Assembly: GCA_021735655.1 (NCBI GenBank)
Contig: JAIPGM010000002.1
Coordinates: 1-64,000 of the forward strand
DNA: 64,000 bases
Direction of reading: 5' to 3'
From: Candidatus Omnitrophota bacterium
GTDB taxonomy: Bacteria > Omnitrophota > Gorgyraeia > Duberdicusellales > 4484-171
The notes under the pieces were generated by a model. That model ran no database searches, was not told the DNA's origin, and saw only the letters and a list, made by a program, of their open reading frames with translations. A program made the position numbers and the translations under genes. Below, piece after piece: positions 1 to 64,000 of this stretch. Each line of letters opens with the position of its first letter. Within the stretch, counting starts at the first letter, position 1.

Positions 1-8
1 GGCGAGTA

Positions 9-2180
9 GTGGCAGATATAACAAATAACATGAGTTTGCGTAAGACCGGCATAAAGGTGGTTGGAGATATGCCCTGGGGATCGCATCTATGCCAGTTTTA
101 CCATACTAAAAGAGATTTGCTTGAAATACTCTTACCTTATTTTAAGGCCGGATTAAAGAATAACGAATTTTGTATGTGGGTGACTTCCGAGCCTCTAGGC
201 ACTAAAGAGGCAAAAGGCGCACTTAAGAAAGAGGTAAAAAACCTGGATAGGCTGATTAAAAAGGGGCAGATAGAGATACTGGATTATAGCCAGTGGTACA
301 CAAAGGGCGGCAGGTTCAATGCCGATAGAGTATTAGCCGGCTGGGTAGAGAAAGAGCAGCAAGCCTTAAAAAAAGGGTTCTCTGGCCTGCGTCTTACCGG
401 AAATACCTTCTGGCTGGAAAAGGCAGACTGGGAGAATTTTACCGAGTATGAAGCTAAGGTCAACAATACTATTGGCGGCCGCCGGATGCTGGCTATCTGT
501 ACTTATTCTCTGGATAGATGCAGCGCATCCCAGGTCATAGACGTTGTCAATAATCATCAGTTTGCCCTGATAAAACGCAAGGGCAGGTGGACTTCCGTTG
601 AAAGCTCATCGTACAGAACGGCAATAAATAATTTAGAAGAGATGAACCGTAGATATCAATTGCTTATTGACAATATACGTTTACATATCGCCGTGATAGA
701 CAAAACTGGGAAATTTACCGTGTGGAACAAATATTCGGAAGATTTATTCGGATATACAAAAAGTGAGGCCATTGGGAAGCTTAAGCCAGGGGACATACAT
801 ATTTCCCGTACGGATGCCGCAAGGGTTATCCGCGGCGCGAAAGAAAAAGGTATTTTTGATGATGAAGTTAAGTTAAGGCGCAAAAATGGCTCGCTTGTAG
901 ATGTGCATTTGGTTGTGGTGCCTAATAAAGATCACAAGGGTAATGTAATAAACTACCATGGATTTGGCGAGAACATCACCGAACGTAAGCATGCTGAAAG
1001 ATTTCTACGTCAATCACACCACGGGCTTGAAAAACGCGTTCAAGAGCGCACTCGAGAGCTAAAACAGCTAAACAAGGCTTTGGAAGCGGCAAAGGATAAT
1101 CTTAATAGAGCCCAACAAGTGGCACATATTGGAAGCTGGTATCTCGATATAGCGGATAATGCCTTAGCCTGGTCTGATGAAACCTATCACATATTTGGGT
1201 TAAATATAGGGTCACCGCTTGATTACGCGAAGTTTCTTGAGATCGTTCATCCGGAAGACAGGGAGTATGTTAATATAAGTTGGCAGAACGCCCTACGTCA
1301 AGGGTTCTATGATATAGAGCATCGTATAGTGGTGGCAGGGAGAATAAAATGGGTCAGAGAAAGCGCCCAAGTAGAATTTGATAAGAGAGGTAAGGCTATT
1401 AGGGGCATAGGCACGGTACAGGACATTACTGAACAGAAAGAGCATGAAAAGAATACCCGTAAGCTCCAGCAGGAATTAACTCACGTCTCACGGGTTACGA
1501 CGATGGGAGAACTTACCGCGGCCTTAGCACACGAACTTAACCAACCCCTCATGGCCATTATGAGCAACGCTCAGGCAGCACAGAGATTCCTGGCTAAGAG
1601 CAATCCGGATATAAATGAAATCAAAGAAATACTTTCTGATATTGTCAAAGACGATAAGCGGGCAAGTGATGTTATCAATAAGCTCAGAGCATTAATAAGA
1701 AAATCCGATATCGAGTTTACAATATTAAATATTAATGATGTTGTCAATGAAGTAGTCTCTCTTGTACACAGTGATATAGTTATAAGGAGTATAACCTTAA
1801 ATACAGAACTCAGTGACAAAAATCTTTTTGTGAACGGGGACCGGATACAGTTGCAGCAGGTTATTTTAAATCTTATTCTCAACAGTTTTGAGGCAACGAA
1901 AGATGTTGATTCCAAGAGGGTTCGTATTCGCACGGCAAAAGAGAATGATGAGTCGATTGTCGTTAGTTTTGAGGATGCGGGAACCGGAATTGATGAAGAA
2001 AACCTGAGTCGTATCTTTGAACCATTTTTCACGACTAAGAAAGAAGGCATGGGAATGGGGCTGGCGATTAATAAAGTGATTATTGAATCTCATGGCGGCA
2101 CCTTGTGGGCAGAGAATAATCCCGATAAAGGAGCGACGTTTTATTTTACTTTGCCCATAAGTAAGGAGTGTTCTAAATGA
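9..2180 (+). CDS. Sensor histidine kinase. N-terminal ~200 aa are a non-membrane sensory domain, possibly MEDS-like (GSHLCQFYH). It is followed by two PAS domains, HisKA and HATPase. The 5' end may lie upstream of the window.
   Basis: PAS-like stretches (FTVWNKYSEDLFGYTKSEAIG; IGSWYLDIADNALAWSDETYHIFGL). H-box TTMGELTAALAHELNQPL. ATPase G-boxes DAGTGIDEENLSRIFEPFFTTK and GMGMGLAI. The ORF opens with GTG at 9 with no in-frame stop upstream. Confidence 0.85.
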   Translation: MADITNNMSLRKTGIKVVGDMPWGSHLCQFYHTKRDLLEILLPYFKAGLKNNEFCMWVTSEPLGTKEAKGALKKEVKNLDRLIKKGQIEILDYSQWYTKGGRFNADRVLAGWVEKEQQALKKGFSGLRLTGNTFWLEKADWENFTEYEAKVNNTIGGRRMLAICTYSLDRCSASQVIDVVNNHQFALIKRKGRWTSVESSSYRTAINNLEEMNRRYQLLIDNIRLHIAVIDKTGKFTVWNKYSEDLFGYTKSEAIGKLKPGDIHISRTDAARVIRGAKEKGIFDDEVKLRRKNGSLVDVHLVVVPNKDHKGNVINYHGFGENITERKHAERFLRQSHHGLEKRVQERTRELKQLNKALEAAKDNLNRAQQVAHIGSWYLDIADNALAWSDETYHIFGLNIGSPLDYAKFLEIVHPEDREYVNISWQNALRQGFYDIEHRIVVAGRIKWVRESAQVEFDKRGKAIRGIGTVQDITEQKEHEKNTRKLQQELTHVSRVTTMGELTAALAHELNQPLMAIMSNAQAAQRFLAKSNPDINEIKEILSDIVKDDKRASDVINKLRALIRKSDIEFTILNINDVVNEVVSLVHSDIVIRSITLNTELSDKNLFVNGDRIQLQQVILNLILNSFEATKDVDSKRVRIRTAKENDESIVVSFEDAGTGIDEENLSRIFEPFFTTKKEGMGMGLAINKVIIESHGGTLWAENNPDKGATFYFTLPISKECSK

Positions 2181-2806
2181 GGCGGCCGCTTCCAATTGTA
2201 TTCATCGCCGACGATGATCCATCGGTGCGTAAAAGCTTGGAGAGGTTAATCAAGTCGGCGGGATTTAAAGTGGAGGCCTTTGCTTCGTCGGAAGAGTTCC
2301 TTCAACGGAAAATCCATAAAGGAGCCCCAGCTTGCTTAGTACTCGATGTGCGCATGCCGGGATTAAGCGGCATCGATCTTCAAGGAGAACTTGTTCGAAA
2401 GGGTATTTTGCTGCCGATCATATTTATTACCGGCCACGGTAGCATTCCTATGAGTGTTAAGGCGATGAAAAACGGCGCCGTAGATTTTTTACCAAAACCC
2501 TTTGGTGAAGAAGAACTGCTTTCAGCAATAGACCGGGCAATAGAAAAGTGCGGACAGATGCAAAAAAATGACGCGGAAAAGGCAAAAATCCAGCGCCGGG
2601 TCAAGACCCTTACCCCAAGAGAATACGAGTGTTTACGCTGGGTAATTACGGGAATGCTGAATAAACAGATTGCTCCTAGATTAGGTGTTACAGAGAAGAC
2701 GATTAAAGTTCATCGTGGTCGCCTGATGCATAAAATGCAAGCTGTATCGGTTGCCGACCTTGTCCGCCTTACCCAAAAGTGCGGAATAACCCCAGCCAAA
2801 AAGTAA
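2177..2806 (+). CDS. Response regulator, NarL/FixJ family (REC + LuxR-type HTH)
   Basis: REC motifs (IADDDPS, LVLDVRMPG, KPF). C-terminal LuxR HTH LTPREYECLRWVITGMLNKQIAPRLGVTEKTIKVHRGRLMHKM. Start overlaps the kinase stop by 4 nt. Confidence 0.9.
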   Translation: MRRPLPIVFIADDDPSVRKSLERLIKSAGFKVEAFASSEEFLQRKIHKGAPACLVLDVRMPGLSGIDLQGELVRKGILLPIIFITGHGSIPMSVKAMKNGAVDFLPKPFGEEELLSAIDRAIEKCGQMQKNDAEKAKIQRRVKTLTPREYECLRWVITGMLNKQIAPRLGVTEKTIKVHRGRLMHKMQAVSVADLVRLTQKCGITPAKK

Positions 2807-2817
2807 CTCGCCCCCTA

Positions 2818-2862
2818 TTGGACTAAGGTCCAATTTACAGCATTTCTTCACTCTGATATCAT
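2818..2862 (+). promoter_or_regulatory. Perfect 16-bp palindrome TTGGACTAAGGTCCAA abutting a sigma70-like promoter (TTTACA-17-TATCAT). A second copy lies at 13712-13756.
   Basis: Read directly: ttggactaaggtccaa tttaca gcatttcttcactctga tatcat. Nearly identical composite at 13712-13756 (ttggaccaaggtccaa tttaca N17 taatat). Confidence 0.55.
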
Positions 2863-2870
2863 CACTACTG

Positions 2871-3254
2871 ATGATCAAGATTAAACCAAAAATCTACATA
2901 GTTGACGATGATGAGTCCATTCGGCGAGCCCTGAGCCGTCTCATGAAATCTACCGGCTATGAGGCGGAAACGTTTGATTCGGCCCAGCTATTTTTGGACT
3001 CTGTTCCTCCCGATACTCAAGGTATCTTGATTTTGGATATTCGCATGCCGGATATAGACGGTTTTGAACTTCAAAGAAGATTAAACGTTTCGCGTTCTAA
3101 GTTGAGGATTATTTTTATTACCGCACACGCTCAGGCAGGAGACCGTGAACGTGCGATGAAAGCTGGCGCGAAAGGTTTTTTGCAGAAACCATTTAACGAA
3201 ACCTCGCTCTTAGATTTGATAAATTCTATATCCATTGAGAAGGATAAAAGATAG
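2871..3254 (+). CDS. Single-domain response regulator (CheY-like receiver)
   Basis: KIYIVDDDESIRRAL, ILILDIRMPDIDGFEL, IIFITAH, KPF. No output domain. Confidence 0.85.
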   Translation: MIKIKPKIYIVDDDESIRRALSRLMKSTGYEAETFDSAQLFLDSVPPDTQGILILDIRMPDIDGFELQRRLNVSRSKLRIIFITAHAQAGDRERAMKAGAKGFLQKPFNETSLLDLINSISIEKDKR

Positions 3255-3262
3255 GAGGGGGC

Positions 3263-3679
3263 ATGGAATCTAAAATACTGATTATGGATGAAGATGAAGA
3301 ATTTTTAAAATGGGTTGAAAAAATATTAGCTTTAGCGGGTTATAACACTTTTGCATCTAGCAAAGAAGCCTTTGTAAACGGTAATTTTTTTGGAATAAAA
3401 TTTGATACTGTGCTGGTGAAGTTCGATGAATTTGAAAATAAGGAATATCATTTGGTTGATAAATTACGCCAGATGTCGAACAGAATTATCCCGATCATAG
3501 AAAAAAAATTGTTTTCCAGAAATGCGATTTTAAAACTATTTGAAACACTGGGGATTAAAAAATATCTTTTAAAGCCTTTTAATCCCTTGGATGTAATTGC
3601 CGCAATTGAGATGATTCCAGAAGTAGAATATCCGGAAAATGCAGTAGAAACCATAGCTGTAGAAAAGGGAGGTGGTTAA
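3263..3679 (+). CDS. Atypical receiver-domain-like protein
   Basis: ILIMDEDEEF, VLVKFDEF and LLKPFNPLDV resemble REC topology with a divergent acidic pocket. Confidence 0.45.
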   Translation: MESKILIMDEDEEFLKWVEKILALAGYNTFASSKEAFVNGNFFGIKFDTVLVKFDEFENKEYHLVDKLRQMSNRIIPIIEKKLFSRNAILKLFETLGIKKYLLKPFNPLDVIAAIEMIPEVEYPENAVETIAVEKGGG

Positions 3680-3680
3680 A

Positions 3681-3821
3681 ATGGGGTGCAATAGCTGCGA
3701 GCCAAAAAAGGATAATAAAGCAATATATGTATGTACAGCATGTGGCAAAGAGGAGATAAGGGAAGTTAAAGATGGCGAAGTGGTAAAGAGCTGCTGCGGA
3801 CAGCCGATGAAGAAAAAATAA
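3681..3821 (+). CDS. Desulforedoxin-like small iron protein (CxxC...CC), 46 aa
   Basis: Not in the ORF track because it is under 60 aa. Translation MGCNSCEPKKDNKAIYVCTACGKEEIREVKDGEVVKSCCGQPMKKK carries the desulforedoxin C-x2-C / C-C motif. A GGAGG RBS is 6 nt upstream. It sits directly 5' of the SOR gene. Confidence 0.55.
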   Translation: MGCNSCEPKKDNKAIYVCTACGKEEIREVKDGEVVKSCCGQPMKKK

Positions 3822-3855
3822 TAGTGAAAAGCTATATTACAGGAGGTGGTAAGCG

Positions 3856-4239
3856 ATGGAAAAGACATGGACATGCCAGGAGGATATTTTGTGCGGGGTT
3901 AATGAGCCAAAGGATAAAGCTAATCCTACAGACCTTGAGAAGAAACATATTCCTATAATAGAAGCACCGGACAAGGTTAAAAAGGATGAACTTTTTGAGA
4001 TTAAAATTGAGATCGGAAAGTTATTAGCCCACCCTAACGAACCGGCTCATTTTATAGAGTGGATCGAACTTTATTGTGGGCACACATTCTTAGGGAGAGC
4101 GTCTTTAAGCGGCGGTGCAAGCTATCCAACAGTGACTTTTCAGGTGAAACTAAGTCATGCTCACGGGCCGCTGAAAGCCTGGGGAAAATGTAATATACAT
4201 GGTTTGTGGGAAGGCCTGAAAACAATAACTGTAGAATAG
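3856..4239 (+). CDS. sor: Superoxide reductase (neelaredoxin-type, single-domain)
   Basis: Conserved SOR motifs EKKHIP, HPNEPAHFIEWIEL and CNIHGLWEG (His4-Cys iron site). Confidence 0.85.
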   Translation: MEKTWTCQEDILCGVNEPKDKANPTDLEKKHIPIIEAPDKVKKDELFEIKIEIGKLLAHPNEPAHFIEWIELYCGHTFLGRASLSGGASYPTVTFQVKLSHAHGPLKAWGKCNIHGLWEGLKTITVE

Positions 4240-4250
4240 GAGGTATCATA

Positions 4251-4439
4251 ATGAAAGCGATCGTAAATCAGGAAACATGTACAGGTTGTACTTTATGCGC
4301 TCAAGCCTGTCCGGATATCTTTGAAATGGATGGTGAAAAGGCAAAAGTTCTTGTTGACGTTGTAGCGAAAGATAAAGAAGAATGCAGTAAGAAGGCAGCC
4401 GATGAATGTCCGGTTACGGCCATATCTATAGAAGAATAA
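4251..4439 (+). CDS. Small single-cluster ferredoxin
   Basis: CTGCTLCAQACP ... CP cluster motif, 62 aa. GGAGG RBS before the ATG at 4251. The track ORF 4206 is an N-terminal over-extension. Confidence 0.75.
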   Translation: MKAIVNQETCTGCTLCAQACPDIFEMDGEKAKVLVDVVAKDKEECSKKAADECPVTAISIEE

Positions 4440-4455
4440 TGAAAGGAGGCGAGAG

Positions 4456-4881
4456 ATGGCGAAAATAACGAAAGAGAAACTGATTGAGCTTCTTAATAAG
4501 GACTTGGGTTTAGAGTATACCGCGTGTGTGCAGTATACCCAGCATCAAGGGGTCCTAAAAGGCGCGATGTATCAGAACATGCAGAAAGAGCTGGTTATCC
4601 ACGCCCAAGAAGAGCTCGCGCACGCGACAACGATTGCGGCTCAAATAGACTATTTGGGAGGCTTTCCGACCGTTGATATGCCGCTGCCTAAAACCTCTAA
4701 AGAAAACGAAACCATGCTGAAACAGGATCTAGAAGGGGAAAACGACGCTATTGCAAGGTATATAGTGAGGATAAAACAGGCTGAAGAACTGAATCTTTAT
4801 CACTTAGCCCAGCAGTTAAGAAATATCCTGGCTGTTGAGCAGGAACACGCTATGGATTTAGAGCAGGCCCTGGGTAAATAA
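4456..4881 (+). CDS. Ferritin-like diiron protein (Dps/rubrerythrin superfamily)
   Basis: Two E-x-x-H motifs (EELAH; EQEH) about 90 aa apart in a 141-aa helical protein. Confidence 0.55.
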   Translation: MAKITKEKLIELLNKDLGLEYTACVQYTQHQGVLKGAMYQNMQKELVIHAQEELAHATTIAAQIDYLGGFPTVDMPLPKTSKENETMLKQDLEGENDAIARYIVRIKQAEELNLYHLAQQLRNILAVEQEHAMDLEQALGK

Positions 4882-4883
4882 AA

Positions 4884-5096
4884 ATGGTTGTTTTGAAAAA
4901 AAAGAGAGCTAGACAAAAGGTGTTTCTTTATGGCCAGAACCTCAAGCCGGAAGATATTCTTATTTATCTACCAACTGCCTTTAGGCAGAAATTGACCAAA
5001 AGGCAAGCTAACTATCTTAAGCAGGCTTTTTTTAAAACGGTTCTAGCCTACCAAAAGAAAGAAGAGCAGGATTATTTAAATAAAATGCTGGTTTAG
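4884..5096 (+). CDS. Hypothetical small basic protein
   Basis: 70-aa ORF filling the gap between the ferritin-like gene and korA. No recognisable motif. Confidence 0.25.
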   Translation: MVVLKKKRARQKVFLYGQNLKPEDILIYLPTAFRQKLTKRQANYLKQAFFKTVLAYQKKEEQDYLNKMLV

Positions 5097-5104
5097 GTGA
5101 GAAG

Positions 5105-6769
5105 ATGCAAGAGTTATCTATATTGATCGGTGGCAAGGCCGGTTTTGGCATAGACCGTTCGGGTATGGTTTTAGGCCGGCTTTTAAACAGGCTGGGGTAT
5201 CGCATTTATATATACCGCGATTATCCTTCACTTATCCGTGGAGGGCACACCTTTTCTGTGATACGTGCCTCAAAAAACAGGATAGCTGCTTACGCTGACA
5301 AGGTGGATTTTGTTTTAGCTTTAAATAAGGAGACACTCGATTTACATAAAGATAGGCTAAAAAAAGATTGCATGTGTATTTATGATTCTGAACAAACAGA
5401 TGCAATGTCCGGTCTTTGTTGCCTGGGGCTACCATTGAGTAAGTTCCTTAAAATAGAAAAAGCGCCCGAGTTGATGCGTAATACTTGTATGCTTGGCGCA
5501 CTGACAAAAGCTATCGGCCTAGACTTTGAAATTTTAGAAGATGTCCTGAAAAAAGAGTTTTCTCAGAATGCCGATCTCAATATAAAAGTTGCCAGAAGGG
5601 GCTTTGAAGAAGCTAAAGAACTTATTAAGATAGATCCTTTGAATAGGGAAAGTTTGCCGTTACTTACTGGGAATCAGGCCATTGCCTTGGGATTGGTCAA
5701 AGGAGGCCTAAGGGCCTATGTTTCTTATCCGATGACTCCCAGTTCTCCGATATTACATTATCTGGCGAATGTGGCGGATGATTTTAACTTGGATGTGGTT
5801 CATCCGGAAAGCGAAATAAGCGTTATACTTATGGCGTTAGGTTACGCGTATGCCGGTAAGAAAGCGGCAGTAGGAACATCGGGCGGCGGTTTCTGCCTTA
5901 TGACCGAAGGCTTAAGTCTGAGCGGTATGGCTGAATTACCCGTTGTAATAGTCCTTGGCCAGCGGCCGGGCCCGTCAACGGGTCTGCCTACCTACTCCTC
6001 GCAGGGAGATTTACATTTTGCCTTGAGCGCCGGCCATGGTGAATTTACGCGTTTTGTTGTCGCGCCCGGTGACGCCGAAGAATCATATTACTGGTCGGCG
6101 ATGTCCATGAATATCAGTTGGAAATATCAGATCCCGGCTATAATTCTTACTGACAAAGAGTTAGGGGAAAGTACATCAAATTTCGATATATCGTTAATCG
6201 GAAATGTATCTGAAGAAGAAATAGCTATGCGGGATGGAAAATTGCCTTATAAAAGATATGCACTTACAGATAACGGCATTTCACCTTTAGCCTTCCCCCC
6301 GGTTAAGAATGAAATGATCAAAGTAAACAGCTATGAGCATGACGAATTTGGTATAACCACAGAAGTACCGGAAGAGACCATAAAGATGCAGGAAAAACGA
6401 TTGCGTAAAGAAAAATTTTTAGCAGAGGAACTTGAGGGGGTCAAGGCGGTAAATGTATATAATGGCAAGAGAGATGACATCGCACTTCTTTGTTGGGGTT
6501 CTAACAAGGGCGTCGGTGTTGAAATTGGAGAAAAGTTAGGAATAAAAGTCATTCAGCCGGTTGTGCTTAATCCTTTTCCAATAAAACAATTTCAGCAGGC
6601 TCTATCAGGAGTAAAAAAGCTTATTTCAGTAGAAAGCAACGCAACCGGCCAGCTTGCGAGACTCCTTAATAATTATGGTATTAGCGTTGATGAGAAAATT
6701 CTGAAATATGACGGCAGGCCATTTGGCATTGAAAGATTAGAAGAGAAGGTAAAAGAGGTGATAGCATGA
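5105..6769 (+). CDS. korA: 2-oxoacid:ferredoxin oxidoreductase, fused gamma-alpha subunit
   Basis: N-terminal gamma-like domain (GGKAGFGIDRSGMVLGRLL ... SLIRGGHTFSVIRAS) followed by an alpha domain (NQAIALGLVKGG ... YPMTPSS). Confidence 0.8.
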   Translation: MQELSILIGGKAGFGIDRSGMVLGRLLNRLGYRIYIYRDYPSLIRGGHTFSVIRASKNRIAAYADKVDFVLALNKETLDLHKDRLKKDCMCIYDSEQTDAMSGLCCLGLPLSKFLKIEKAPELMRNTCMLGALTKAIGLDFEILEDVLKKEFSQNADLNIKVARRGFEEAKELIKIDPLNRESLPLLTGNQAIALGLVKGGLRAYVSYPMTPSSPILHYLANVADDFNLDVVHPESEISVILMALGYAYAGKKAAVGTSGGGFCLMTEGLSLSGMAELPVVIVLGQRPGPSTGLPTYSSQGDLHFALSAGHGEFTRFVVAPGDAEESYYWSAMSMNISWKYQIPAIILTDKELGESTSNFDISLIGNVSEEEIAMRDGKLPYKRYALTDNGISPLAFPPVKNEMIKVNSYEHDEFGITTEVPEETIKMQEKRLRKEKFLAEELEGVKAVNVYNGKRDDIALLCWGSNKGVGVEIGEKLGIKVIQPVVLNPFPIKQFQQALSGVKKLISVESNATGQLARLLNNYGISVDEKILKYDGRPFGIERLEEKVKEVIA

Positions 6770-7617
6770 CTTCCCAGAACTTAGAAACTAACGCTAAAAA
6801 CACATGGTGCCCGGGCTGCGGTAATTTCGCTATTTTAAATTCCATAAAAGCGGTCTTAAAAAGTATCCGTGAAGAAGGAACGTCTTTAGAGAATGTGGTA
6901 TTGGTCTCCGGGATCGGTTGTCATGCTAAAATAGTTGACTATATAAACGCGAACAGTTTCTATTCTATTCACGGAAGAGCCACACCAGCAGCCGAAGGAA
7001 TTAAACTCGCGAATCCAAATCTTAAAGTTATAGGTTTTGCCGGTGACGGTGACGCTTATGGCGAAGGATTGGAACATCTGATATTCGCCGCTAAGCGGAA
7101 TATCGATATTACTATGATAATACATGATAATCGTGTATACGGGCTTACAACTGGCCAGTATACCCCTACATCTCCGCTTGGTTTTAAAGGCCGTTCGACT
7201 CCCGGGGGAAGTAAGGAACGCCCGATTAACCCTCTTGAACTTATGCTGGCCAGCGGCGCGACTTTTCTTGCCAGAGGTTTTTCACATGGAATAGAACAGC
7301 TCAAGAAAATATTTAAGGAAGCGATAAACCATAAGGGCTTTGCTTTGGTAGATGTACTTCAAGTTTGCGTTACCTTCTATAACATGTATGAGTACTACGA
7401 TAAACGAGTGTATGAACTAAAAGATCATGATGCAGGAGATTATGCCGAGGCGCTTAATAAAATAAAGGAATGGAATTATCACGATGATTCGAAGATAGCG
7501 CTTGGTGTATTATATAAAAAAGAAAGTCCGACTTTTGAAGAGGGGCTTTCATCATCCGGAAAAAGCGAAATAGACGTTGATTCAAACATAAAAAGCATAC
7601 TGGCTAAAACTATTTAA
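6766..7617 (+). CDS. korB: 2-oxoacid:ferredoxin oxidoreductase beta subunit (TPP-binding)
   Basis: WCPGCGNF plus GIGCH ... [12 protein letters not shown]-binding motif. Translationally coupled to korA (4-nt overlap). Confidence 0.85.
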
Positions 7618-7633
7618 TTGTGAAGGAGGGGAT

Positions 7634-8059
7634 ATGAGAGATCATGTTTATAAAGTTGTTGAGCTTGTCGGGTCTTCAAAAGCCACCATAGAAGATGCGG
7701 TTAAAAACGCTCTTTCCAAGTCGTCGGAATCTATCAGAAATTCACGATGGTTTGAGGTTAATCAAATAAGGGGGGAAATAGAAGACGGCGAAGTATCGTA
7801 TTGGCAGGTTGGGTTAAAGCTGGGGTTTACAGTCGAAGGGAGCAGCCGGAAAGAAGAGGTACCTGTCGAAACAAGTAAAAAAGCGGCAAAAACAGGGAAA
7901 TACCAATGCAAGGTTTGCAGCTATATCTATGATCCCGAAAAAGGTGACCCGGATAACGGCATAAAAGCGGGGACCTCTTTTAAAGATTTACCCGATGACT
8001 GGAAATGCCCGGAATGCGGTGTAAACAAGGATCAATTTGAAGAAATGAAGGGAGAGTAA
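7634..8059 (+). CDS. Dodecin - rubredoxin fusion protein
   Basis: N-terminal ~70 aa match the dodecin fold sequence ([12 protein letters not shown] ... [11 protein letters not shown] ... [13 protein letters not shown]). C-terminal ~50 aa are a rubredoxin ([14 protein letters not shown] ... WKCPECG). Confidence 0.75.
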
Positions 8060-8060
8060 T

Positions 8061-8915
8061 ATGGATAGAAGAATTACCTTGAAGTCAAAAACACTGTTTT
8101 TGGCAGGCAGGAGAGTCAAAGAAGGAGACTCGGCGTCACAATTTTATGCAGTTGATAGCGAGCTTAAGGAAGTTAAACTAACTGACTACAAAGATTCTAT
8201 AAAAATCATCACCTCTTTTCTTTCTCTGGATACACCTACTTGTAATTTGCAAGTTAAGGAATTTAACAAAAGGGCTAGCAAGTTGGCAGAAGATATTGTT
8301 GTTATCGGCATCAGCCAGGATTTACCTTTCGCCCAAAAGCGCTTTTGTGAGGCGAATAAAATCGAGAAGGTAATAACTCTTTCTGATTACAAAACCAACT
8401 CTTTTGGCATTAATTACGGCCTTTTGATTAAAGAACTGCGCCTTCTGGCCCGTGCGGTTATTATTGTAGATAAAAACAATGTCATTCGTTATGTTTCGAT
8501 TGTTCAAGAGGCAAGTGATGAGCCGGATTACCAGTCAGCGCTAAAGGCACTAAAAGATGTGATCGAAAAACCATTTCTTAAGGGATCCCAAGAGAGGCCT
8601 TCTCATTGTCTTCCCTGTGAAGCCGGTACCCCACCGCTTAAAGAGGGCCGCATAGAGCAGTTAATGGCTACTGTTGAGGGCTGGGAACTTATCGAAGGCA
8701 AGAAAATAAAAAAGACTTTTAAATTCAAAGATTTTATTGAGGCCAAATATTTTTTGGATATTATTAGCGTCATTGCCGAAGAGCAGGGCCATCATCCTAA
8801 CATCACGATTATTTATAATAAAGTAACGATTACGCTTACCACTCACGCTATCGGCGGGCTTAGCGATAATGATTTTATTATGGCTCAGATCATAGATGAA
8901 ATAGGGGGGGCCTGA
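8061..8915 (+). CDS. Thiol peroxidase (Tpx-like peroxiredoxin) fused to pterin-4a-carbinolamine dehydratase
   Basis: Tpx-like region with peroxidatic Cys context (SLDTPTCNLQ) and resolving Cys (KRFCEA). C-terminal PCD/DCoH motif EEQGHHPNITIIYNKVTITLTTH. Confidence 0.7.
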   Translation: MDRRITLKSKTLFLAGRRVKEGDSASQFYAVDSELKEVKLTDYKDSIKIITSFLSLDTPTCNLQVKEFNKRASKLAEDIVVIGISQDLPFAQKRFCEANKIEKVITLSDYKTNSFGINYGLLIKELRLLARAVIIVDKNNVIRYVSIVQEASDEPDYQSALKALKDVIEKPFLKGSQERPSHCLPCEAGTPPLKEGRIEQLMATVEGWELIEGKKIKKTFKFKDFIEAKYFLDIISVIAEEQGHHPNITIIYNKVTITLTTHAIGGLSDNDFIMAQIIDEIGGA

Positions 8916-10201
8916 TGAAAAGAGTCATAGCGATATATCGTTGGGGACTCATATTGATAACCGGATTTGTTTTATTATTTTTGCCGAAACTTGCCCAAGC
9001 CGAGATACACGCTGAAACTATAGAGTATAAAGACGGCGAGGTTATTTTGGAAGGGTATCTTGCTTATGATGACTCAATAAAAGAAAAACGTCCCGGGGTT
9101 TTAGTCGTGCATGAGTGGACAGGCATAAACGATTATATAAAACAACGTGTTAATCAATTGGCAGAAGAAGGTTATATAGCTTTTGCGGCTGATATTTATG
9201 GTAAAAGCATCAGACCGCAAAATAAGGAAGAAGCGGCTAAGCAGGCGGGCATTTACCGTGCCGACCGTAAACTCATGCGCAGAAGGGTACAGGCGGGTTT
9301 GGCCTGCCTTAAAAAAAATCCGATCACCGACCCTTCGCGTATTGCCGCGATAGGTTATTGTTTCGGCGGTGGCGTGGTCTTGGAGCTTGCCCGAAGCGGA
9401 GCTGATGTCGAGGGAGTGGTAAGCTTTCATGGCAACCTGGATACTCCTAACCCGGAAGACGCCGGAATGATAAAAGCGAAAGTGCTGGTTCTTCATGGTG
9501 CCGATGATCCCCATGTTCCAATGAGACAGGTAAAAGATTTTGAGAGGGAAATGGACCGGGCAAATGTGGATTGGCGCATGGTAAGTTACAAAGGCGCTGT
9601 CCATAGTTTTACGAATCCGGCGTCCGGAAACGATCCTTCCACGGGCGCGGCTTACAACAAAGAAGCGGATATGAATTCATGGAAAGAAATGATTGCCTTC
9701 TTTAATAAAATATTTCACGATTATAATTGGCCTTTAGAGGCTATGGCAAATATTACCGATACTAGTGGTAAAGAAGTAGGGAAGGTGCTGTTTAGGGAAA
9801 ACGAAGGCCGCGGAGTAACCATAGATTTAAAGCTACATTCATTTTTACCGGGCAGGCACGCTTTTCATATACATGAATTTCCTGTTTGTGATGCGCCGGA
9901 CTTTAAATCAGCAGGAGGGCATTTTAATCCTTATGGAAAACAGCATGGGTTTCTGAACGAAAAAGGCCACCATGCCGGGGATTTGCCAAATATCATTGTA
10001 GAGGAAAATGGTAATTGCCAGATGTCTTTCACTACGACACAGATAACTTTAAGAAAAGATAAGGAAAATTCTATATTAAGAAAGTTTGGGACATCTCTGG
10101 TGATTCATGAGCTGCCGGATGATTATTTCACCGATCCGGCCGGAGGCGGCGGCAAGAGGCTTGCCTGCGGAACAATAAAAGAAGTGGAGGTAAAAAGGTG
10201 A
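8915..10201 (+). CDS. Secreted dienelactone hydrolase - Cu/Zn superoxide dismutase fusion
   Basis: Signal peptide. DLH-family core (VLVVHEWTGIN ... GYCFGGG ... LVLHGADD). C-terminal SodC motifs (HAFHIHEFPVCD ... GGHFNPYGKQHG ... HAGDLPNI ... LVIHELPDD ... RLACGTI). Confidence 0.75.
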   Translation: MKRVIAIYRWGLILITGFVLLFLPKLAQAEIHAETIEYKDGEVILEGYLAYDDSIKEKRPGVLVVHEWTGINDYIKQRVNQLAEEGYIAFAADIYGKSIRPQNKEEAAKQAGIYRADRKLMRRRVQAGLACLKKNPITDPSRIAAIGYCFGGGVVLELARSGADVEGVVSFHGNLDTPNPEDAGMIKAKVLVLHGADDPHVPMRQVKDFEREMDRANVDWRMVSYKGAVHSFTNPASGNDPSTGAAYNKEADMNSWKEMIAFFNKIFHDYNWPLEAMANITDTSGKEVGKVLFRENEGRGVTIDLKLHSFLPGRHAFHIHEFPVCDAPDFKSAGGHFNPYGKQHGFLNEKGHHAGDLPNIIVEENGNCQMSFTTTQITLRKDKENSILRKFGTSLVIHELPDDYFTDPAGGGGKRLACGTIKEVEVKR

Positions 10202-10713
10202 AGATAGCAGTATTAGTAGAGGATCATTATCAGGTTTTGGAGGTTTGGTATCCATATTTACGCCTTAAGGAAGAAGGTATAGAAACGGTTTTCGTCGGAC
10301 CGGGACGGAAAAAAGAATACGGTAGCAAGGAAGGCTATCCTGCCCCCGAAGAGACATCGGTAGAAACAGCTAGTGTGGATGATTTTGACGGGGTGATTGT
10401 ACCCGGCGGTTACGCTCCTGACTTGTTGCGAAGGTCAAAGAAGATAGTCGATTTTGTGAAAAATATAAATAAACAAAAGAAACTTGTTGCCGCCATATGC
10501 CATGCCGGTTGGGTCTTGGTTTCCGCCGGCATATTGAAGGGAAAGAAGGCGACCTGTTTTTCCGCCATAAAAGACGACGTCGTCAATGCCGGCGCGGAAT
10601 TTATCGACAAGGCGGTCGTTGTTGATGGCAATATAGTAACATCCCGCACTCCGTATGATCTTGGGCCGTTTTGCCGAGAGATCATAAAATTTCTAAAGAG
10701 TAAGGGACGTTAA
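10198..10713 (+). CDS. DJ-1/PfpI family protein
   Basis: AAICHAGWVL nucleophile-elbow motif. 171 aa. Confidence 0.8.
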   Translation: MKIAVLVEDHYQVLEVWYPYLRLKEEGIETVFVGPGRKKEYGSKEGYPAPEETSVETASVDDFDGVIVPGGYAPDLLRRSKKIVDFVKNINKQKKLVAAICHAGWVLVSAGILKGKKATCFSAIKDDVVNAGAEFIDKAVVVDGNIVTSRTPYDLGPFCREIIKFLKSKGR

Positions 10714-10747
10714 AAACAAATTTGTAGTTTAGCGGAGGAGGTAGATC

Positions 10748-11497
10748 ATGGATAAAGCCGATAGATTAGCCGGCCTTTTAAAGCGGCTCAATACCGGGGA
10801 AAATCCGGAAAGCGTGAAGAAGGAGGCCAAAGAATTCTTGGCGGCCCTTGACCCGAAAGACCTTTCATTGGCAGAGCAGAAGTTGATTGAGGCCGGGCTT
10901 TCGTATGAAGACTTACGTAACCTCTGTTGTGTCCACATGGAGGTACTTAAGGGCCAGCTGGAGAATATGAAGATAAAATTAAGCCCGGGGCATGTGATCC
11001 ATACAATGGTTGCCGAGCACGATATGATTTTGGGGTTTTTAGACCAACTTGAGAAGGTGAATAACAACATTCAGAAAATGGACCGATTCAACAGTGACAG
11101 GGAAGAATTTAAAGAATTAAAGCATATTGCCGAGCATCTTGTCGGTTCCGAACCGCATCACAAGCGTGAAGAGGATGTCGTATTCCCTGAGATGGAAAAG
11201 AAAGGGGTCTCGGCGCCGCAGAAGATAATGAGGATGGAGCATGAAGTACTGCGCGCCCGCAAGAAAGACCTTCTTGGTTTGGTGTCGAAGGCGCAGGTGA
11301 TGGATTTTAACGAATTCAAAAGTGAACTCGCGGCAACAGCGGGTTATATAATGTTTACTCTGCGTGAGCATATTTTCAAGGAAAACAATATTCTTTACCC
11401 CACGGCCATTGAAATCATTGATGAACAAGAAAGCTGGGATAGAATGAAGAAAGAGTGCGATACGATAGGGTACTGCTGCTTTACTCCGGAGCGGTGA
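10748..11497 (+). CDS. Hemerythrin-like (HHE cation-binding) / DUF438 domain protein
   Basis: His/Glu-rich helices (HTMVAEHDMI, HIAEHL, EHEVL, REHIFKEN) typical of a hemerythrin-like four-helix bundle. Confidence 0.55.
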   Translation: MDKADRLAGLLKRLNTGENPESVKKEAKEFLAALDPKDLSLAEQKLIEAGLSYEDLRNLCCVHMEVLKGQLENMKIKLSPGHVIHTMVAEHDMILGFLDQLEKVNNNIQKMDRFNSDREEFKELKHIAEHLVGSEPHHKREEDVVFPEMEKKGVSAPQKIMRMEHEVLRARKKDLLGLVSKAQVMDFNEFKSELAATAGYIMFTLREHIFKENNILYPTAIEIIDEQESWDRMKKECDTIGYCCFTPER

Positions 11498-11690
11498 AGG
11501 CGGCCGGCGTCCGATTCCATCCCTGCCCGCGTGCTAGCCTGAAAATGCGCTCATCATTAAAGGGGCGGATGAAAAAGATTCAGAACACCCCATAAAAGAA
11601 ATGGTACGTTTCGGGGTAGAGGGAATAACTTTTGCCGAGGCTGTCAAAGATTCCTAAGTTGTTGATATCTTAAGGGGGGGGTGAGACGAT

Positions 11691-12629
11691 ATGGCTGATG
11701 ATTACGACGTGATTATCATCGGTGGCGGCCCTGCGGGATTAACCGCAGGTATCTACGCCGCCCGGACCGGATTATATACGCTGGTCATCGACAAGAATAT
11801 TCTTGCCGGTGCATTAGGCTCTACGTCAAGAATAGAAAATTACCCCGGCATTCTTAAACCGTGTTCCGGCCGGACGCTGATCGGTAAACTCCGGCGGCAG
11901 GCTCAAAAGTTTGGGGCTGAGCTTGTGCGAGAGCGCGTGTTACACACCGAACTGGAGGGTCCCGTCAAAAAGGTCGTTTCCGAAGCCCGGGAATACCGCT
12001 CTCGTAGCCTGATTGTCGCCAGCGGGGCCATGGGGAGGAAGGCTTCGGTGGACGGCGAAAAGGAGTTCCTGGGCAAAGGGGTGAGTTACTGCGCGGTATG
12101 TGATGCGCCTTTCTTTCGCGGCAAGAAGGTTGCCCTGGTGGGAGGTATCGAGGAAATAAGTCAGGAGATCGGGGTTATCGCCAAATTCGCCAGTGCGATA
12201 TATATTGTAAGTCTTCAGGCGATAGATAGTCCAGGGAAGAAGACGATCGACTTCGCTGATAACCTTACCGTTTTCACTAACCACCGGTTGAGCAAGATCT
12301 ATGGGGCAAGGGCCGTTGAGGGTGTTGAAATAATCTCGGCCGGGGGCCAGCGAAAACAGATCGCGGTCGATGGGGTATTTATGTATCTGCACGGCAATCG
12401 GCCGCTGGTCGATTTCCTTGGTGATCATTTGAAAACTGGAAGCGATCGCTGTTTGATTGTAAATAGAGAGGATATGTCTACTTCCCTCGAAGGGGTGTTC
12501 GCTGCCGGCGATGTTATATGTACCAGGATCCGCCAGGCTGTGGTCGCGGCTTCAGAGGGGTGCATTGCCGCTCTTTCGGCGGAGAAATATATTATGCAGA
12601 GGCGGTCGCCTCGTGCGCAATGGCACTGA
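11691..12629 (+). CDS. Thioredoxin reductase-like FAD/NAD(P) disulfide oxidoreductase (GC-rich copy)
   Basis: DVIIIGGGPAGLTAGIYAAR, redox CAVCDA, second Rossmann GKKVALVGGIE. Local GC is well above the flanking sequence. Confidence 0.75.
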   Translation: MADDYDVIIIGGGPAGLTAGIYAARTGLYTLVIDKNILAGALGSTSRIENYPGILKPCSGRTLIGKLRRQAQKFGAELVRERVLHTELEGPVKKVVSEAREYRSRSLIVASGAMGRKASVDGEKEFLGKGVSYCAVCDAPFFRGKKVALVGGIEEISQEIGVIAKFASAIYIVSLQAIDSPGKKTIDFADNLTVFTNHRLSKIYGARAVEGVEIISAGGQRKQIAVDGVFMYLHGNRPLVDFLGDHLKTGSDRCLIVNREDMSTSLEGVFAAGDVICTRIRQAVVAASEGCIAALSAEKYIMQRRSPRAQWH

Positions 12630-12901
12630 GCTTGCCGATGAGCATCTGGTCGCGCAAAAGCTGCGGCAGAGGATCGAGGAGGCCGTGGAGCGCTTGCCGC
12701 TCAAATAGCGGGTGACTATCATTCTGCACGGTCCGGAGGGTTTTCTGTTGTCGATGCCGGGGTATCCTTCCTGAACGGCAGGATAAAATTGAACAATTTC
12801 TCTTCAAAAAAACATAAATTTATTGTACCCTTTCGCTTTTTTCGGCATCAAAATATACATAGGGAAGGTGAGTAAAATAGTGGGGCCTAAAAGAATATTA
12901 T

Positions 12902-13402
12902 ATGAAAAATATGAAGGTATTGGGGAATATGGTAAAAGCTGGAGATTTATTAGCGGGGGCGCTTTGCGCGGAAGAAGCCCGGGCTCGCTTGAGTGACTAT
13001 CTTGCCGGAATGATCGGAAACGGAAGAGTTCGAGCGAACTTTAGAGCTTTTTCTAAAGAGGCAATCTCCGCGCAGCAGGAGTTGATCGATTCCCATAAGG
13101 GGTTGTTTCCATGTCCGCGAGAAGGAAACGATTTTTGTAAAGCGTGCCGGGCGAATCCGGAAAGCTTCTCACTCGCCGGAGCCCTGCAGTATGGTGTCGA
13201 ATTAAGCCGGGAGGGGATAGCCTGCTATAAGAGGCTTTCGCGGGGAGCACGCCACACAGACACTAAAAAACGCCTCGGACGGCTTCTCGCGCAGCAGAAG
13301 CGCTACCAAAAGTTTCTAACGAGAGAGCAGCGGTTTGACCGCAGCGAGAATGAAATTTTTAGCTTAGGTTTCTCTACTAAAGAGAGCATACTTGATTCCT
13401 GA
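12902..13402 (+). CDS. Hypothetical protein (Cys-containing, GC-rich)
   Basis: 166-aa ORF in the GC-rich segment. No motif recognised. Confidence 0.35.
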   Translation: MKNMKVLGNMVKAGDLLAGALCAEEARARLSDYLAGMIGNGRVRANFRAFSKEAISAQQELIDSHKGLFPCPREGNDFCKACRANPESFSLAGALQYGVELSREGIACYKRLSRGARHTDTKKRLGRLLAQQKRYQKFLTREQRFDRSENEIFSLGFSTKESILDS

Positions 13403-13711
13403 ACAGCGGCCCTTAAAGAGGCATTCGGGATAAAAAAAGGGGGGGGTGATTACGATGGCCAGACTGAAAAATATCAAGGAAAAGGCTAAGCGGGTAATCG
13501 AAAAAGCAAAAAGTAAAATGAAATGTAAATGTTGAAAGGCCTTGCTGTTAAAGGGAGTGCATTACAAATGAGATGAAAAACAAAAAGGTCAGAAGTGACT
13601 CATCTGCGCAAGATTGCCATTGAATAGCCAGCTAGCATCGTAGCAAGAAAGACTCAAGATCCTCTGCCGACGCTTTAAAAAAAGGGGGTCTTGAGTTTAT
13701 TTTTTCCCTTA

Positions 13712-13756
13712 TTGGACCAAGGTCCAATTTACATCATTTTTTCATTTTGATAATAT
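13712..13756 (+). promoter_or_regulatory. Second copy of the TTGGAC-N4-GTCCAA palindrome + TTTACA-17-TAATAT promoter, upstream of the nrnA ... arsSM operon
   Basis: ttggaccaaggtccaa tttaca tcattttttcattttga taatat. Compare 2818-2862. Confidence 0.55.
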
Positions 13757-13862
13757 CTATGTGTCAATTTAGGGCGGAGCATTCTCCGACAGAAGTTAAC
13801 TTAAAAATAGCCTAAAAATTAGGCAAAAGAGTATGCCGGGTTGCTGGGAAATTAGCTGAAAA

Positions 13863-14816
13863 ATGAGTAATTTAAGGACAATCAAAGAACGAATATTCAA
13901 AGCGAAGGATTTCGTCATCGCCTGCCACCGGAATCCCGATGGCGATTGCATTGGTTCTCTTTTAGCCTTAGGTTTGGGCTTGAAAACTTTAAAAAAAAGA
14001 GTGATTATGGTTTCTCAAGACGGGGTGCCTTTAAGCTATAGAGGGCTACCGGGGGCCAATAAGATAACTAGAAGATTAGGGAAAGTGCCGGATATGGCCA
14101 TAACCGTGGATTGCAACTCAAAAGAAATGGTTGGCAGGCCGTTTAAGACTATACGGAAAGCAAAGTATTTATTAGAAATAGACCACCATGAATTTAGGGA
14201 ACCATATGGCAACATGTTTCTCATAGACACAAAAGCGGCGTCTGTAGGCGAAATGGTTTATAAGTTATTGTATTATTTAAGAATAGGCATAACCAAAGAA
14301 ATAGCCGAAAATATATTAACTTCTATAATTGTTGAGACTAATTCATTCCGGCTTCCTACAGTAAAGCCGGCTACTTTTAACATTTGTTACAAACTCCAGA
14401 AAACCGGAGTGGACTTTCATAAAATTTCCGAAACAGTTTATTGGTCGAAAACTAAACAAGCAGTAATACTTTCCGGCATCTGTATGTCCAAACTCGAATT
14501 TTCGCGAAACGGTCAAATAGCCTGGTCAATAGTATCAAAAAAAGATTTTTCCAGCGTGAAGGGCAGGGACGAAGACGTAGACCCCGTGGCTAACGATATA
14601 CTTGCGATAAAGGCGATCAAGATAGCAGTTTTATTCCGGGAAAAGAGCCAAAATATTTTAAGGGTAAGTTTAAGAGCAAAAGGAGGCATAAATGTTGCCT
14701 CGCTTGCTTATAAATACGGCGGCGGCGGCCATTTTGATTCTGCCGGGTGCCAGATCACTAATACTAAAAAAGAGATCAGAGGTTTTATCGAAGCGGCCAA
14801 GCGGTTATTGAGATGA
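13863..14816 (+). CDS. nrnA: DHH/DHHA1 phosphoesterase (NrnA-like oligoribonuclease / pAp phosphatase)
   Basis: CHRNPDGDCIGS (DHH motifs), IDHHEF, C-terminal GGGGH DHHA1 motif. Confidence 0.8.
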   Translation: MSNLRTIKERIFKAKDFVIACHRNPDGDCIGSLLALGLGLKTLKKRVIMVSQDGVPLSYRGLPGANKITRRLGKVPDMAITVDCNSKEMVGRPFKTIRKAKYLLEIDHHEFREPYGNMFLIDTKAASVGEMVYKLLYYLRIGITKEIAENILTSIIVETNSFRLPTVKPATFNICYKLQKTGVDFHKISETVYWSKTKQAVILSGICMSKLEFSRNGQIAWSIVSKKDFSSVKGRDEDVDPVANDILAIKAIKIAVLFREKSQNILRVSLRAKGGINVASLAYKYGGGGHFDSAGCQITNTKKEIRGFIEAAKRLLR

Positions 14817-15427
14817 AACGTATACTTATTGTTTTTGCCAAAGAGCCTCAGGAAGGCAGGGTAAAAACCCGGCTGTTGGACTGTTTATCCGCTAGAGAAT
14901 GCCTTAAGCTTTATAAGAAGTTGTTAAAAAATACGGTCAGCTTAGCCAGAAAAGTAAAATGTAGCGGAAGAATTATGGCTTATGATTCTTATAATCAAAG
15001 GGCGCCTTTTCTCGAAAGAATAGCTTCGGATTTTACATTTTATAAACAGGCTGGAAGAGGCCTCGGAGCAAGAATGTTTGATGTTTTTAAAGCGATTCTT
15101 AAAAGTAATACTAAAGCGGTGATTATCGGCTCGGATTCACCGAATCTACCGATAAATTATATAGACCGAGCTTTTGAGAAACTTAGTAAAAACGATCTTG
15201 TCTTAGGCCCCGCCGATGACGGCGGCTATTATCTCATTGGCCTTAAACAGCCATGTAAAAAATTATTCGAAAATATAAAATGGAGCTCTGGTACGGTGTT
15301 CGATAGAACGGTCAAGAAGGCAAAAAAACTAAAGAAGAAGACCACTGTTTTGGATTATTGGTATGACATAGATGAGCCAAAAGATTTAAAATATATTAGA
15401 AAAAAGCCTGAAAGTGTTGATCGATGA
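14813..15427 (+). CDS. DUF2064 (TIGR04282-type) glycosyltransferase-partner protein
   Basis: RILIVFAKEPQEGRVKTRL ... GPADDGGYYLIG. Confidence 0.65.
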   Translation: MKRILIVFAKEPQEGRVKTRLLDCLSARECLKLYKKLLKNTVSLARKVKCSGRIMAYDSYNQRAPFLERIASDFTFYKQAGRGLGARMFDVFKAILKSNTKAVIIGSDSPNLPINYIDRAFEKLSKNDLVLGPADDGGYYLIGLKQPCKKLFENIKWSSGTVFDRTVKKAKKLKKKTTVLDYWYDIDEPKDLKYIRKKPESVDR

Positions 15428-16098
15428 AAGTATCAATAATTATACCAACCTATAATGAAGAAAATAGTATCGAGAGTACTTTAGGGCCCTTGATCGGTGA
15501 AAATGGTTGTGAAGTCATTGTTGTGGATGGATATAGCAAGGATAGGACAAAGGAGATCGTCCGTAGCTACCCGGTTATTTTTAAGCAGGCTGGTAAAAAT
15601 AGAGCTAATCAGCTCAATGCGGGCGCCGGCATTGCCGGCGGGGATGTTTTAGTGTTTCTTCACGCTGATTGTATTTTGGAAAAAGGTGGCTTGCCGGCAA
15701 TTATAAATAGTGTTAAAAAGGGGTTTATCGGCGGATGTTCCTCGCAAAGAATAAATTCCTCGGCTTTAATTTATAGGTTCATTGAGGCGTCAGGAAATAT
15801 CCGGGCAAAGCTCTCTCATATCTTTTACGGCGATCAAGCCATTTTTGTCAGAAGAGACATATTCCAAAAAATTGGCGGCTTTGACGATGTCGCCCTGTTT
15901 GAGGATATTATATTTTCCCGAAAACTTAAAAAATACGGCAAGACCTGTACTTTAAAGAATAAGATATTTACATCTGCGCGGCGCTGGGAAAAACAGGGAA
16001 TCATCAAGACGACCTTGATTAACTGGCTGGTCAGTATTGGATTTTTTTTTGGTATCGCCCCGCATATTTTAAAGAAAATATATTCTGAGGTACGGTGA
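15424..16098 (+). CDS. Family 2 glycosyltransferase (TIGR04283-like)
   Basis: VSIIIPTYNEE ... VVDGYSKDRT ... FLHADC. Translationally coupled to the DUF2064 gene. Confidence 0.75.
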   Translation: MKVSIIIPTYNEENSIESTLGPLIGENGCEVIVVDGYSKDRTKEIVRSYPVIFKQAGKNRANQLNAGAGIAGGDVLVFLHADCILEKGGLPAIINSVKKGFIGGCSSQRINSSALIYRFIEASGNIRAKLSHIFYGDQAIFVRRDIFQKIGGFDDVALFEDIIFSRKLKKYGKTCTLKNKIFTSARRWEKQGIIKTTLINWLVSIGFFFGIAPHILKKIYSEVR

Positions 16099-16101
16099 GT
16101 T

Positions 16102-17532
16102 ATGAAATATGATTACGATTTGATTATTCTAGGCGGAGGAGCTGCCGGATTGTTTGCTGCCAGTGTGGCTAATACTTTGGGAGCAAAGGTAGCGATAGTT
16201 GAAAAGCATAGATTAGGCGGGGATTGTACCTGGTACGGATGCATACCGTCTAAAGCGCTCATTAGATCAGCACAGGTTGCTCATAATCTATGCTGCCCGG
16301 AGAAGTTTGGTTTATCTTTAAAGAGGGCCTGCGGCATCGAAGCCGGTTCGGTGATGGCGCATGTCCGGGATGTAACTATTGAAATCGCCGCTCATCATAA
16401 GCCCGAGGATCTAAGAAAGAGAGGGATCGAGATCATCTTCGGTAGCCCTCATTTTATAGATGAAGCAACCGTTAAGGTCAGCGATAAGATATATAAAGCG
16501 AAAAAGTATATCATTTGTACAGGTTCTCATCCGTTTATTCCAACCATAGAGGGCTTAAGGGAAATAGATTATTTGACTAACGAAACCATATTTGATTTAA
16601 AAGAGCTGCCAGGAAGCTTAATTGTTTTAGGCGGCGGGCCGATCGGCATAGAGCTGGCCCAGAGCCTTAAAAGATTGGGTGTTGAAGTCTCGGTAGTGGA
16701 GATGTTAGATAGAATTGTTCCTAAAGAAGACAGAGAAGTAGCAGAAGTTTTGGAGCAAAAGCTAAAAGCCGAAGGCATCAGGCTTATGACATCTCATAAG
16801 GCGGTTAATTTCGTCAAAAATACTGATAAAATAACAGTAACCCTGGAAGATAAGGGAAAAAATAAATCAGAAATCAGCGCCGATAAAGTTTTGGTCGCGG
16901 TGGGAAGGGCTGCGAATATAGCGGGGCTTGATTTAGAACGCTGCGGTGTAAATCACGATAAAAAATCAATTGAAGTAAACAAATTTTTGCAGACAACCAA
17001 CAAGAATATTTTTGCAGCCGGAGATGCGGTCGGCCCTTATATGTTCAGCCATGTAGCAGCTTATCAAGCTTCGATCTGCGTAAGAAATGCGATGTTTAAA
17101 AGATTAGCCTGGCAGAAAGCGAGTTATGAAAATATTGCCTGGGCTACTTTTACCGAACCGGAAGTCGCCCATTTGGGATTGACCGAAGAAGAAGCGAGAA
17201 AAAAATACAAGAAAATAAAAATTTACAAGTCGGATTATATTAAGTCAGACCGGGCGGTTACTGATTTAGAAAAGGACGGTTTAGTCAAAGTTATCTGCGA
17301 GCGAAACGGCAATATAATAGGGGCGCATATTGTTGGAGCCGCTGCCGGAGAAATTATCCAGGGCCTTTCAATAGCTAAATCCCAGAAAATACCTTTAAGT
17401 AAAATTGCCCAAACAATTTTTGTTTACCCTACTTTATCAGAGCTGATCAAGAAAACTGCGGCCTTGAATTTAGTCGAAAAGATGCAAAACCGGCTTATAA
17501 AGTTAGCTCTTAAAATAATGAGGCAAAATTGA
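16102..17532 (+). CDS. Class I pyridine nucleotide-disulfide oxidoreductase (mercuric reductase / dihydrolipoyl dehydrogenase-like)
   Basis: DLIILGGGAAG, redox-active GGDCTWYGCIPSK, second Rossmann LIVLGGGPIGIE, dimerisation-domain HP motif. Confidence 0.75.
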   Translation: MKYDYDLIILGGGAAGLFAASVANTLGAKVAIVEKHRLGGDCTWYGCIPSKALIRSAQVAHNLCCPEKFGLSLKRACGIEAGSVMAHVRDVTIEIAAHHKPEDLRKRGIEIIFGSPHFIDEATVKVSDKIYKAKKYIICTGSHPFIPTIEGLREIDYLTNETIFDLKELPGSLIVLGGGPIGIELAQSLKRLGVEVSVVEMLDRIVPKEDREVAEVLEQKLKAEGIRLMTSHKAVNFVKNTDKITVTLEDKGKNKSEISADKVLVAVGRAANIAGLDLERCGVNHDKKSIEVNKFLQTTNKNIFAAGDAVGPYMFSHVAAYQASICVRNAMFKRLAWQKASYENIAWATFTEPEVAHLGLTEEEARKKYKKIKIYKSDYIKSDRAVTDLEKDGLVKVICERNGNIIGAHIVGAAAGEIIQGLSIAKSQKIPLSKIAQTIFVYPTLSELIKKTAALNLVEKMQNRLIKLALKIMRQN

Positions 17533-17533
17533 T

Positions 17534-18205
17534 ATGGAAAAAAAGCGATTCGTCAAATCGCCATGGTTTAAAACTATATTTATAGTCGCTGCGCTTGTTG
17601 TGGTAATCATAGTCTTAAGGGCTGTTAATGTTGATTTTTCTAATATTAGCGAGGAGAAGTTCAAAAACTGGATTGAGTCTCTCGGTATCTGGGGGCCTCT
17701 AGCCTATATTGTGTTATATATTTTGCGGCCGCTTATTTTATTTCCGGCTGCTGTTTTTTCGGCTGTGGCTGGTATTATCTGGGGAACCGGCCTGGGATTT
17801 CTTATTCTTTTGATCGCCGCTAATTTATCAGCAACAGTGGAATTTATCTTCGCTCGGTATGCTGCACGTCAGATCATAGAAAGACATCTCGGCCAAAGAG
17901 CAGCCACACTTGACAAAAAAATTCAAAAACACGGGTTCGTTACCGTGCTATTGATACGTTTGATACCCAATCTGGCCTGGGACATCCAGAATTTGACTCT
18001 TGGTTTAACCAGCCTGAAGCTCCGGGATTACTTTTTGGCCACACTTATCGGGATCATCCCCGGGTCTTTTGCTTTGGTATTTTTTGGCGCATCCTTTATA
18101 AAGGTTATTTATAACCCCAAGAATGTTTGGATTTTGGGAGTAGCCATTTTAATTTTCGCCGGTATTTATTATTCCAAGAAATATATTGCCAAGAAACACG
18201 GATAG
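17534..18205 (+). CDS. TVP38/TMEM64 (DedA/SNARE-associated) membrane protein
   Basis: Multiple TM helices and a DedA-family core. Commonly paired with the preceding oxidoreductase. Confidence 0.7.
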   Translation: MEKKRFVKSPWFKTIFIVAALVVVIIVLRAVNVDFSNISEEKFKNWIESLGIWGPLAYIVLYILRPLILFPAAVFSAVAGIIWGTGLGFLILLIAANLSATVEFIFARYAARQIIERHLGQRAATLDKKIQKHGFVTVLLIRLIPNLAWDIQNLTLGLTSLKLRDYFLATLIGIIPGSFALVFFGASFIKVIYNPKNVWILGVAILIFAGIYYSKKYIAKKHG

Positions 18206-18214
18206 AGGTTTTTC

Positions 18215-20224
18215 ATGAACCCTTTTTTGAATGTTTTAGAATCACAAAATATACCGAAAGAATCCTGTTTAAAAAGAGCAGAGTTGACCACCCTGCAGGT
18301 TAATATGGGCGACCTTTGCAATCAAAGCTGTTCGCATTGTCATGTGGGCTCCTCGCCCCAGGGAAAGAAGATCATGCCGCTGGAAGTGGTTGACCGAATT
18401 TTAGAGTTTCTTTCAAAAAACAGAGGGCTGATATTGGATATAACCGGCGGCGCGCCGGAACTCAATCCCAATTTCGATTATTTCCTTGAGAAAGCAAGGC
18501 CGCTGGCCAGGGAGATTGTCATAAGGTCGAATCTGACCGTGTTTTTTGAACCCGGTAAAGAATACTTGCCCGAATTTTTTAAAAGGAATAACATACATCT
18601 TATATGTTCACTTCCCTGTTATGAGGAAAAAAATGTAGACGCCCAAAGAGGCCTGGGTGTATTTGAAAAGAGTATAAAAGCGCTTCAGCTGCTAAATAGC
18701 TGTGGATACTCTCAAGATAAAGAACTGGTCTTAGACCTTGCATATAATCCTAAAGGTATAAATCTGCCTCCTCAACAGGATATCCTTGAAAGAGAGTACA
18801 GAGAAAACCTTAAAAAAAGTTACGGAGTGGAATTTAACAGACTCGTTGCTATGACCAACGTTCCGATAAAAAGATTCAAGGAATATTTGGAAGCCAACGG
18901 CGAATATAGTAATTATGTCCGGCTCCTGGAAGATAATTTCAATCCTGATACGGTTACCGGTATTATGTGTCGGCGGTATCTCAGTGTAGGCTACGACGGA
19001 AAATTATACGACTGCGATTTTAACCAATCACTTAACTGGGCTTTAAAGGACGAGAAGGCTAAGCCTCTTAGTATAGATAAAGTAGATATAAAAGATATTG
19101 AAAACAGAGATGTTATGGTGGGGGAGCACTGTTTTTCATGTACCGCAGGCTTCGGTTCAAGCTGCCAGGGAGCGCTTGACATTAAGGAAACCGTAAAAGC
19201 GTATTACGGCAAAGTCCTTAAAACCACAAAAGACCTAAAGACGACCGCCTGTTGTTCAGTAGATGCTATGCCTAAAAAGCAAAGAGAATACTTGGCTAAA
19301 ATCCACCCCGAAATTTGTGATAAATTTTATGGCTGCGGCTCTCCTATCCCACCGCTTTTAAAGGACCTAAAAGTTTTGGATTTAGGTTGTGGCACAGGCA
19401 GGGATACTTATCTGGTTTCACAGATGGTAGGGAGCAGGGGTTTTGTTATCGGCGTCGACATGACCGATGAACAACTCGATATAGCGAGGAAGCACATTGA
19501 TTACCAGACAGAAAAATCCGGTTTTAAAAAGCCTAATGTTGATTTTAGGAAGGGTTATATAGAAAACCTAAAAAGTGTCGGTATAAAGGATAACTCTATA
19601 GACTTGGTTATATCAAACTGCGTTATTAATCTTTCACCGGATAAGATAGGGGTGTTCTCGGAAGTTTTCCGTGTCTTAAAACCGGGAGGTGAATTTTATT
19701 TCGCCGATGTATTCTGCGGCCGCCGGATGCCGGAACACCTCAAGCATGACTCGGTACTTTACGGTGAATGCCTGGGAGGGGCGCTTTACATAGAGGATTT
19801 TCGCCGTAGTTTAAGAAAAATCGGCTGTTTGGATTATAGAGTAGTAACTTCCCGAAGAATAGCGCTTAACAATAAAGAAGTTGAAGAGAAAGTCGGCGGG
19901 ATTGATTTTTACTCTATGACTATACGGGCTTTTAAGCTGGATGATTTGGAAGACATCTGCGAAGATTATGGCCAGACTGCTGTTTATCTTGGCACGATAT
20001 CCGGATGCGCGCACCAATTCAAACTTGACGATCATCATCTGTTTTTTACCGGCAAACCGATGCTTGTGTGTGGGAATACCGCTTCAATGCTTTCAAATAC
20101 ACGGTACGGTAAACATTTTAAAATAGTTGGAGATAAAAGCCGTCATTTTGGGCCGTTTCCCTGTGGGCCAACTCCCGCGGCATCAAAGACCGATGTAGTC
20201 AAAACCGGCGGCAGTTGTTGTTAA
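18215..20224 (+). CDS. arsSM: Fusion of arsenosugar-type radical SAM protein (ArsS-like) and arsenite S-adenosylmethionine methyltransferase (ArsM-like)
   Basis: N-term has the radical SAM cluster motif CNQSCSHC plus LSVGYDGKLYDCDFNQSL and a Cys-rich CFSCTAGFGSSC region. C-term has ArsM Cys pairs (TACCS, YGCGSP), the SAM motif VLDLGCGTGRD and VLKPGGEFYFADV. One continuous 669-aa ORF. Confidence 0.7.
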   Translation: MNPFLNVLESQNIPKESCLKRAELTTLQVNMGDLCNQSCSHCHVGSSPQGKKIMPLEVVDRILEFLSKNRGLILDITGGAPELNPNFDYFLEKARPLAREIVIRSNLTVFFEPGKEYLPEFFKRNNIHLICSLPCYEEKNVDAQRGLGVFEKSIKALQLLNSCGYSQDKELVLDLAYNPKGINLPPQQDILEREYRENLKKSYGVEFNRLVAMTNVPIKRFKEYLEANGEYSNYVRLLEDNFNPDTVTGIMCRRYLSVGYDGKLYDCDFNQSLNWALKDEKAKPLSIDKVDIKDIENRDVMVGEHCFSCTAGFGSSCQGALDIKETVKAYYGKVLKTTKDLKTTACCSVDAMPKKQREYLAKIHPEICDKFYGCGSPIPPLLKDLKVLDLGCGTGRDTYLVSQMVGSRGFVIGVDMTDEQLDIARKHIDYQTEKSGFKKPNVDFRKGYIENLKSVGIKDNSIDLVISNCVINLSPDKIGVFSEVFRVLKPGGEFYFADVFCGRRMPEHLKHDSVLYGECLGGALYIEDFRRSLRKIGCLDYRVVTSRRIALNNKEVEEKVGGIDFYSMTIRAFKLDDLEDICEDYGQTAVYLGTISGCAHQFKLDDHHLFFTGKPMLVCGNTASMLSNTRYGKHFKIVGDKSRHFGPFPCGPTPAASKTDVVKTGGSCC

Positions 20225-20237
20225 TAAGATATAACCA

Positions 20238-20256
20238 TTCCGCCGCGTCGGCGGAA
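20238..20256 (+). terminator. GC-rich hairpin ttccgccg-cgt-cggcggaa followed by an A/T run. Likely the arsSM terminator.
   Basis: 8-bp perfect stem with a 3-nt loop read directly. Its reverse-complement twin lies at 20310-20328. Confidence 0.45.
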
Positions 20257-20566
20257 AAATTTGCTATCTGAAACACCTTTGTTCTATTAGCTTATTTTAA
20301 TACGGTCAATTCCGCCGACGCGGCGGAATTGGTTTGACAATACGGTAGATTAAACAAGGAAGTAAATAATGAACTCTACACCCGAAGAAATCAGAGATAT
20401 GGAACATATGCACAGGAAAATGAGCTATAACCAGATTACGGAGTATATTTACGCGGGAAACAACCTGTGTTGTCAGACACATTTTGAGATGGAGTTATTA
20501 GCAAAAGGAATTTCCGCTAAATACAGTGCAAAAAGCCTTTTTAGTTAATTATACCGGGAGGTCCTG

Positions 20567-21583
20567 ATGTCAAAAAAACAATGGTTTATAATATTATTTT
20601 TAATAAGCGGGGTATTTATGAGGGATAATTCATTAGCTGAGGAAAATTTGAAGAAGGCTACATTTGCCGGAGGATGTTTTTGGTGCATGGAGGCGGATTT
20701 TGAGAAAGTCAAAGGTGTCGAGAAGGTGATTTCCGGATATACCGGCGGGGCCGGTGAAAACCCGGTTTATGAAGATTACAGTCAAAAGGGGCATATTGAA
20801 GCCGTGGAAATTTATTACGATCCTTACCGAATAAGTTATCGGAAATTACTGGATATTTTTTGGACCAAGATAGACCCGATTGATGCCGGCGGCCAGTTTT
20901 GCGATCGGGGCCAGGCTTACACCACAGCGATTTTTTACCATAACCGGGAACAAAAGCAGTTGGCTGATGAATCAAAACAGCGGTTGGAGGAGTCAGGCAG
21001 ATTAAAACAGCCCATTGTTACTAAAATCATCAAGGCCGGCAAATTTTATCCGGCTGAAGACTATCATCAGGATTATTATAAAAAGAACCGGTTAAGATAT
21101 AAATTTTACCGGTTTAACTGCGGCCGCGATCAGCGTCTCAAAGAGATCTGGGGCCGGGTTAGCAAGGATGAGTTAAGAAATAGGTTAACTCCGATGCAGT
21201 ATAAAGTTACTCAAGAAGACGGCACAGAACCGGCGTTTAAAAACCAATACTGGGATAATAAAAGAGAGGGTATCTATGTTGATATTGTTTCCGGCGAGCC
21301 GCTGTTTAGCTCTTTGGATAAATTCGAATCCGGCACTGGCTGGCCAAGTTTTACCAAGCCGCTTGAGCCAGACAATATTGTCGTAAGGGAAGACAGGAGC
21401 TGGTTTTCGCTGAGGACGGAAGCAAGAAGCAAACAGGCCGATTCGCACCTTGGCCATGTATTTGATGACGGCCCAAAACCCACGGGGTTACGCTACTGCA
21501 TAAATTCAGCGGCTTTAAGGTTTATTCCTAAGGAAGATTTAGAGAAGGAAGGGTACCCAGAATATAAAAAACTTTTTGAATAG
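20567..21583 (+). CDS. msrAB: Bifunctional peptide methionine sulfoxide reductase MsrA-MsrB, secreted
   Basis: Signal peptide. MsrA GCFWCME motif. C-terminal MsrB motif RYCINSAAL with upstream [10 protein letters not shown]. Confidence 0.85.
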
Positions 21584-21593
21584 GGGTATAAAA

Positions 21594-22235
21594 ATGAAAG
21601 CCGTAGATTCAATTATTTTTGATCTTGACGGAACGCTGGTTGACTCAAAAGAAGATATAGTAAATGCCGTCAATTTCACTTTAAAAAAACTGGGCCTTAG
21701 CCAGAAACAAGCTGATGAGATCGCCTCCTATATCGGTACGGGCGCCGAAGACCTAATCAGAAAGGCAATCGGTGATAAAAACAGAGATCTGTTTGATAAG
21801 GGGATTTCTATATTCGAGGATGATTACAAAAAGCACTCGGCAACAAAGAGTAAACTTTATCCGCACGTGGAAGAGGTTTTAGAGTATTTTAAAAATAAAA
21901 ATCTTTTTATTGTCACTAACCGAAAAAAAAATATGGCACAGATCACTTTAAACAGTTTAGGGATTAATAAATATTTTAAAGATGTCGTAGGCGGGGATGA
22001 TGAAACCTGCCTGAAACCCTCCGCATGTTCATTGGAGAAGGCTTTAGGAAACGTCCAAGACAGAAAAAGAATCATTATAGTCGGGGATATGGATTTGGAT
22101 GTGCTAACCGGTAAAGAAGCCGGCATATTGACCTGTGCTGTCACTTATGGAATAGGGAAGAGGGATGATATAGTCAAGGTAAAACCGGATTATCTAGTCG
22201 ATGATTTGTTGCAACTTAAGGAGATAATTAGATGA
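21594..22235 (+). CDS. HAD-superfamily hydrolase (phosphoglycolate phosphatase-like)
   Basis: IIFDLDGTLVDS (motif I), VTNRKK, GDMDLDV (motif IV). ATG at 21594 preferred over the track start. Confidence 0.7.
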   Translation: MKAVDSIIFDLDGTLVDSKEDIVNAVNFTLKKLGLSQKQADEIASYIGTGAEDLIRKAIGDKNRDLFDKGISIFEDDYKKHSATKSKLYPHVEEVLEYFKNKNLFIVTNRKKNMAQITLNSLGINKYFKDVVGGDDETCLKPSACSLEKALGNVQDRKRIIIVGDMDLDVLTGKEAGILTCAVTYGIGKRDDIVKVKPDYLVDDLLQLKEIIR

Positions 22236-22279
22236 TCTATGGCAAAAATCTATGAGAATATGGATATAAGGGAGAAGAT

Positions 22280-23329
22280 ATGGACAACAATAAAAAAATA
22301 TTTCTTTATGATTCGAAGCCTTATGATCAAGAAGCTTTTGATCAGGCCAATAAAAAGCATGGTTTTGATATCCAGTATTTCAATGGGCATCTAAACCATA
22401 ATACAGCTTGTTTGTCTAAGGGCAGTGATGCGGTTTGTGCTTTTGTTAACGATACAATAGATAAGCCGGTAGTGGAAGTTCTTAAAGAGTGTAATATCGG
22501 CTTAATTGCCTTACGCAGTGCCGGATATAACAATGTTGATTTAAAGGCAGCTTACGGCACTATCCATGTGGCCCGGGTGCCGGGGTATTCTCCTTATGCG
22601 GTGGCCGAACACGCCAGCGCTCTTTTATTGAGCCTGAACCGGAAAACTCATAAAGCTTATCACCGGACACGCGAGGGAAATTTTTCAATCAACGGCTTGA
22701 TCGGCTTTGACCTTCACGCTAAAACCGCTGGGGTTATCGGAACCGGAAAGATCGGGCGTTGTTTGATATCGATTCTGAAAGGCTTTGGGATGAAGGTCCT
22801 GGCCTATGATGTTTATCCCGATGAAGAATATGCAGAGGCTAGCGGCATTAGCTATACGGACTTGCCCGAGCTGTATGCTAAATCGGACATTATTTCTCTG
22901 CATTGCCCGTTAAACAAAGATACCTACCATTTGATCGACAACCAAAGTATAAACCAGATGAAGCCGGGTGTTTTTTTAATAAATACCGGCCGGGGAGGCC
23001 TGGTAAAAACTCAAGACCTCATTGAAGGGTTAAAGAGCGGTAAAATAGGCGCTGCCGGCCTGGATGTGTACGAAGAAGAAAGCGAGTATTTTTTTGAAGA
23101 TTTTTCAGCTTCGATGATCAGCGATGATATCCTGGCCCGGCTTTTGACCTTTCCCAATGTACTTATCACATCACATCAGGGATTTTTCACAAAAGAAGCG
23201 TTGAGCAATATTGCCGAAACTACTTTAGCTAATATTAAAGAGTATTTTGAAGGAGGTTTTTTAAAGAATGAAATCTGTTACCGCTGCGATAAACAATGCT
23301 GCAAGAAACAAAAACAGCGCTGCTTTTAA
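22280..23329 (+). CDS. ldhA: D-isomer-specific 2-hydroxyacid dehydrogenase (D-lactate dehydrogenase-like)
   Basis: GVIGTGKIGR NAD-binding motif and catalytic R/E/H region. The last ~20 aa (Cys-rich) arise from overlap with the sigma-factor gene and may not be real. Confidence 0.75.
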   Translation: MDNNKKIFLYDSKPYDQEAFDQANKKHGFDIQYFNGHLNHNTACLSKGSDAVCAFVNDTIDKPVVEVLKECNIGLIALRSAGYNNVDLKAAYGTIHVARVPGYSPYAVAEHASALLLSLNRKTHKAYHRTREGNFSINGLIGFDLHAKTAGVIGTGKIGRCLISILKGFGMKVLAYDVYPDEEYAEASGISYTDLPELYAKSDIISLHCPLNKDTYHLIDNQSINQMKPGVFLINTGRGGLVKTQDLIEGLKSGKIGAAGLDVYEEESEYFFEDFSASMISDDILARLLTFPNVLITSHQGFFTKEALSNIAETTLANIKEYFEGGFLKNEICYRCDKQCCKKQKQRCF

Positions 23330-24095
23330 GCAGAAACTAAAGAGTATTTTTATCGCTTACCAGGATAAAATTTATGGCCTGGCTTTGAGTATCTGCCGCA
23401 ATCCTAAAGACGCCGAAGATATCACTCAAAATACATTCAGTAAGATTATTCTTAATTTGGATAAATTCCGCGGCCAATCCAATATTGCTACCTGGATTTA
23501 CCGGATTAGCTATAACGAAGCTTTGATGTTTTTACGGAAAAAGCGCCGCGATTTGAGGTTACAGGACAATATCGATTATCATATCTTAAAAGACAGATCC
23601 GCGGTATTGGCGGATTGGCCGTTGCTTCCTGATGATTTATTGGTGAATAAAGAATTACACCGGAAAATCAATTCGTCCATACAAAGGCTGGATCTTAAGT
23701 ATCGCTTACCCTTGTTGTTGCATCATGTCCATGGCTTAGCGATAAAAGAGGCAGCTAAAGTTTTAGATATAAAGGCCAATTCCTTTAAAACCAGGCTCCA
23801 TCGGGCCTATCTAATGCTGCGGGGCGAGCTAACCGCCTATTTCGCCGATGCTCGGGAGGAAAAAATCGGTTTTAAAACATTGGTTTGCGATCGTTCGCTT
23901 AAATTCATTTATGATTATTCTTGCAATAAGCTCGGCAGCCGGCAGCGTTTAAGATTCGACCAGCATATTAAAGATTGCCGTCCCTGCCGTAGTTTTCTAA
24001 ACGATTATCAGCAGGCAATAAAAATAACTCAGTCTTTACAGTGTCGTGATTTACCAGAAGCGCTTCGGGAAAAACTAAAAACTCTTTTTACTTAA
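23268..24095 (+). CDS. ECF-type sigma-70 family factor with a C-terminal ZAS-like (H-x3-C-x2-C) zinc-finger extension
   Basis: Region 2 (DITQNTFSKIILNLDKFRG ... WIYRISYNEAL) and region 4 (LAIKEAAKVLDIKANSFKTRLHRA). An extra ~80-aa tail carries CDRS ... C ... HIKDCRPCRSF. Confidence 0.7.
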   Translation: MKSVTAAINNAARNKNSAAFKQKLKSIFIAYQDKIYGLALSICRNPKDAEDITQNTFSKIILNLDKFRGQSNIATWIYRISYNEALMFLRKKRRDLRLQDNIDYHILKDRSAVLADWPLLPDDLLVNKELHRKINSSIQRLDLKYRLPLLLHHVHGLAIKEAAKVLDIKANSFKTRLHRAYLMLRGELTAYFADAREEKIGFKTLVCDRSLKFIYDYSCNKLGSRQRLRFDQHIKDCRPCRSFLNDYQQAIKITQSLQCRDLPEALREKLKTLFT

Positions 24096-24106
24096 ATAAT
24101 AGATAT

Positions 24107-24162
24107 TTGAAACTTTTTTTATTTTTTAACATCTAAATCAGAATAAGGAGGTGAGGGTTATG
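24107..24162 (+). promoter_or_regulatory. ECF (sigmaE-type) promoter GAAACTT-N16-TCTAAAT plus conserved leader/RBS. Copy 1 of a duplicated ~56-58-bp element.
   Basis: ttgaaactttttttattttttaacatctaaatcagaataaggaggtgagggttatg. A near-identical copy is at 30909-30964. Confidence 0.6.
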
Positions 24163-24546
24163 TTAAGAAAGATATGTTCGTTGGGCCTTGGTTTGGTAAT
24201 GTTGTTTAGCCTGTCTGGATGCGCCTTGCTTTTAGCCGGGGCTGCCGGCGGCGCCGGAACAGCATTTTGGCTGGGCGGTAAGTTGGAAAGCGAAGTAGCG
24301 GCTAGTTACCAAAGGACTATCGATGCTAGCAAGCGAGCCTTGAGTTCGCTGGGTATGGAGATAGTTAAAGAAGCAAAATCAGATGAGGTTACTCAGATTC
24401 GCAGTGAGTACACTGATGGTAGAAAAGTCTGGTTAGATATCCGTAAGTTTAGCGAAAAAACTTCAAAGTTGGAAATTCGCGTTGGTGCCAAGGGTGATCA
24501 GGCAGCATCAACTAAGCTGTTGGAGCGGATCAAGAAATACCTTTGA
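24160..24546 (+). CDS. Lipoprotein (DUF3568-like)
   Basis: Lipobox LSGC after a hydrophobic signal, Gly-rich region. ATG at 24160 preferred over the GTG at 24151. Confidence 0.55.
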   Translation: MLRKICSLGLGLVMLFSLSGCALLLAGAAGGAGTAFWLGGKLESEVAASYQRTIDASKRALSSLGMEIVKEAKSDEVTQIRSEYTDGRKVWLDIRKFSEKTSKLEIRVGAKGDQAASTKLLERIKKYL

Positions 24547-24548
24547 TT

Positions 24549-26684
24549 TTAAGCTTCACAGGTTTTCCGGGTAAAGACATTGCAGATGAACCAAGGCATA
24601 AGGTAAAGGGCAATTAAGGCGGCCATCAAAGAACCGGCGATTATAATACCGCCAAAGCGTTGAGTAGGCGGAAATTGCGAAAAAAGAAATACCCCAAAAC
24701 CGAGGCCGATGATCAACAGAGTGTTAAATACCGGGTTCCAGAGATAAGTTCTTACTTTTTCCCAGCGCCGCCGGGTAGTTTTTTCTTCGGCTTTGATCCG
24801 GCGCCAGTATTTGACCATGTGGATCATCGTATCAATGCCGATAGCAATAGCCACATTCAACGAAGGAGCAGCCACTATATCCAGAGGCATGCCGATTAAG
24901 CCAATAGCGCCCAAGCTAATTAGGGGGATTATTAAAATTCCTAAAGTCATCGATAAACTTACTGGCAGCGAACGGGAAACCAGCCAGCTGATCAGGAAAA
25001 AAATAAACAACAATCGGAACAAGCCGAAGACCAGGCTTGAGCTTACTAGTTTTGCCAGGCGCCCCTGCAAGGCGTAGACCCCGCCGGTGATTTCCGGGAC
25101 AAAGCCGTTTTCGCGTACCAGTTCTTTTAATTCAGCAATGATTTCTAAACGGGTTTTTGTCCGTCCGGTTTCTTTCATCCGCAGTAGAAAAAGCCCGTTT
25201 TTTCGGTCAGGGCTGATAAAGATTTTTCCGATTTCGTTATGGCTGGGTTTTTCCATAATATTCAGAAGCCAATCCCAGCCTAAAAAGAAAGAAAAGGGAT
25301 GTTGTCTGGCCTGAGCCATTAAAACCGGCAGCGAGATCACACTGCCGACAGCTTGGTGTTTTTCTAAGGCAGTCTGGAGCTGCCATAATTGATTATAGCT
25401 TTTGGTGTTATTCAATTTATTTCCGCTTTCAGTCTTTACCACGATAATCAAAGGGTTACTGCCGCCGCTTTGATCAATATAGCGTAAGCCTTCAGTGATC
25501 GGGTCACTCTTTTTAAAATAACTGAATATTGAAGGGTCATTTTTCAACCAGGCTAAGCCCGGCAAAAGTAAGATGCTTAAGCCGATTAAGATTAAGCGAA
25601 AAGCTTTTTTTCGCACTTTTACTTTCTGATAAATAAACTGTTCGCTTTCTTCAAAATAATCATTTTTTACCTGGGAATTTTGAACCCGGCTCAAAAATAA
25701 AGGATAGATTAGATAGGCGCAAGCCATGGCGATAATTGCGCCCAGAGCGCCGGATATCCCTAGTTCACGCAGCGGCTTTGCTGGCACGGTAATTAAGCTT
25801 AAAAAGCCCAGTAAAGTTGTAAACATACTCCAAAATGATGGGCTTAAGGTGTATTGAATTGATTTCTTTATCCGTTGTTGATCGCCAGAAGTATAAGCCA
25901 GATGTTTCCAGTTATAGGTAAGAAAGATTATATGCGATAGAGTAAGTACAAAAGTAATCGTAGTTAAGTTTGCCGTAAGCAAGCCGATCTTAATATTAAA
26001 TACTTTAGCTGCGATTATAGTCAGCATGGCGGCGTTAAGGCAAGCTAAGAGTGTCCCGAGCAAAATAGACCAGGAACGGAAAATAAATAACATTAATCCG
26101 GCGAAAACCAAAAAAGTCAGCAAGGTAAACAGCCGGAAATCTCTAACTAAATTTTTTTGGATTAGTTTTGTGATGTAGGGGGCTCCGGAAATTCGCAGCC
26201 GGAAATTATCGCCGCTAGCTTTGTTTACTAGTTTTTCGATTGCCGTAAGGTTTTCTTCCAGGCCTTGGCCGGGCAGCACAGCAATGATGTTAGTGGATTT
26301 TTGATCATCGGCGATTAAAAGGCGCCGCCAGAGAGGGCTTTTTAAGCCGGTAGCAAAATCTCCCGGGCCGGTAGCCAGGCTGATCACACTGATTATTTGC
26401 GGTAGAGCATTGATTTTGGCACTTAGATCTTCAACTTTTTTAAGATAAAGCGGTGAGTCGATTTTTCCTTCAGCGCTGATGATCAGCTGATCATCCTGCC
26501 GCTTGAATATTTTTGAAATTCGGCCTTCAGCTTGAGCCTGAGGATCGTGGCTGGAAAAAAAGAAGTTTTGGTCTACTTGGGGGGTTAAATCGATATATTT
26601 AGCGATAACAAAGATATTGGCGGCGGTTAAAAGAATAATTAAAATAAATTTTAATTTTAAGGCCGCAGTTATTGCTTTAAGCAT
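24549..26684 (-). CDS. MMPL/RND-superfamily membrane transporter
   Basis: 711 aa with two 6-TM bundles each followed by a large soluble loop (RND/SSD architecture). Only gene on the minus strand. Confidence 0.6.
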   Translation of the reverse strand: MLKAITAALKLKFILIILLTAANIFVIAKYIDLTPQVDQNFFFSSHDPQAQAEGRISKIFKRQDDQLIISAEGKIDSPLYLKKVEDLSAKINALPQIISVISLATGPGDFATGLKSPLWRRLLIADDQKSTNIIAVLPGQGLEENLTAIEKLVNKASGDNFRLRISGAPYITKLIQKNLVRDFRLFTLLTFLVFAGLMLFIFRSWSILLGTLLACLNAAMLTIIAAKVFNIKIGLLTANLTTITFVLTLSHIIFLTYNWKHLAYTSGDQQRIKKSIQYTLSPSFWSMFTTLLGFLSLITVPAKPLRELGISGALGAIIAMACAYLIYPLFLSRVQNSQVKNDYFEESEQFIYQKVKVRKKAFRLILIGLSILLLPGLAWLKNDPSIFSYFKKSDPITEGLRYIDQSGGSNPLIIVVKTESGNKLNNTKSYNQLWQLQTALEKHQAVGSVISLPVLMAQARQHPFSFFLGWDWLLNIMEKPSHNEIGKIFISPDRKNGLFLLRMKETGRTKTRLEIIAELKELVRENGFVPEITGGVYALQGRLAKLVSSSLVFGLFRLLFIFFLISWLVSRSLPVSLSMTLGILIIPLISLGAIGLIGMPLDIVAAPSLNVAIAIGIDTMIHMVKYWRRIKAEEKTTRRRWEKVRTYLWNPVFNTLLIIGLGFGVFLFSQFPPTQRFGGIIIAGSLMAALIALYLMPWFICNVFTRKTCEA

Positions 26685-26796
26685 AGTTCTAGTTTAAATT
26701 ATATTTTTACTTAGTCAACCGCTAAATCAGCCAGATTTTCGTATTGGAAGCGCCGATATATGCTATAATAAGAGCAAAAATAATCAAGGGGCGATT

Positions 26797-28194
26797 ATGC
26801 AGTTAGCACGCAAAATTCTTTTTTATTTTTTTGTTTTGGCCTATTTAGTCCTCTGTCCTTTGCTTATTTTCTATTCTTTAGGCTATATTTATCAACCAAA
26901 AAAGAAAGATATTTCGCAAACCGGCCTGATCCACCTTGTCAGTATTCCGGCCGGAGCCCAGGTTTATCTGGATGGCCGGCGTTTCAAAGATAAAACTCCG
27001 GCTACGATCAGCGAACTTAATCCGGGAAGCTATCGGGTAAAGTTAAGGCTAAAGAACCGCCGGCCTTGGGTTCATGAGGTAACGGTTAAAGCGGGAAAAT
27101 CAGCGGCTTTTAAAAATATTCTCCTTTTGCCGCACAGTTTCGATAAAACAACTATCGGCCCCAAACGGGTTTATACCAATTTATATTCGCTAAAAAATTC
27201 CGACTATCTGATTGTTCAGCAAGGCCCCCGGCTTAAGGAATTTTATGTTTATGACTTAGCCGAAAAAAGTCTCAAAACCATTATTGATAAGGATTCTCAA
27301 TATGCCGAATTAGCGGTGGAGCGTTTATTCAGCGCTGCCGGCAGCACTTATCTGATTATCTACGGCGGTTCTTTATGGGACCGGCAGTATTTGCTTATTG
27401 ATTTTAAGGAAAAAAAGCCCGGTTTAAAAGAAATAAGCCGGCTTTTTTCTCGGCATCCCGATTGGCTGGTTTGGTCGGAAGATTTACCTGAGGATATTTT
27501 TTCTATTTATGGCGTCGGCCTCGACCGCTTGGACATTAAAAATTTATCGCTCTATCCGCAGTATTTTGAGAACATTAAGGGCTTTGGCTTGATGGATAAA
27601 CAGTTTTATGTCCTGGGCAAGGATAACTTGATCAGAAAATTAAGCCTGGATAAGCAGGAGGAGGCTATTCTATTTGAGGATGAACATTTGGGCCGGGAGT
27701 TGTTCGCCAAATCAGGGTTTTATCGCATAGAGCCGCTTAATAAGGATAAGCTTATTTTTTGGGGCCGGCGCGGTGACCTGGTGATGACTGTGCCGCCTTA
27801 TGCCATTTTTGATCAGGGGGTTTTGGGCATGGAATATGAGCGGTTTAACAGCCGGCTTCTGTTCTGGACCAAGCATGATATCTGGCTGGCCGAGTTTAAC
27901 GGCCAGGCCCAAGACGATGTTTTATTCAGGCAGCGCCTGCGCCTTAATAAGATATATGAAGGGGGCTTTAATTTAAGCCAATGCTTTTGGGTTTATAGCG
28001 CAAGCAATTTGCTGCTTAAAGACAAAACCGAGATTTATCTTTTGGGCTTAACTCCGGACGGCCGGCACCATAGAGAACATATTGTCAGCGCTAAACAAAA
28101 TACTGAAGTATTTTACTATGAGCCTGAAGGTTGTTTGTACTATTTAGATAAAAAGGGGGCCTTGGTGAAGCTTAAGCTTTTAGCGGCTGATTAG
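26797..28194 (+). CDS. PEGA-domain membrane-anchored protein
   Basis: N-terminal TM helix then a PEGA-like beta domain (SIPAGAQVYLDGRRFKDKTPATISELNPGSYRVKLRL). Confidence 0.5.
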   Translation: MQLARKILFYFFVLAYLVLCPLLIFYSLGYIYQPKKKDISQTGLIHLVSIPAGAQVYLDGRRFKDKTPATISELNPGSYRVKLRLKNRRPWVHEVTVKAGKSAAFKNILLLPHSFDKTTIGPKRVYTNLYSLKNSDYLIVQQGPRLKEFYVYDLAEKSLKTIIDKDSQYAELAVERLFSAAGSTYLIIYGGSLWDRQYLLIDFKEKKPGLKEISRLFSRHPDWLVWSEDLPEDIFSIYGVGLDRLDIKNLSLYPQYFENIKGFGLMDKQFYVLGKDNLIRKLSLDKQEEAILFEDEHLGRELFAKSGFYRIEPLNKDKLIFWGRRGDLVMTVPPYAIFDQGVLGMEYERFNSRLLFWTKHDIWLAEFNGQAQDDVLFRQRLRLNKIYEGGFNLSQCFWVYSASNLLLKDKTEIYLLGLTPDGRHHREHIVSAKQNTEVFYYEPEGCLYYLDKKGALVKLKLLAAD

Positions 28195-28207
28195 TAATAG
28201 AGATATT

Positions 28208-29854
28208 ATGGATTTTCAATATTCACGCCAGGGGGTTAAAGGTAGAGAAAAGAGTTGGCAGCGGTTTCTGGAGGTTCTGCCCGGGTTCCTGAGCTGGACA
28301 GTGATTATCGGAATAGTGGTGCTATCGGTGTTACAGCCTTTAACGGCGGCGGTGGTCATGATCGCTTTTCTGCTTTATTGGCTGCTGCGGCTTATCTACA
28401 TGAACATTTTTCTTTTGCTTTCGTATACCCGTCTGGAGATCGAAAAAACTACTGATTGGCAGGAGTGTATTGCCTCTGTGGACCGCTTGAAAGTCCAGAC
28501 GCCGGTTTTCTGCGGCCCGGCTAAACAGCGCAGCCTAAAAGAAACAATTGCCGCCCGTATCCATTACCGGCAATTGAGGAAGCTTAAAACAAGCAAGAAC
28601 CTGCCGCCTTCCTCGGAAAATATTTACCACTTGCTTATTTTGCCGGTTATCCGCGAAGCCCGGCAAGTGGTTGAGCCGGCTATTGAAGCGGTTAAGCAGG
28701 GGAGTTTTCCGGCCGAAAGATTTCTGGTAATCATTGCTCTTGAGGATTCAGCTTCCCAGAAAGTCAAGCAGCAGACGGATGAACTGCGGGAAAAATATAA
28801 AAACGTTTTTTTAGATTTTTTAGTCATTTTACATCCGGAAAACCAACCCGGGGAAGCTAAAGTTAAGGGGGCCAATGTAAGCTTTGCCGCCCGCCGGGCT
28901 CAAAGTTTTTTCAGCGCCAAAGGCATTAAGCCGGAAAATATCCTGGTATCCTGTTTTGACGCCGATACAGTGGCCAATCCCGATTATTTCAGCTGTCTTA
29001 CTTATCATTATCTGATAAATCCTCTTCGCCTGCAGTCAAGCTATCAGCCGATCCCGGTTTATCACAATAACATTTGGGAGGTTGCCGGTTTTGCCAGGAT
29101 CCTTGATATCGGCACTTCTTTCTTCCAGCTGATCGAAGCAACTAATCCCGGTAAATTGGTTACTTTTTCCAGCCATAGTATGAGTTTTAAGGCCTTGCAG
29201 GATGTCGGCTACTGGCCGGTGGATATGATTTCTGATGACTCGGCTATTTTCTGGAAGGCATTTATCCATTATCAGGGCAATTATCGGGTTAGGCCCATTT
29301 ATACAACAGTTTCTATGGATATTGCTGCCGGGCCAGGCCTAAAGGAGACTTTTACCGCAATTTATAAACAGAAGCGGCGCTGGGCCTGGGGAATAGAAAA
29401 TTTTCCGATTGTGGTAAGAGGATTTTTTCAGGTAAAAAAAATCAGTTTCAGCCGCAAGCTAAGTTACGGTTATAAATTGCTGGATGGTTTTGTCTCCTGG
29501 GCTACCTGGTCGTTTTTGTTATTACTCGGCAGCTGGCTACCGGCATTTTTTGCTTCTCGGGAATTTTCTTCCAGCACGGCCTATTACCTTGCCCCGCGCA
29601 TCCGCGGGATTATGTTTAGCCTGGCTTCAATCGGAATTATTATTTGTACGGTAATAAGTTTATTACTGCTTCCCCGAAGAGAAGGTAAACACGGAATCCT
29701 AATCGGGGTCAAACATATACTTGAATGGTTGTTTATCCCGGTGGCGCTTTTATTCTTGAGTGCCATACCGGCGCTTGATGCCCAAACCCGCCTTATGTTC
29801 GGAAAATATATGGAGTTCTCGGTAACCGGAAAATACCGTAAATCAAAATCCTAA
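28208..29854 (+). CDS. Processive family-2 glycosyltransferase (polysaccharide synthase, cellulose/chitin-synthase-like)
   Basis: N- and C-terminal TM helices flank a GT-A domain with motifs ALED, KVKGANVS, FDADTV (DxD), ISDDSA and Q-K-R-R-W (QxxRW). Confidence 0.7.
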   Translation: MDFQYSRQGVKGREKSWQRFLEVLPGFLSWTVIIGIVVLSVLQPLTAAVVMIAFLLYWLLRLIYMNIFLLLSYTRLEIEKTTDWQECIASVDRLKVQTPVFCGPAKQRSLKETIAARIHYRQLRKLKTSKNLPPSSENIYHLLILPVIREARQVVEPAIEAVKQGSFPAERFLVIIALEDSASQKVKQQTDELREKYKNVFLDFLVILHPENQPGEAKVKGANVSFAARRAQSFFSAKGIKPENILVSCFDADTVANPDYFSCLTYHYLINPLRLQSSYQPIPVYHNNIWEVAGFARILDIGTSFFQLIEATNPGKLVTFSSHSMSFKALQDVGYWPVDMISDDSAIFWKAFIHYQGNYRVRPIYTTVSMDIAAGPGLKETFTAIYKQKRRWAWGIENFPIVVRGFFQVKKISFSRKLSYGYKLLDGFVSWATWSFLLLLGSWLPAFFASREFSSSTAYYLAPRIRGIMFSLASIGIIICTVISLLLLPRREGKHGILIGVKHILEWLFIPVALLFLSAIPALDAQTRLMFGKYMEFSVTGKYRKSKS

Positions 29855-29856
29855 AC

Positions 29857-30900
29857 GTGAAAAGAGCTGTCAAATTTGCTTTATTTATTTTTCTCTTGAT
29901 AATCCCGCAAAAGACTTACGCTGAAGAAGTAAAGGTGGGGGTTACTTTCAGCCAGGTGCAGTGTGAGTATTTAGATTTGAATTGGCGAAAGATTTATAAA
30001 AAAACCATGGCTTTGGATTTAGATGTCATCCGTTTAGGGGCTTATTGGAGCCGGATTGAGAAAAGCCGCGATAAATTTGATTTTAGCGAACTTGATTGGC
30101 AGATTCAGCAGGCAAAAGAAAATAATATCCCGGTATTGCTTACTGTGGGAATGAAAGCGCCGCGCTGGCCGGAATATTTTATCCCGGCCTGGCTGATGAA
30201 GGATTTATCTTTTCGTTTTGGCTCAGCAGTTTCCGATCGAAAAATTATTAAGGAGCGTAGTCTGCTCTTTATCCGGCGGGTAGTTGAGCGCTACAAAAAG
30301 GAAGCTATCATTGTTGCCTGGCAGGTAGAAAATGAACCATTGAACAGAGCCGGCCCCAAGGATTGGCGGATACGGAACGATTTTTTGCAAGAAGAGATTG
30401 ATCTGGTAGAGAAACTGGATACGAGAAGCCGTCCTATCGTTATAAATGCGATGACTTATCTTAACCGAATATTAAGATTTTTTAACCGGCTTATTTACAC
30501 CAAGAATCCGGTCTATCAGATAATCGATATTGCTGATATTCCTGCTTTTAATATTTACTCGACTATCGGCCATAAACTCATTGGCCAGAAAATCTGTTTT
30601 TTGACTGTTCCTCAAAAACGTTTAAAATACCTTAAACGCTTTGTTGATTATGCGAAAGCTCAGGATAAAACGGTCTGGGTTACTGAGCTTCAGGCCGAAC
30701 CCTGGGAGCCAGGGGAATTGGTGCATATCCGTAAGGAAGCAGCGATTACCTGCAGAGCCGAAGATTTCCCGGTTAGTTTTGGGGAGCTGGAGTATTTAGG
30801 GGTGGATACGGTTTTTTTCTGGGGAGTTGAATACTGGTTTTACCGGATGCAGTATTATAAAGATAAAAGCTGGCTGGATGCTTTTGAGCAGATACCTTAA
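29857..30900 (+). CDS. Secreted glycoside hydrolase, clan GH-A (GH5-like TIM barrel)
   Basis: Signal peptide. Acid/base NEP motif (VAWQVENEPLN) and a later nucleophile Glu region (VWVTELQAEPWE). Confidence 0.55.
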   Translation: MKRAVKFALFIFLLIIPQKTYAEEVKVGVTFSQVQCEYLDLNWRKIYKKTMALDLDVIRLGAYWSRIEKSRDKFDFSELDWQIQQAKENNIPVLLTVGMKAPRWPEYFIPAWLMKDLSFRFGSAVSDRKIIKERSLLFIRRVVERYKKEAIIVAWQVENEPLNRAGPKDWRIRNDFLQEEIDLVEKLDTRSRPIVINAMTYLNRILRFFNRLIYTKNPVYQIIDIADIPAFNIYSTIGHKLIGQKICFLTVPQKRLKYLKRFVDYAKAQDKTVWVTELQAEPWEPGELVHIRKEAAITCRAEDFPVSFGELEYLGVDTVFFWGVEYWFYRMQYYKDKSWLDAFEQIP

Positions 30901-30908
30901 TCTAATTT

Positions 30909-30964
30909 TTGAAACTTTTCTTATTTTTTAGCATCTAAATTAAGATAAGGGGGTGAGGGTTATG
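30909..30964 (+). promoter_or_regulatory. Copy 2 of the ECF promoter/leader element (GAAACTT-N16-TCTAAAT ... GGGGGTGAGGGTTATG)
   Basis: ttgaaacttttcttattttttagcatctaaattaagataagggggtgagggttatg. About 90% identical to 24107-24162, including the start codon context. Confidence 0.6.
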
Positions 30965-31330
30965 CTAAAAGAAATAAGCCGGGAAGAATTAAGCGATTTG
31001 ATCGAATCAGGAGAAGATTTTAAATTAGTGGATGTTTTGAGCCGGGAAAGCTTTGCTAAAGGGCACATTAAAGGGGCGGTTTCAATTCCCTTAGCAGAAA
31101 TCGGCCGCAAATCCGCTAAGTTACTTAAAAAGAGGGATAAAATTGTAACTTATTGTGCTAGTTTTGAGTGTTCAGCCAGCACTACGGCTGCCAGGAAATT
31201 GATAGCTTTAGGTTATAAAAATGTTTTTGACTACAAAGGCGGGCTAAAGGATTACCAAGAAGGCGGCTTAAGCCTTGAAACCGGTGCAGGCCAGGCAGAC
31301 AAAAAATGCACTGTTTGTGGAGGAGCTTAA
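30962..31330 (+). CDS. Single-domain rhodanese (sulfurtransferase)
   Basis: Catalytic-loop Cys in IVTYCASFECSAS. ATG at 30962 preferred. Confidence 0.75.
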   Translation: MLKEISREELSDLIESGEDFKLVDVLSRESFAKGHIKGAVSIPLAEIGRKSAKLLKKRDKIVTYCASFECSASTTAARKLIALGYKNVFDYKGGLKDYQEGGLSLETGAGQADKKCTVCGGA

Positions 31331-31346
31331 GGAAAGGAGGCTTATC

Positions 31347-31655
31347 ATGAAACAAGAAAAAATGAAATTCCGCGTCTGTCCGTCGGTGAGTATGAACTAC
31401 AGCGATGATGGTAACAGCATTACCACTGAAATAGACTTGGCTGGAGTTAAGAAAAAAGATATCTCTTTAGAGAGTGGTAAAGCTGGTTTTTGCTTGAAGG
31501 CCGGCAAGGAAGACCTGATTTTTGACTCTTGTTATCGGTTTTGCGAAGAGGTAGATGCCGAAAAAATTAATGCTGAATTTCGCAATGGCATGTTGAGGAT
31601 AACTGCACCGGTAGAAAAGAGCTTTTTACATGCCAGAAAGATTTCGGTTCACTAA
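31347..31655 (+). CDS. Hsp20/alpha-crystallin family small heat-shock protein
   Basis: ITTEIDLAGVKKKDISLE ... FRNGMLRITAPV (IxI-like end). GGAGG RBS before the ATG at 31347. The track start at 31275 is an over-extension into the rhodanese gene. Confidence 0.75.
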   Translation: MKQEKMKFRVCPSVSMNYSDDGNSITTEIDLAGVKKKDISLESGKAGFCLKAGKEDLIFDSCYRFCEEVDAEKINAEFRNGMLRITAPVEKSFLHARKISVH

Positions 31656-31665
31656 GAAAAAAAAG

Positions 31666-31697
31666 GGGGGTAAAAATTTTTAAGCCCCCTTTTTTTA
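31666..31697 (+). terminator. Rho-independent terminator (GGGGGG ... GCCCCC + T7), symmetric with an A-run upstream
   Basis: aaaaaaaaggggggtaaaaatttttaagccccctttttttac read directly. Confidence 0.6.
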
Positions 31698-31887
31698 CTG
31701 TCCTCAAGCTAGCTATATCCTGTTATAATAGTTGCCTATGAGAATCTACATTCGTATAGCCGATGGCCGATTTATGGTAAGTCGATGATGCCGCTCGTCA
31801 CGGCGTTGGTGGAGTAGACAACACGCACCGTCATCCTGAGGAGGAGTGAAGCGACGACGAAGGATCTCAACAAAATTGGAGGGTAAA

Positions 31888-32214
31888 ATGAATGTTTTAG
31901 AAAATATCCCGTATAATGACGATAAAATGGGGAATCGCAAACTGGTCGATGAAAAGCACCTGCTTGTTATGCAAATAGCGTTAAAGCCGGGGCAAAGTGT
32001 GCCTCAGCATAACGCTAATTCAAACGTTCATCTTCTGGTTGTAAGGGGCAATGATTTAACGGTCAATCTTGACGGTGCTGATAATCAGGTTAAGAAAGGC
32101 GATCTATTGCCGGTCGCCTTTCAAGCGCCGATGATCATTAAAAACACCGGCAGTATTGACGCCACATTTTTAGTGTTTAAAACGCCCAATCCGTCAGAAA
32201 TGGGGACGGTATAG
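31888..32214 (+). CDS. Cupin-domain protein
   Basis: Small beta-barrel with a conserved His (PQHNANSNVHLLVVRG ... KKGDLL). RBS GGAGGG before the ATG at 31888. Confidence 0.55.
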   Translation: MNVLENIPYNDDKMGNRKLVDEKHLLVMQIALKPGQSVPQHNANSNVHLLVVRGNDLTVNLDGADNQVKKGDLLPVAFQAPMIIKNTGSIDATFLVFKTPNPSEMGTV

Positions 32215-32215
32215 C

Positions 32216-32584
32216 GTGAAAATCAGGGATAGTGGAATGCCGGATAAGGGGATGTGGAAAGGTTTCTTTTTCCCTGCTCAAACGTTAGAAACGCTCGAAT
32301 TCAATAGCGGTGTTCGCGATGCTGTGGAATTTGGGTGTGGCTATGGCACATTTACGATTCCGGCCGCTAGGATCATTAAAGGTGTGGAGTATCAAAGCAT
32401 AAGCACCGATAAATTCAATACTATTGAGCAGGCAGAGAAGTTTATGCAAGATGGTGGCAAAATACTTGCCTGCGGAACTTGTATTAAATCTCGCAATCAA
32501 GAAGGCACCGAAATGTGCCCGATCAACACGATGAAGGACATGTACGATATCGTTAAAGAATCTGATAAGGTAGTAACCTTTTAA
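32216..32584 (+). CDS. Hypothetical protein with a DsrE/DsrF-like C-terminal region
   Basis: GCGYG glycine-rich motif, then ILACGTCIKSR and a DVVKESDKVVTF end resembling the DsrE/TusD family. Start codon uncertain (GTG 32216 or ATG 32234). Confidence 0.35.
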   Translation: MKIRDSGMPDKGMWKGFFFPAQTLETLEFNSGVRDAVEFGCGYGTFTIPAARIIKGVEYQSISTDKFNTIEQAEKFMQDGGKILACGTCIKSRNQEGTEMCPINTMKDMYDIVKESDKVVTF

Positions 32585-32598
32585 AGGGCGGTGAACAT

Positions 32599-32958
32599 AT
32601 GATAAATATTTTACTTTATATTTTAATCGGCCTATTCGCGGGCGCGATAAGCGGTTTAATTGGAATAGGAGGGGGAATCATCATTGTTCCCGCCCTTATT
32701 TATCTCTTTAAGTTTTCTCAGCATGCAGCTCAAGGGACAACTTTGGCGATGTTAATACCGCCTATTGGCATACTGGCGGCTTTAGCGTATTATAAGCAGG
32801 GACACGTTAATTTTCCGGTGGCAGGATTTATATGTTTGGGATTTGTTATCGGCGGATTCTTAGGCGCGAAATTCGCGGTAGGATTTCCGGAAGTTGTGTT
32901 AAGAAAAATATTCGGAGCGTGTCTTTTGGGTATAGCGAGTTATATGATTATTAAATAA
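32599..32958 (+). CDS. TauE/SafE (TSUP) family 4-TM half-size membrane protein
   Basis: GAISGLIGIGGGIIIVPALIY motif typical of DUF81/TSUP. Confidence 0.65.
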   Translation: MINILLYILIGLFAGAISGLIGIGGGIIIVPALIYLFKFSQHAAQGTTLAMLIPPIGILAALAYYKQGHVNFPVAGFICLGFVIGGFLGAKFAVGFPEVVLRKIFGACLLGIASYMIIK

Positions 32959-33012
32959 TCGATAGGCGATGGGGTTCGCCGTTAACCGCCTCAACAGGCT
33001 GATAACTCCTAC
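32958..33012 (+). promoter_or_regulatory. Fluoride riboswitch (crcB RNA motif)
   Basis: ataGGCGATGGggTTCGCCgttAACCGCCtcaacaggCTGATAACTCCTAC matches the crcB-motif consensus, directly upstream of the crcB RBS. Confidence 0.85.
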
Positions 33013-33036
33013 TTAAATGAAAGGAGGGATTTGTCT

Positions 33037-33423
33037 ATGTTGAGGCTTTTTTATATTGCTTTTGGTGGCGCCGCTGGCGCTTTATTGCGCTATTGGGCTT
33101 CAGGGCTGGCACATAGAATCGGAGGCAGTAGTTTCCCGTGGGGGACATTGAGCGTTAATCTCATAGGATCTTTTCTTATAGGTTTTTTATGGGGAATGTT
33201 TGAATCCGTTATCGTTTCCCAGAATACGCGAATTCTGATTTTTATTGGATTGCTTGGTTCTTTTACGACATTCTCCACGTTTTCGCTGGAGAGCTTTCAC
33301 CTGATCCGGGACGGTGAATACGGTCTTTTCATAGCAAATATATTATCGAGTTTTGCATTAGGTATATTACTAGTTTTTGCCGGATATTTTTTAAGCCGTT
33401 TTTTATTTAACATAGCGCGCTAA
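33037..33423 (+). CDS. crcB: Fluoride ion channel CrcB/Fluc
   Basis: FGGAAGALLRY ... TLSVNLIGSFLIGF ... LGSFTTFSTFSLE. Confidence 0.85.
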   Translation: MLRLFYIAFGGAAGALLRYWASGLAHRIGGSSFPWGTLSVNLIGSFLIGFLWGMFESVIVSQNTRILIFIGLLGSFTTFSTFSLESFHLIRDGEYGLFIANILSSFALGILLVFAGYFLSRFLFNIAR

Positions 33424-33437
33424 AGGAGGGACTAATC

Positions 33438-33770
33438 ATGAAACTGCCTGAAGAAGGAACATTGTTAAGGATATTCATAGGGGAATCCGACAAGTATAAG
33501 GGCAAGCCGTTATATGAGCAGATCGTTCTTAAAGCCAGAGAACTAAACTTGGCAGGAGCCACAGTTTTACGGGGGCTTATGGGTTTTGGGGCGGACAGCC
33601 ACATGCATTCGGCTAAAATCTTGAGGCTTTCCGAGGATTTGCCGGTGATTATTGAGCTTGTGGATACTGAAGAGAATTTAAACAAGCTCCTGCCTTTTTT
33701 AGATGAAACCGTGCAAGAAGGGCTGATTACGCTTGAAAAGGTTAGAGTCATAAAATACCGTCATAAGTAG
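33438..33770 (+). CDS. DUF190 protein (PII-like, crcB-associated)
   Basis: LLRIFIGESDKYKGKPLYEQIV ... ATVLRGLMGFG. Classic member of the fluoride-riboswitch regulon. Confidence 0.75.
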   Translation: MKLPEEGTLLRIFIGESDKYKGKPLYEQIVLKARELNLAGATVLRGLMGFGADSHMHSAKILRLSEDLPVIIELVDTEENLNKLLPFLDETVQEGLITLEKVRVIKYRHK

Positions 33771-33786
33771 GGAGATAAATTTTAAA

Positions 33787-34269
33787 ATGAAAAAATCTAT
33801 TACAATTAAACCCATAGGCATCATAAATACGCCGTATAAAGAATCCAAGGGTATGCCTATTCAGGGTAAGTTTAAAAGGGGAGTTTTTGGCACTGCCAAA
33901 ATATTTCCTGAATATAAAGCGGGCCTAAAGGATATCAAAGGTTTTTCGCATGTTATCTTGATCTATCATTTTAACCGCTCGAAAGAGGAACGTCTAACAG
34001 GCAAACCGTTTCTAGAAGATACCGAACATGGAATATTTGCAATACGCAGCCCGCACCGGCCAAATCATATAGGTTTCTCGATCGTGAAATTAAAGAGCGT
34101 AAAAGGGAATACCATTACTTTTATGGAAGTCGATATTTTAGACGACACCCCGCTTCTGGACATCAAGCCTTACGTCAAACATTTCGACAGCCGGGATAAA
34201 GTCAAGAACGGTTGGATCGATAAACACTTCAAAACCGGCAAAATCCCAAAGCGCACAAGACTGGAATAA
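33787..34269 (+). CDS. trmO: tRNA m6t6A37 methyltransferase TrmO (TsaA/YaeB family)
   Basis: IKPIGIINTPYKESKGMPIQG ... FSHVILIYHF ... RSPHRPNHIGFSIVKL. Confidence 0.75.
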   Translation: MKKSITIKPIGIINTPYKESKGMPIQGKFKRGVFGTAKIFPEYKAGLKDIKGFSHVILIYHFNRSKEERLTGKPFLEDTEHGIFAIRSPHRPNHIGFSIVKLKSVKGNTITFMEVDILDDTPLLDIKPYVKHFDSRDKVKNGWIDKHFKTGKIPKRTRLE

Positions 34270-34282
34270 TGTTCACTTTTTC

Positions 34283-34310
34283 CTAATGTTCACTAATTAG
34301 TGAACATTAG
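34283..34310 (+). promoter_or_regulatory. Perfect palindrome CTAATGTTCACTAAT|TAGTGAACATTAG, with an extra direct half-site AATGTTCACT at 34268
   Basis: Read directly. Lies between trmO and abiEi. A loop-less palindrome, so more like a protein-binding site than a terminator. Confidence 0.4.
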
Positions 34311-34357
34311 ATAGTTGGTTTTTGGCTTTATAAAATTAAATAACTCGAAGAAATAGC

Positions 34358-34396
34358 TTGACATCCTGTCACAAATAATATATACTTTTTGTGACA
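34358..34396 (+). promoter_or_regulatory. sigma70 promoter (TTGACA-17-TATACT) embedded in the inverted repeat TGTCACAAA-N12-TTTGTGACA. Candidate AbiEi autoregulatory operator.
   Basis: ttgacatcctgtcacaaataatatatactttttgtgaca about 20 nt upstream of the abiEi ATG. Confidence 0.5.
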
Positions 34397-34413
34397 AAAG
34401 CGAGGTATATAAA

Positions 34414-35013
34414 ATGTCGCAAAGCATTGAGAATAAAGTAGTTAGCAGGATTTATGGTAAGAATAGGGGTTGGGTATTCACTCCAAATCACTTTCTTGAC
34501 CTTGGAAGCCGTACAGCCGTGGCTCAAGCCTTGGGGCGGTTGGCAAAAGCCGGTACTATTCGCCGATTGGCACATGGACTATATGATTATCCTGAGAAAC
34601 ACCCTACGCTGGGCGATCTTCCGCCTAACTATGAGCGGATAGCCCAAGCTTTGGCAGGAAGGGATAGTTTAAAAATTCAGCCATCGGGGGCGTATGCCGC
34701 CAATCTGCTCGGGCTTACTGAGCAGGTTCCTGCAAAGATTGTTTTTCTGACTGACGGCCCTAATCGCAAAGTACAAATAAACAAACAGCAGGTTGTCTTA
34801 AAAAGGACAACTCCTAAAAATATGGCCACTGCCATGCGGGTGAGCGGTCTGGTTATCCAGGCTCTGCGTCATTTAGGCCAAGATCATGTGGATGATAAAA
34901 TAATCGGGATGCTTAAGAAAAGATTATCCAGCGATGACAAGCGTCAGCTTATAAACGACCTTCGTTACGCTCCTGTATGGATAGGAAATATATTTCGGCA
35001 ATTACAAGGATAA
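34414..35013 (+). CDS. abiEi: AbiEi-family antitoxin/transcriptional regulator (type IV TA / abortive infection)
   Basis: N-terminal winged-helix AbiEi_4-like region (VFTPNHFLDLGSRTAVAQALGRLAKAGTIRRLAHGLYDY). Confidence 0.7.
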   Translation: MSQSIENKVVSRIYGKNRGWVFTPNHFLDLGSRTAVAQALGRLAKAGTIRRLAHGLYDYPEKHPTLGDLPPNYERIAQALAGRDSLKIQPSGAYAANLLGLTEQVPAKIVFLTDGPNRKVQINKQQVVLKRTTPKNMATAMRVSGLVIQALRHLGQDHVDDKIIGMLKKRLSSDDKRQLINDLRYAPVWIGNIFRQLQG

Positions 35014-35020
35014 GAAGCCT

Positions 35021-36046
35021 GTGGACAAATTCGTATTATTGAGTGATAAAGACAAACGCGCCTATTTCGAAGTAGCCGCGGCTGACTTGAATGTAATGCC
35101 ACAGCTTATTGAAAAGGATTTCTGGGTTTGTTGGATACTCAGGACCCTTTTTTCGTTACCGTCATCAGGCAGTCACTTGACATTTAAGGGCGGTACATCA
35201 CTTTCAAAATGCTATGACGTTATCAGGCGTTTTTCAGAAGATGTCGATATTTCGATAGAAAGGTCTTTTTTATCAAGCCAACAGGCCATTGAACCTAAAA
35301 AACAAGAAAGTAACAAAGAAAACCAGCGAAGACTTGAAAGGTTACAGTTAGCCTGTCAAGCAAAGATCAGCGGCACTCTAATCCCAGAACTGAAAAAAAG
35401 TATTGCCGCTATTCTGACCGATAGAAAAAAATGGAATCTCGAAATCGATTCTAACGACGCATTAAAGCAGACAGTTTTGTTTACTTTCCCACACGCTTTG
35501 ACAAATAGTATGGAAAGCTACGTAAAGGCCGCTGTTAAAATTGAGTTTGGTTCCAGAGCCGACCATTGGCCTGTTGAAAATATGGCTGTTACGCCATATG
35601 TTGCTAATGTTTCAGACGATGTGACTATTGAAGGTGCATCAGTGCGTGTTTTAGCCGCAGAGCGGACCTTTTGGGAGAAAGCGACCATACTTCATATGAT
35701 ATATCATTATCCTGAAGGTAAGAATGTGCCTCCGCGGATGTCGCGGCACTATTATGATTTATTCGCGATGGTAGATTCTTTTGTATACAAGAAATCTTTA
35801 GAAAAAATATCGCTATTGAAACATGTATCCGATCATAAGTCTTTATTTTTTAAAGCTAACTGGGCGCATTATGAAGAGGCTAAACCGGGCAGCTTGCGGC
35901 TGGTGCCGCGCGATGACCAAATAAGCCAGTTGAAAACTGATTACCGACAAATGCAACAAATGTTTTTTGAGGATCCCCCGTCATTTGAGAGTGTTTTAGA
36001 GAAACTAAAAATAGCGGAAGATAAGATTAGCAGGGTCAAACAATGA
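35021..36046 (+). CDS. abiEii: AbiEii/AbiGii-family nucleotidyltransferase toxin (DUF1814)
   Basis: NTase motif FKGGTSLSKCYDVIRRFSEDVDI. 341 aa. Immediately downstream of abiEi. Confidence 0.7.
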   Translation: MDKFVLLSDKDKRAYFEVAAADLNVMPQLIEKDFWVCWILRTLFSLPSSGSHLTFKGGTSLSKCYDVIRRFSEDVDISIERSFLSSQQAIEPKKQESNKENQRRLERLQLACQAKISGTLIPELKKSIAAILTDRKKWNLEIDSNDALKQTVLFTFPHALTNSMESYVKAAVKIEFGSRADHWPVENMAVTPYVANVSDDVTIEGASVRVLAAERTFWEKATILHMIYHYPEGKNVPPRMSRHYYDLFAMVDSFVYKKSLEKISLLKHVSDHKSLFFKANWAHYEEAKPGSLRLVPRDDQISQLKTDYRQMQQMFFEDPPSFESVLEKLKIAEDKISRVKQ

Positions 36047-36167
36047 ATTACTGGTGGACGGCAGATTATCACTTTTCGCACGCCAAAGCTATTATGATAG
36101 CCGATGAACGATCGGGATTTTTATGATATTTTTGCAATAGAATAACGAAAAGTAGCATTTAGTAGAC

Positions 36168-37316
36168 ATGAATAACCCAAAAAACTCAATAAAAAAGGCA
36201 GTCTACATCCGTACCTTCGGATGCCAGATGAATGATCGAGACTCTGAGGCTCTTCTAGGCCTTTTTGTTGATTTGGGGTATTCTGTAGCTAAAGAGCCTA
36301 AGGAGGCCGATGTAATATTAGTTAATACTTGTTCGGTGAGAGAGCATGCTGAAGACCGGGCCCGTTCTTTTTTAGGTAGCCTACAGAAGCTCGCTGAGCG
36401 CCGGCGTTCCCGAGGCGCTAAACATAAGATAATTGGGCTTATTGGTTGTATGGCTCAGAATACTGGAGAAGAAATATTTAAAAGAATGCCCTATGTTGAT
36501 TTAATCTGTGGACCTGGCTGTCTAGATAGAGTCGTTGCTTATATTCAAAAGATAGAGAAAGAAAAAGTTCGGATTCTTGACTTAGAGGATAAGAAACGTA
36601 AAAGTGAATTTTATCAAGGTTCCTATCGTATTGAGAGCGACCATGCCCAAGTTGTGATATCAACCGGCTGTTCTAATTATTGTTCATATTGTGTTGTTCC
36701 TTATGTACGTGGTGAGTTACGCTTGCGCAAACCCAAAGATATCATTGATGAGATAAAGCAGAATATAGCTTTAGGTATTTCGAAAATTACTTTGCTTGGT
36801 CAAAATGTTAATGATTATTTTTTTAATCAGCGGGTTAATTTTGTTGAGTTACTTAATCGAATCGAGGCAATAAATGGATTAACCGAGTTAAATTTCATTA
36901 CTTCGCAACCAAGGAATATTCCTAAAGGTTTATTCGAGCTGATGGCAAAGAGCGATAAAATATCAAAGCATTTGCATTTACCTTTTCAGTCAGGATCAAA
37001 TCGTATTTTAAAGGCGATGAAACGAGGTTATACGATTGATAAGTACTTGCAAATAGTCTCTGATTATAAGAAAATAGTAAAAGGTACCTTGAGTACCGAT
37101 GTCATTGTTGGCTTTCCGACTGAGAGCGATGAAGATTTTGCGCAAACTAAGGAAGTTTTAGAAAAGGTGCGTTTCTCGAGTGCTTATATTTTTAAATATT
37201 CACCACGGAAAAGGGCAAAAAGTGCTAAGTTAATTGATGATCTAGTTCAGAGCGAAAAAGTTAAGAGGCACAAGATATTGCTCGATCTGCAAAGGAAGAT
37301 TTCACGCGATGGTTAA
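36168..37316 (+). CDS. miaB: MiaB-family tRNA methylthiotransferase (radical SAM, lacks an obvious TRAM domain)
   Basis: MTTase N-domain (VYIRTFGCQMN), radical SAM motif CSNYCSYC. Confidence 0.75.
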   Translation: MNNPKNSIKKAVYIRTFGCQMNDRDSEALLGLFVDLGYSVAKEPKEADVILVNTCSVREHAEDRARSFLGSLQKLAERRRSRGAKHKIIGLIGCMAQNTGEEIFKRMPYVDLICGPGCLDRVVAYIQKIEKEKVRILDLEDKKRKSEFYQGSYRIESDHAQVVISTGCSNYCSYCVVPYVRGELRLRKPKDIIDEIKQNIALGISKITLLGQNVNDYFFNQRVNFVELLNRIEAINGLTELNFITSQPRNIPKGLFELMAKSDKISKHLHLPFQSGSNRILKAMKRGYTIDKYLQIVSDYKKIVKGTLSTDVIVGFPTESDEDFAQTKEVLEKVRFSSAYIFKYSPRKRAKSAKLIDDLVQSEKVKRHKILLDLQRKISRDG

Positions 37317-38046
37317 AAGAAGTAAGGTTTGGTTTTTACTTATTTTTTATTTTTGTCTTGTTGCTAATGTTTGGGCAGTTTCTTTAGAGGAGGCCCAACA
37401 AGATTATCTTTTGGGTAATTATGAGGAAGCGATAGTTAAGGCCCGCCGTTTGCATGAAAACGATGAAACCCTTTATTTTTTAGGTTTAGCTTATACTAAA
37501 ACCGCAGACTATGAACGGGCCAGAGCATATTTAGATAAATTGATTGATCGCTTCCCGGGGTCAGATTTTCGTAATCTGGCTATGATGAAATTAGCCGATA
37601 CTTATTTTTTACAAAAAGACTATGATAAGGCTAAAGAACTTTATCAAATTATCGAGAGTAAATGTTTGAAACTCGAGAATCCATCTTTGCTTTTTCTTCG
37701 CTTGGCTCAAATTGCCAGCCGCCGGGGAGAGTGGGAAGATAAAGGCAAATATTTAGAGTTGATAAAGAAAAAATATCCTAATAGTCCGGAAATGTATTTT
37801 GTTAAAACTTTGGAGGAGTATGGTGACTTTTTTACTATTCAGGTAGGAGCCTTTAGTCAGAAGAAAAATGCAGTTTTACTTAAGGATGAGGTAACTTGTG
37901 AATCTAAGGCTTACATTGTTGAAGGTAAGTCTGGGGCCTATCCGATATATAAGGTGAGGGTAGGCAAATTTAAAAAGCGATATGATGCCGACAAGGTTGC
38001 CCAAGATTTACGTAGCCAGGGATATCCTGCCAGTATTTACCCTTAA
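37309..38046 (+). CDS. TPR-repeat protein with C-terminal SPOR domain
   Basis: Signal/TM N-terminus, TPR-like helices, SPOR-like end (FTIQVGAFSQKKNAVLL ... YKVRVGKF). Confidence 0.6.
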   Translation: MVKRSKVWFLLIFYFCLVANVWAVSLEEAQQDYLLGNYEEAIVKARRLHENDETLYFLGLAYTKTADYERARAYLDKLIDRFPGSDFRNLAMMKLADTYFLQKDYDKAKELYQIIESKCLKLENPSLLFLRLAQIASRRGEWEDKGKYLELIKKKYPNSPEMYFVKTLEEYGDFFTIQVGAFSQKKNAVLLKDEVTCESKAYIVEGKSGAYPIYKVRVGKFKKRYDADKVAQDLRSQGYPASIYP

Positions 38047-38049
38047 TTT

Positions 38050-38967
38050 ATGAATCCGATTATTTGTATAGTTGGTCCGACCGCCTCCGGGAAAACTCAA
38101 ACTAGTTATCTATTGGCTCGTAAGCTTGGTGTTGAGATTATTTCTTGTGATTCGATGCTTATCTATCGGGAGCCTTCAATCATTACTTCAAAGCCATCGC
38201 ACCAGCTATTAGCCGAAGTTAACCATCATTTTATCGGAATAACTTCGGTTAGCGAAACTTATAGTGTGTTTGATTATTTTCGTTTGGCCACCGAAGCAAT
38301 TAGGGCTCTTTATTTTAAAAATCAATCTCCGGTAGTTTGTGGCGGAAGTGGCTTATATTTCAAAGCTATAATTGACGGTATTTTTCAAGGGCCGGGGAAA
38401 AATGATCAATTGCGCGAGTCTTTAATGAGAACTGCCGAGACCTACGGTAAACAATATCTTTATGAGGAGTTAAAAAAAGTAGATTCGCCGGCAGCAATGA
38501 GAATTTCTCCCAATGATTTAAGAAGAACCATCAGAGCACTTGAAGTCTATTATGAAAGCGGCATGCCGATGTCTCAAAAACAAACCTTTTCTTTTGGGTT
38601 ATGGGGAGATTTGCCGATTAAGATATTTGGTCTGCGGCTTAAGCGTAAAGAACTATATCACCGGATTGAAGAAAGGGTTGATCAGATGTTTGTTGAAGGC
38701 GCCGTAGATGAGGTTGAAGCTTTAAGACAGGGCAATTTGAGCCTTACTGCCGAGAAGATAATTGGGGTAAAAGAAATTTCTGAGTTTTTAGATGATAAGG
38801 TAACTGAGGCTCAGGCTAAGGCTAATATGAAGAAAAATACTCGCCATCTAGCTAAACGTCAAATAACTTGGTTTAAAAAAGAAAAGCGTATCGAGTGGAT
38901 AGATATTGATGAACAAACTCCTAAACAAACTGCTGAATTAATCGAGTCACGAATTAGCAATGCATGA
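38050..38967 (+). CDS. miaA: tRNA dimethylallyltransferase
   Basis: P-loop IVGPTASGKT and the MiaA core. Confidence 0.85.
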   Translation: MNPIICIVGPTASGKTQTSYLLARKLGVEIISCDSMLIYREPSIITSKPSHQLLAEVNHHFIGITSVSETYSVFDYFRLATEAIRALYFKNQSPVVCGGSGLYFKAIIDGIFQGPGKNDQLRESLMRTAETYGKQYLYEELKKVDSPAAMRISPNDLRRTIRALEVYYESGMPMSQKQTFSFGLWGDLPIKIFGLRLKRKELYHRIEERVDQMFVEGAVDEVEALRQGNLSLTAEKIIGVKEISEFLDDKVTEAQAKANMKKNTRHLAKRQITWFKKEKRIEWIDIDEQTPKQTAELIESRISNA

Positions 38968-40228
38968 AACCATAAAAAAAGAAACCGCACTCTTGGTCGT
39001 GGTTAAAGAACCTAAAGAACTTTGGCTTTTTGAGGATTTAGCCTCGGAGTTTAAAAATTTAGTTATTTCTTCGGGGATTGAAGTGACTGAAGTTGTTTTA
39101 GTGAAACTGGCTCAGCCTAACCCTTCGCTTTATATTGGAAAAGGCAAGGTAGAAGAGATTAGACTTAAAAGGGAGGAGCTAGGGGTCGACGTAGTAATTT
39201 TTAACGCTAATTTGAAATTTACTCAACAGAGGAATCTGGAAGAAATATTAAATGTTAAGACCATTGATCGTACCCAGCTGATTTTAGATATATTCGCCAA
39301 GCACGCCCATAGTCAAGAAGGAATACTTCAGGTTGAGCTAGCTCAGTCTCAGTATCTCTTGCCGCGACTTAGAGGAAAAGGTATTGCTCTTAGCCGTTTA
39401 GGTGGTGGCATCGGGACCCGGGGCCCGGGTGAAAAAAAGCTTGAGGTTGATCAGAGAAAAATTTCCGATCGGATAAGTAAAATTAAAGAAGAACTTCATG
39501 ATCTAGGACAACATCATAATCTGATGCGCAAGCGGCGCGATAAGGCTAAAGAACATATGTGTTCTTTAGTTGGCTATACTAATGCCGGAAAGACTACCTT
39601 GTTTAATCTTCTAGCTCAAAGTGAGCAGGTAGAATCAGCCGGCTTGTTTACAACTTTAGATACAGTAACTCGTCAGTTTTCCTTAGCTGTTGGCCAAAAA
39701 GTAGTACTATCAGATACAGTAGGGTTTGTTTATAATTTACCTCCGAACCTAGTTGAGTCTTTTAAAACTACTCTTGATGAGTTGCAGTATTCAGATGTTT
39801 TATTACATTTAGTTGATCTGAGTAGTAAAAATTTCTTGCAGCTTAAGGCAGCGGTTGATAGTATCTTGACGGATTTAAAACTTGATTTAAAACCGACAAT
39901 TGTTGTTTTTAACAAGATTGATAAAATTTCCTCCCGAGAGGTTGAATTTTTAAAAAAAGATTATCCTAAGGCGGTTTTTATTTCTGCTAAGAGTGGTTTG
40001 GGTATAGAGGAATTAAAACAGGTAATTTCAATCAATATTTTTAAAGATACCCTAGAGGTTATAGCCAGGGTACCATTTGATCATATGGAAATTGTTAACT
40101 ATTTGCATAAAAATTGCGAGGTTTTGGAAAGCAACTATGAAGATAAAGAGGCTGTTTTTCACTTAAGGCTAAAGCGGGACAAATTAGATTATATTAAAAA
40201 TCAGGGGATCAAGACAAAGAAAGCTTAG
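38960..40228 (+). CDS. hflX: GTPase HflX
   Basis: HflX N-domain then G-domain (GYTNAGKTTLFN ... DTVGF ... NKID). Confidence 0.85.
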   Translation: MHETIKKETALLVVVKEPKELWLFEDLASEFKNLVISSGIEVTEVVLVKLAQPNPSLYIGKGKVEEIRLKREELGVDVVIFNANLKFTQQRNLEEILNVKTIDRTQLILDIFAKHAHSQEGILQVELAQSQYLLPRLRGKGIALSRLGGGIGTRGPGEKKLEVDQRKISDRISKIKEELHDLGQHHNLMRKRRDKAKEHMCSLVGYTNAGKTTLFNLLAQSEQVESAGLFTTLDTVTRQFSLAVGQKVVLSDTVGFVYNLPPNLVESFKTTLDELQYSDVLLHLVDLSSKNFLQLKAAVDSILTDLKLDLKPTIVVFNKIDKISSREVEFLKKDYPKAVFISAKSGLGIEELKQVISINIFKDTLEVIARVPFDHMEIVNYLHKNCEVLESNYEDKEAVFHLRLKRDKLDYIKNQGIKTKKA

Positions 40229-40322
40229 ATACTGTTAAAATCAACAGTTGAATGATTGGTAAAACGCGGTAGAATTAGTTTCTTAGGTGAAGAGTTGTAA
40301 CTAAACAAAAAAGGGAGTTGTA

Positions 40323-40673
40323 ATGCGAGTTGATGTTTCTTTTAAGTATCTCAAGAAAAGCGATTTTATTAACAATGTTTTAGATAATGGTTTCAAAAAG
40401 ATTGAGCGTCGGATTAAGATGTTTCGGCGCAACGACCCAATACATATTTCAGTACACCTAGAGAAGAACCCTCATAAGGAGCAATATTTTTGTAAATCTC
40501 ACGTTTATCTGCCTTCATCAAAAGTTTTAGCTGCTAACGAAAAGGGCACCAAAGTTTCTTTGGCCATAAATAAGACCTTTTCGGCTTTGAGCAAGCAACT
40601 AGATAAAGAGAAACATAAGTGGCAAAAGCAGCTAAGAATCCGCCGTCAGAAGGACTCTTTTGACTTTGAATAA
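40323..40673 (+). CDS. hpf: Ribosome hibernation promoting factor / RaiA family
   Basis: 116 aa with a YfiA/HPF-like beta-alpha-beta pattern. Confidence 0.55.
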   Translation: MRVDVSFKYLKKSDFINNVLDNGFKKIERRIKMFRRNDPIHISVHLEKNPHKEQYFCKSHVYLPSSKVLAANEKGTKVSLAINKTFSALSKQLDKEKHKWQKQLRIRRQKDSFDFE

Positions 40674-40719
40674 AATAACAATTTTTTCTTGACGAGGCTG
40701 AAGCGGTGTGTTAGGATAC

Positions 40720-40746
40720 TTAGCACTCTAAGAGCTAGAGTGCTAA
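40720..40746 (+). promoter_or_regulatory. CIRCE operator (TTAGCACTC-N9-GAGTGCTAA), HrcA binding site
   Basis: Perfect consensus read directly. Preceded by a TTGACG-N16-TTAGGAT promoter-like sequence. Confidence 0.9.
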
Positions 40747-40758
40747 AGGAGATTGATT

Positions 40759-41499
40759 ATGGTACGAAATATTGATAGCCAAGAAAGAGAAAATGAGATT
40801 CTCGGCTTAATTATTGAAAGTTATATTGAGCAGAGTAAGCCGATCAGTTCAGCTTATTTATGTGATAATCATAAGCTTAATTGTTCACCGGCAACGATTA
40901 GGAATGTAATGCTTTCTTTAGAGAGGAAGGGGCTCATTTCTCATATTCATACTTCAAGCGGCCGCGTGCCGACTAAGCAGGGTTTTAAGCACTACGTAGA
41001 AAGTTTAAAACAGGAAGAGCTTCAAAAGCAGCAGCCATCTAATCTTGATTTTCATTCACTTCCTGAGTCCAACATTGAAGAGGCAATTAATTATTCTTTA
41101 GATAGTTTAGCCAGTCTGAGTGGTTATGCTTCGTTGATTGCTGTTTCTGGACAGGATGAGCGGTTTTCTTATCGAGGGATGCGTTTTATATTAGAGCAGC
41201 CGGAGTTTGAGGATATCTCCAAACTCCGTCATATAATCTATGCTCTTGAAGTGAGGATGATCGATTTTCAGCATCTTCTTTTTGACTATATTGATGAGAA
41301 TATAAAGATACTTATTGGTGATGAGATCGGATTCGAAGAGATTTCTGATTGTTCTTTGATAGTCTCGGGAATTCACGAAAAAGGGGTTGCTCTTTCGCTG
41401 GCTCTTTTGGGTCCGATGCGGATGAATTATTCCAAAGCCGCATCATGTCTAAACTCAGTGAGAAATCAGCTTCGTGAAGTTGTTGAGGAGTTCGTATGA
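40759..41499 (+). CDS. hrcA: Heat-inducible transcription repressor HrcA (short form)
   Basis: N-terminal wHTH (ILGLIIESYIEQSKPISSAYL ... SPATIRNVMLSLERKGLI). Operon position before grpE-dnaK-dnaJ. ATG at 40759 preferred. Confidence 0.75.
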   Translation: MVRNIDSQERENEILGLIIESYIEQSKPISSAYLCDNHKLNCSPATIRNVMLSLERKGLISHIHTSSGRVPTKQGFKHYVESLKQEELQKQQPSNLDFHSLPESNIEEAINYSLDSLASLSGYASLIAVSGQDERFSYRGMRFILEQPEFEDISKLRHIIYALEVRMIDFQHLLFDYIDENIKILIGDEIGFEEISDCSLIVSGIHEKGVALSLALLGPMRMNYSKAASCLNSVRNQLREVVEEFV

Positions 41500-42068
41500 C
41501 CAAGAAAAATAAAAAACAGACTTCAAAGGAAGAAGCGTTAGAGAAAATTCAAAAAGAGTGTGATGAGCTTCGCGATAGATACTTAAGGCTTCAGGCGGAG
41601 TTTGATAATTATCGTAAACGTTCATTGAAAGAAAGGGGTGATTTTGTTAAGTTTGCTAACGAAGGTTTAATTGTTGAGCTGTTAGGCATTCTTGATAACT
41701 TCGAGCGTGGCATAAAAGCAGCAGACCTAAAGAAGGATTTTGACCTTTTACATCAGGGTGTGGACATGATTTCAAAACAGCTGCACGGATTGCTAGAGAG
41801 CAAGGGTCTAAAGCGAATAAAAGCACTGGGTGAGAAGTTTGATCCACATCAACATGAAGCAATGCAGGTAGTTGAGACTGAAGGTGTCGAGCAGGACATG
41901 GTGATTGAGGAGATGCAACCGGGCTATTTGCTGAATGGGCGTATAGTCAGGCCAGCCAAGGTTAAAGTTGCTAAGGCAAAGGAAGAAAAAAAGGAAGACG
42001 CAGAGGAAGATATAATAGAAGATCAAACAGAAGAAGTGATAGAGGAAGATTTTAACAAGGGAGGTTAA
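41496..42068 (+). CDS. grpE: Nucleotide exchange factor GrpE
   Basis: Coiled-coil N-terminus and GrpE core ([12 protein letters not shown] ... FDPHQHEAM). Confidence 0.9.
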
Positions 42069-42070
42069 TT

Positions 42071-43978
42071 ATGGCAAAAGTAATTGGAATTGATTTAGGG
42101 ACATCTAACTCATCAGCTGCAGTAATGGAGGGTGGCAGGCCAACAATAATTCCATCAGCTGAAGGAGCTGGCGTTGCAAGTGGAAAGGCTTTCCCTTCGG
42201 TAGTTGCCTTTACTAAAGATGGCCAGCGATTGGTTGGTGAACCAGCCAGGAGGCAGGCTTCAGTTAATCCCGAAGGAACAGTCTTGGCGGCCAAAAGAAA
42301 AATTGGAACAAACTTTAAATTCAGCGTTTATGGTAATGAATATACACCGCAGCAGATTTCAGCCTTTATTTTGCAAAAGATAAAGCAAGATGCTGAGAGT
42401 TATCTTGGTGATACGGTAACCGAGGCAGTGGTGACTGTACCAGCCTACTTTAATGATAATCAACGCCAAGCTACTAAAGATGCTGGAAAAATTGCCGGTT
42501 TAGAGGTTTTGCGAATTGTCAATGAGCCTACGGCGGCTTGTCTAGCTTATGGATTGAATAAGGTTGGTAAAGAACTCAAGATCATGGTTTTTGACTTTGG
42601 CGGTGGAACTCTAGATGTAACGGTTATGGAAATGTGGGCTGAAGGGGGCTTTAAAGTTCTCTCAACCTCCGGTGATACTCATCTTGGCGGAACTGACATG
42701 GACAAGGTTTTAATCGACCATATTGCCGAAGATTTTAAGAAACAGTCGGGCATTGATTTACGTAATGACAGTATGGCTATGCAACGTTTACGTGAAGCAG
42801 CTGAAAAGGCAAAGATAGAGCTTTCCAGCACCTTGACTACTGAGATAAATTTACCTTTTATTACTGCTGATCAATCAGGCCCTAAGCATCTTACAATTTC
42901 ACTCAATCGAGCTAAAGTCGAAGAGCTAGTTACGCCAATTATTGATAAGTGTAAGGCTCCGCTTCAGCAGGCTTTAGATGATGCTAAGTTGTCAGGTGGC
43001 GATATTGACAAAATTATAATGGTCGGTGGACCGACTCGGATGCCGATTGTTCAAAAGTTTCTTGAAGATTATGTCGGTAAAAAGATTGAACGGGGTATTG
43101 ATCCGATGGAGTGCGTTTCAATGGGTGCTGCAGTCCAGGCATCAATCATCAAGGGTGATACTAAAGATGTTTTGCTTTTGGATGTTACACCGCTTTCTTT
43201 AGGTATTGAAACTCTAGGCGGAGTATCAACTAAATTAATCGAAAGAAACACAACGATTCCGACTAAGAAGAGCCAGGTTTTTTCAACCGCTGAAAGCAAT
43301 CAGCCGGCAGTTACAATAAGGGTTCTGCAAGGGGAGCGGCCAATGGCTAGTGATAATATTGAGCTTGGTCGGTTTGACTTAGTGGGAATCCCACCGGCAC
43401 CACGCGGAGTGCCCCAGATAGAAGTTACTTTTGATATTGACGCTAACGGAATAGTTCATGTTACCGCCAAAGACAAAGGTACCGGAAAAGAGCAGTCAGT
43501 TCGGATAACTGCCCCGGATAAGTTATCTGAGGCTGATGTTGAAAAAATGGTTAAAGAGGCTGATAAGTATGCCGATGAAGATAAACAACGAAAAGAAGCA
43601 GCCGAGTTAAAGAATAAGGCTGATACTTTAGTTTATTCGACTGAGAAGTCGCTTAAGGACTACGGCGATAAGATTTCTGAAGGTGACAAAACTGATATTC
43701 AGAATAAACTTGATGCTTTAAGGGAGACTTTAAAGTTAAAAGAAGCAACTAAAGAGCAGATTGAAAAAGGCCTTGATGAATTAACTAAGGCTTCTCATAA
43801 GCTAGCTGAACAGGTTTATAAGGCTCAGAGTGCTCAGCAACAAGGGGCTCAAGATGCCGGAGCCGCTGGCCAAGGTCAGGCTGGCCCAGAAGCTAGTCAG
43901 CAACAAGATCCACAAACTGGCTCAAAAGATGATAATGTTGTTGATGCTGAATATAAGGAAGAAGATAACAAGCAGTAA
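42071..43978 (+). CDS. dnaK: Chaperone DnaK (Hsp70)
   Basis: [10 protein letters not shown] ... DFGGGTLDV. 635 aa. Confidence 0.95.
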
Positions 43979-43983
43979 TCATA

Positions 43984-45081
43984 ATGAGTACTGCTAAAGA
44001 TTATTATGAAGTTATTGGGTTGAGCAAGGGTGCGACCGTTGATGAGGTTAAGAAGGCTTATCGGCAGTTGGTAATGAAGCATCATCCTGATCGAGTGCCT
44101 GAAAATCAGAAAAAAGTCGCTGAAGAAAAGTTTAAAGAAATCTCTGAAGCATATGCGGTTTTAAGCGATCCTCAGAAAAAGCAGCTTTATGATCAATATG
44201 GTCATGCTGGAATAGACTCTCGTTATTCAACTGAAGATATTTTCCGCGGCGCAGACTTTTCAAGTATATTCGGCAATGCCGGCGGAGGCCTTGGTGGAAT
44301 TTTTGAGAGCTTATTTTCTAACTCTGGAGTGTTTGGTGGATCGGGATTTTCTGGATCTGGCCGGACGCGTTCCGGCGAGGATCTTCAGATTCAAGTTACG
44401 ATAAGTCTCGATGAGGCCTACCGAGGCGTAGAAAAGGATATTTCCTTTGGCCGGAATGATAATTGTTCCCATTGTTCAGGAAGTGGTGCTGAACCTGGAT
44501 CAAGGAAGCAAACTTGTTCTACTTGTCGGGGAAGAGGCCAGGTTAGCGCAGGGTTGGGAGGTTTTATTAATTTTGCTCAAACCTGCCCTAATTGCCAAGG
44601 TCAGGGCGAGATTATTAAAAATCGCTGCAAGAAGTGTTCAGGAGCCGGCAGGATAAAGGTTAAGAAAAATCTTAAAGTTACTATTCCGAAAGGGGTTGAT
44701 AGCGGATCGGTTTTACGCCTAAGGGCTGAAGGAAGTTGGGCATCTGGAGCTAGAGGTGATTTATATATTTACATCAATGTTAGAACCCATCCGCAGTTTA
44801 AACGCCAGGGTGATACGATACTTTGTGCGGTAAAGTTAAATGTTATCCAGGCAATACTGGGAGCTGAAATTGAAGTTCCTACTTTGTCTGGCAAAGTTAT
44901 GATGAAGATTCCGCCAGGTACCCAGCCCAATACGGTATTTAGGTTAAAAGGAAAAGGAATAATTGATTTACATTCAAAACGTCCGGGAGATGAGCTTATC
45001 GAAGTAGAAATAGAGATACCTAAGAAGCTATCTTCTCGAGAAAAAAAGCTCATTGAGCAATGGGCAAAATTAATAGGATGA
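43984..45081 (+). CDS. dnaJ: Chaperone DnaJ
   Basis: J-domain HPD (KHHPDR), G/F region, four CxxCxGxG zinc repeats. Confidence 0.95.
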   Translation: MSTAKDYYEVIGLSKGATVDEVKKAYRQLVMKHHPDRVPENQKKVAEEKFKEISEAYAVLSDPQKKQLYDQYGHAGIDSRYSTEDIFRGADFSSIFGNAGGGLGGIFESLFSNSGVFGGSGFSGSGRTRSGEDLQIQVTISLDEAYRGVEKDISFGRNDNCSHCSGSGAEPGSRKQTCSTCRGRGQVSAGLGGFINFAQTCPNCQGQGEIIKNRCKKCSGAGRIKVKKNLKVTIPKGVDSGSVLRLRAEGSWASGARGDLYIYINVRTHPQFKRQGDTILCAVKLNVIQAILGAEIEVPTLSGKVMMKIPPGTQPNTVFRLKGKGIIDLHSKRPGDELIEVEIEIPKKLSSREKKLIEQWAKLIG

Positions 45082-45093
45082 GGGAGTGATAAT

Positions 45094-45372
45094 ATGCCAA
45101 CTTACGATTACCAATGTTTAGATTGCGGAGATCATTTTGAACTTTTCCAGAATATGAGCGATAAAGTGCTCAAGGCTTGCCCGAAATGTAAGGGTAAAGT
45201 TAAAAGGTTAATTGGCTCAGGGAGTGGTTTGATTTTTAAGGGAAGTGGATTTTACGCAACAGACTACAAAAAACAGAATAAAAGTTCCAATAGCAAAAAG
45301 GTATCTTCGCCAGATTGTTCTGGATGCAAGGATGCTCCTAAGTGCCCGCAAGGCAAGATAAACAAAGAATAA
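45094..45372 (+). CDS. FmdB-family zinc-ribbon protein
   Basis: MPTYDYQCLDCGDHFE ... CPKCKG. Confidence 0.7.
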   Translation: MPTYDYQCLDCGDHFELFQNMSDKVLKACPKCKGKVKRLIGSGSGLIFKGSGFYATDYKKQNKSSNSKKVSSPDCSGCKDAPKCPQGKINKE

Positions 45373-45381
45373 GGAGGTTTT

Positions 45382-46578
45382 ATGCCTAAAACAGTAAAAC
45401 CGTTAAAGGCTACTTATTATAATCCGGCTATCTTTAAGGACTATTCTAGATTGGTTTCTCCACCTTATGATGTAATTAATAAAGACAAATTAAAAAGTTT
45501 ACGTAAAAAGTCTCCCTATAATTATTCCCGAGTTCTTTTGGCTGATCGAGGTGACTATAAGCAAGTAGCCGTCCGGCTTAAGAAATGGCTGGATTCACAA
45601 ATACTAGTTGACGATCAGAGCGAGAGTTTTTATATTTATGAGCAGACTTTTAAGGTTGAAGGGAAAACTTTTCGACGTTTTGGTGTTTTTTCTCTTTTAC
45701 GGATGGATAAAAAAGGTATTTTTCCTCACGAACATACCTTAAGTGCTCCGAAAAAAGATCGTAAAGCAATAATTGAATCAACTAAGGCTAACTTAGGTCC
45801 GATATTCGTTATCGCTACTAAAGAGCTGAATAAATTAAAGAAAGTCTATAATAACTGTCGTCAGCAAAAGCCTCTCTTTAAGTGTCAAGATAGCTTCACC
45901 GGTTTGAATAAGGTTTGGAAGATTTCCGATAAGCGGCAGGTTGCCAGTATTTGTCAGGATATTTCTAATTCAAAAATAGTTATCGCTGACGGACATCATC
46001 GTTTTGAAACTTCTTTTAATTATTTTAAAAATAATAAAGATAAATTTAAAGATTTAAATTATGTTTTGGCTTATATTACTCCGCCGCAAGAGGGATTAGT
46101 AATTCTGCCTACTCATCGGGTTTTAGCTGCTAATAAATCAACAGCATTGATTCCTGATAAATTAAAGAAATATTTTCGTATTGAGAAAATTTCAAAATCA
46201 GGGTTGGATAAAAAGTTGAAGTCCCGAGGGCCTTTTTGCCTGGGCCTATATCATCAGGATAAATTTTTATTTTTAGAGTTGAAAGATGAGCGACTTTTAG
46301 ATAGAATACCCAATAAACTTTTTCGGCAGTTAGATACTTATATTTTTCATAAATTGATATTGCCGATGTTTAAGTTAGACGGCGCAATTGAATATACCCA
46401 TAGTCTTGCTGAGGCTAAAAAAATGGCCGGTAAAACAAAAATCGGTTTTCTTTTACGGGCAGTACCTTTAGAAACTGTGTTAAAAATATCACGAAAAGGT
46501 TTTAAGTTTCCCCAAAAATCAACATATTTCTATCCGAAAATTTTATCGGGTTTGCTGATAAGGAGGTTTGGAGTTTGA
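45382..46578 (+). CDS. DUF1015 domain protein
   Basis: SPPYDVI motif near the N-terminus. About 400 aa. Confidence 0.55.
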   Translation: MPKTVKPLKATYYNPAIFKDYSRLVSPPYDVINKDKLKSLRKKSPYNYSRVLLADRGDYKQVAVRLKKWLDSQILVDDQSESFYIYEQTFKVEGKTFRRFGVFSLLRMDKKGIFPHEHTLSAPKKDRKAIIESTKANLGPIFVIATKELNKLKKVYNNCRQQKPLFKCQDSFTGLNKVWKISDKRQVASICQDISNSKIVIADGHHRFETSFNYFKNNKDKFKDLNYVLAYITPPQEGLVILPTHRVLAANKSTALIPDKLKKYFRIEKISKSGLDKKLKSRGPFCLGLYHQDKFLFLELKDERLLDRIPNKLFRQLDTYIFHKLILPMFKLDGAIEYTHSLAEAKKMAGKTKIGFLLRAVPLETVLKISRKGFKFPQKSTYFYPKILSGLLIRRFGV

Positions 46579-47411
46579 GAATATTTAAGAAGACTTTTGG
46601 TGGCCCGAAGAAACAGAAGAAAAACATTCCTGACGGCTTGTGGAGCAAATGTCCGAGCTGTTCGCATCTTGTTTTCAATAAACTATTAGAGGAAAATTCA
46701 AAGGTTTGTCCAAAATGCAGCCATCATTTTTTGCTTACTTGCTGGGAACGAATAGCCTTGATGACCGATAAGGATAGTTTTAATGAGATATCAGCTGGGT
46801 TAACCTCACGTGATCCGCTTGAATTCGCCGGCCCTAAGACTTATCGTACTAAACTAGAGGAAGCAACTAAAGCAACTGGATTAAAGGAAGCGGCTGTAGT
46901 CGGTGAGGCTAAAATAGAGGATAAACCAATTGCTTTGGGTGTCACTGATTCTCGTTTCATTATGGGCTCAATGGGTTCGGTGGTTGGTGAAAAAATAACC
47001 CGGATAGCCGAACTTGCTTTAGCTAAACATATTCCTTTAATAATTGTTTCTGGTTCTGGTGGCGGAGCAAGGATGTATGAGGGCATGCTTAGCCTTATGC
47101 AGATGGCAAAAACTAGCGGTGCCTTGGCGAGGCTTAAAGAGGAAAATATTCCCTTTATTTCAATTCTTACTAATCCGACTATGGCCGGAGTTATGGCTTC
47201 TTTTGCCGGTTTAGGCGATGTAACTATTGCTGAGCCCGGTGCTTTAATCGGGTTTACTGGTCCGCGAGTAATTAAACAAACGATAAAACAGGATTTACCT
47301 AAGGGGTTTCAGACTTCAGAGTTCAACTTAAAGCACGGAATGATCGATATGGTCGTGCCAAGGAAAGAGCTGAAAGCAATTTTAGCTAAATTGCTTTATT
47401 ATTTATCTTGA
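46575..47411 (+). CDS. accD: Acetyl-CoA carboxylase carboxyltransferase beta subunit
   Basis: Zinc finger CPSC ... CPKC and the carboxyltransferase GSMGSVVGEK region. Confidence 0.8.
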   Translation: MRIFKKTFGGPKKQKKNIPDGLWSKCPSCSHLVFNKLLEENSKVCPKCSHHFLLTCWERIALMTDKDSFNEISAGLTSRDPLEFAGPKTYRTKLEEATKATGLKEAAVVGEAKIEDKPIALGVTDSRFIMGSMGSVVGEKITRIAELALAKHIPLIIVSGSGGGARMYEGMLSLMQMAKTSGALARLKEENIPFISILTNPTMAGVMASFAGLGDVTIAEPGALIGFTGPRVIKQTIKQDLPKGFQTSEFNLKHGMIDMVVPRKELKAILAKLLYYLS

Positions 47412-47444
47412 CATAAATCCCTTTAAAACTTACAATTTTAACTT

Positions 47445-48548
47445 ATGGCTGAAGTAGTTTTAAAAAATATCACTAAATCTTACGCTAGCGGAGCTGACGC
47501 GGTTAAAGATATAAACCTTAAAGTAGAGGATAAGGAGTTTGTAGTTTTAGTTGGTCCCTCTGGTTGCGGTAAATCGACTACTTTGAGGATGATTGCCGGC
47601 CTTGAGCAGCCAACCAAAGGCGAAATTTATGTCGCTGATAAATTAGTAAATGAAGTTCCGGCAAAGGATAGGGATATTGCCATGGTTTTTCAAAACTATG
47701 CTCTTTATCCTCATATGAACGTTTACAATAATATGGCTTTTGCTCTGAAGTTACGTAACTATTCTCGTGAAGATATAGATACTCGGGTTAAAGATGCTGC
47801 TGAGATTTTGGGAATAAGTGCCTTAGTTGATAGAAGACCGCGACAAATTTCCGGTGGTGAACGCCAGAGAGTTGCCGTCGGAAGAGCAATCGTCCGGAAA
47901 CCTCAAGTATTCCTTTTTGATGAACCCTTGAGTAATCTTGATGCTAAGATGCGGGTTCAGATGCGAACTGAGATTCATAAGCTTCATTTAAAAATTCAGA
48001 CCACAATGATTTATGTAACTCACGATCAAACTGAGGCTATGACTTTAGGAGATCGAATTGCAGTAATGAAGGATGGTGAGATTTTACAATTTGATACACC
48101 GCTGAATGTTTATGATAATCCAGTCAGTAAGTTTGTTGCCGGATTTATTGGTTCACCGCCAATGAACTTTATGAATGGTAAAATGGTTAAAGATGATTCT
48201 GGTCTTTATTTTGACGAAGGAAGTTTTCGGGTCAGAGCTTTAGATGAGATGTATGAAAAGCTAAATGCTTATGCCGGAAAAGACATTATTTTTGGAATAC
48301 GTCCAGAAAATATTTACGATAAACTTTTTGCTTCTTATGCAACTGCCGATAATACCCTAAGTGTCCTTTGTGAGGTTATGGAAACTATGGGTTCGCAAAA
48401 CCATCTTCATTTCTCTACCGGAAAACACACCCTGATAGCTGTAGTTGAAGCCTCTAATAAACCTTCTATCGGAAGTATGGTTGAAGTAGTTTTCGATATG
48501 AGGAAAGTCCATTTTTTTGATCCTTCAAACGAACGTATCATTGTATAA
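47445..48548 (+). CDS. ABC transporter ATP-binding protein (MalK/UgpC-like with C-terminal TOBE-type domain)
   Basis: Walker A GPSGCGKST, signature LSGGERQRV, Walker B LFDEPLSNLD. Confidence 0.8.
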   Translation: MAEVVLKNITKSYASGADAVKDINLKVEDKEFVVLVGPSGCGKSTTLRMIAGLEQPTKGEIYVADKLVNEVPAKDRDIAMVFQNYALYPHMNVYNNMAFALKLRNYSREDIDTRVKDAAEILGISALVDRRPRQISGGERQRVAVGRAIVRKPQVFLFDEPLSNLDAKMRVQMRTEIHKLHLKIQTTMIYVTHDQTEAMTLGDRIAVMKDGEILQFDTPLNVYDNPVSKFVAGFIGSPPMNFMNGKMVKDDSGLYFDEGSFRVRALDEMYEKLNAYAGKDIIFGIRPENIYDKLFASYATADNTLSVLCEVMETMGSQNHLHFSTGKHTLIAVVEASNKPSIGSMVEVVFDMRKVHFFDPSNERIIV

Positions 48549-49800
48549 GCGTAATATTCTTATAAGCTTACCGTTTCTATTAATAACTTCAGTCATTTTA
48601 TCTCTCCATCCCAAAGGGGGACCTCTCTTTTTAATTCCAGCCGCAGTCAGCATTGTGATATTTATAGTTGTCTGCAAGATCCGAACTTTTATTATTTCTC
48701 AGCATCAAGGTGAATTTGAGAATTTTGATGAAAAAATAAATATTTTAAATAAAAGCATCGAAGAGAAAAATAAGATTTTGAACTCGTTTCCTAAAAAAAG
48801 TGAGCGAGCTTCCTTCCTTTTTGATATTTCTAAGAGTTTAATTGAACTAATTGAACTGGAAGAAATTTTTAATTCATTAATTAAAATCCTGGAAAAACTT
48901 TTTCCCGAAGCCGACAGTATTTTGATTTTCAGTTTTGACAAGGAAGGCGGGGCCTTAGAGCTTAAGCACTCTCTGAAACGTAAATTTAATACGATAAAAG
49001 AGAAAAAAGGCAGTAGCTTGGATAACTGGGTATTACATCAAAATCGTTCGCTGTTGATTGAAGATATTACTAAAGATTTTCGTTTCGATGCATCTAAGCT
49101 TACGGCTTATTATGAGCGTCGAGCACATTCATTCGTTTTAAGTCCTTTGTCGGTTGGCCGCAGGTCATTGGGGTTGGTGCGGATTGAAAGCCAAAGGCCA
49201 GGGGAGTTTTCTTTAGACGATTCAAGGCTCCTGCGGAATGTTTGTGATTTGGGCGTAGTGGTTCTGGAGCGTTCAGTTCTTTTTAAAAAAATTAAGGAGT
49301 TAGCCACCAAGGATGCTTTAACCGGACTATTTGTGCGTAGTTATTTTTCAGAGTATTTTTCGAGAGAATTAAAACTTATTCAGCGCCAAAACGGTAGGCT
49401 AGGCCTGATTATGCTTGATATTGATGATTTCAAAAAAATAAACGATACTCATGGTCATGTAGTGGGTGATTTGGTTATAGTGAAATTAGCTGACATTTTG
49501 CAAAAGAGTCTCACTAAAAGATCCGGTATAGTTTCTCGGTTTGGTGGAGAAGAGTTTACATTGCTTTTGCTTGAAATCAGCCTTAAAGAGCTTGTTGCTT
49601 GCGCTGAGGAAATTCGTTATGCAGTCGCGGCAGCCAATTTAGCATTTCGCAGAAAGAAAATTCAGTTTACAGTTTCTTTAGGGGCGGCTCTTTATCCGGA
49701 CAATGCTACAACGCCTACTGGATTAATTGAGGAGGCCGATCGAGCACTCTATAAGGCTAAACGGGAGGGTAAGAACAAGACGTGTTATTCTGGACAGTAA
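48517..49800 (+). CDS. Membrane-anchored GAF-GGDEF diguanylate cyclase
   Basis: TM helices, GAF-like middle, GGDEF core (RFGGEEF, DIDDFKKIND). Confidence 0.7.
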   Translation: MILQTNVSLYKRNILISLPFLLITSVILSLHPKGGPLFLIPAAVSIVIFIVVCKIRTFIISQHQGEFENFDEKINILNKSIEEKNKILNSFPKKSERASFLFDISKSLIELIELEEIFNSLIKILEKLFPEADSILIFSFDKEGGALELKHSLKRKFNTIKEKKGSSLDNWVLHQNRSLLIEDITKDFRFDASKLTAYYERRAHSFVLSPLSVGRRSLGLVRIESQRPGEFSLDDSRLLRNVCDLGVVVLERSVLFKKIKELATKDALTGLFVRSYFSEYFSRELKLIQRQNGRLGLIMLDIDDFKKINDTHGHVVGDLVIVKLADILQKSLTKRSGIVSRFGGEEFTLLLLEISLKELVACAEEIRYAVAAANLAFRRKKIQFTVSLGAALYPDNATTPTGLIEEADRALYKAKREGKNKTCYSGQ

Positions 49801-50750
49801 TAGCTATTGGGGAAGTAATTTTTTTAATCGAGGCTATTGTTTTTTTAGTTTGGTTCCGTAGTCAGGCTAACAAGAAGCGAGAAAATCTGTCTAAACAGGT
49901 TGCAAGTTTAGAAGCATCCGAATTCCAAATAAGAACAAAACTTGATAACTTGGAATCTATTCTTGCTGAGCGTTTTCTTTTTTATGATATGACCCGCCGG
50001 CTCGCTCCTTTACTTGATAAAAAAGAGCTTTTTGCTAATTTTTTGCAAGAGTTAAGCTATCTTGGTCCGATTGAGACAATGGAATTGTCGACAGAAATAA
50101 TGCCCGAGGAGTACTTGAGGTTTGAACTAGGCAAGGGGGTTAGGGAGGTATTGTATTTAAAGACAAGCTCAAAGAAGGTTGCTGAATATGCTTCTTACTT
50201 TGTAAAGATATTGCGTTTATGTCTTGAGCGTATTCGTCTTTATGATCGATTACAGCAGCTGTCTATTTACGATTCTTTAACTAAGATTTATAATCGTCGC
50301 CATTTCATGCAAAGATTTCAAGAGGAATTTGAACGGGCTAAAAAGTTTAAGCATAATTTGGCATTCCTAATGATTGATATTGATCATTTTAAAAAAGTTA
50401 ATGATACCTATGGTCATTTAGTCGGTGACGTAATCTTAAGAGAGGTTGCTCGTTTGATTAAAAAGAGTACAAGAGGAATAGACTTAGTAGCTCGTTTTGG
50501 CGGAGAGGAGTTCTCGGTAGTTTTGCCGGAGACCGACAAAGGCGGCGCAATTATGCTGGCCGAGCGTATTAATCAACATATTAATCGAGCACCAATTAGT
50601 GCTTTTGACGAAAAAATTATAACAAAGGTAAGCGTTGGGGTTGCCTCTTACCCTGAGAATGCGGTTAATTCTGATATTCTTCTTGAAGTTGCTGATAAGG
50701 CTCTTTATAAGGCTAAAATTTCCGGTCGCAATCGGGTTTCTTGGTTTTAG
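49782..50750 (+). CDS. GGDEF-domain diguanylate cyclase (tandem paralog)
   Basis: RFGGEEF, IDIDHFKKVND. Confidence 0.75.
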   Translation: MLFWTVIAIGEVIFLIEAIVFLVWFRSQANKKRENLSKQVASLEASEFQIRTKLDNLESILAERFLFYDMTRRLAPLLDKKELFANFLQELSYLGPIETMELSTEIMPEEYLRFELGKGVREVLYLKTSSKKVAEYASYFVKILRLCLERIRLYDRLQQLSIYDSLTKIYNRRHFMQRFQEEFERAKKFKHNLAFLMIDIDHFKKVNDTYGHLVGDVILREVARLIKKSTRGIDLVARFGGEEFSVVLPETDKGGAIMLAERINQHINRAPISAFDEKIITKVSVGVASYPENAVNSDILLEVADKALYKAKISGRNRVSWF

Positions 50751-50848
50751 ATTAAAAACATCTCAGTTTATACTATTTAATATTATAAATAATTAAGATT
50801 GATATTTTCAGTAATTTGTAGATAATAAGATACTTAAGGAGTTAATTA

Positions 50849-52285
50849 ATGAGCAAAGACTTAGAAAAATATTTGTTGGCGGCTATAGGTAAAGAAAAAG
50901 ATAGCCTACCCAGCGACAATCCTTATCGGGATGTTGGCTTTGACGGGGAGAAACGACGCCTGGGTTGGATACTTCCGGCATCCTTCATAGAGATAGAGAA
51001 GTCCTTAAGGGCATTGGCGCCTATTCTAGAAAACAAAGAAACTTTTATTTTTGTTGGCATGGGTGGCTCAATAAATGGAATAAAACCCCTACTTTCTTTG
51101 TTTAAAAATAAACAGTTTTATACTTTCGACAATTTAGACCCTAAAGCAGCTTCAGAACTTATTTCAAAGGTAGCTGATTTTAACAAAACTTTAGTTGTTT
51201 CGATATCTAAATCAGGCACAACTAAGGAAACTCAGCTTTTAGCTAAAACCTTACAGGAGTTATTTTCTAAAAAATTAGGATCGGACCAATGGCAGAAGAA
51301 CTTTCTTTGGTTGAGCGATAAGCCTTCTTTTGACAAGCTCAATGATTTAGGTTGGCAGGGTGTTGCCAAAACTCCTATTCAGTTTGATTCAGAAACTGAT
51401 ATTGGCGGCAGATTCTCTTCACCGCATACCTGTATTTTTTTCTTACCGCTATTTTTACTTTTAGGTCAAGATTTAGATAAACTGAAAAATGTCTATGATG
51501 ATTTTGTTTCTTTGCAGGAAGCAACTAGGGCGGAGGCCTGTCGCAAGGTTGAACAATATCGAGATACCAAGGAAGCTTACTTTTCTCCTTTAATTGATGA
51601 GATTCTAGGTAAATCTTTTTCTTCTTGGATAGTTCAGCTTTTCCAGGAATCTTTAGGTTCAAAAAGCACCCAACTCGCAGTCAAGACTATAACTAACTTA
51701 AAAGATACAGATCAGTTTTGTTCTTTAAGCTTAGATTTAGAGATTAGCGATAAGGTAGTTGAGCTTATGGAGCAAATGTATTTTTTCCAAGTGTTTATTG
51801 CTTATTATTCAGCTTTAAAAGGAATAAACTTTGTTACTCAGGAATTTGTTGAAAAGTATAAACAAGAGATGGGTCGTTTAGAAGGAGCCAGTGGCGAAAA
51901 CCAGTCGCCGCAAGTAGTAAATTTAGAAGATATTATTAAAGATTTACGGTCGAAGATAACCGAAAGGCAATGCTTTATTGAGGTGGTGCTTTATTTTTAT
52001 CCTGATTCTGAGTTCATTGAGGCGACTAAGTCTAGATTGGAAAAAGAATTCCCGGACAAACAAGTTTTAGTTTTTGTTGGTAGCGATTGGAACCATCAAT
52101 CCTATCAGGCTGCTTTCGGCGCTAAAGATACTTTTTATGTTTTACTTACCTTAGATCAATATGCTCAAAGGGCGTCAGTGGTGAGCGAGGCAACAAACGA
52201 TCGTAACATAGGAGCCTTAAAGCTTATTGCTCAAGCGACCTACCTTACTTTGAAAGACAAGTCAATTTTTTCTGTTTTTAAATAG
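50849..52285 (+). CDS. pgi: Glucose-6-phosphate isomerase-like SIS-domain protein
   Basis: FVGMGGSINGIK and ISKSGTTKET SIS motifs. Confidence 0.55.
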   Translation: MSKDLEKYLLAAIGKEKDSLPSDNPYRDVGFDGEKRRLGWILPASFIEIEKSLRALAPILENKETFIFVGMGGSINGIKPLLSLFKNKQFYTFDNLDPKAASELISKVADFNKTLVVSISKSGTTKETQLLAKTLQELFSKKLGSDQWQKNFLWLSDKPSFDKLNDLGWQGVAKTPIQFDSETDIGGRFSSPHTCIFFLPLFLLLGQDLDKLKNVYDDFVSLQEATRAEACRKVEQYRDTKEAYFSPLIDEILGKSFSSWIVQLFQESLGSKSTQLAVKTITNLKDTDQFCSLSLDLEISDKVVELMEQMYFFQVFIAYYSALKGINFVTQEFVEKYKQEMGRLEGASGENQSPQVVNLEDIIKDLRSKITERQCFIEVVLYFYPDSEFIEATKSRLEKEFPDKQVLVFVGSDWNHQSYQAAFGAKDTFYVLLTLDQYAQRASVVSEATNDRNIGALKLIAQATYLTLKDKSIFSVFK

Positions 52286-52301
52286 TTATTAAGGAGGATT
52301 T

Positions 52302-53258
52302 ATGGATGAAATTATCAAGAAACTATGGGGTCGGGCAAAAAGTGATCCTAAGGTAATAGTTTTTCCGGAAAGCCAGGATGAACGAGTTATTGAGGCGGTT
52401 AAGCGCATTGAACAGGAAAAAATAGCCAAACCTTTACTACTTACTCCGGATAATCTTAAGCCAGAACATCAGGAAGAGTTTGCTAGTATTTTTTTTGAAC
52501 GCAAGAAGGCAAAAGGGGTTACTTTTGAAGAGGCCCGAGAGCTCATGAATAATCCTTTATACTATGGGGCGATGATGACTCGCTATGGCAGCGCCGATGG
52601 TCTTGTTGCCGGAGCCGCATACACCACTTCCTCGGTTTTAAGAGCAGTCCTTGGCTGTTTGGAGATTGATAAGAGTGCGGGGGTGCTTTCTAGTGCTTTT
52701 ATCATGATTGTTCCTAATTGTTCTTATGGTGAGAATGGTGTTTTTGTTTTTGCTGACTGTAGTGTGATACCTCAGCCGAGCAGCGGGCAGCTTGCAAATA
52801 TTGCTATTTCCAGCGCTAGATTTACAAGTAAAGTACTTGGGGTTACACCTCGGGTTGCATTTTTAAGTTTTTCAACCAAAGGAAGCGCTAAGAATAAGTC
52901 AATTCAAAAGGTGAAAGAGGCGGTCGAAATTGCCAAATCTAAGAATAGTGGATTTTCAATTGATGGAGAGCTTCAGGCTGACAGTGCTTTAGTACCTGAA
53001 ATTGCCGCCAGAAAGCTTAGTGAAAGTGAAGTTGCCGGAAGAGCTAATGTTTTAATTTTCCCCGATTTAGATTCCGGAAATATTTGCTATAAGCTGACCC
53101 AGCGTTTAGCCAATGCTAGAGCGATTGGCCCGATTATTTTAGGAACCGTGCAACCTTGTAGTGATTTATCGCGCGGCTGTGACGTTAATGATATCGTTGA
53201 CTGTGCTGCAGTTACCGTAATAAGAGCTCAGGAAAAAAGCAAAACAGCTAAGAGATAA
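52302..53258 (+). CDS. pta: Phosphate acetyltransferase (short, Pta-domain only)
   Basis: Pta/Ptb fold motifs (GRANVLIFPDLDSGNICYKL). Adjacent to the kinase gene. Confidence 0.7.
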   Translation: MDEIIKKLWGRAKSDPKVIVFPESQDERVIEAVKRIEQEKIAKPLLLTPDNLKPEHQEEFASIFFERKKAKGVTFEEARELMNNPLYYGAMMTRYGSADGLVAGAAYTTSSVLRAVLGCLEIDKSAGVLSSAFIMIVPNCSYGENGVFVFADCSVIPQPSSGQLANIAISSARFTSKVLGVTPRVAFLSFSTKGSAKNKSIQKVKEAVEIAKSKNSGFSIDGELQADSALVPEIAARKLSESEVAGRANVLIFPDLDSGNICYKLTQRLANARAIGPIILGTVQPCSDLSRGCDVNDIVDCAAVTVIRAQEKSKTAKR

Positions 53259-53268
53259 GAGAGTCGGT

Positions 53269-54375
53269 ATGAAAATATTGGTCATAAATTGTGGTAGCTC
53301 ATCAATAAAGTATAAGCTTTACACTAAAGGCAGCGATCGGCCGTTAGCTAAAGGTCTTATTGAAAAAATAGGTGAAAAAGGTTCAAGCGTAAAAAATCAT
53401 AGCCAGGGGATTAAGAATCTTGTTTCGGATATTCTTGAGAGCAAAATTATTAGCAGTCTAGACGAGATTAAGGTAATTGGCCATAGGGTTGTTCACGGGG
53501 CAGAGACTTTTAGGCAGCCTCATTTGATTGATTCAAGAGTAATTAAAAAAATTAAGCAGTGCTCATCCTTGGCGCCGCTTCATAATCCGGCTAATCTAGC
53601 TGGAATTTTTGGCTGTCGGAAGTTATTTCCTCAGATACCACAGGTAGCAGTTTTTGATACTGCTTTTCATCAGAGTATATCCAAAATTGCCTATACGTAT
53701 GCTATAAACAATAGTTATTATAAGAAACATAAGGTAAGAAAATATGGATTCCATGGAAGCTCGCACCAGTTTGTCGCTAATCAAGCAGCTAAGCTTCTTA
53801 AACGCCGATTATCCAAGTTAAAGTTAATTACTTGTCACTTAGGGAACGGTTGCAGTATAGCTGCTATTGATAAAGGTAAATGCGTAGATACTTCGATGGG
53901 TTTTACTCCCCTAGAGGGCTTAGTGATGGGAACTCGTTCCGGCGATATAGATGTAGCTGCTGTTTTTTATATTATGAAGAAGGAAAAGCTATCGGTCTCA
54001 GAAATGGATCGGATTTTAAATAAAGAAAGTGGGCTTCTAGGTGTTTCAGGGATAAGTAATGATTTTCGTTTGATTCAAAAGGCAATGGTTCGAGGTTCAA
54101 AGAGTGCTAAATTAGCTTATCAGGTTTTTGTTCATAGAATCAAAAAATATATCGGAGCTTATCTTTTTATTTTAGGCGGAGCCGACGCGATCTGTCTTAC
54201 CGGAGGCATTGGTGAGAACTCTCAAAGAGTGATCGATGGTTTAAGAAGGGATGTTTCAAAGTTTTTAAGAAAGAAAACAGAAGTTTTAGTTATCCCTACT
54301 GATGAAGAGCTAATGATAGCGCACTTGGCTTTAGAAACCGTAAAGCCAAAATTAAAAAAGAGGAAGAAAAAATGA
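53269..54375 (+). CDS. ackA: Acetate (or butyrate) kinase
   Basis: MKILVINCGSSSIKYKLY ... GFHGSSH. Confidence 0.8.
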   Translation: MKILVINCGSSSIKYKLYTKGSDRPLAKGLIEKIGEKGSSVKNHSQGIKNLVSDILESKIISSLDEIKVIGHRVVHGAETFRQPHLIDSRVIKKIKQCSSLAPLHNPANLAGIFGCRKLFPQIPQVAVFDTAFHQSISKIAYTYAINNSYYKKHKVRKYGFHGSSHQFVANQAAKLLKRRLSKLKLITCHLGNGCSIAAIDKGKCVDTSMGFTPLEGLVMGTRSGDIDVAAVFYIMKKEKLSVSEMDRILNKESGLLGVSGISNDFRLIQKAMVRGSKSAKLAYQVFVHRIKKYIGAYLFILGGADAICLTGGIGENSQRVIDGLRRDVSKFLRKKTEVLVIPTDEELMIAHLALETVKPKLKKRKKK

Positions 54376-54734
54376 TGAGGACAATGCTTAAATCAAAAGT
54401 TAGCTATGCAGTTTTAACTGATTTGCAGCTTTATTACAAAGGGAGTATAACTGTTGATCAGGCGATAATGGAAGCTGCCAATTTAAAGGAAGGCGAGCAG
54501 GTCGATGTCTTAAATGTGAACACCGGCGGACGTCTGCAGACTTATGTAATTAAGGGTGAAAAAAACAGCGGTACGATTTGTTTGAATGGGCCGGCGGCAC
54601 GTTTGGGATTTAAAGGCGACAAAATTATAATTATTTCGTATGCGGCCTATTCTGAAGAAGAGTTAAAAGGCTTTAAATCACAGTACGTGGAGTTAGATGA
54701 GCAAAACAAAATTAAGAATACATACCTGGCCTGA
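54372..54734 (+). CDS. panD: Aspartate 1-decarboxylase (pyruvoyl-dependent)
   Basis: MLKSKVSYAVLTDLQLYYKGSITVD with the Gly-Ser self-cleavage site. Confidence 0.8.
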   Translation: MMRTMLKSKVSYAVLTDLQLYYKGSITVDQAIMEAANLKEGEQVDVLNVNTGGRLQTYVIKGEKNSGTICLNGPAARLGFKGDKIIIISYAAYSEEELKGFKSQYVELDEQNKIKNTYLA

Positions 54735-55227
54735 GAAGATTTTACGCAAGAAGTGCAAAAAAATTAAGGTGGTTGACGATTCGATACGTTCCCAGCTTTC
54801 GGAGATGTTGACCTTAATGCGGGTGACTGATGGCTTTGGTTTAGCCGGAAATCAGGCGGGCTTAGACGCTTCTTTAATCGTGGTTGGGATTGAGGATAGC
54901 GTATTTAAGCTGGTTAATCCTAAAATTATAAAGCGGGAAGGGTCGATATCTTTCCCTGAGGGATGCTTAAGTTTTCCTGGCTTAGAGATGGAGGTTAAGA
55001 GGGATAATAAAATTTTGATTTCTGCCTTGAATGAGAACGGCAAGAAAGTCGAGATTGAAGTCGAAGGGGTGCTTTCAGTTATTTTTCAGCATGAAATTGA
55101 CCATATCGAGGGAAAAGTTTTTATTGATCGAGTTTCTTTTTTGAAAAGATTGCAGATTGCTCCCAAGCTAGCAGCGATTACCAGGAGGACAAGAAATGTC
55201 TTGCGAAAACAAGAAAAAAAACACTGA
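54697..55227 (+). CDS. def: Peptide deformylase
   Basis: GLAGNQ, EGCLSFPG, QHEIDHIEG. Confidence 0.9.
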   Translation: MSKTKLRIHTWPEKILRKKCKKIKVVDDSIRSQLSEMLTLMRVTDGFGLAGNQAGLDASLIVVGIEDSVFKLVNPKIIKREGSISFPEGCLSFPGLEMEVKRDNKILISALNENGKKVEIEVEGVLSVIFQHEIDHIEGKVFIDRVSFLKRLQIAPKLAAITRRTRNVLRKQEKKH

Positions 55228-55396
55228 TTTTTGTAGTTGCAGTTATCCTGGTTGTCCGCGAAAAGGGGTTTGTTGTGAGTGTCTGCAGTATCATTTAGCT
55301 AATAATGAAATTCCCGGATGTCTTTTCCCGCCTGAGGCTGAAAAAACCTACAATCGTTCGAGAGACTATTTTATTTCTATTTGTAAGGATAAATAA
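55196..55396 (+). CDS. Small Cys-rich protein (9 Cys in 66 aa)
   Basis: CSCSYPGCPRKGVCCECLQYH. No known motif assigned. Confidence 0.4.
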   Translation: MSCENKKKNTDFCSCSYPGCPRKGVCCECLQYHLANNEIPGCLFPPEAEKTYNRSRDYFISICKDK

Positions 55397-55401
55397 TAAC
55401 A

Positions 55402-56334
55402 ATGAACGATCCAAAAGATTTAATTATTGTGGGAGCCGGTATAGCCGGAGTAAGTGCAGCTATTTATGCTAAACGGTCTGGGCTCGATTTTTTAATTTTC
55501 GAGCCTCAAGCTGTTGGCGGACAACTTTTGCTTATGCAGGATATCGATAACTATGTCGGTATTGGCTTAGGTTTGAAAGGTGTCCAGATGGCTCAGACTT
55601 TAGTTAAGACTTTGGATGATTTAGAGATCGAGGTCATCAATGAACGAATAAGTAAAGCTGAATTCGAAAAGGATCAGGTTATTTTTCAATCAGAAGATGC
55701 TACTTATATTGCAAAAACAGCTATTATTGCAACTGGGGCTAGTTTTAAAAAATTAGGTTTGGCCAAAGAGGCTAAATTTACTGGCAAAGGTATATCTTAT
55801 TGTGCGGTTTGTGATGGTTTCTTTTTTAAGGGAAAAGACGTAGCCGTGGTCGGCGGTGGTAATACAGCAGTTGAAGAGGCTTTGTATCTTTCGGACATTG
55901 CCAATAAAGTTACCCTTATTCATCGTCGCGATAAGTTAAGATCACTTGATTATTTACAGAAGCAGCTTTTGGCTAAAGATAATGTAGAGATTGCTTACAA
56001 TAGTGTAGTGGTTGAGCCCAAGGGTAAGGAGCTATTAGAGGAAATCATTATTGAAGATAACCTAACTAAAGATAAGCGTACCATAGCTTTACAGGGGTTA
56101 TTTGTTGCAATCGGCATTAATCCAGCAACTGAAATTTTTAAAGAGTTGGTAGCAAGAGACGATAAAGGTTTTATAATCACCGATCAGGAAATGAAGAGTT
56201 CTTGCGATTTAGTTTGGGCTTGTGGCGATTGCCGCAAGCGTCCCCTAAAGCAGCTGATAACGGCAGCCTCAGAAGGTGCTACAGCTGCCCTCAGCGCCTA
56301 TAAGCACATTAAAGGTCATTATATAAGTTCCTAA
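55402..56334 (+). CDS. trxB: Thioredoxin reductase
   Basis: IIVGAGIAGVSAAIYAKR, redox CAVCDGFFF, GKDVAVVGGGNTAVEEAL. Confidence 0.85.
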   Translation: MNDPKDLIIVGAGIAGVSAAIYAKRSGLDFLIFEPQAVGGQLLLMQDIDNYVGIGLGLKGVQMAQTLVKTLDDLEIEVINERISKAEFEKDQVIFQSEDATYIAKTAIIATGASFKKLGLAKEAKFTGKGISYCAVCDGFFFKGKDVAVVGGGNTAVEEALYLSDIANKVTLIHRRDKLRSLDYLQKQLLAKDNVEIAYNSVVVEPKGKELLEEIIIEDNLTKDKRTIALQGLFVAIGINPATEIFKELVARDDKGFIITDQEMKSSCDLVWACGDCRKRPLKQLITAASEGATAALSAYKHIKGHYISS

Positions 56335-57305
56335 TGTCTAAGAAGAAGAATTTCTTTCTAATTTTTAAAGTTGTTGTAACTATAGCAATTCTCTTTGCTC
56401 TTTTTAAGCTAGTACCCTATCAGAAAATAATCGAAGTTTTCAAAGATTCAAATAAAATATATCTTTTTTATGCTGCACTTATTTTCTTTAGTTGTTATTT
56501 TATTGCTGCCTGTCGTTGGCGCTTTCTTCTTTCTTCTCTAGGCGTTGACATGTCTTTTAAAGAAGTTTTCTATGCTTTTTTCTCAGGTCTGTTTTTTAAT
56601 TTATTTTTTCCGTCTTTTGTTGCCGGTGATGTATTTAGAAGCATGAGTATTTCCTATCGCCACGGCTCAGCAAAAAAAGTTGCCTCGTCGGTGCTGATGG
56701 ATAGATTCAGTGGTGCGATAGCTTTGGTTTCAGTTTCGGCGATAGCCTATTTTTTCGGCAGAGATATTTTGAATGACCCTCAGATAATTGTAGCCATAGC
56801 TATTCTTTGTTTGATAATTGTGTTTTCGTCTTTAGTAATATTTAATCGGAAAGTCTTTTTATTTTTAACTAAGATTTTTAGAAAAAATGATGCGATTGAA
56901 GAGAAAATTATTTCTTTTCATGATCAGCTTTATTTTTTCAAAAATAACCCCAAGGTGCTTTTAAAAAGTTTGTATTTTTCGGTGCCGATGCAGATGCTAA
57001 CTGCCATCAGTTTTTTTATTGCTTCTCGAGCATTTGGAGTAGAGGTGAGTATTGTTAATTTTTTAATTTTAGTTCCGATAATTATGGCAATAGCGATGAT
57101 TCCAATTACGATTGCCGGAGCCGGCACCCGAGAGGCCTCAGCAGTTTACTTTTTTTCTCTAATCGGAATAGAAAAAAGCATTGGATTGGGAATATCTTTA
57201 CTTAACCTCATTCTTATGATAGTTGTTGGAATCTTAGGGGGTATTTTTTATGTTAGTGTATATCATCGATGGCTACAATCTCACTCACCGAGTAAAAAGT
57301 CTTAA
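56334..57305 (+). CDS. Lysylphosphatidylglycerol-synthase-TM-like (flippase-like, UPF0104) membrane protein
   Basis: 8 TM helices, conserved R-x-x-R near TM2 (CRWRFL). Confidence 0.55.
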   Translation: MSKKKNFFLIFKVVVTIAILFALFKLVPYQKIIEVFKDSNKIYLFYAALIFFSCYFIAACRWRFLLSSLGVDMSFKEVFYAFFSGLFFNLFFPSFVAGDVFRSMSISYRHGSAKKVASSVLMDRFSGAIALVSVSAIAYFFGRDILNDPQIIVAIAILCLIIVFSSLVIFNRKVFLFLTKIFRKNDAIEEKIISFHDQLYFFKNNPKVLLKSLYFSVPMQMLTAISFFIASRAFGVEVSIVNFLILVPIIMAIAMIPITIAGAGTREASAVYFFSLIGIEKSIGLGISLLNLILMIVVGILGGIFYVSVYHRWLQSHSPSKKS

Positions 57306-57705
57306 GAGTTCCAGTACTCCTCAGAAGGATCTCGTTCATTATATTGAAAAAAATCGTCTTACCGGAAGCAAAAACAACAAAGTAATAATTGTCTTTGATG
57401 GTGGCTTAGAAATAGATGTCAGACAACAATCAGGTTCTTTTAATGTTTTTGGTAGTGGTGAAGTTAGCGCTGACGATGTAATAAGAAGAAAGGTTTCGAC
57501 AATAAGGACTAAAGGCGAAGTGGTGGTAGTAACTGATGATAGAGCTTTGAGGGATTCGGTTCGGGGGCCTAAAGTAAAACTCTGCCGAATAGCCGATTTT
57601 ATTAAACTTAAGTCAAAAGATGTTCCAGAAGCTGATAAGGATATAAATTATACCTTGCAACATGAAATCACTGAGGAAATGAGAAAGATTTGGCTTGATG
57701 AATAA
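57250..57705 (+). CDS. NYN-domain (YacP-like) RNase
   Basis: YIIDGYNL ... VIIVFDGG ... VVVTDDRAL. Confidence 0.65.
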   Translation: MLVYIIDGYNLTHRVKSLKSSSTPQKDLVHYIEKNRLTGSKNNKVIIVFDGGLEIDVRQQSGSFNVFGSGEVSADDVIRRKVSTIRTKGEVVVVTDDRALRDSVRGPKVKLCRIADFIKLKSKDVPEADKDINYTLQHEITEEMRKIWLDE

Positions 57706-57753
57706 TTTTTAAAGGCCATTTGACTAGTTGGTTAATTTACTATATAATTTCTA

Positions 57754-59061
57754 TTGATGGATAAAAGAGCTCAAATAAAAAGTTTAGGTTTATTATCATT
57801 TTTTTTGTTTTTAAGTTTTAATTTATGCGCTCAAGATTTCCTTGATGAGCCGATATTTTCTCCGGTTGCCGATAAGGTCTCCCAATACCCCGCTTCTTCA
57901 ATTCTTTATAAACAGTACTTAGAAAATGGTAATCATTATCTAGATCAAGGTCTCTATCGTGAAGCAAAAGAACTATTCTGGAAGGCGATACATCTGTATC
58001 CTCAAAATCCCGATGCTTATATAAATTTAGGAACTGCTCATATGCGTCAAGAGGATCTCGACAGCGCTTTGAGAATTTTAAAAGATGCAGAAGGGCTTGT
58101 TAGTCAGGATTATCAGCAGATCGAAATTCTTTTTTATAATTTAGGAAAGTGTAATTTTTTAAAAGAGGATTACCATCAGGCAATCTTTTACCTTGAGAAA
58201 GCTTTGGCTGAGTTTTCTGACTTTGCCCAAGCTAGATATTATTTAGGAGTTAGCTATTATCGATTGGGCCAGAATGAAAAGGCTTTCGTGAATATATTTA
58301 TGGCTGCTGAGATGTTTGATAAAAATGGTGATCAGGCTACGAGCTTAGAGGTAAGACAATTTTTAAGAAATATTCAGGGTACTCAAAATATTGATCGAGT
58401 TTCTTTAGCCAAGAGTCTTTTTGGTGATGCTCAGGTAGCTTTAGCTAATCAAGAACTAAGTCGGGCCATTGTTTTAATGAAGGAGAGTATATTTTTAAAT
58501 CCCAATGATGCTAATGTCTACTATGAGCTGGCACTTATTTACTCGCGAGAAAATGCCTTCCATAATGCAATTATTTATTTGAATAAGGCAATTGAAGTTG
58601 ATCCTGGTTTTACTAAGGCTTACTTGGGCCTTAATCAAGCTTATCGCAAGGTAGAAAAATATGATTCAGCAGTTGAAATTCTCAAAGCAGCCGCAGACCT
58701 TGATAAGGAAAATCCTTTAATTTATTATAATATGGCTCTTGCTTCCATTGAGGGTCATGACTTTAATACCGCAAGAAGATATCTAACTGAAGCGGAATTG
58801 GGCGCTTTAGCTAACAAAGATGATCTTTTGCTTGAGAAGATAAACGTTGCCTATGGTTTGATTGAGCAATATAAGCAGGCAAAAACTAAGCCACCCTTCT
58901 TTCCTAAGAAAATCACGCGTAAACCGAGCGAGACTCTTTATCCTTATCATTCGCTACCAGGCAATTCTGGTAACTTTAGTGGTGGCTATTTTGTTGTCCA
59001 GCGTTCTACTGAGGATGAGCAAAAGAAGTCAAAAAGTCATCGGACAACCCTTGAATATTAA
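57754..59061 (+). CDS. Secreted TPR-repeat protein
   Basis: Signal peptide and more than 8 TPR-like repeats. Confidence 0.7.
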   Translation: MMDKRAQIKSLGLLSFFLFLSFNLCAQDFLDEPIFSPVADKVSQYPASSILYKQYLENGNHYLDQGLYREAKELFWKAIHLYPQNPDAYINLGTAHMRQEDLDSALRILKDAEGLVSQDYQQIEILFYNLGKCNFLKEDYHQAIFYLEKALAEFSDFAQARYYLGVSYYRLGQNEKAFVNIFMAAEMFDKNGDQATSLEVRQFLRNIQGTQNIDRVSLAKSLFGDAQVALANQELSRAIVLMKESIFLNPNDANVYYELALIYSRENAFHNAIIYLNKAIEVDPGFTKAYLGLNQAYRKVEKYDSAVEILKAAADLDKENPLIYYNMALASIEGHDFNTARRYLTEAELGALANKDDLLLEKINVAYGLIEQYKQAKTKPPFFPKKITRKPSETLYPYHSLPGNSGNFSGGYFVVQRSTEDEQKKSKSHRTTLEY

Positions 59062-59088
59062 AATCTCGCCAGTTTCTTATTAAAATAT

Positions 59089-59120
59089 TGAGTTGACAGA
59101 TATGATTTTGTAGATAGAAT
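59089..59120 (+). promoter_or_regulatory. sigma70-like promoter TTGACA-16-TAGAAT for tRNA-Glu
   Basis: ttgacagatatgattttgtagatagaat about 15 nt before the tRNA 5' end. Confidence 0.45.
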
Positions 59121-59135
59121 TATTATAATTTATTT

Positions 59136-59210
59136 GGCCCCATCGTCTAGTCCGGCCTAGGACACATGGTTCTCAGCCATGAGACACCGGTTCGAATCCG
59201 GTTGGGGCTA
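59136..59210 (+). tRNA. tRNA-Glu (anticodon CTC)
   Basis: Manual cloverleaf fold: acceptor GGCCCCA/TGGGGCT, D-arm GTCT-AGTCCGGCCTA-GGAC, anticodon arm CATGG-TTCTCAG-CCATG, T-arm ACCGG-TTCGAAT-CCGGT. Followed by a T-run. Confidence 0.8.
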
Positions 59211-59262
59211 CTGTTTTTATTTCTCCCTATTGAATCCCCCCCTGTAGTGGTATAATTTAACT

Positions 59263-59925
59263 ATGAGAAAAGGATTTACCCTAATCGAACTAATAGTGGT
59301 CATTGCAATTATTGCAATTTTAGCTGCCATTATTGCTCCTAATGCTTTTAAAGCTATTGAGAAGGCAAAGATTGCAAAAACTATAGCCGAATTAAGGGTT
59401 TTCAAAACTGCTGCACATTCTTTGTATTCTGATACTGGTCGATGGCCAGGCTCTGGCGGAATTGGACCTATTGCTCAGTGGGTTTATCTTGATAATGGAT
59501 TAATTTGGCCGAGAACCCCTGCTGGTTTAAATAGCAGCTTGTTTGATAATGATGATGGAGTAGGAAATACAATTTCTGGTTGGGACGGACCGTATCTTGA
59601 TCGCCGATCATCTAAATCCGCTTGGGGTGGAACTTATGCTATGTATAAACGTTACAATGGTTTTCCTCAAACTGGATCTAGTGCCGGCGATCTTACTCTT
59701 GTTATTACTAGCATTTGTTATGGGTCACTTAATTCAGTGCTATCTAACAGGAATTGCCCTTTGAGTGAAGAATTAGCGGAGATAATTAATGGTAAAATTG
59801 AAGGCGACAATGATTTACGTTTTGACCAATCAACCGCCGGAAATTTTAGAAAGTTCCTTTGGGCTAACTCGGGTGATACTTGGGAAGGTTTTTATCATTT
59901 CATGATTGGAGAAGACGTTTTATAG
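59263..59925 (+). CDS. Type IV pilin-like protein (prepilin N-terminal cleavage/methylation domain)
   Basis: MRKG|FTLIELIVVIAIIAILAAIIAPNAF with Glu+5. Confidence 0.8.
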   Translation: MRKGFTLIELIVVIAIIAILAAIIAPNAFKAIEKAKIAKTIAELRVFKTAAHSLYSDTGRWPGSGGIGPIAQWVYLDNGLIWPRTPAGLNSSLFDNDDGVGNTISGWDGPYLDRRSSKSAWGGTYAMYKRYNGFPQTGSSAGDLTLVITSICYGSLNSVLSNRNCPLSEELAEIINGKIEGDNDLRFDQSTAGNFRKFLWANSGDTWEGFYHFMIGEDVL

Positions 59926-59938
59926 GGGGAGGCATCCC

Positions 59939-60496
59939 ATGAAAAAATCATTCACTCTAATCGAACTTATAGTAGTCATCGCTATTATAGCTATCCTTGC
60001 CGCAATTATTGCCCCGAATGCTTTTCGGGCTATTGAGAAGGCGAAGGTGGCTCAGGTGGTATCAGATTTAAAGACATTTAAAACAGCTGCTGTAGGTTAT
60101 TATGGGGATACTGGGCAGTGGCCACCAGATGGGGTTAGTTGGTTTACTGATGAAGAGCTGCAGTTTTTCATTACTGGAGTAGGGCAACCAGCAGGCTGGG
60201 ATGGACCCTATTTAGAAAGTTGGCCAAATCCACCTTGGCATTGTGAATTTGTCTATGGTGCTGATACGGTTCATGAAAATTATGATTGGGACCACTGGGT
60301 GGGGTGGTCTTATTGGGGTGTAGTGCCTGCGAATACTGATACTTGCGGTGCAAGTATTTCATGCGTTCCTCAAAAGTCAGCGACAAAGATAGATGTTAGT
60401 TTAGATGACGGTAACCCTTCTTCGGGCAGGGTTCGTTGGGTCAGCTCATATGCCGGTGGTTTCATGAATGCAATTATCATCGAAGGAGGACAGTAA
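59939..60496 (+). CDS. Type IV pilin-like protein, paralog 2
   Basis: MKKS|FTLIELIVVIAIIAILAAIIAPNAFRAIEKAK. GGGGGAGG RBS before the ATG at 59939. Confidence 0.8.
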   Translation: MKKSFTLIELIVVIAIIAILAAIIAPNAFRAIEKAKVAQVVSDLKTFKTAAVGYYGDTGQWPPDGVSWFTDEELQFFITGVGQPAGWDGPYLESWPNPPWHCEFVYGADTVHENYDWDHWVGWSYWGVVPANTDTCGASISCVPQKSATKIDVSLDDGNPSSGRVRWVSSYAGGFMNAIIIEGGQ

Positions 60497-60531
60497 AGGC
60501 CTGATTTGCATTGATAAGAGAAATAACTACT

Positions 60532-61134
60532 ATGAAAAAATCATTTACTCTCATTGAACTAATTGTAGTCATAGCTATCATTGCTATCCTTGCTGCAATC
60601 ATTGCTCCCAATGCCTTTCGTGCCATTGAGAAAGCTAAAATTACAAAAACCATTGCTGATCTAAAAGCCATAAAAACTGCCATTGGGGCTATGTATGCTG
60701 ATACTGGAAAATTTCCCAGCGGCTGTATTGCCTTTACCGTCAATGACCCTGAAGTTAATTTAGATACGGCACAGGCAGGGTTGGTATCCGAACCTCCGGT
60801 TGGAATTTTTACTGGCGCTACCGGCGGCACTTGTGAGTGGACCCAAGCTAATGTCAATTCTTGGGATGGTCCTTACCTTGAAAGCGGGCAAGTAAAGGAT
60901 GTTTGGCATTCAGCATATCATTATGACCCTGATTATTATTATTGCATAAATGGATATTTAAGCCCAGCTGGAGACGGGCCAATAACTAATTGCGGTGACG
61001 CTCCGGTAGCTCAAACTTGTCTAGAGGTATGCGGCGGCGCCTTTAACTGTGGCTTTCCAGTAATACAATCATTTGGCCCTGACAAAAGCGGTTATGGTTG
61101 TGATGATATTATAGTAAAAATGACACTCAATTAG
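60532..61134 (+). CDS. Type IV pilin-like protein, paralog 3
   Basis: Same N-terminal 35 aa as paralog 2, Cys-containing variable C-terminus. ATG at 60532. Confidence 0.8.
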   Translation: MKKSFTLIELIVVIAIIAILAAIIAPNAFRAIEKAKITKTIADLKAIKTAIGAMYADTGKFPSGCIAFTVNDPEVNLDTAQAGLVSEPPVGIFTGATGGTCEWTQANVNSWDGPYLESGQVKDVWHSAYHYDPDYYYCINGYLSPAGDGPITNCGDAPVAQTCLEVCGGAFNCGFPVIQSFGPDKSGYGCDDIIVKMTLN

Positions 61135-61280
61135 TGAAAAATAAATAGATAATTAACCACTTTTCCAATCCCAATCAACCCAAAACCGACTATTTCCTTT
61201 CCGTTTGACCACTTTTTACCAAGATGGTTGACAGTTTGGTTGACATCTTACGCTTAACTACTTGAGCCATAATAGTTTTA

Positions 61281-61324
61281 ATAGGACGCATGGTTCTTAG
61301 TCATGAGACACCGGTTCGAACTCG
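61281..61324 (+). other. Degenerate partial copy of the tRNA-Glu gene (D-stem 3' half through T-loop, about 39/44 identical)
   Basis: ataggacgcatggttcttagtcatgagacaccggttcgaactcg versus taggacacatggttctcagccatgagacaccggttcgaatccg at 59158-59201. The matching 3' acceptor end ggttggggcta reappears at 61453-61463 after a 128-bp GC-rich insert. Confidence 0.5.
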
Positions 61325-61619
61325 CAATTATTTAGGTTTTTACCTCTCGAGTCCATGAGTACGCCGAAGGCGTACGAATGAATCCTTCCGCCTGCGGACT
61401 AAAGTCCTCGGCGGAATCCCGCCGAATCCGCCAAAGGCAGATGCAGGCGGGAGGTTGGGGCTATTTGTTTTCATTTTTTCTTCAGAATTTTAGTAAATCC
61501 CATACGAATTAGTTTTCTATCTTTAAGGATGAGGCCAGGCTATATTTTGAGGTGGCATAAGAGTCAGCTGATGATATAATATGCTTAGTTCTAGAAGCAG
61601 TACATAAAGGGAGTAAAAG

Positions 61620-62543
61620 ATGAAAAAAGTAATCGTTGCGACAACAATACAAAACCCTACAGAAGCTATTGAAAAATTTGATAGTTTGAAGGAATGGACG
61701 CTTATTGTAGTAGGAGACTTAAAAACTCCAGAAAGTTATAAATTAGAAAATGGTATGTATTTCTCTCCCCAGGAGCAAGAAAAATATGATCAAGAGCTTT
61801 CTGATTTAATTGGCTGGAATACCCACGCGAGGAGAAATTTCGGCCATCTATTAGCAAAAGACATGGGTGCGGATGTTATTGCATGTGTGGATGATGACAA
61901 TATTCCGTATAATACATGGGGAAAAGACATTTTTATAGGAAAAGTTGTAGAGGCTAATTACTATGAATCTGACCTCGAGGCTTTTGACCCTGTAGGCGCT
62001 ACTAATCACCCTTACTTATGGCATAGAGGTTTTCCTATTCAGCTAATAAATAAAAGGGATTATAGTAAAAAAATAAAAAAGAAAATAAAAGTAGATATCC
62101 AAGCAGATTTTTGGAACGGTGATCCGGATATAGATGCTATATGCCGAATGATTTATAAATCGGAGGTTAGCTTCGAAGAACAGTATTTTCCTATAGCGTC
62201 TAACAAGCCGTCTCCTTTTAATTCGCAAAATACATTTATTGCGAAAGATGTCCTTCCATATTGTTTTTTTCTTCCACATATTACGCCACTTGGAAGACAG
62301 AGTGATATAGGGATCTCTTATCACTTAGCATCGCTGGGATATAATGTTATATATTGCAAGCCGTCTGTTTATCAGGCTAGAAACACACACAACTTAACTA
62401 TAGATATGGAGGATGAGTTTAAGGGATATATGAGCAATATAGATATCGTAAGAGCTATAGGCAATGGAACGTATAAGAAAGAAGACTTCTGGCCTGAACA
62501 GACATGCGCAGCATATGAGGTTTATCAGAGGAGATTTAAGTGA
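61620..62543 (+). CDS. Putative GT75/STELLO-like (DUF288-like) glycosyltransferase
   Basis: VIVATTIQNPTEAIEKF ... WTLIVVGDLKTP and a DDD motif (ACVDDDNIPY). AT-rich gene. Confidence 0.4.
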   Translation: MKKVIVATTIQNPTEAIEKFDSLKEWTLIVVGDLKTPESYKLENGMYFSPQEQEKYDQELSDLIGWNTHARRNFGHLLAKDMGADVIACVDDDNIPYNTWGKDIFIGKVVEANYYESDLEAFDPVGATNHPYLWHRGFPIQLINKRDYSKKIKKKIKVDIQADFWNGDPDIDAICRMIYKSEVSFEEQYFPIASNKPSPFNSQNTFIAKDVLPYCFFLPHITPLGRQSDIGISYHLASLGYNVIYCKPSVYQARNTHNLTIDMEDEFKGYMSNIDIVRAIGNGTYKKEDFWPEQTCAAYEVYQRRFK

Positions 62544-63460
62544 AGAATAGCAACGATACAAAAATCAATAATTCACTTTCCGGCATACTTTGTTGTATAA
62601 ATTTCAACGAAGTGCACTACGACAATATAGAATTTTTAAAAGATTTGTATAGCAATTTTGTTGATGTAGTTTTTTACGGGCCAGAGCGGAAGCAGGGGTT
62701 CGAAGTAAATCAATTATGCCACCATCGTGGCTATTTTAGTTATGCAGTGATATTAGACGCAATTAAAAAATTTCCAGATTACAATGGATATATATTTGTT
62801 AATGATGATTGTATCATGAATATATGGCAATTCATAAATAAAGACAAGACTAAAGTATGGTTGCAGCCGTTTCATTCTAAAGTTAATCGCCATGATTATA
62901 AAGAAAGCACATGGTTTTGGCTGAATGAGCCATGCGGTATCTCTGCTTATGGTAAAGCTTTCTTGCAAATCCCGCGTAGATACCGTGAAAGGCTTAAATC
63001 GTCATTTGGGTCTGAAGATGCTGTGATTTGTGGACCTGCTGATTGTTTTTATTTGCCCAAAAGACGGATAAATGATTTTGCTTCCTTGTTTGATATATAT
63101 TTTTCCAACAGGGTGTTTACTGAAATAGCGGTGCCTACTGGCCTATACGCAATCGAAGATAAGGCACAAATTACAGTTTTCAAGGGTCATGACAGAGTGA
63201 CATTTCCTTTGTCATTTATTCCTTATGACCTAAAAGCAAAAATATTCTACAGAGGAGAGTTGGACTTATACCATCCTTTAAAATTGTCTAATTCTAAAAT
63301 GAGATCTATGGTTAAAAATATGTTTAATGTATATCTTTTTCAAAGAAATAAATTTTTTTCAAAAATTTTAAGATTATGCGATTTGCTACGTCCTTTTATT
63401 TGGTTTTGGGCATATATGTATATGATTCAGGGGAGATTTTTGAGAAAGATTCGTTATTGA
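62540..63460 (+). CDS. Hypothetical GT-A-like protein (possible DUF5672-like)
   Basis: YIFVNDDC motif. Translationally coupled to the previous gene. AT-rich. Confidence 0.3.
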   Translation: MKNSNDTKINNSLSGILCCINFNEVHYDNIEFLKDLYSNFVDVVFYGPERKQGFEVNQLCHHRGYFSYAVILDAIKKFPDYNGYIFVNDDCIMNIWQFINKDKTKVWLQPFHSKVNRHDYKESTWFWLNEPCGISAYGKAFLQIPRRYRERLKSSFGSEDAVICGPADCFYLPKRRINDFASLFDIYFSNRVFTEIAVPTGLYAIEDKAQITVFKGHDRVTFPLSFIPYDLKAKIFYRGELDLYHPLKLSNSKMRSMVKNMFNVYLFQRNKFFSKILRLCDLLRPFIWFWAYMYMIQGRFLRKIRY

Positions 63461-63536
63461 AAAGTTATATGAGAAAGTAGAAGCAAACTGTTAACTTATA
63501 GTTTCGTGATATAATTTTAAGCAGAGGAGGTACCCT

Positions 63537-63674
63537 ATGAAAAAATCATTCACCCTCATCGAACCAATAGTAGTCATTGCTATTATTGCAGCAATCATCG
63601 CCCCTAATGCGTTTAAAGCTATTGAAAAAGCAGAGGAAGTAAAATGTCCACTTGGTGGCAAGATAAGAATCTAG
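63537..63674 (+). pseudogene. Truncated pilin N-terminal remnant (45 codons)
   Basis: MKKSFTLIEPIVVIAIIAAIIAPNAFKAIEKAEE. It matches the pilin 5' repeat but with an L-to-P change and a 4-codon deletion, then an early stop. Confidence 0.55.
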
Positions 63675-63845
63675 GAGGTAGGTGGTATTGGAAATTAATA
63701 TTAATGGTGCTATTTGTTGGTATTGCTGTACGAATCATTATTAGCATATCAATAAGATAACAGGTGATTTAATTTTATAGTATTTTTTTATTATGAAGTT
63801 GTTGATAACGGCTGGTCTATTTTTAATCGGATTCACAACTAGTCA

Positions 63846-63876
63846 TAAAAAATCCCGCCCTTTTACAGGCGGGATC
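63846..63876 (-). terminator. Rho-independent terminator for a minus-strand gene beyond the window end
   Basis: aaaaaa ATCCCGCC cttttacag GGCGGGAT. On the minus strand the hairpin is followed by a T-run. Confidence 0.5.
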
Positions 63877-64000
63877 TATAGAGTAGAAAGTTATTTCTTA
63901 GTTATTCTTTCAAAAGATAAAATCGGATATGATCCAGAATCTGTTTTTTTGAATCCTGGCTGATCTTTCGAAATTTCATGCCTATCAAATAAGGATAGTT

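Follow-up and report, generated by a model that had tools for sequence, protein, structure and literature searches.

A rhodanese and mini small heat-shock protein operon behind a candidate ECF promoter in an Omnitrophota bacterium

When a rhodanese gene and a gene for a small heat-shock protein (sHSP) share an operon, what signal would call on both, and through which regulator? The question is raised by a 64,000-nucleotide stretch of a Candidatus Omnitrophota contig (referred to throughout as the window), for which an earlier note, made from the sequence alone, had proposed a thiol-stress or proteotoxic-stress module under an ECF promoter. Literature searches returned no prior description of this operon or of ECF regulation in Omnitrophota. 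The answer developed here, which we regard as reasonably probable, is a thiol/oxidative-stress regulon of the SigR/RsrA kind, in which the two-gene operon would be controlled by an ECF sigma factor encoded 6.8 kb upstream.

The operon lies behind the second copy of a 72-nt promoter/leader repeat whose two copies in the window are 85% identical and similar all the way from the -35 element into the first codons (Table 1). A search of the window with the pattern TGAAAC-N15-18-CATCTA returned exactly two matches, at 24108 and 30910, against 0.05 expected, and none of 100 shuffled controls contained two or more. The promoter of copy 2, TGAAAC-N16-CATCTAAAT, spans 30910-30940, and it is followed by the rhodanese gene, a 16-nt gap, the Hsp20-type gene and a hairpin terminator, so that both the second promoter copy and the order of sulfurtransferase and heat-shock gene given in the earlier note are borne out. 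Copy 1 begins 8 nt past the stop codon of the ECF sigma gene. As these are the only two matches in the window and neither is 5' of the sigma gene, the window shows no sign of the autoregulation that is usual for ECF factors. Folding of the leader between the -10 element and the rhodanese ATG gave no significant structure. The stop codon of the upstream gene (30900) is only 9 nt from the -35 element of copy 2, with no terminator between them, and read-through into the operon is therefore possible.

Table 1. Features of the locus, in window coordinates
Feature	Position	Strand	Basis or remark
ECF sigma factor, regions 2 and 4, with fused soluble CHCC ZAS-like tail; presumed cognate sigma	23268..24095	+	
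Repeat copy 1 (TGAAAC 24108-24113; CATCTAAAT 24130-24138)	24103..24174	+	85% identity to copy 2
DUF3568 lipoprotein gene, driven by copy 1	24160..24546	+	Pfam PF12092, E 1.6e-25
Repeat copy 2: -35, T-rich spacer, -10, leader, Shine-Dalgarno, first codons	30905..30976	+	85% identity to 24103-24174
Copy 2 -35 element TGAAAC	30910..30915	+	pattern search
Copy 2 -10 element CATCTAAAT, 16 nt from -35	30932..30940	+	pattern search
Shine-Dalgarno GGGGGTGA of rhodanese gene	30949..30956	+	read from sequence; 5 nt before ATG 30962
Rhodanese, 122 aa; active-site loop YCASFECS, C-terminal tail KKCTVCGGA	30962..31330	+	Pfam PF00581
Shine-Dalgarno AAAGGAGG of sHSP gene, within the 16-nt gap	31333..31340	+	read from sequence
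Mini-sHSP, 102 aa; alpha-crystallin domain and C-terminal I-S-V; Cys 11, 49, 62, 66	31347..31655	+	
Intrinsic terminator: A-tract, GGGGGG/CCCCC stem with inner A/T stem, T-tract	31657..31696	.	folding

The translation starts suggested earlier also hold. The rhodanese ATG follows its Shine-Dalgarno sequence by 5 nt and that of the sHSP follows its own by 6 nt, and the N-termini of 41 rhodanese homologues and of 45-55 mini-sHSP homologues align with these ATG codons; the second Met is absent in locus L001 and the first codon is GTG in locus L003. The longer open reading frames are over-extended, as GTG 30953 falls within GGGGGTGA and TTG 31275 within the rhodanese gene.

At the 3' end, the G-run 31665-31670 pairs with the C-run 31685-31689 between an A-tract and a T-tract, giving the G+C-rich stem and U-tract (7 T after the stem) of an intrinsic terminator; a simple terminator scan missed this hairpin, its stem-loop pattern being limited to loops of 3-8. 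The folding energy is -18.3 kcal/mol (z -3.26) on the plus strand and -16.8 kcal/mol (z -1.6) on the minus strand, and a hairpin occupies the same position 3' of the orthologous genes in L001 and L003. The description of this element as bidirectional is apt for its structure, which is strong and symmetric, but not for a function, since the gene that follows (31888) has the plus orientation as well and no convergent gene needs reverse termination. An Rfam search over 30850-31950 at E<=1 found no RNA family, only chance matches on the terminator. A riboswitch in the 160-nt leader after the terminator was considered and dropped, that leader folding no better than its shuffles (z 0.19). Farther on, 0.6-1.3 kb downstream of the operon, lie a DsrE/YedF-like fragment and a TauE/SafE half-transporter.

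The nature of the signal is suggested by the tail of the sigma factor, which carries the motif C207-x25-H233-x3-C237-x2-C240, all four residues being invariant in 28 homologues. H233, C237 and C240 form the HxxxCxxC signature of CHCC-type zinc anti-sigma (ZAS) domains, and C207, 26 positions before H233, occupies the place of the fourth ligand, a Cys 23-26 residues N-terminal to the His. ZAS domains with this spacing sense disulfide stress, as shown in RsrA, and release their sigma under such stress (PMC4960319). The Pfam family zf-HC2 (PF13490) matches the window tail weakly (19.1 bits, below the 22.2 cut-off; E 0.0014), and a PF13490 match is precomputed for several of the homologues. In all 28 homologues (250-275 aa) the tail is fused in frame to the sigma, with no separate downstream protein; in the window it measures about 85 residues and, as read from the sequence, has no hydrophobic segment. 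The genes around the sigma genes encode MsrAB, MsrB, thioredoxin, glutaredoxin, peroxiredoxin and DJ-1 proteins as well as desulfoferrodoxin, rubrerythrin, rubredoxin and flavodiiron proteins, and the window has MsrAB 1.7 kb 5' of its sigma gene. Together, the invariant CHCC-type motif and the peroxiredoxin, Msr, thioredoxin and rubrerythrin neighbours argue for the thiol-stress module that had been proposed. A scan of genome contigs with the single sigma protein as query found no orthologue, all of its matches being distant ECF sigmas with 25-35% identity, from Bacillales and others.

SigR-RsrA of Streptomyces coelicolor and SigH-RshA of Mycobacterium tuberculosis (ECF12) share with the window sigma the combination of an ECF sigma and a CHCC-type zinc anti-sigma domain, and their regulons serve thiol and protein repair, as the regulon proposed for the window would. 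The differences are that the window ZAS domain is fused to the sigma C-terminus instead of being the product of a separate downstream gene, that no autoregulatory promoter copy was found 5' of the sigma gene within the window, that the SigR/SigH promoter motif differs from TGAAAC-N16-CATCTAAAT, and that the phylum is Omnitrophota, with a rhodanese rather than a thioredoxin as the conserved adjacent target. Oxidative stress induces an sHSP gene, acr2, at which SigH/SigE promoter sites are present (PMC3976341). A further likeness is to the SigW-type factors of Bacillus subtilis (ECF30), as the NCBIfam models that match the window sigma best include those for SigW (PRK09641, E 5e-33; TIGR02948, E 1e-27), below their equivalog cut-offs. 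The SigW promoter has a TGAAAC -35 element followed by a T-rich stretch and a 16-nt spacer, as in the window motif, but its -10 element is CGTA where the window has CATCTAAAT. RsiW, moreover, is a membrane HHCC-type ZAS protein that is removed by proteolysis (PMC4960319), in contrast to the fused soluble CHCC tail seen here. A sigma and a zinc-finger anti-sigma-like domain are likewise joined in one polypeptide in the actinobacterial groups ECF48, ECF52 and ECF53, whose extensions, up to 400 residues long, contain extracytoplasmic domains and 1-2 transmembrane helices and are presumed to be lost by proteolysis (PMC8999054); the short tail of the window sigma, devoid of any hydrophobic segment, differs from these as well.

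It could be argued that the signal is a metalloid or metal (arsenite or other soft metals) and not an oxidant, the sigma tail sensing metal in the manner of CorE and the cysteines of rhodanese and sHSP binding or buffering it. Cys-rich C-terminal extensions do sense metals in CorE and CorE2 (PMC8999054), and several observations point in this direction: the sHSP orthologue in L001 follows an ACR3/SBF-type transporter and a gene resembling the LMW-phosphatase type of ArsC, an ArsR-like ORF begins past the terminator in L003, the window itself has a radical-SAM/DUF3641 and methyltransferase fusion of the ArsS/ArsM type, and ArsP (L041), a cation-efflux gene (L040) and Zip transporters (L031 and L034) occur at other loci. 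Since arsenic-related genes thus adjoin the closest sHSP orthologues, a metalloid signal keeps a small share of the probability. We nevertheless consider it improbable, as the tail has the exact CHCC ZAS pattern and not the CRD plus CxC of CorE, and peroxide, superoxide and thiol-repair genes dominate most sigma neighbourhoods. Arsenite is itself a thiol-reactive stressor, so that the metalloid and thiol-stress readings partly overlap.

The link between the sigma factor and the operon is provided by the promoter motif, of which 33 distinct instances were gathered from Omnitrophota contigs, most of them with an orthologue of the sigma gene on one side and one of the rhodanese gene on the other. 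Conserved among them are TGAAAC, followed by a CTTTT run, and CATCTAAAT, preceded by a G; the spacer varies in the remainder of its sequence and is 16 nt long in 27 instances. Positions that the search pattern left free are retained as well, namely the -35 T, G and A (29, 31 and 24 of the 33, respectively) and the trailing A and T of the -10 element (30/33 and 26/33). The motif has the -35 element with AAC, the 16-17 nt spacer and the short C-containing -10 element of ECF-type promoters, and it is associated across genomes with the gene for its presumed cognate ECF sigma. The common ECF -10 element is CGTC or CGTA, compared with CATC here. The motif stands directly 3' of orthologous sigma genes (40-50% identity) in L031, L034, L037, L038, L039, L040 and L041, and 3' of such genes in at least 24 metagenome loci, L035 being a case where the orthologous sigma is present and no motif follows it. 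Of 80 rhodanese loci found by searching metagenomes with the rhodanese family, 27 have a co-oriented ECF sigma orthologue as the next gene upstream, an arrangement also found in L034 and L037-L040. A loose form of the pattern matched 28 times at the expected position just 5' of the rhodanese gene (about 12 kb searched) and 27 times, mostly as weak variants, on both strands of the remaining ~694 kb. A strict-looking minus-strand copy in L056, inside a cold-shock gene and with no gene downstream, was judged a chance match.

The motif also stands apart from sigma genes, in copy 2 of the window, in L001 (5' of the mini-sHSP alone) and in L060/L061, where it precedes the rhodanese behind amtB-glnB. 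Such a spread is that expected of a regulon. The ECF promoter of the earlier note is thus favoured by the conservation of the motif and by its sigma and rhodanese neighbours, and we infer dependence of the operon on the sigma factor from this co-location and motif conservation only. That the repeat is a relic of duplication, with expression of the two genes depending on a housekeeping promoter or on read-through that begins in the upstream PEGA/glycosyltransferase/glycoside-hydrolase-like genes, might be imagined from the short terminator-free gap upstream and from TTGAAA as a weak sigma-70 -35 element, but it seems very improbable, as a sigma-70 scan did not list the copy 2 site, the -35 and -10 elements persist across 33 distinct loci in which most of the spacer varies, and the same elements precede the orthologous sHSP of L001 in a different gene context.

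The rhodanese is a single-domain protein that matches PF00581 over residues 7-100 (E 1.7e-19; 70.6 bits, the cut-off being 22.2), with homologues in about 100 clusters, mainly from Omnitrophota. C65, in IVTYCASFEC, opens the active-site loop that follows the central beta-strand, the place expected of the catalytic Cys; it is kept in at least 90% of 41 homologues and aligns with the Cys of PDB rhodaneses. A second loop Cys, C70, is invariant among the 41, and most family members have a C-terminal tail with CxxC/CC. GlpE and PspE resemble it in size (about 100-120 aa), in their one domain, in the catalytic Cys that opens the loop, and in NCBIfam and PDB similarity; PspE itself belongs to a stress operon. 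The window loop, C-A-S-F-E-C-S, differs from theirs in its second Cys and in having neither the Gly nor the Arg of the sulfurtransferase-type CxxGxR(S/T), the Cys-rich C-terminal tail is extra, and the NCBIfam scores are far below the equivalog cut-offs, none of which is reached. The probable role of the protein is that of an enzyme handling persulfides or disulfides.

One might also consider that the rhodanese works with the downstream DsrE-like and TauE-like genes in routine sulfur trafficking (thiolation of cofactors or tRNA, or handling of sulfite or thiosulfate) and that the sHSP is a mere neighbour, given the proximity of those two genes and the weak similarity of the rhodanese to rhodanese domains of MoeB and MoeZ. 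This reading is, in our estimation, a poor prospect: the strong terminator and then, as read from the sequence, a separate extended -10 promoter stand between, L003 does not conserve the downstream genes of the window, conservation links the rhodanese with the sigma gene and not with sulfur-relay genes, and adjacency to an sHSP recurs in at least five independent arrangements.

The second protein of the operon is a genuine sHSP as judged by its family, motif and predicted fold. It matches PF00011 with 32.2 bits (cut-off 20.8; E 1.2e-7) and has sHSP matches in the PDB, and PF00011 is matched by all 45 aligned members of the family (best E 3e-17), which comprises about 150 representative clusters of proteins about 92-105 aa long; an exact-sequence database look-up of the window protein returned no match. 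ArsA_HSP20 and CS-domain identities in Pfam were set aside, as they match 19-22 of the 45 members and more weakly than HSP20. The AF2 model (pLDDT 92.4) has 8 strands, and its top Foldseek matches in the PDB are sHSP alpha-crystallin domains (4rzk, 3w1z, 5zul, 1gme, 1shs). The beta-sandwich fold is that of minimal sHSPs from archaea and elsewhere, such as the Sulfolobus Hsp20.1 alpha-crystallin domain (4rzk; TM 0.73/0.84, rmsd 2.1 A), Hsp14.0/14.1 and Hsp16 of S. pombe, with which the protein also has in common the C-terminal I/V-x-I/V anchoring motif (I99-S-V101; I or V in 41 and 43 of the 45 members). It differs from these in having only about 10 residues before the first strand, which in the model runs from residue 8, and no variable N-terminal domain, and in a co-varying pair of cysteines, at positions 49 and 62, whose pairing on neighbouring strands is deduced only from the register of the hairpin. 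In canonical sHSPs the N-terminal domain serves substrate binding and assembly. Thus the protein called a holdase in the earlier note does belong to the sHSPs, while holdase activity is not assured for a form that has no N-terminal domain.

A mini-sHSP gene is co-operonic with the rhodanese gene in L003, L038, L070 and L084; the partner is a type-B mini-sHSP in L038, L070 and L084 and a full-length sHSP in L064, and in L001 the mini-sHSP stands alone behind its own motif copy. Of 27 rhodanese loci that are associated with the sigma or the motif and extend far enough downstream, only 2 have the sHSP, and the pairing is therefore not a core feature. By its distribution, the rhodanese is the predicted core target of the motif and sigma, and the sHSP an occasional operon partner.

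A mechanism can be proposed on these grounds, in which the rhodanese-mini-sHSP stress operon would be read from a promoter recognised by the upstream ECF sigma, a single polypeptide that appears to carry a soluble, RsrA-like CHCC anti-sigma domain at its C-terminus. Under reducing conditions the zinc-bound tail probably inhibits regions 2 and 4 in cis; on oxidation of its thiols, or on exposure to thiol-reactive compounds, a disulfide would form in the tail and the zinc would be expelled, and the sigma so freed would fire TGAAAC-N16-CATCTAAAT promoters. The conserved primary target would be the rhodanese with its two-cysteine loop (CASFEC) and C-terminal CxxC tail. In the window lineage the 102-aa sHSP would share its transcript, ended by the strong hairpin, and would probably limit aggregation of oxidatively damaged proteins or itself be redox-switched.

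A more elaborate joint reading is offered as speculation, which we think unlikely to hold in full. The sigma-ZAS fusion and the adjacent rhodanese might form a dedicated two-gene signalling unit for disulfide/sulfane-sulfur stress in strictly anaerobic Omnitrophota, the rhodanese resetting or triggering the ZAS domain by thiol/persulfide exchange. The mini-sHSP might then be a redox-switched holdase whose cross-strand C49-C62 pair opens or closes a substrate or dimer interface, and 45-aa Cys-rich ORFs might be further, thiol-buffering members of the regulon.

Regulation is essentially unstudied in the Omnitrophota, uncultured bacteria that are for the most part anaerobes and often very small. 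What this locus offers for them is a sigma factor predicted to have its redox switch built in, together with a sharply defined promoter motif (TGAAAC-N16-CATCTAAAT) and a small conserved set of targets, namely the two-cysteine rhodanese, the ~100-aa sHSP, small Cys-rich peptides and the DUF3568 lipoprotein. As a natural single-chain sigma/anti-sigma pair, the fusion would be a compact model of ZAS inhibition in cis and possibly a one-gene redox-responsive switch. The mini-sHSP family, for its part, raises the question of what role an alpha-crystallin domain has without its N-terminal domain, and of whether its Cys pair may serve as a redox switch.

Two stretches of the window, copy 2 (30905-30976), which precedes a rhodanese gene, and copy 1 (24103-24174), which begins 8 nt past the stop codon of an ECF sigma gene, are 85% identical, and their likeness extends from the -35 element to about 15 nt inside the coding regions, where it fades out. 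The pattern TGAAAC-N15-18-CATCTA occurs twice in the 64 kb against 0.05 occurrences expected, and two or more occurrences were seen in 0 of 100 shuffles. Conservation was judged on the positions left free by the search pattern in 33 distinct motif instances: the T of TGAAAC is kept in 29 and the G in 31, the G preceding the -10 in 28, and the trailing A and T of CATCTAAAT in 30 and 26, respectively, while a CTTTT run after the -35 is conserved and the spacer, variable in its middle, is 16 nt long in 27. Such conservation, together with the distribution of the motif, has the appearance of an ECF target promoter.

Contigs around homologues of the sigma factor were retrieved and the region 3' of each sigma gene was read; the motif or a variant of it stands there ahead of a rhodanese gene or of a small Cys-rich ORF (see table), and none was seen in this region of L035, another of these related loci. 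The Cys-rich ORFs, mostly uncalled in the source annotations, form a family of roughly 40-47 aa that shares this promoter motif, whether placed downstream of the rhodanese gene or standing alone; C-x-[VI]-C is found close to the N-terminus, P-[LMV]-I-x-C comes later, and the C-terminus is basic. A metagenome scan using the rhodanese alignment yielded 80 loci, 27 of which have an orthologous sigma gene immediately upstream on the same strand. Across the 80 loci a loose motif pattern had 28 matches at the expected site immediately 5' of the rhodanese gene (about 12 kb in all) and 27, most of them weak variants, in the other ~694 kb, a rough enrichment of ~60-fold. Neither sigma gene nor motif was found in 47 of the 80 loci, which on the whole carry more distant rhodaneses, although at least 1 kb of upstream sequence is present in 22 of the 47; the link of sigma and motif to the rhodanese is therefore clade-specific. 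In L060 and L061 the motif and rhodanese lie behind amtB-glnB with no sigma gene nearby, an arrangement resembling copy 2. The linkage of motif, sigma and rhodanese across genomes and the conserved -35/-10 elements support the earlier note in its reading of copy 2 as an ECF promoter, which would presumably depend on this sigma factor.

Features of the window and of related loci (L-numbers) from other genomes or metagenomes; motifs in the L-numbered rows lie 3' of the sigma gene
Locus	Feature	Position	Remarks
Window	ECF sigma gene, 275 aa	23268-24095	Sigma70_r2 and r4_2 domains
Window	GH-like gene	ends 30900	last of PEGA / glycosyltransferase-2 (GT2) / GH-like trio
Window	-35 element TGAAAC	30910-30915	nine bases after 30900
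Window	Spacer of copy 2		16 nt, T-rich
Window	-10 element CATCTAAAT	30932-30940
Window	Leader of rhodanese gene		short, A/G-rich; between -10 and Shine-Dalgarno
Window	Shine-Dalgarno GGGGGTGA		before ATG 30962 of rhodanese gene
Window	Rhodanese gene, single-domain	30962-31330	Pfam E 1.7e-19
Window	Rhodanese/sHSP gap		16 nt; contains AAAGGAGG
Window	Hsp20/alpha-crystallin gene, 102 aa	31347-31655
Window	Terminator hairpin after sHSP gene		GGGGGG/CCCCC stem, inner A/T stem; A-tract and T-tract on flanks
L031-33	TGAAAC-N16-CATCTAAAT		then small Cys-rich ORF only
L034	GGGAAC-N16-CATCTAAAT		then rhodanese
L037	TGAAAC-N17-CATCTAAT		then rhodanese
L038	GGGAAC-N16-CATCTAAAT		then rhodanese, 26-aa ORF, 101-aa mini-sHSP, hairpin
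L039	TGAAAC-N17-CATCTAAAT		then rhodanese
L040	TTGAAC-N18-CATCTAAAT		then rhodanese
L041	TGAAAC-N16-CATCAAAAC		then small Cys-rich ORF only, split by possible frameshift
L031	Small Cys-rich ORF	10906-11037	sigma neighbourhood: thioredoxin, glutaredoxin, rubredoxin
L037	Small Cys-rich ORF	8410-8547	sigma neighbourhood: desulfoferrodoxin, peroxiredoxin
L039	Small Cys-rich ORF	3498-3623	sigma neighbourhood: MsrB
L040	Small Cys-rich ORF	7243-7386	sigma neighbourhood: peroxiredoxin, DJ-1
L041	Small Cys-rich ORF	6842-6990	sigma neighbourhood: peroxiredoxin, desulfoferrodoxin, rubrerythrin, rubredoxin, flavodiiron protein, glutaredoxin, thioredoxin-reductase-like gene

The window sigma factor has PRK11922 and SigW models as its best NCBIfam matches, every one below cut-off. 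Its family comprises about 35 clusters (250-275 aa, 40-50% identical), and the members with a named source are all from Omnitrophica. Across 28 aligned members, C207, F230, H233, C237, C240, C259, D261 and P263 are invariant in a C-terminal extension of ~85 residues, with the pattern C-x25-H-x3-C-x2-C. The zinc-binding anti-sigma (ZAS) motif is defined as HxxxCxxC with a Cys or His 23-26 residues upstream, and disulfide or peroxide stress is sensed by the Cys (CHCC) type only (Rajasekar et al., PMC4960319); judged by sequence, the Omnitrophota tail is an exact fit to the CHCC type. Pfam zf-HC2 falls narrowly below threshold on the window tail and is recorded for some homologues. Whereas the fused ZAS extensions of ECF48/52/53 carry transmembrane helices (PMC8999054), the window tail has no hydrophobic segment. 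Upstream of the window sigma gene no copy of the motif was seen, and thus there is no sign there of the autoregulation usual for ECF sigma factors.

The rhodanese and Hsp20 genes had been proposed to form an operon closed by a hairpin, and this arrangement stands: both genes are identified by Pfam, only the short gap separates them, and the hairpin folds with a dG of -18.3 kcal/mol (z -3.26). A simple terminator scan did not pick it up because the structure lies outside that scan's simple stem-loop pattern. The proposed starts were also correct, as homologues (41 of the rhodanese, 45-55 of the sHSP) have N-termini that align at ATG 30962 and ATG 31347, respectively, and the other starts are over-extended, GTG 30953 falling within the rhodanese Shine-Dalgarno sequence and TTG 31275 within the rhodanese gene; the second Met is absent from the L001 sHSP orthologue, and the first position in L003 is GTG. 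Right behind the terminator, an extended -10 (TGTTATAAT, 31721-31729) probably serves the cupin gene at 31888, whose ~160-nt G+C-rich leader folds no better than shuffles.

The window rhodanese lies within a distinct subfamily of about 100 clusters, in which a YCASFEC(Q/S)AS loop with two cysteines and without Gly/Arg is near-invariant and most members end in a Cys-rich tail (CxxC or CCxC; KKCTVCGGA in the window); it reached no NCBIfam equivalog cut-off, and its closest solved structures are generic rhodaneses. The sHSP is a mini-sHSP from which the N-terminal domain is absent. Among 1.84 billion representatives searched, 153 are related to it at E<=1e-3, mostly with lengths of 92-105 aa; PF00011 is matched by 45 of 45 aligned members, and the C-terminal I/V-x-I/V is retained in 41-43 of these. 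The AF2 model (pLDDT 92.4) has eight strands, the first from residue 8, and is best matched by the Sulfolobus Hsp20.1 alpha-crystallin domain (TM 0.73/0.84). In 55 sequences C49 and C62 are both present in 35, both missing in 15 and single in only 5 (Fisher p 8e-9, phylogeny not corrected for); in the model they lie on opposite strands of one hairpin (47-54, 57-64), and would face each other if residues 55-56 form the turn.

The type-A mini-sHSP is found in the rhodanese operon of the window and L003, and a type-B form, about 35% identical to type A and separated from the rhodanese gene by a 26-aa basic ORF, in L038, L070 and L084; in L064 a full-length sHSP follows the rhodanese. Of the metagenome loci that are associated with the sigma gene or the motif, 27 extend far enough downstream to be judged, and just 2 of these have the sHSP beside the rhodanese; the core target would therefore be the rhodanese, with the sHSP recurring as an accessory. 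The window sHSP is closely related to two others. In L003 (95% identity) the window order of GH-like gene end, motif, rhodanese, sHSP and hairpin is kept, and an ArsR-like ORF comes next. In L001/L002 (76% identity; MAG GCA_016935525.1) the sHSP stands alone behind TGAAAC-N16-TATCTAAAT with a hairpin at its end and no rhodanese; an ACR3-type transporter and an ArsC-like gene flank it on one side and the PEGA-GT2-GH trio on the other. The motif therefore travels with the sHSP in altered gene order. The trio (window 26797-30900; L001 10412-14571) adjoins the type-A gene in both genomes; in the window and L003 the sHSP is downstream of the trio, in L001 upstream. A further 26-aa basic ORF (MARLKNIKEKAKRVIEKAKSKMKCKC, window 13455-13535), 85% identical to the L038 ORF between rhodanese and mini-sHSP, is followed by an out-of-frame type-B (L038-type) sHSP remnant with a ~240-nt internal deletion, and the stretch 13455-13626 resembles a second, decayed copy of the module in its type-B form.

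In most relatives the motif stands between the sigma gene and the rhodanese gene; 3' of the window sigma gene it precedes a DUF3568 lipoprotein gene. Copy 1 would drive this gene and the near-identical copy 2, 6.8 kb away, the rhodanese-sHSP pair. Because the window copies share spacer, leader, Shine-Dalgarno sequence and about the first five codons, whereas the spacers of orthologous promoters in other genomes differ, the evidence points to a recent duplication of the entire promoter-leader cassette in the window lineage.

Other repeats are present in the window. A 52-nt repeat (2812-2863 and 13706-13757, 85% identical) contains the palindrome TTGGAC-n4-GTCCAA and looks like an operator. A tRNA-Glu(CTC) at 59136-59211 and a 39-nt copy of its 3' half (92% identical) 2.1 kb downstream, at 61282-61320, could be an integration scar; they flank three of four paralogous prepilin-like genes (59252-63644) with a common N-terminal helix. 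Downstream of the operon, a 122-aa ORF (32216-32584) weakly resembles the start of a SAM methyltransferase in its N-terminal half and, also weakly, DsrE/YedF in its C-terminal half, and may be a deletion fusion, since in L034 the methyltransferase and DsrE genes are separate neighbours. It is followed by a fluoride riboswitch (32956-33018; Rfam RF01734, 62.7 bits) that immediately precedes crcB (33031-33423) and a DUF190 gene (33438-33770), a standard arrangement, and by a type IV toxin-antitoxin pair (34414-36046), in which a DUF6088/AbiEi-like gene is partnered with one for an AbiEii nucleotidyltransferase toxin.

What signal might the regulon answer? MsrAB is divergent near the sigma gene in L034 and lies 1.7 kb upstream of it, on the same strand, in the window. 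Given the CHCC tail and the oxidative-stress genes in the sigma neighbourhoods, the best reading of the signal is thiol-oxidative stress, as in the SigR-RsrA and SigH-RshA systems, which the Omnitrophota regulon would parallel. Oxidative stress likewise induces the M. tuberculosis sHSP gene acr2, which carries SigH/SigE promoter sites (PMC3976341). A metalloid signal for the module is possible, as arsenic-related genes adjoin the closest sHSP orthologues; the two readings overlap, because arsenite is a thiol poison too. The window also encodes, at 18215-20224, a 669-aa fusion of a radical-SAM/DUF3641 (ArsS-like) part and a SAM methyltransferase (ArsM-like) part with a GGSCC end. The thiol-stress signal suggested in the earlier note is thus favoured, and extended by the sigma tail and redox-gene neighbourhoods. 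On this evidence the locus reads as an ECF stress regulon under ZAS control, in which the sensor is soluble and fused to the sigma factor and the promoter is distinct; among its parts are a two-cysteine rhodanese, so far uncharacterised, and an sHSP of minimal form, both with putative biochemical roles.

Follow-up and report, generated by a model that had tools for sequence, protein, structure and literature searches.

Two inverted repeats, here called P1 and P2, precede a predicted toxin-antitoxin operon on the chromosome of a Candidatus Omnitrophota genome, and an earlier note, made from the sequence alone, took both for operators of the antitoxin. Which regulator does each of them serve? 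We address this question in a window of 64 kb, the whole stretch of DNA that was analysed. The reading that we favour, with a probability of about 0.75, is drawn from sequence comparison: the AbiE operon would be intact, P2 would be the site of its own repressor, and P1 would be a foreign operator, of the type that belongs to the AbiEi_2 family.

The AbiE operon

The first gene, abiEi (34414..35013, forward strand), encodes 199 amino acids and carries the motif GAGG 9 nt 5' of its ATG start; profile matches and a structure model predict an antitoxin of the DUF6088 family that is also a repressor. DUF6088 is the top Pfam family (E 3.3e-47), the PADLOC AbiEi model matches as well (E 3.5e-72), and NCBIfam gives no match. 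The gene had been announced as an AbiEi-like winged helix-turn-helix protein: these two profiles point to an AbiE-type antitoxin, but the Pfam model AbiEi_4 stays below threshold, at 17.8 bits for a cut-off of 25 (E 0.0036). The AF2 model of the antitoxin has moderate confidence (pLDDT 71), low in the region of the wing, and places helices at residues 5-15, 24-30 and 33-46, followed by an alpha/beta domain; the third helix is the predicted recognition helix. An AbiEi of the DUF6088 type would consist of an N-terminal three-helix part that binds DNA and a C-terminal domain responsible for antitoxicity. A fold search of the PDB with this model (pLDDT 71) returns zero matches at E <= 0.001, and PDB sequence and profile searches with the antitoxin return nothing meaningful.

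The second gene, abiEii (35021..36046, forward strand, 341 amino acids, GTG start), follows after a gap of 7 nt, an order of genes shared by all the relatives that were mapped and by plasmid copies. Its identification as a DUF1814 nucleotidyltransferase toxin agrees with both the Pfam family AbiEii (PF08843, E 1.2e-37, with residues 38-327 aligned to positions 1-237 of the 238 of the model) and the PADLOC AbiEii model (E 7.4e-102); by its matches, to Pfam DUF6088 and AbiEii on the one hand and to PADLOC AbiEi and AbiEii on the other, the pair is an AbiE-type module, as the earlier note had proposed.

The motifs of AbiEii have been defined as hG[G/S]-x15-DhD plus a motif II arginine, a motif III whose lysine is surrounded by hydrophobic residues, with K173 and R180 in Streptococcus agalactiae, and a motif IV of the form +DxxD (PMC3985639). 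Motifs I and II of the toxin read F55-K-G57-G58, 15 residues, D74-V-D76, plus R70; the spacing from G58 to D74 is the one of AbiEii (PMC3985639), and the catalytic pattern named beforehand as a check, GS-x(n)-D-x-D, takes the form G57G58-x15-D74-V-D76. In 35 homologues with 66-89% identity, the residues K56-G57-G58-T-S, R70-F-S72-E-D74, D76, K220 and R242-H-Y-Y-D246 are invariant. Motif III, E214-R-T-F-W-E-K220-A-T-I-L-H, is invariant too and, compared with the published description, lacks the arginine 7 residues past the lysine; in motif IV, R242-H243-Y-Y-D246, invariant in the clade, a histidine replaces the first acidic residue of +DxxD. The AF2 model of the toxin is poor (pLDDT 57). Motifs I and II align to PDB entry 6y56 (FKGGTSL...RFS.D.D), which belongs to the Rv2827c-Rv2826c system of Mycobacterium tuberculosis; no other chain in the PDB resembles the toxin in sequence, and this one does so over a 30-residue motif only. 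Judging by these motifs, the toxin appears to retain all the residues that bind metal and nucleotide.

The acceptor of phosphate in type VII systems is a serine or threonine two residues ahead of the first catalytic aspartate, T65 in AbiEii (bioRxiv 10.64898/2026.01.19.700257), and the invariant S72 occupies that same position relative to DxD. By analogy with MenT and AbiEii, the toxin would add nucleotides onto the 3' ends of tRNA and halt translation; what is known of the family suggests that the antitoxin would keep it inactive, probably by inducing auto-phosphorylation of S72.

The promoter matches consensus at 11 of 12 positions: a -35 hexamer TTGACA (34358..34363, forward strand), found by consensus scan and with a conservation of 90% or more across the 52 promoters aligned, is separated by 17 nt from a -10 hexamer TATACT (34381-34386). 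From all these elements, the AbiE pair reads as an intact two-gene operon behind a strong promoter of the sigma-70 type. The module is flanked by trmO and miaB, which bears out its placement among tRNA-modification genes. In relatives, a gene for a 191-residue metallophosphoesterase, MPE191, comes after the toxin gene; comparison with these relatives reveals a stub of this third gene at 36043..36126 (forward strand), with homology over some 13 codons only, and the likeness to the closest relative stops around position 36080. In the stretch from the operon to miaB, a consensus scan also places a terminator-like hairpin that precedes a T run (36101..36115, forward strand). MPE191, which comes after these toxins in relatives, might serve as a phosphatase dedicated to re-activating phosphorylated toxin; such a link, if functional, would point to a built-in route for toxin reactivation.

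The repeat inside the promoter

P2 (34367..34396) is formed by the arms TGTCACAAA (34367-34375) and TTTGTGACA (34388-34396), which flank the -10 hexamer in a 9-12-9 layout. A second inverted repeat bracketing the -10 of a near-consensus promoter had been described, and this is what repeat search finds. It has one copy in the window, where none is expected, and is present in every promoter of the clade that was examined. The 52 distinct promoters align without gaps, and 97.4% of their arm cells are complementary, a level that 500 shuffles do not match and that slid controls approach to 65% at most. Two positions of the arms vary, and they do so in pairs: 35 cells contain changes in both arms.

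These two positions define three classes of arms, CAC, CAG and CGC, with 21, 21 and 16 loci. Residue 37 of the antitoxin is D in 21/21 loci with CAG arms, residue 38 is K in 16/16 loci with CGC arms, and residue 41 also tracks the class of the arms, all three residues lying inside helix 33-46; this correlation is confounded by phylogeny, since the classes are largely clades. The rule that joins D37 to CAG arms holds nevertheless in three homologues on alphaproteobacterial plasmids, about 45% identical, which lie outside the set that yielded it. The presence of P2 in all the promoters examined, the symmetric changes of its arms, the covariation with the helix and the plasmid check together lead us to conclude that P2 is very probably the operator by which AbiEi represses its own synthesis. 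AbiEi most likely binds both arms, blocking RNA polymerase and repressing its operon; we infer this step from the conservation of P2, from the paired changes of its arms and from their covariation with the protein. The negative autoregulation that had been suggested for AbiEi gains support from the same three observations, at the level of sequence.

A concrete, testable rule of DNA recognition for DUF6088 antitoxins can be read from these data, relating residues 37, 38 and 41 to positions 5 and 6 in the arms. If the rule is true, the substitution A37D should shift the preference from CAC towards CAG, that is to arms TGTCAGAAA, and Q38K combined with G41E should favour arms TGTCGCAAA.

The upstream palindrome

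P1 (34283..34310) is a perfect palindrome of 28 bp: its two halves of the GTTCAC type, CTAATGTTCACTAA at 34283-34296 and TTAGTGAACATTAG at 34297-34310, abut with zero spacer. A third, direct copy of the 11-nt half-site, TAATGTTCACT (34267..34277, forward strand), lies 17 nt upstream, and its first three bases are the stop codon of trmO. The palindrome and the direct half-site are thus as real as had been claimed, but the arms measure 14 nt, not 13. The 26-nt core has a single copy in the window, and does not appear in 100 shuffles with 3 mismatches allowed.

With the palindrome as sole query, we collected 87 loci; about 22 contain an AbiE system and about 31 a gene of the AbiEi_2 family (PF09952). 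In the latter, the palindrome is part of a larger array, which follows the -10 and precedes the ribosome-binding site. AATGTYCAC is the half-site of this array, and four of them are arranged > > < <, at spacings of 17/14/17 nt. In arrays anchored on the palindrome alone, the direct half-site recurs at a fixed offset of 17-18 nt in 18 of 21, and the half-sites have a pairwise identity of 0.91, versus 0.44 for the spacers. The arrays come in variants that follow the protein: GTCCAC arrays go with a subfamily of AbiEi_2 proteins of 224 amino acids, and GTTCAC arrays with one of 229-230, with 0 exceptions in about 27 cases.

In the window, the half-sites labelled 1, 2 and 3 are at 34268, 34285 and 34299, which is three quarters of an array of this type with the right spacing; a fourth half-site and promoter hexamers were not found in the P1 region. 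On this comparison of sequences, P1 is three quarters of the predicted operator of AbiEi_2 family C regulators, orphaned at this locus. The position of the array in AbiEi_2 promoters, its match with the protein subfamilies, and the presence of P1 at just 17 of 38 homologous AbiE promoters argue that P1 is foreign to AbiEi. The idea of an AbiEi-style operator therefore survives in part: P1 has the form of the operator at AbiEi_2 promoters of some 30 other loci, but it belongs to another family. Even a striking palindrome of perfect symmetry, adjacent to the promoter of a toxin-antitoxin system, may belong to another regulator, a caution for the prediction of operators from sequence only.

How could such an operator come to stand in front of abiEi? 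Relatives have different cassettes at the same place between trmO and miaB, preceded by a conserved leader that contains orphan copies of P2 and one array each of the GTCCAC and GTTCAC types. The cassettes that follow, AbiE, Fic, XRE, or AbiEi_2 with a nucleotidyltransferase, are interchangeable, and the leader arrays have kept their half-sites while their promoter hexamers decayed. P1 would have survived as the last piece of this leader of several operators, at a site where the cassette varies, and in this genome a deletion appears to have joined the stop codon of trmO straight to the GTTCAC array. We give about even odds to P1 being inert today. Less probable, though a serious possibility, is binding in trans by a protein of the AbiEi_2 type whose gene lies at another place in the genome. 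More doubtful is the broader conjecture that P1 is part of a promoter-less operator leader, composed of orphan sites of the AbiEi and AbiEi_2 types and found beside miaB in many lineages, to which distant antitoxin-repressors bind in trans, networking toxin and defence cassettes in their expression or exchange. Conserved orphan operator arrays in front of unrelated toxin cassettes, if they are functional, would point to cross-regulation between toxin-antitoxin systems.

Among the loci, hybrid P1 palindromes and hybrid-arm copies of P2 exist. A promoter-like TAGATA-17-TAAAAT that overlaps the end of P1 (34308-34336) is weak and not conserved across the loci compared. Readings of P1 as a LexA box or as an integron attC site were dropped for apparent misfits of spacing and core with their consensus sequences, and a dif- or lox-like site for the wrong orientation of the arms and the lack of an adjacent recombinase.

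Alternative explanations for the upstream palindrome

The alternative that survives best gives P1 a present function: an AbiEi_2 family C regulator from elsewhere would use it as a live site, insulating or co-regulating the AbiE cassette within a network of toxin cassettes. In its favour are the conservation of the half-sites amid divergent spacers and flanks (0.91 vs 0.44), which holds where the antitoxins are just about 60% identical (L052, L053 and L118), and their persistence in leaders with decayed hexamers. There is a precedent for action across systems, since the AbiEi of S. suis is described as repressing SezAT too (PMC11062541; cited in bioRxiv 10.64898/2026.01.19.700257). The candidate regulators, however, are seldom at hand: the 64-kb window has no AbiEi_2 homologue, among about 60 AbiE loci, just two have an AbiEi_2 gene within 4-5 kb, and in the single complete genome where both systems occur the AbiE promoter is without the P1 array. 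As the window moreover keeps only three of the four half-sites, we consider a live trans site somewhat unlikely.

The earlier proposal that both palindromes are operators of the AbiEi of the window is much less probable. P1 would then assist from upstream, in the manner of the promoter of Rv2827c with its four repeats. Rv2827c does use two pairs of inverted repeats (PMC7319586), P1-type arrays are found at 17 of the 38 AbiE promoters, some eight helical turns (85 bp) separate the centres of P1 and P2, and their half-sites have a common TGT(T)CAC core, so that AbiEi might bind P1 weakly. Against this proposal, P1 is missing from the other 21 promoters of this family, lies 30 to 72 nt from the -35 depending on the locus, and stays GTTCAC across all three specificity classes of AbiEi, while the arms of P2 and the recognition helix change. 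In addition, genes of another protein family have the identical array as the operator of their promoters, with a covariation of its own. As a second operator of AbiEi, P1 is not supported.

A role in mobility has an equally slim chance. P1 would then be a site of the REP/REPIN kind, or a cassette boundary, on which a Y1 transposase (IS200/RAYT-like) or another recombinase acts to swap cassettes. The variable cassettes at one trmO/miaB site fit this idea, as do the Y1_Tnp genes that adjoin leader arrays at L112, L109, L144/L152 and L079, the loss of exactly one arm of the palindrome at locus L021, and the hybrid copies of P1 and P2. But REP and REPIN elements have many dispersed copies and an associated RAYT gene, and there is one P1 array in the 64 kb; no Y1 homologue was found in the window; arrays are not on both sides of cassettes, and no consistent second copy of P1 bounds the cassette on the right. 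The spacers of the four-site array are not complementary and therefore form no extended hairpin, and the covariation of array variants with AbiEi_2 subfamilies is left unexplained.

The least probable alternative, a transcription terminator for trmO, starts from a 12-bp hairpin that the RNA would form right after the stop codon (centroid -15.6 kcal/mol, z = -2.3) and, 14 nt past its stem, a T5 run, and we reject it because that run is too distant, the scan calls no terminator at P1, the sequence after the palindrome varies among loci, often without a T run, and the same palindrome occurs inside the 5' leaders of AbiEi_2 genes.

Comparison with known systems

With P2 as the probable site of AbiEi and P1 as a putative AbiEi_2-type operator, the locus can be compared with known systems. 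The AbiE system of S. agalactiae is likewise bicistronic with the antitoxin gene first, and its antitoxin doubles as a repressor of its own promoter, by binding to inverted repeats there (PMC3985639; bioRxiv 10.64898/2026.01.19.700257). Its toxin, like that of the window, is a DUF1814 protein with hG[G/S]-x15-DhD, the arginine of motif II, and a serine or threonine two residues before the first aspartate. The window differs by its DUF6088 antitoxin, sub-threshold for AbiEi_4; by its operator, a single repeat with 9-bp arms and a 12-nt centre that contains the -10, versus two 23-bp repeats 3 bp apart; by its motif IV, R-H-x-x-D; and by an extra helical insert of some 30 residues (about 98-131) that the toxin model of pLDDT 57 predicts. 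In Mycobacterium tuberculosis, the promoter of Rv2827c-Rv2826c, of the MenA4/MenT4 type, likewise contains more than a single set of repeats (PMC7319586); there, four mutually similar repeats bind one protein, whereas the two motifs of the window differ and point to different cognate families. Modules of AbiEi_2 with NTP_transf_8 (PF12281) share with P1 the half-site and the 17/14/17 spacing of their promoters; the window has no such genes, and P1 lacks the fourth half-site and the promoter hexamers.

The AbiE module itself adds little, as AbiEii/DUF6088 pairs are already in databases and in one survey, of 2025, where the pair is called a 'novel combination' (PMC12654330). They are known from plasmids and marine metagenomes, and the copy of the window is chromosomal; 529 PLSDB plasmids, mostly conjugative, have the pair annotated. 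The plasmid copies have the same two genes and the same TCAGAAAA...TTTTCTGA promoter architecture; the copy of the window, 44-47% identical to them, is distinguished by arms of the CAC class and by the additional P1 array.

The operon and its products

The region between trmO (33787-34269) and the antitoxin gene abiEi contains the two palindromic elements described in an earlier note, and the near-consensus promoter and two ORFs that the note had placed with them are all found. The upstream element, P1, is a perfect 28-bp palindrome at 34283-34310, with zero spacer and arms of 14 nt rather than the 13 first counted; a third, direct copy of its half-site, the 11 nt TAATGTTCACT, occupies 34267-34277, sharing bases with the trmO stop codon. 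The second element, P2 (34367-34396), reads TGTCACAAA-N12-TTTGTGACA, and has between its arms the -10 TATACT of the abiE promoter, which, with its -35 TTGACA and 17-nt spacer, matches 11 of 12 consensus positions. P1 and P2 each occur once in the 64-kb window and are absent from shuffled sequence. The antitoxin ORF (34414-35013, 199 aa, ribosome-binding site GAGG) is followed after 7 nt by the toxin ORF (35021-36046, 341 aa, GTG start).

The two ORFs make up an intact toxin-antitoxin operon of the AbiE type, DUF6088 subtype. The toxin matches the full Pfam AbiEii/DUF1814 model (1.2e-37) and PADLOC AbiEii (7e-102). The antitoxin matches Pfam DUF6088 (3e-47) and the PADLOC AbiEi model (3.5e-72), but not AbiEi_4, the profile that had been expected (17.8 bits for a cut-off of 25). 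Database names agree: an identical antitoxin from a Candidatus Omnitrophota MAG is a "DUF6088 family protein", and the toxin a "nucleotidyl transferase AbiEii/AbiGii toxin family protein". The pair was called a "novel combination" in a 2025 survey (PMC12654330); DUF6088/AbiEii pairs are found on 529 plasmids, mostly conjugative, and the module by itself adds little of interest.

The earlier note had staked the nucleotidyltransferase assignment on its catalytic residues: all are there, as F55-K-G57-G58, 15 residues, then D74-V-D76, with R70, the arrangement hG[G/S]-x15-DhD plus a family-specific arginine described for AbiEii (PMC3985639). These residues are invariant in 35 homologues (66-89% identity), together with K220 (candidate motif III), R242-H-Y-Y-D246 (a putative motif IV variant) and S72, two residues ahead of D74, which occupies the position of the phospho-acceptor T65 in S. 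agalactiae AbiEii. AbiE and MenAT have been reclassified as systems whose antitoxin induces auto-phosphorylation of the toxin (bioRxiv 10.64898/2026.01.19.700257), and the window toxin has the residues that this would require. The predicted antitoxin model (pLDDT 71) gave no significant fold match in the PDB; the toxin model has a pLDDT of 57.

P2 covaries with the antitoxin

Sixty-seven loci encoding antitoxin relatives were fetched first, and about 90 more afterwards. Every close-clade locus has the same layout: the -35, 3 nt, a 9-nt arm, a 12-nt centre containing a TATA(T/C)ACT-like -10, and the complementary arm. In a gapless alignment of 52 distinct promoters, 97.4% of arm cells are complementary and 5 of the 9 arm positions never vary, while the two substantially variable ones always switch on both sides (A-T to G-C, n = 15; C-G to G-C, n = 20). 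None of 500 shuffles reached the observed covariation, and pairing falls to at most 65% when partner columns are slid.

The symmetric arms form three classes, CAC, CAG and CGC, that track antitoxin residues: residue 37 is Asp in 21/21 CAG loci and Ala in the other classes; residue 38 is Lys in 16/16 CGC loci and Gln in 41 of the remaining 42; residue 41 is Glu, Gly or Val according to class. All three fall within residues 33-46, modelled as the third helix of the N-terminal domain, a placement that matches the recognition helix of winged-helix AbiEi proteins (PMC3985639). Because arm classes are largely clades, the rule was checked outside the original set: in three of three alphaproteobacterial plasmid homologues (about 45% identity), TCAGAAAA...TTTTCTGA flank a -10-like centre and the helix carries [I/V]-D-Q. 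Among more distant relatives the layout persists, with different arm sequences. This is strong sequence-level evidence that P2 is an operator directly bound by the antitoxin for autorepression; the symmetric arm changes and their covariation with helix residues fit the negative autoregulation proposed for the repeat around the -10.

P2-like palindromes without a -35 also occur, singly or clustered, away from any DUF6088 gene (comparison loci L098 3-350, L140 521-652, L009 563-635, L024 3785, L119 3826). Some are hybrid-armed, as where a CAG arm faces a CAC arm; otherwise arms are matched within a copy.

P1 probably belongs to another family

The earlier note had also read P1 as an AbiEi operator, and this half of its two-operator reading is not supported. 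Among 38 promoters selected by antitoxin homology alone, with enough upstream sequence, P1-type half-sites lie within 250 nt of 17 and are absent from 21; where P1 exists, it lies anywhere from 30 to 72 nt from the -35, and its sequence is unchanged ahead of CAC-, CAG- and CGC-class promoters.

A palindrome-only exact-pattern scan of metagenome contigs with AATGTYCACTAWWTAGTGRACATT returned 86 loci, and viral contigs added one more; only about 22 of these encode an AbiE pair. At about 31 loci the palindrome, with a further half-site to either side of it (order > > < <, spacing 17/14/17), separates a promoter from the ribosome-binding site of a gene for a 224-230-aa protein. The gene matches Pfam AbiEi_2 (PF09952), and an NTP_transf_8 nucleotidyltransferase follows it. 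Half-site variant and subfamily agree in all of about 27 cases, GTCCAC going with the 224-aa subfamily and GTTCAC with the 229-230-aa one (family C); these two subfamilies differ in their helix-turn-helix segment. From this placement and pairing, P1 is probably an operator of AbiEi style that serves AbiEi_2 family C: in the window it appears to be a heterologous, orphaned operator array. No family C protein is encoded within the 64 kb.

Three other readings of P1 were weighed. Hybrid P1 palindromes and one half-deleted copy among the loci would suit a recombination site, but neither a recombinase nor a second flanking site is consistently there. A hybrid GTTCAC/GTGGAC palindrome lies at L154 1044-1067, on an IMG/VR contig of 39,243 bp classed as viral (L074/L154). 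A REP-like element is a weak candidate: Y1 (IS200/RAYT-like) transposase genes lie directly beside leader arrays, described below, at a few loci (L112 6240-6899, L109 69-671, L144 2105-2785, L079 185-599, L159 2103-2792), but the window has one occurrence of the motif in 64 kb and no Y1 gene, and array spacers are not complementary. A transcription terminator is very improbable, the hairpin being AT-rich and its T run beginning 14 nt past the stem.

A leader upstream of variable cassettes

The orphaned AbiEi_2-type array has counterparts in related Omnitrophota contigs (L009, L090, L123), where a conserved leader follows the trmO stop. Its parts are ATAGAACA-type palindromes, two P2-like copies lacking a -35 (one hybrid-armed), an array of GTCCAC sites and a GTTCAC array of three sites. 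The promoter of a variable cassette lies beyond all of these; the cassette is AbiE in L009 and an XRE gene in L090. An AbiEi_2 operon occupies the same site in L116. Promoter-less leader copies follow trmO or other genes (L009 530-930, L090 1900-2230 in reverse, L123 3240-3580, L116 2510-2720), and the same leader pieces also stand ahead of Fic genes, and of AbiE modules, in other genomic surroundings. Most cassettes end upstream of miaB, also where MiaB is only 35-44% identical to that of the window.

In the window and its closest relatives (L155-L158, L018, L141), the first GTTCAC half-site is fused directly to the trmO stop, the remaining leader having been deleted. Of 21 palindrome-anchored arrays, 18 have the extra half-site at a constant offset; its pairwise identity is 0.91, against 0.44 for the spacer, and half-sites thus look constrained rather than freely decaying. 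Promoter hexamers are gone from leader arrays, and P1 may act in trans. P1 is absent from the AbiE promoter in the only complete genome where AbiE and AbiEi_2 systems occur together. In a complete genome of 1.99 Mb, a different repeat pair rich in AT, aaatactaattagta... / ...gctaaattagtattt, stands before the AbiE promoter in place of P1 (L159 4250-4310). The orphan operator leader is a modest lead.

Relatives and neighbouring genes

The closest relative has an antitoxin 97% identical to that of the window and differs by one base, in the trmO tail, over 181 aligned bases of the trmO-P1-P2 region; its toxin gene is frameshifted, at 86% DNA identity. Four contigs (L155-L158) show the toxin split into ORFs of 108 and 248 aa (for example L156 2099-3113); in L156, the only one long enough, an MNT/HEPN pair follows.

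In 15 of 44 relatives the gene of a 191-aa metallophosphoesterase, MPE191, starts on the toxin stop codon, and a further 5 retain remnants of it; that of the window is a 13-codon stub inside ORF 36043-36126. Because AbiEii is reported to be silenced by reversible phosphorylation, MPE191 could be a dedicated phosphatase that reactivates the toxin, a modest lead. MPE191-type enzymes also follow Fic, and AbiEi_2 operons carry a different phosphoesterase, of 229 aa. Besides the window, loci showing these phosphoesterases are L018 (from 2041), L141, L096 5527-6102 and L094 3135-3824.

Directly before trmO lie crcB (33031-33423), downstream of a fluoride riboswitch (Rfam RF01734, 62.7 bits, 32956-33018), and a DUF190 gene (33438-33770). 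The MiaB ORF (36168-37316) scores above the NCBIfam MiaB cut-off, covering model positions 2-370 of 437; it thus seems to be without its C-terminal part, presumably the TRAM domain. Its last 8 nt are shared with the next ORF.

Follow-up and report, generated by a model that had tools for sequence, protein, structure and literature searches.

A Displaced tRNA-Glu 3' Remnant with an Undescribed Double-Hairpin Motif in an Omnitrophota Genome: Probable Relic of a GIY-YIG Nuclease Cassette

Introduction

In islands that target tRNA genes, tyrosine integrases give rise to attL/attR duplications of the 3' part of the tRNA, and the sublocations used by tRNA-targeting integrases are the anticodon loop, the T loop, and the acceptor 3' end. 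Short GC-rich palindromic units form another group of sequences that can be compared with the locus studied here, and they include REP/REPIN doublets, Rickettsia palindromic elements (RPEs), and the GC clusters of yeast mitochondria. Enzymes of the SLX1 type, which UPF0213/YhbQ proteins resemble, are structure-specific. We know of no link between a UPF0213 protein and tRNA genes or a dedicated palindromic element, and none emerged from a literature search. Among nucleases encoded next to tRNA genes, T4/T6 SegB is a free-standing GIY-YIG homing endonuclease located in a tRNA cluster, with the T-psi-C stem-loop motif in its recognition site (PMC2330249); through break repair, it drives the recombination-dependent duplication of segments that contain tRNAs (PMC13096335). 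Group I introns in bacterial tRNA genes are structured inserts that often contain GIY-YIG endonuclease genes; they are found in the anticodon loop, measure at least about 200 nt, and match the Rfam family Intron_gpI (PMC3984707).

Here, we analyze a fragmentary tRNA-Glu sequence of an Omnitrophota genome that is interrupted by two short modules, X and E, together with related loci in which E accompanies a GIY-YIG gene. The arrangement is placed as a variant of the free-standing homing-endonuclease cassettes at tRNA genes, with E as an undescribed motif. It resembles the SegB system in that the GIY-YIG gene of the relatives is directly beside a tRNA gene, and in the existence of partial tRNA duplications, of presence/absence polymorphism at a syntenic site, and of a T-loop/T-stem disruption in the redundant copy. 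It differs from it in several respects: the Omnitrophota locus is on a bacterial chromosome and not in a phage; the 86-aa catalytic domain of the relatives is closer to UPF0213 than to Seg proteins, having the same size and the same PF01541-only composition as UPF0213/YhbQ (SLX1-like) proteins; and the cassette is nested in a split tRNA gene, carries a complete replacement tRNA, and is accompanied by E. The locus that gave rise to this work contains no nuclease gene, so it is at most a relic of such a system and not a member. The difference from group I introns is larger, X and E being 59 and 67 nt long and located in the T arm or the D loop of dead fragments; Rfam gave no Intron_gpI match in the insert.

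Results and Discussion

The Intact tRNA-Glu Gene and the Pilin Genes

The window, i.e., the whole stretch of 64,000 nucleotides that was analyzed, contains a single tRNA gene, an intact tRNA-Glu(CTC) at 59136–59210 that was called by ARAGORN and by Rfam (56.9 bits) and lies upstream of a pilin cluster, as had been stated in the first-pass annotation of this DNA. This gene and all the other features described for the window are on the forward strand. A sigma-70-like promoter (TTGACA-16-TAGAAT, an 11/12 match) precedes the tRNA at 59093–59120. From the end of the TPR gene at 59061 to the promoter and the tRNA, there is no GIY-YIG/E module, and this 5' side is accordingly described here as "empty." The tblastn searches revealed no GIY-YIG gene or pseudogene in the 64-kb window, and no 5' tRNA-Glu fragment was found in it either.

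Three tandem genes for type IV pilins or pseudopilins (59263–61134) occupy the region between the intact tRNA and an old 3' fragment of tRNA-Glu. Their ORFs, at 59263–59925, 59939–60496, and 60532–61134, were identified by the Pfam domains N_methyl and T2SSG, and they are the only content of 59211–61281: the absence of an integrase, already remarked at first inspection, was corroborated by ORF and Pfam analyses, which showed no integrase or recombinase gene in this interval. The GC content of the pilin genes (42%) is close to the window mean (41%), and no homologues of them were detected by tblastn in any related locus. The pilin genes are context or cargo.

A Displaced 3' Part of an Older tRNA-Glu Gene

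Downstream of the pilin genes, segment 61282–61320 (TAGGACGCATGGTTCTTAGTCATGAGACACCGGTTCGAA; TAGGAC...GGTTCGAA) aligned with linear positions 23–61 of the intact tRNA-Glu, with 36 of 39 positions identical and with one of the three changes making the anticodon CTT. The segment comprises the D-stem 3' strand, the anticodon arm with CTT, the variable region, the T-stem 5' strand, and TTCGAA. Its local alignment score was 33, in comparison with a mean of 8.3 and a maximum of 14 for 1000 dinucleotide shuffles and with scores of also at most 14 for 255 other tiles of the window, and blastn-short gave E = 4e-9. The proposals that a tRNA-Glu-derived sequence exists downstream of the pilins, and that its alignment with 59136–59210 beats chance, were therefore confirmed. 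The match had originally been given as 44 nt long; the core of 39 nt and the CTT anticodon were upheld, and the extra five bases match poorly. In the approximately 6 nt after 61320 (CTCGCA), the T-stem 3' strand may survive in decayed form.

The exact acceptor end and T-run reported farther downstream were also verified. Sequence GGTTGGGGCTA at 61453–61463 is identical in 11 of 11 positions to linear positions 65–75, which are the T-stem 3' GGT, the acceptor 3' strand TGGGGCT, and discriminator A, and it occurs only twice in the 64 kb, both times as a tRNA 3' end. It is followed at 61464–61479 by the T-rich tract TTTGTTTTCATTTTTT, similar to the 3' flank of the intact tRNA. In addition, GAATCC at 61380–61385 was recognized by comparison with a related locus (L029) as a second copy of T-loop/T-stem positions 59–64. 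Chance similarity or an assembly artefact is excluded as the origin of this sequence: the alignment score is far above the shuffle maximum, the sequence is the same over 481 nt in an independent Logan assembly (L001), and a homologous architecture exists in many independent MAGs and metagenomes.

As to function, the tRNA finders that had been recommended as a check called nothing: neither ARAGORN nor Rfam reported a tRNA at 61250–61480, even at E ≤ 10. The acceptor 5' strand and the D-stem 5' strand are absent upstream of the remnant, where the sequence shows no pairing with TGGGGCT, and 132 nt interrupt the T arm. Since the 5' half is missing, a functional tRNA or intron is excluded. Scans with Rfam 15 (window 61100–61620, L029 480–1300, and L027 3850–4700; E ≤ 5–10) returned tRNA and noise only, matches to CRISPR-DR11 and Thr-leader being discarded as noise, and no family matched the insert that splits the T arm. 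We conclude that 61282–61479 represents the 3' part of an older tRNA-Glu gene, displaced and no longer functional, and that it is composed of positions 23–61, a second copy of positions 59–64, positions 65–75, and the T-rich flank. It qualifies neither as a functional tRNA or a member of a known RNA family nor as an att scar of an integrase or a dispersed repeat. Of the two readings offered by the first-pass annotation, insertion into a second tRNA copy was the one that held, the remnant being an old tRNA copy with insertions. The element in the window itself is an inactive relic, possibly with a role in ending the tRNA/pilin transcript, for which the T-rich tract TTTGTTTTCATTTTTT might act as a termination tract; a simple terminator scan flagged neither this tract nor the remnant region. 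The next promoter downstream of the pilin operon is located at 61552–61580, and no other terminator was predicted before it.

Module X and Its Conservation in Relatives

The 132 nt located between both parts of the remnant (61321–61452) showed a strong predicted fold (-60.8 kcal/mol, z = -5.8). They had been described as one GC-rich structured insert of 128 bp; the strong fold was maintained, and the insert turned out to be 132 nt long and composite, made up of two separate modules that differ in GC content (46% in X and 64% in E). No other copies of X or E were found in the 64-kb window, and neither module had matches in Rfam, viral contigs, plasmids, or phages.

Module X (61321–61379, or 61321–61385 including GAATCC) consists of an AT-rich stretch, ATTTAGGTTTTTACCTCT, and a hairpin (CAT-GA-GTACGCC-GAA-GGCGTAC-GA-ATG, 61354–61380). 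It is conserved in loci L029 and L024, with identities to the window of 77 and 67%, respectively, and of 65–77% between lineages. In the same lineages, the flanks beyond the remnant are 33–46% identical, and the DNA identity of the GIY-YIG genes is 64%. In the three sequences by which the hairpin structure is defined, its pairing is 100% in all three, and four pairs are altered on both sides. X is located in the T loop of the old tRNA, where it is bordered by an imperfect repeat of T-loop sequence (TTCGAA... / GAATGAATCC), and its insertion is common to the three lineages (window, L029, and L024). An eight-codon micro-ORF that covers the X hairpin, with ATG...TGA in both the window and L029, was considered and dropped, L024 having ACG and no Shine-Dalgarno sequence being present.

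In L029, a second remnant follows the intact tRNA-Glu and a terminator. It is homologous to window 61309–61385 and runs straight into GGTTGGGGCTA: the junction is ...GGTGAATGAATCC joined directly to GGTTGGGGCTA in L029, versus ...ACGAATGAATCC, then 67 nt, then GGTTGGGGCTA in the window. The remnants of L029 and L024, formed by X and the tRNA 3' end, are located 45–270 nt after their tRNA and contain neither pilin genes nor E, and the equivalent of positions 23–58 has decayed past recognition in both. These remnants bear on the initial suggestion that the tRNA-derived sequences were a decayed att-site duplication around the pilin genes. A direct repeat with the intact tRNA does exist, but relatives lacking the pilin block keep the remnant, which shows that the duplication did not originate from the pilin block. 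As an integrase-type island, the pilins would have integrated into the 3' half of tRNA-Glu, and the remnant would be a displaced attR that received a later unrelated insertion, with loss of the integrase. As in tRNA-targeted islands, an intact tRNA and a downstream partial repeat in direct orientation bracket accessory genes, and the imperfect T-loop repeat of X resembles a crossover or core duplication. Nevertheless, we consider this explanation quite unlikely. No integrase or recombinase gene is present in 59211–61281; the pilin genes have approximately the mean GC content of the window and no homologues in related loci; and the remnant exists in relatives without bracketed genes, in which the enzyme is a GIY-YIG nuclease. 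The repeat is also not contiguous, being interrupted by X and E, and its left boundary at position 23 is in the D arm, outside the sublocations used by integrases; the 22/23 limit is the boundary of the GIY-YIG cassette in relatives and not an integrase core site, contrary to an att-type boundary. Finally, compensatory changes such as those in the X hairpin would be unexpected for a decaying att arm.

In the RNAalifold prediction, the partner of the X 5' half is AAUCC...GGGG, which belongs to the old 3' end and immediately precedes the U tract. This pairing could be taken as a sign of a functional RNA, either an intron-containing, split, or tRNA-like ncRNA or a selected structured terminator or stabilizer, and the same can be said of the z-score of the insert, of the conservation and covariation of E and X, of the higher conservation of X than of neighboring intergenic DNA, and of the absence of another predicted terminator between the pilin operon and the 61552–61580 promoter. 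We regard a functional RNA as very unlikely, in view of the lack of any tRNA or Rfam call, the missing acceptor and D-stem 5' strands, the broken T stem, the decay of the 23–58 part in L029 and L024, and the negative terminator scan. A role as terminator or in masking is compatible with the cassette explanation that we favor and is not a rival to it.

Module E Is a Conserved Double-Hairpin Motif

Module E (61386–61452) is a 67-nt dyad of two hairpins, located in the window between tRNA positions 64 and 65. The hairpins alpha (TTCCGCC-TGC-GGAC(TAAA)GTCC-TC-GGCGGAA, 61386–61416) and beta (TCCCGCC-GA-ATCCGCC(AAA)GGCAGAT-GCA-GGCGGGA, 61417–61452) were defined by alignment and covariation. The unit has the pattern TCCCGCC-TGC-(variable hairpin)-TC-GGCGGGA, and beta is an inverted copy of alpha. 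In an alignment of 11 distinct copies, 96.7% of the cells of the tandem hairpins were paired, seven pairs were altered on both sides, and none of 500 shuffles equaled this result. The E copy of the window scored 85.5 bits with a covariance model (R1), among the top scores, and thus it is intact. The 7-bp closing stems are near-invariant even where the nuclease is only 56% identical, and E is more conserved than the adjoining 86-aa nuclease. By contrast with these stems, the distal hairpins are swapped wholesale between lineages (GGAC/GTCC, GCAC/GTGC, and ACCCAC/GTGGGT).

The long-range complementarity tccgcctgc/gcaggcgga that had drawn attention at first inspection is present, and this stem is the minimum-energy fold of the window, but the conserved pairing in E is that of two tandem hairpins. 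A four-way junction including this stem was rejected as the conserved fold: pairs 7–67 and 29–42 fail in 6–7 of the 11 sequences, and the failing positions are compensatory pairs in the tandem-hairpin model. For the variants with full symmetry, among them the window copy, the energies of the two conformers are close. The G-U evidence on the strand of E consisted of one case for each strand. We conclude that E is a conserved double-hairpin motif that is undescribed; a literature search found no description of the motif or of the arrangement. The near invariance of its dyad stems suggests that a protein, perhaps the nuclease, recognizes it.

A scan of 180 kb (window plus related loci) with model R1 detected E at tRNA-Glu fragments only: one copy in the 64-kb window and, in about 115 kb of related loci, one per locus and two in L021. 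Insertion of E took place without target duplication, at 64/65 in the window (E being absent in L029 at GAATCC^GGTTGGGG) and at a GTCT^AG site in other lineages. As an alternative, E and X could be small palindromic mobile elements (REPIN-, MITE-, RPE-, or GC-cluster-like) inserted in a dead tRNA copy and unlinked to GIY-YIG. E is precisely present or absent at two sites, as expected for a discrete unit, and it is GC-rich in an AT-rich genome; like REP/REPIN doublets, RPEs, and GC clusters, it is an inverted hairpin pair without target duplication that is tolerated in RNA-gene sequence, its dyad of inverted units being REPIN-like. In contrast to them, E is single-copy per locus and tied to tRNA-Glu fragments. 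Model R1 found no further copy in the sequences scanned, every copy is inside a tRNA-Glu fragment, mobile-genome matches (viral contigs, plasmids, and phages) were lacking, and no RAYT/HUH or other transposase gene was found within the module or in the immediately adjacent ORFs at any locus examined. An origin as unlinked palindromic elements is therefore improbable in our judgment.

E Accompanies a GIY-YIG Gene and a Second tRNA-Glu in Related Loci

A metagenome scan using a 20-mer of the insert yielded one true match, L010, and a chance match to the 20-mer, L011, which was discarded; the 20-mer spans the variable hairpin of E, and the low match count is not a measure of the rarity of E. L010 contains a 67-nt homologue of window 61386–61452 (89% identical, E = 2e-18), inserted cleanly at 13/14 into a tRNA-Glu 5' fragment that measures 22 nt and is located behind a promoter. 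The E-bearing fragment is followed by an ORF for an 86-aa GIY-YIG protein and then by an intact tRNA-Glu(CTC). The E module was present in nine out of nine GIY-YIG clusters examined (P0121, 122, 124, 126, 129, 136, 138, 143, and 146), an association that is biased by the sampling, the related loci having been retrieved via the nuclease gene. The order in these clusters is promoter, tRNA-Glu 1–13, E, tRNA 14–22, a short spacer, the GIY-YIG ORF, about 5 nt, and the intact tRNA-Glu. The 14–22 stretch differs in some lineages, and the unit fragment-E-fragment occurs twice in L021. A scan of genome contigs with a 29-mer common to the tRNA and the remnant gave no matches, and those obtained with a 19-mer of E were chance matches in coding DNA of Gemmataceae and Pyrinomonadaceae.

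The 86-aa protein is a bare GIY-YIG catalytic domain (PF01541) without a DNA-binding domain. It showed a weak match to the N-termini of group I intron endonucleases, and the nearest solved structures were those of UPF0213 (1zg2/1ywl), also weak (E about 0.02). A hairpin or cruciform partner like E would be in keeping with the structure specificity of SLX1-type enzymes. Extended N-termini of the nuclease, annotated in P0126 and P0129 with starts inside E, were discarded; they are not conserved and contain stops in L021.

Synteny with the window was seen in many of these loci, with genes for TrxR, LPG-synthase, NYN, and either TPR or CorA upstream and with HisF, PRA-CH, and a chorismate-binding gene downstream, which indicates that they occupy the same chromosomal tRNA-Glu site. 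The relatives are distant, their neighboring proteins having approximately 40–65% amino acid identity to those of the window; the closest relative by its tRNA (92%) and its TPR protein is L029. The order in L021, L030, and L029 is TPR, module, GIY-YIG, and tRNA, versus TPR, promoter, and tRNA in the window. Occupied and empty alleles are thus seen at the same site, in lineages distant enough that loss and gain are indistinguishable. The downstream 307-aa gene was discarded as a synteny anchor, its homologues (66–73% identity) occurring in unrelated polysaccharide loci.

The boundaries of the fragments connect the window with these clusters. The 5' fragments end at linear position 22, with GGCC followed by the spacer in L010, L017, L021, and L029 and a 1-nt variant, GGTC, in L014; the L030 fragment is decayed at position 22 (GGTT versus GGTC of the tRNA), and its end is less certain. 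The 3' remnant of the window starts exactly at position 23 (TAGGAC). With these limits, the two types of fragment complement each other as halves of a single tRNA-Glu gene divided at 22/23; in the relatives, the GIY-YIG ORF and a complete tRNA-Glu occupy the space between them. The fragment boundaries differ in L024 (about 33–35), L020 (18), and L027 (about 24–41), and a single 22/23 event therefore does not explain all the lineages. The 5' fragments match the D-loop variant of the tRNA of their own lineage, which indicates local origin or ongoing gene conversion. No 3' remnant was found in L014, L017, L020, L021, and L030.

Proposed Origin of the Remnant

Based on these results, we propose, with a probability of about 0.6, that the window remnant is a relic of a GIY-YIG nuclease-type selfish cassette in tRNA-Glu that has lost the nuclease and the 5' piece. 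According to this proposal, a cassette formed by the GIY-YIG nuclease gene and a replacement tRNA-Glu would enter a resident tRNA-Glu gene between positions 22 and 23, probably through repair of a nuclease-induced break, as in free-standing homing endonucleases, with homing as its presumed mode of spread. The cassette would supply a working tRNA while splitting the old copy, and the intact gene at 59136–59210 would be the replacement. The old pieces, now redundant, would have received E at 13/14 and X in the T loop as precise insertions. In the genome under study, we infer that a former nuclease gene and 5' fragment were lost later, plausibly by recombination between the repeated 5' segments, an event that would have left the clean promoter-tRNA junction of the window. 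Recombination between the 53-nt repeats would, in turn, cleanly remove the 3' remnant in those loci where none was found. The three pilin genes would now separate the old 3' fragment from the new tRNA.

The cassette model also offers possible roles for the two modules. E and X might persist by breaking up the repeated tRNA homology, with 22 nt divided into 13 + 9 and 53 nt into pieces, and this would stabilize the arrangement against deletion. In the window, they would disrupt exactly the T-loop/T-stem motif that is read by SegB-type enzymes. The pairing of X with the old 3' end could mask the orphan acceptor strand or aid termination of the tRNA/pilin transcript. Several points count against the proposal. 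The window contains neither a GIY-YIG gene nor a 5' fragment; E is at 64/65 only in the window and at 13/14 in every nuclease-bearing locus; the association of E with GIY-YIG is biased by the sampling; the fragment boundaries vary among lineages, and the relatives are distant; and a nuclease targeting tRNA-Glu would be expected to cleave the replacement tRNA as well, and the 86-aa protein lacks a DNA-binding domain.

A more far-reaching joint reading, which we put forward tentatively and regard as rather doubtful, is that E, X, and the 86-aa GIY-YIG protein would constitute an undescribed selfish "tRNA-gene replacement" element of Omnitrophota. In it, the minimal nuclease would act on the E dyad, as cruciform DNA or RNA, and not on a linear site, its own tRNA-Glu would be the rescue copy while the resident gene is split, and E would move as a discrete unit. 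Such mobility of E would explain its precise insertion at both 13/14 and 64/65.

When Omnitrophota genomes are annotated, an orphan tRNA-Glu fragment bearing GC-rich hairpins would be labeled as a footprint of a GIY-YIG/tRNA-Glu cassette, and not as an att scar of an island or a broken tRNA gene. The association of SegB with tRNA genes would be extended from phages to bacterial chromosomes. The related loci, in which the nuclease gene is nested in the disrupted gene and travels with a working replacement, are reminiscent of "cleave-and-rescue" designs. E, with its near-invariant 7-bp stems, covarying distal hairpins, and dyad symmetry, is a candidate partner for a domain-only GIY-YIG enzyme. 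A T-loop split analogous to that of the window was also observed in the distant lineage L027, which has a tRNA-Glu(TTC): ...GGGATTCGAAC is followed there by about 140 nt of GC-rich sequence and then by GAATCCCCGTGGGGACGCCA.

Nuclease Expression and Rearrangements Around Module E

No Shine-Dalgarno sequence was recognisable at the start codons of the GIY-YIG ORFs in four related loci (L010, L014, L017, and L029); their neighbouring genes do have one. In these loci the ORF ends only 4–7 nt before the start of the intact tRNA-Glu and, because of this spacing, nuclease and tRNA probably share one transcript, which would start from the promoter 5′ of the tRNA 5′ fragment.

In L021, the unit formed by tRNA positions 1–13, the 67-nt dyad E, and positions 14–22 occurs twice in tandem (3887–3975 and 4262–4350). 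The two copies flank the GIY-YIG ORF, one per side; this arrangement suggests a segmental duplication at the locus. The doubled unit was also found in L022 and L023, and the second E of L021 carries a fully symmetric variant of the beta stem. In L027, the tRNA 1–13 fragment is absent beside E, and the stop codon of an upstream 885-aa ORF adjoins it; the 3′ end of this ORF contains, directly before E, two E-like hairpins (3850–3900; TCCGCC-GGA-GGCGGA and TCCGCC-CTT-GGCGGA).

The old tRNA piece of L024 is one in which hairpin insertions have built up over time. The interval from the tRNA terminator to the T-loop insertion X (4376–4530) holds what is left of an anticodon loop (AGCTTCTCA), along with additional GC-rich hairpins that are closed by UUCG loops (GCCCTTCGGGC and GGCCTTCGGCC).

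Two pairs of direct repeats lie in the window 3′ of the last pilin gene and 5′ of the tRNA-Glu remnant: TT(A/G)ACCACTTTT (61153–61164 and 61205–61216; spacing 52 nt) and TGGTTGACA (61225–61233 and 61237–61245; spacing 12 nt). A resembling sequence, CCGACCACTTTTCCGACCAG, is located 3′ of the tRNA in L030, and degenerate tandem repeats of the CTGAC(T/A)TCTGA type directly precede the tRNA fragment/E module in L020 (3800–3880).

Other Features of the Window

A fluoride riboswitch (crcB motif) was detected on the forward strand at 32956–33018 (62.7 bits; gathering score 34). Positions 61620–63460 encode a 307-aa protein followed by a STELLO-like glycosyltransferase. The former has no Pfam match and more than 4800 homologues; family members in other genomes are found within variable polysaccharide loci.
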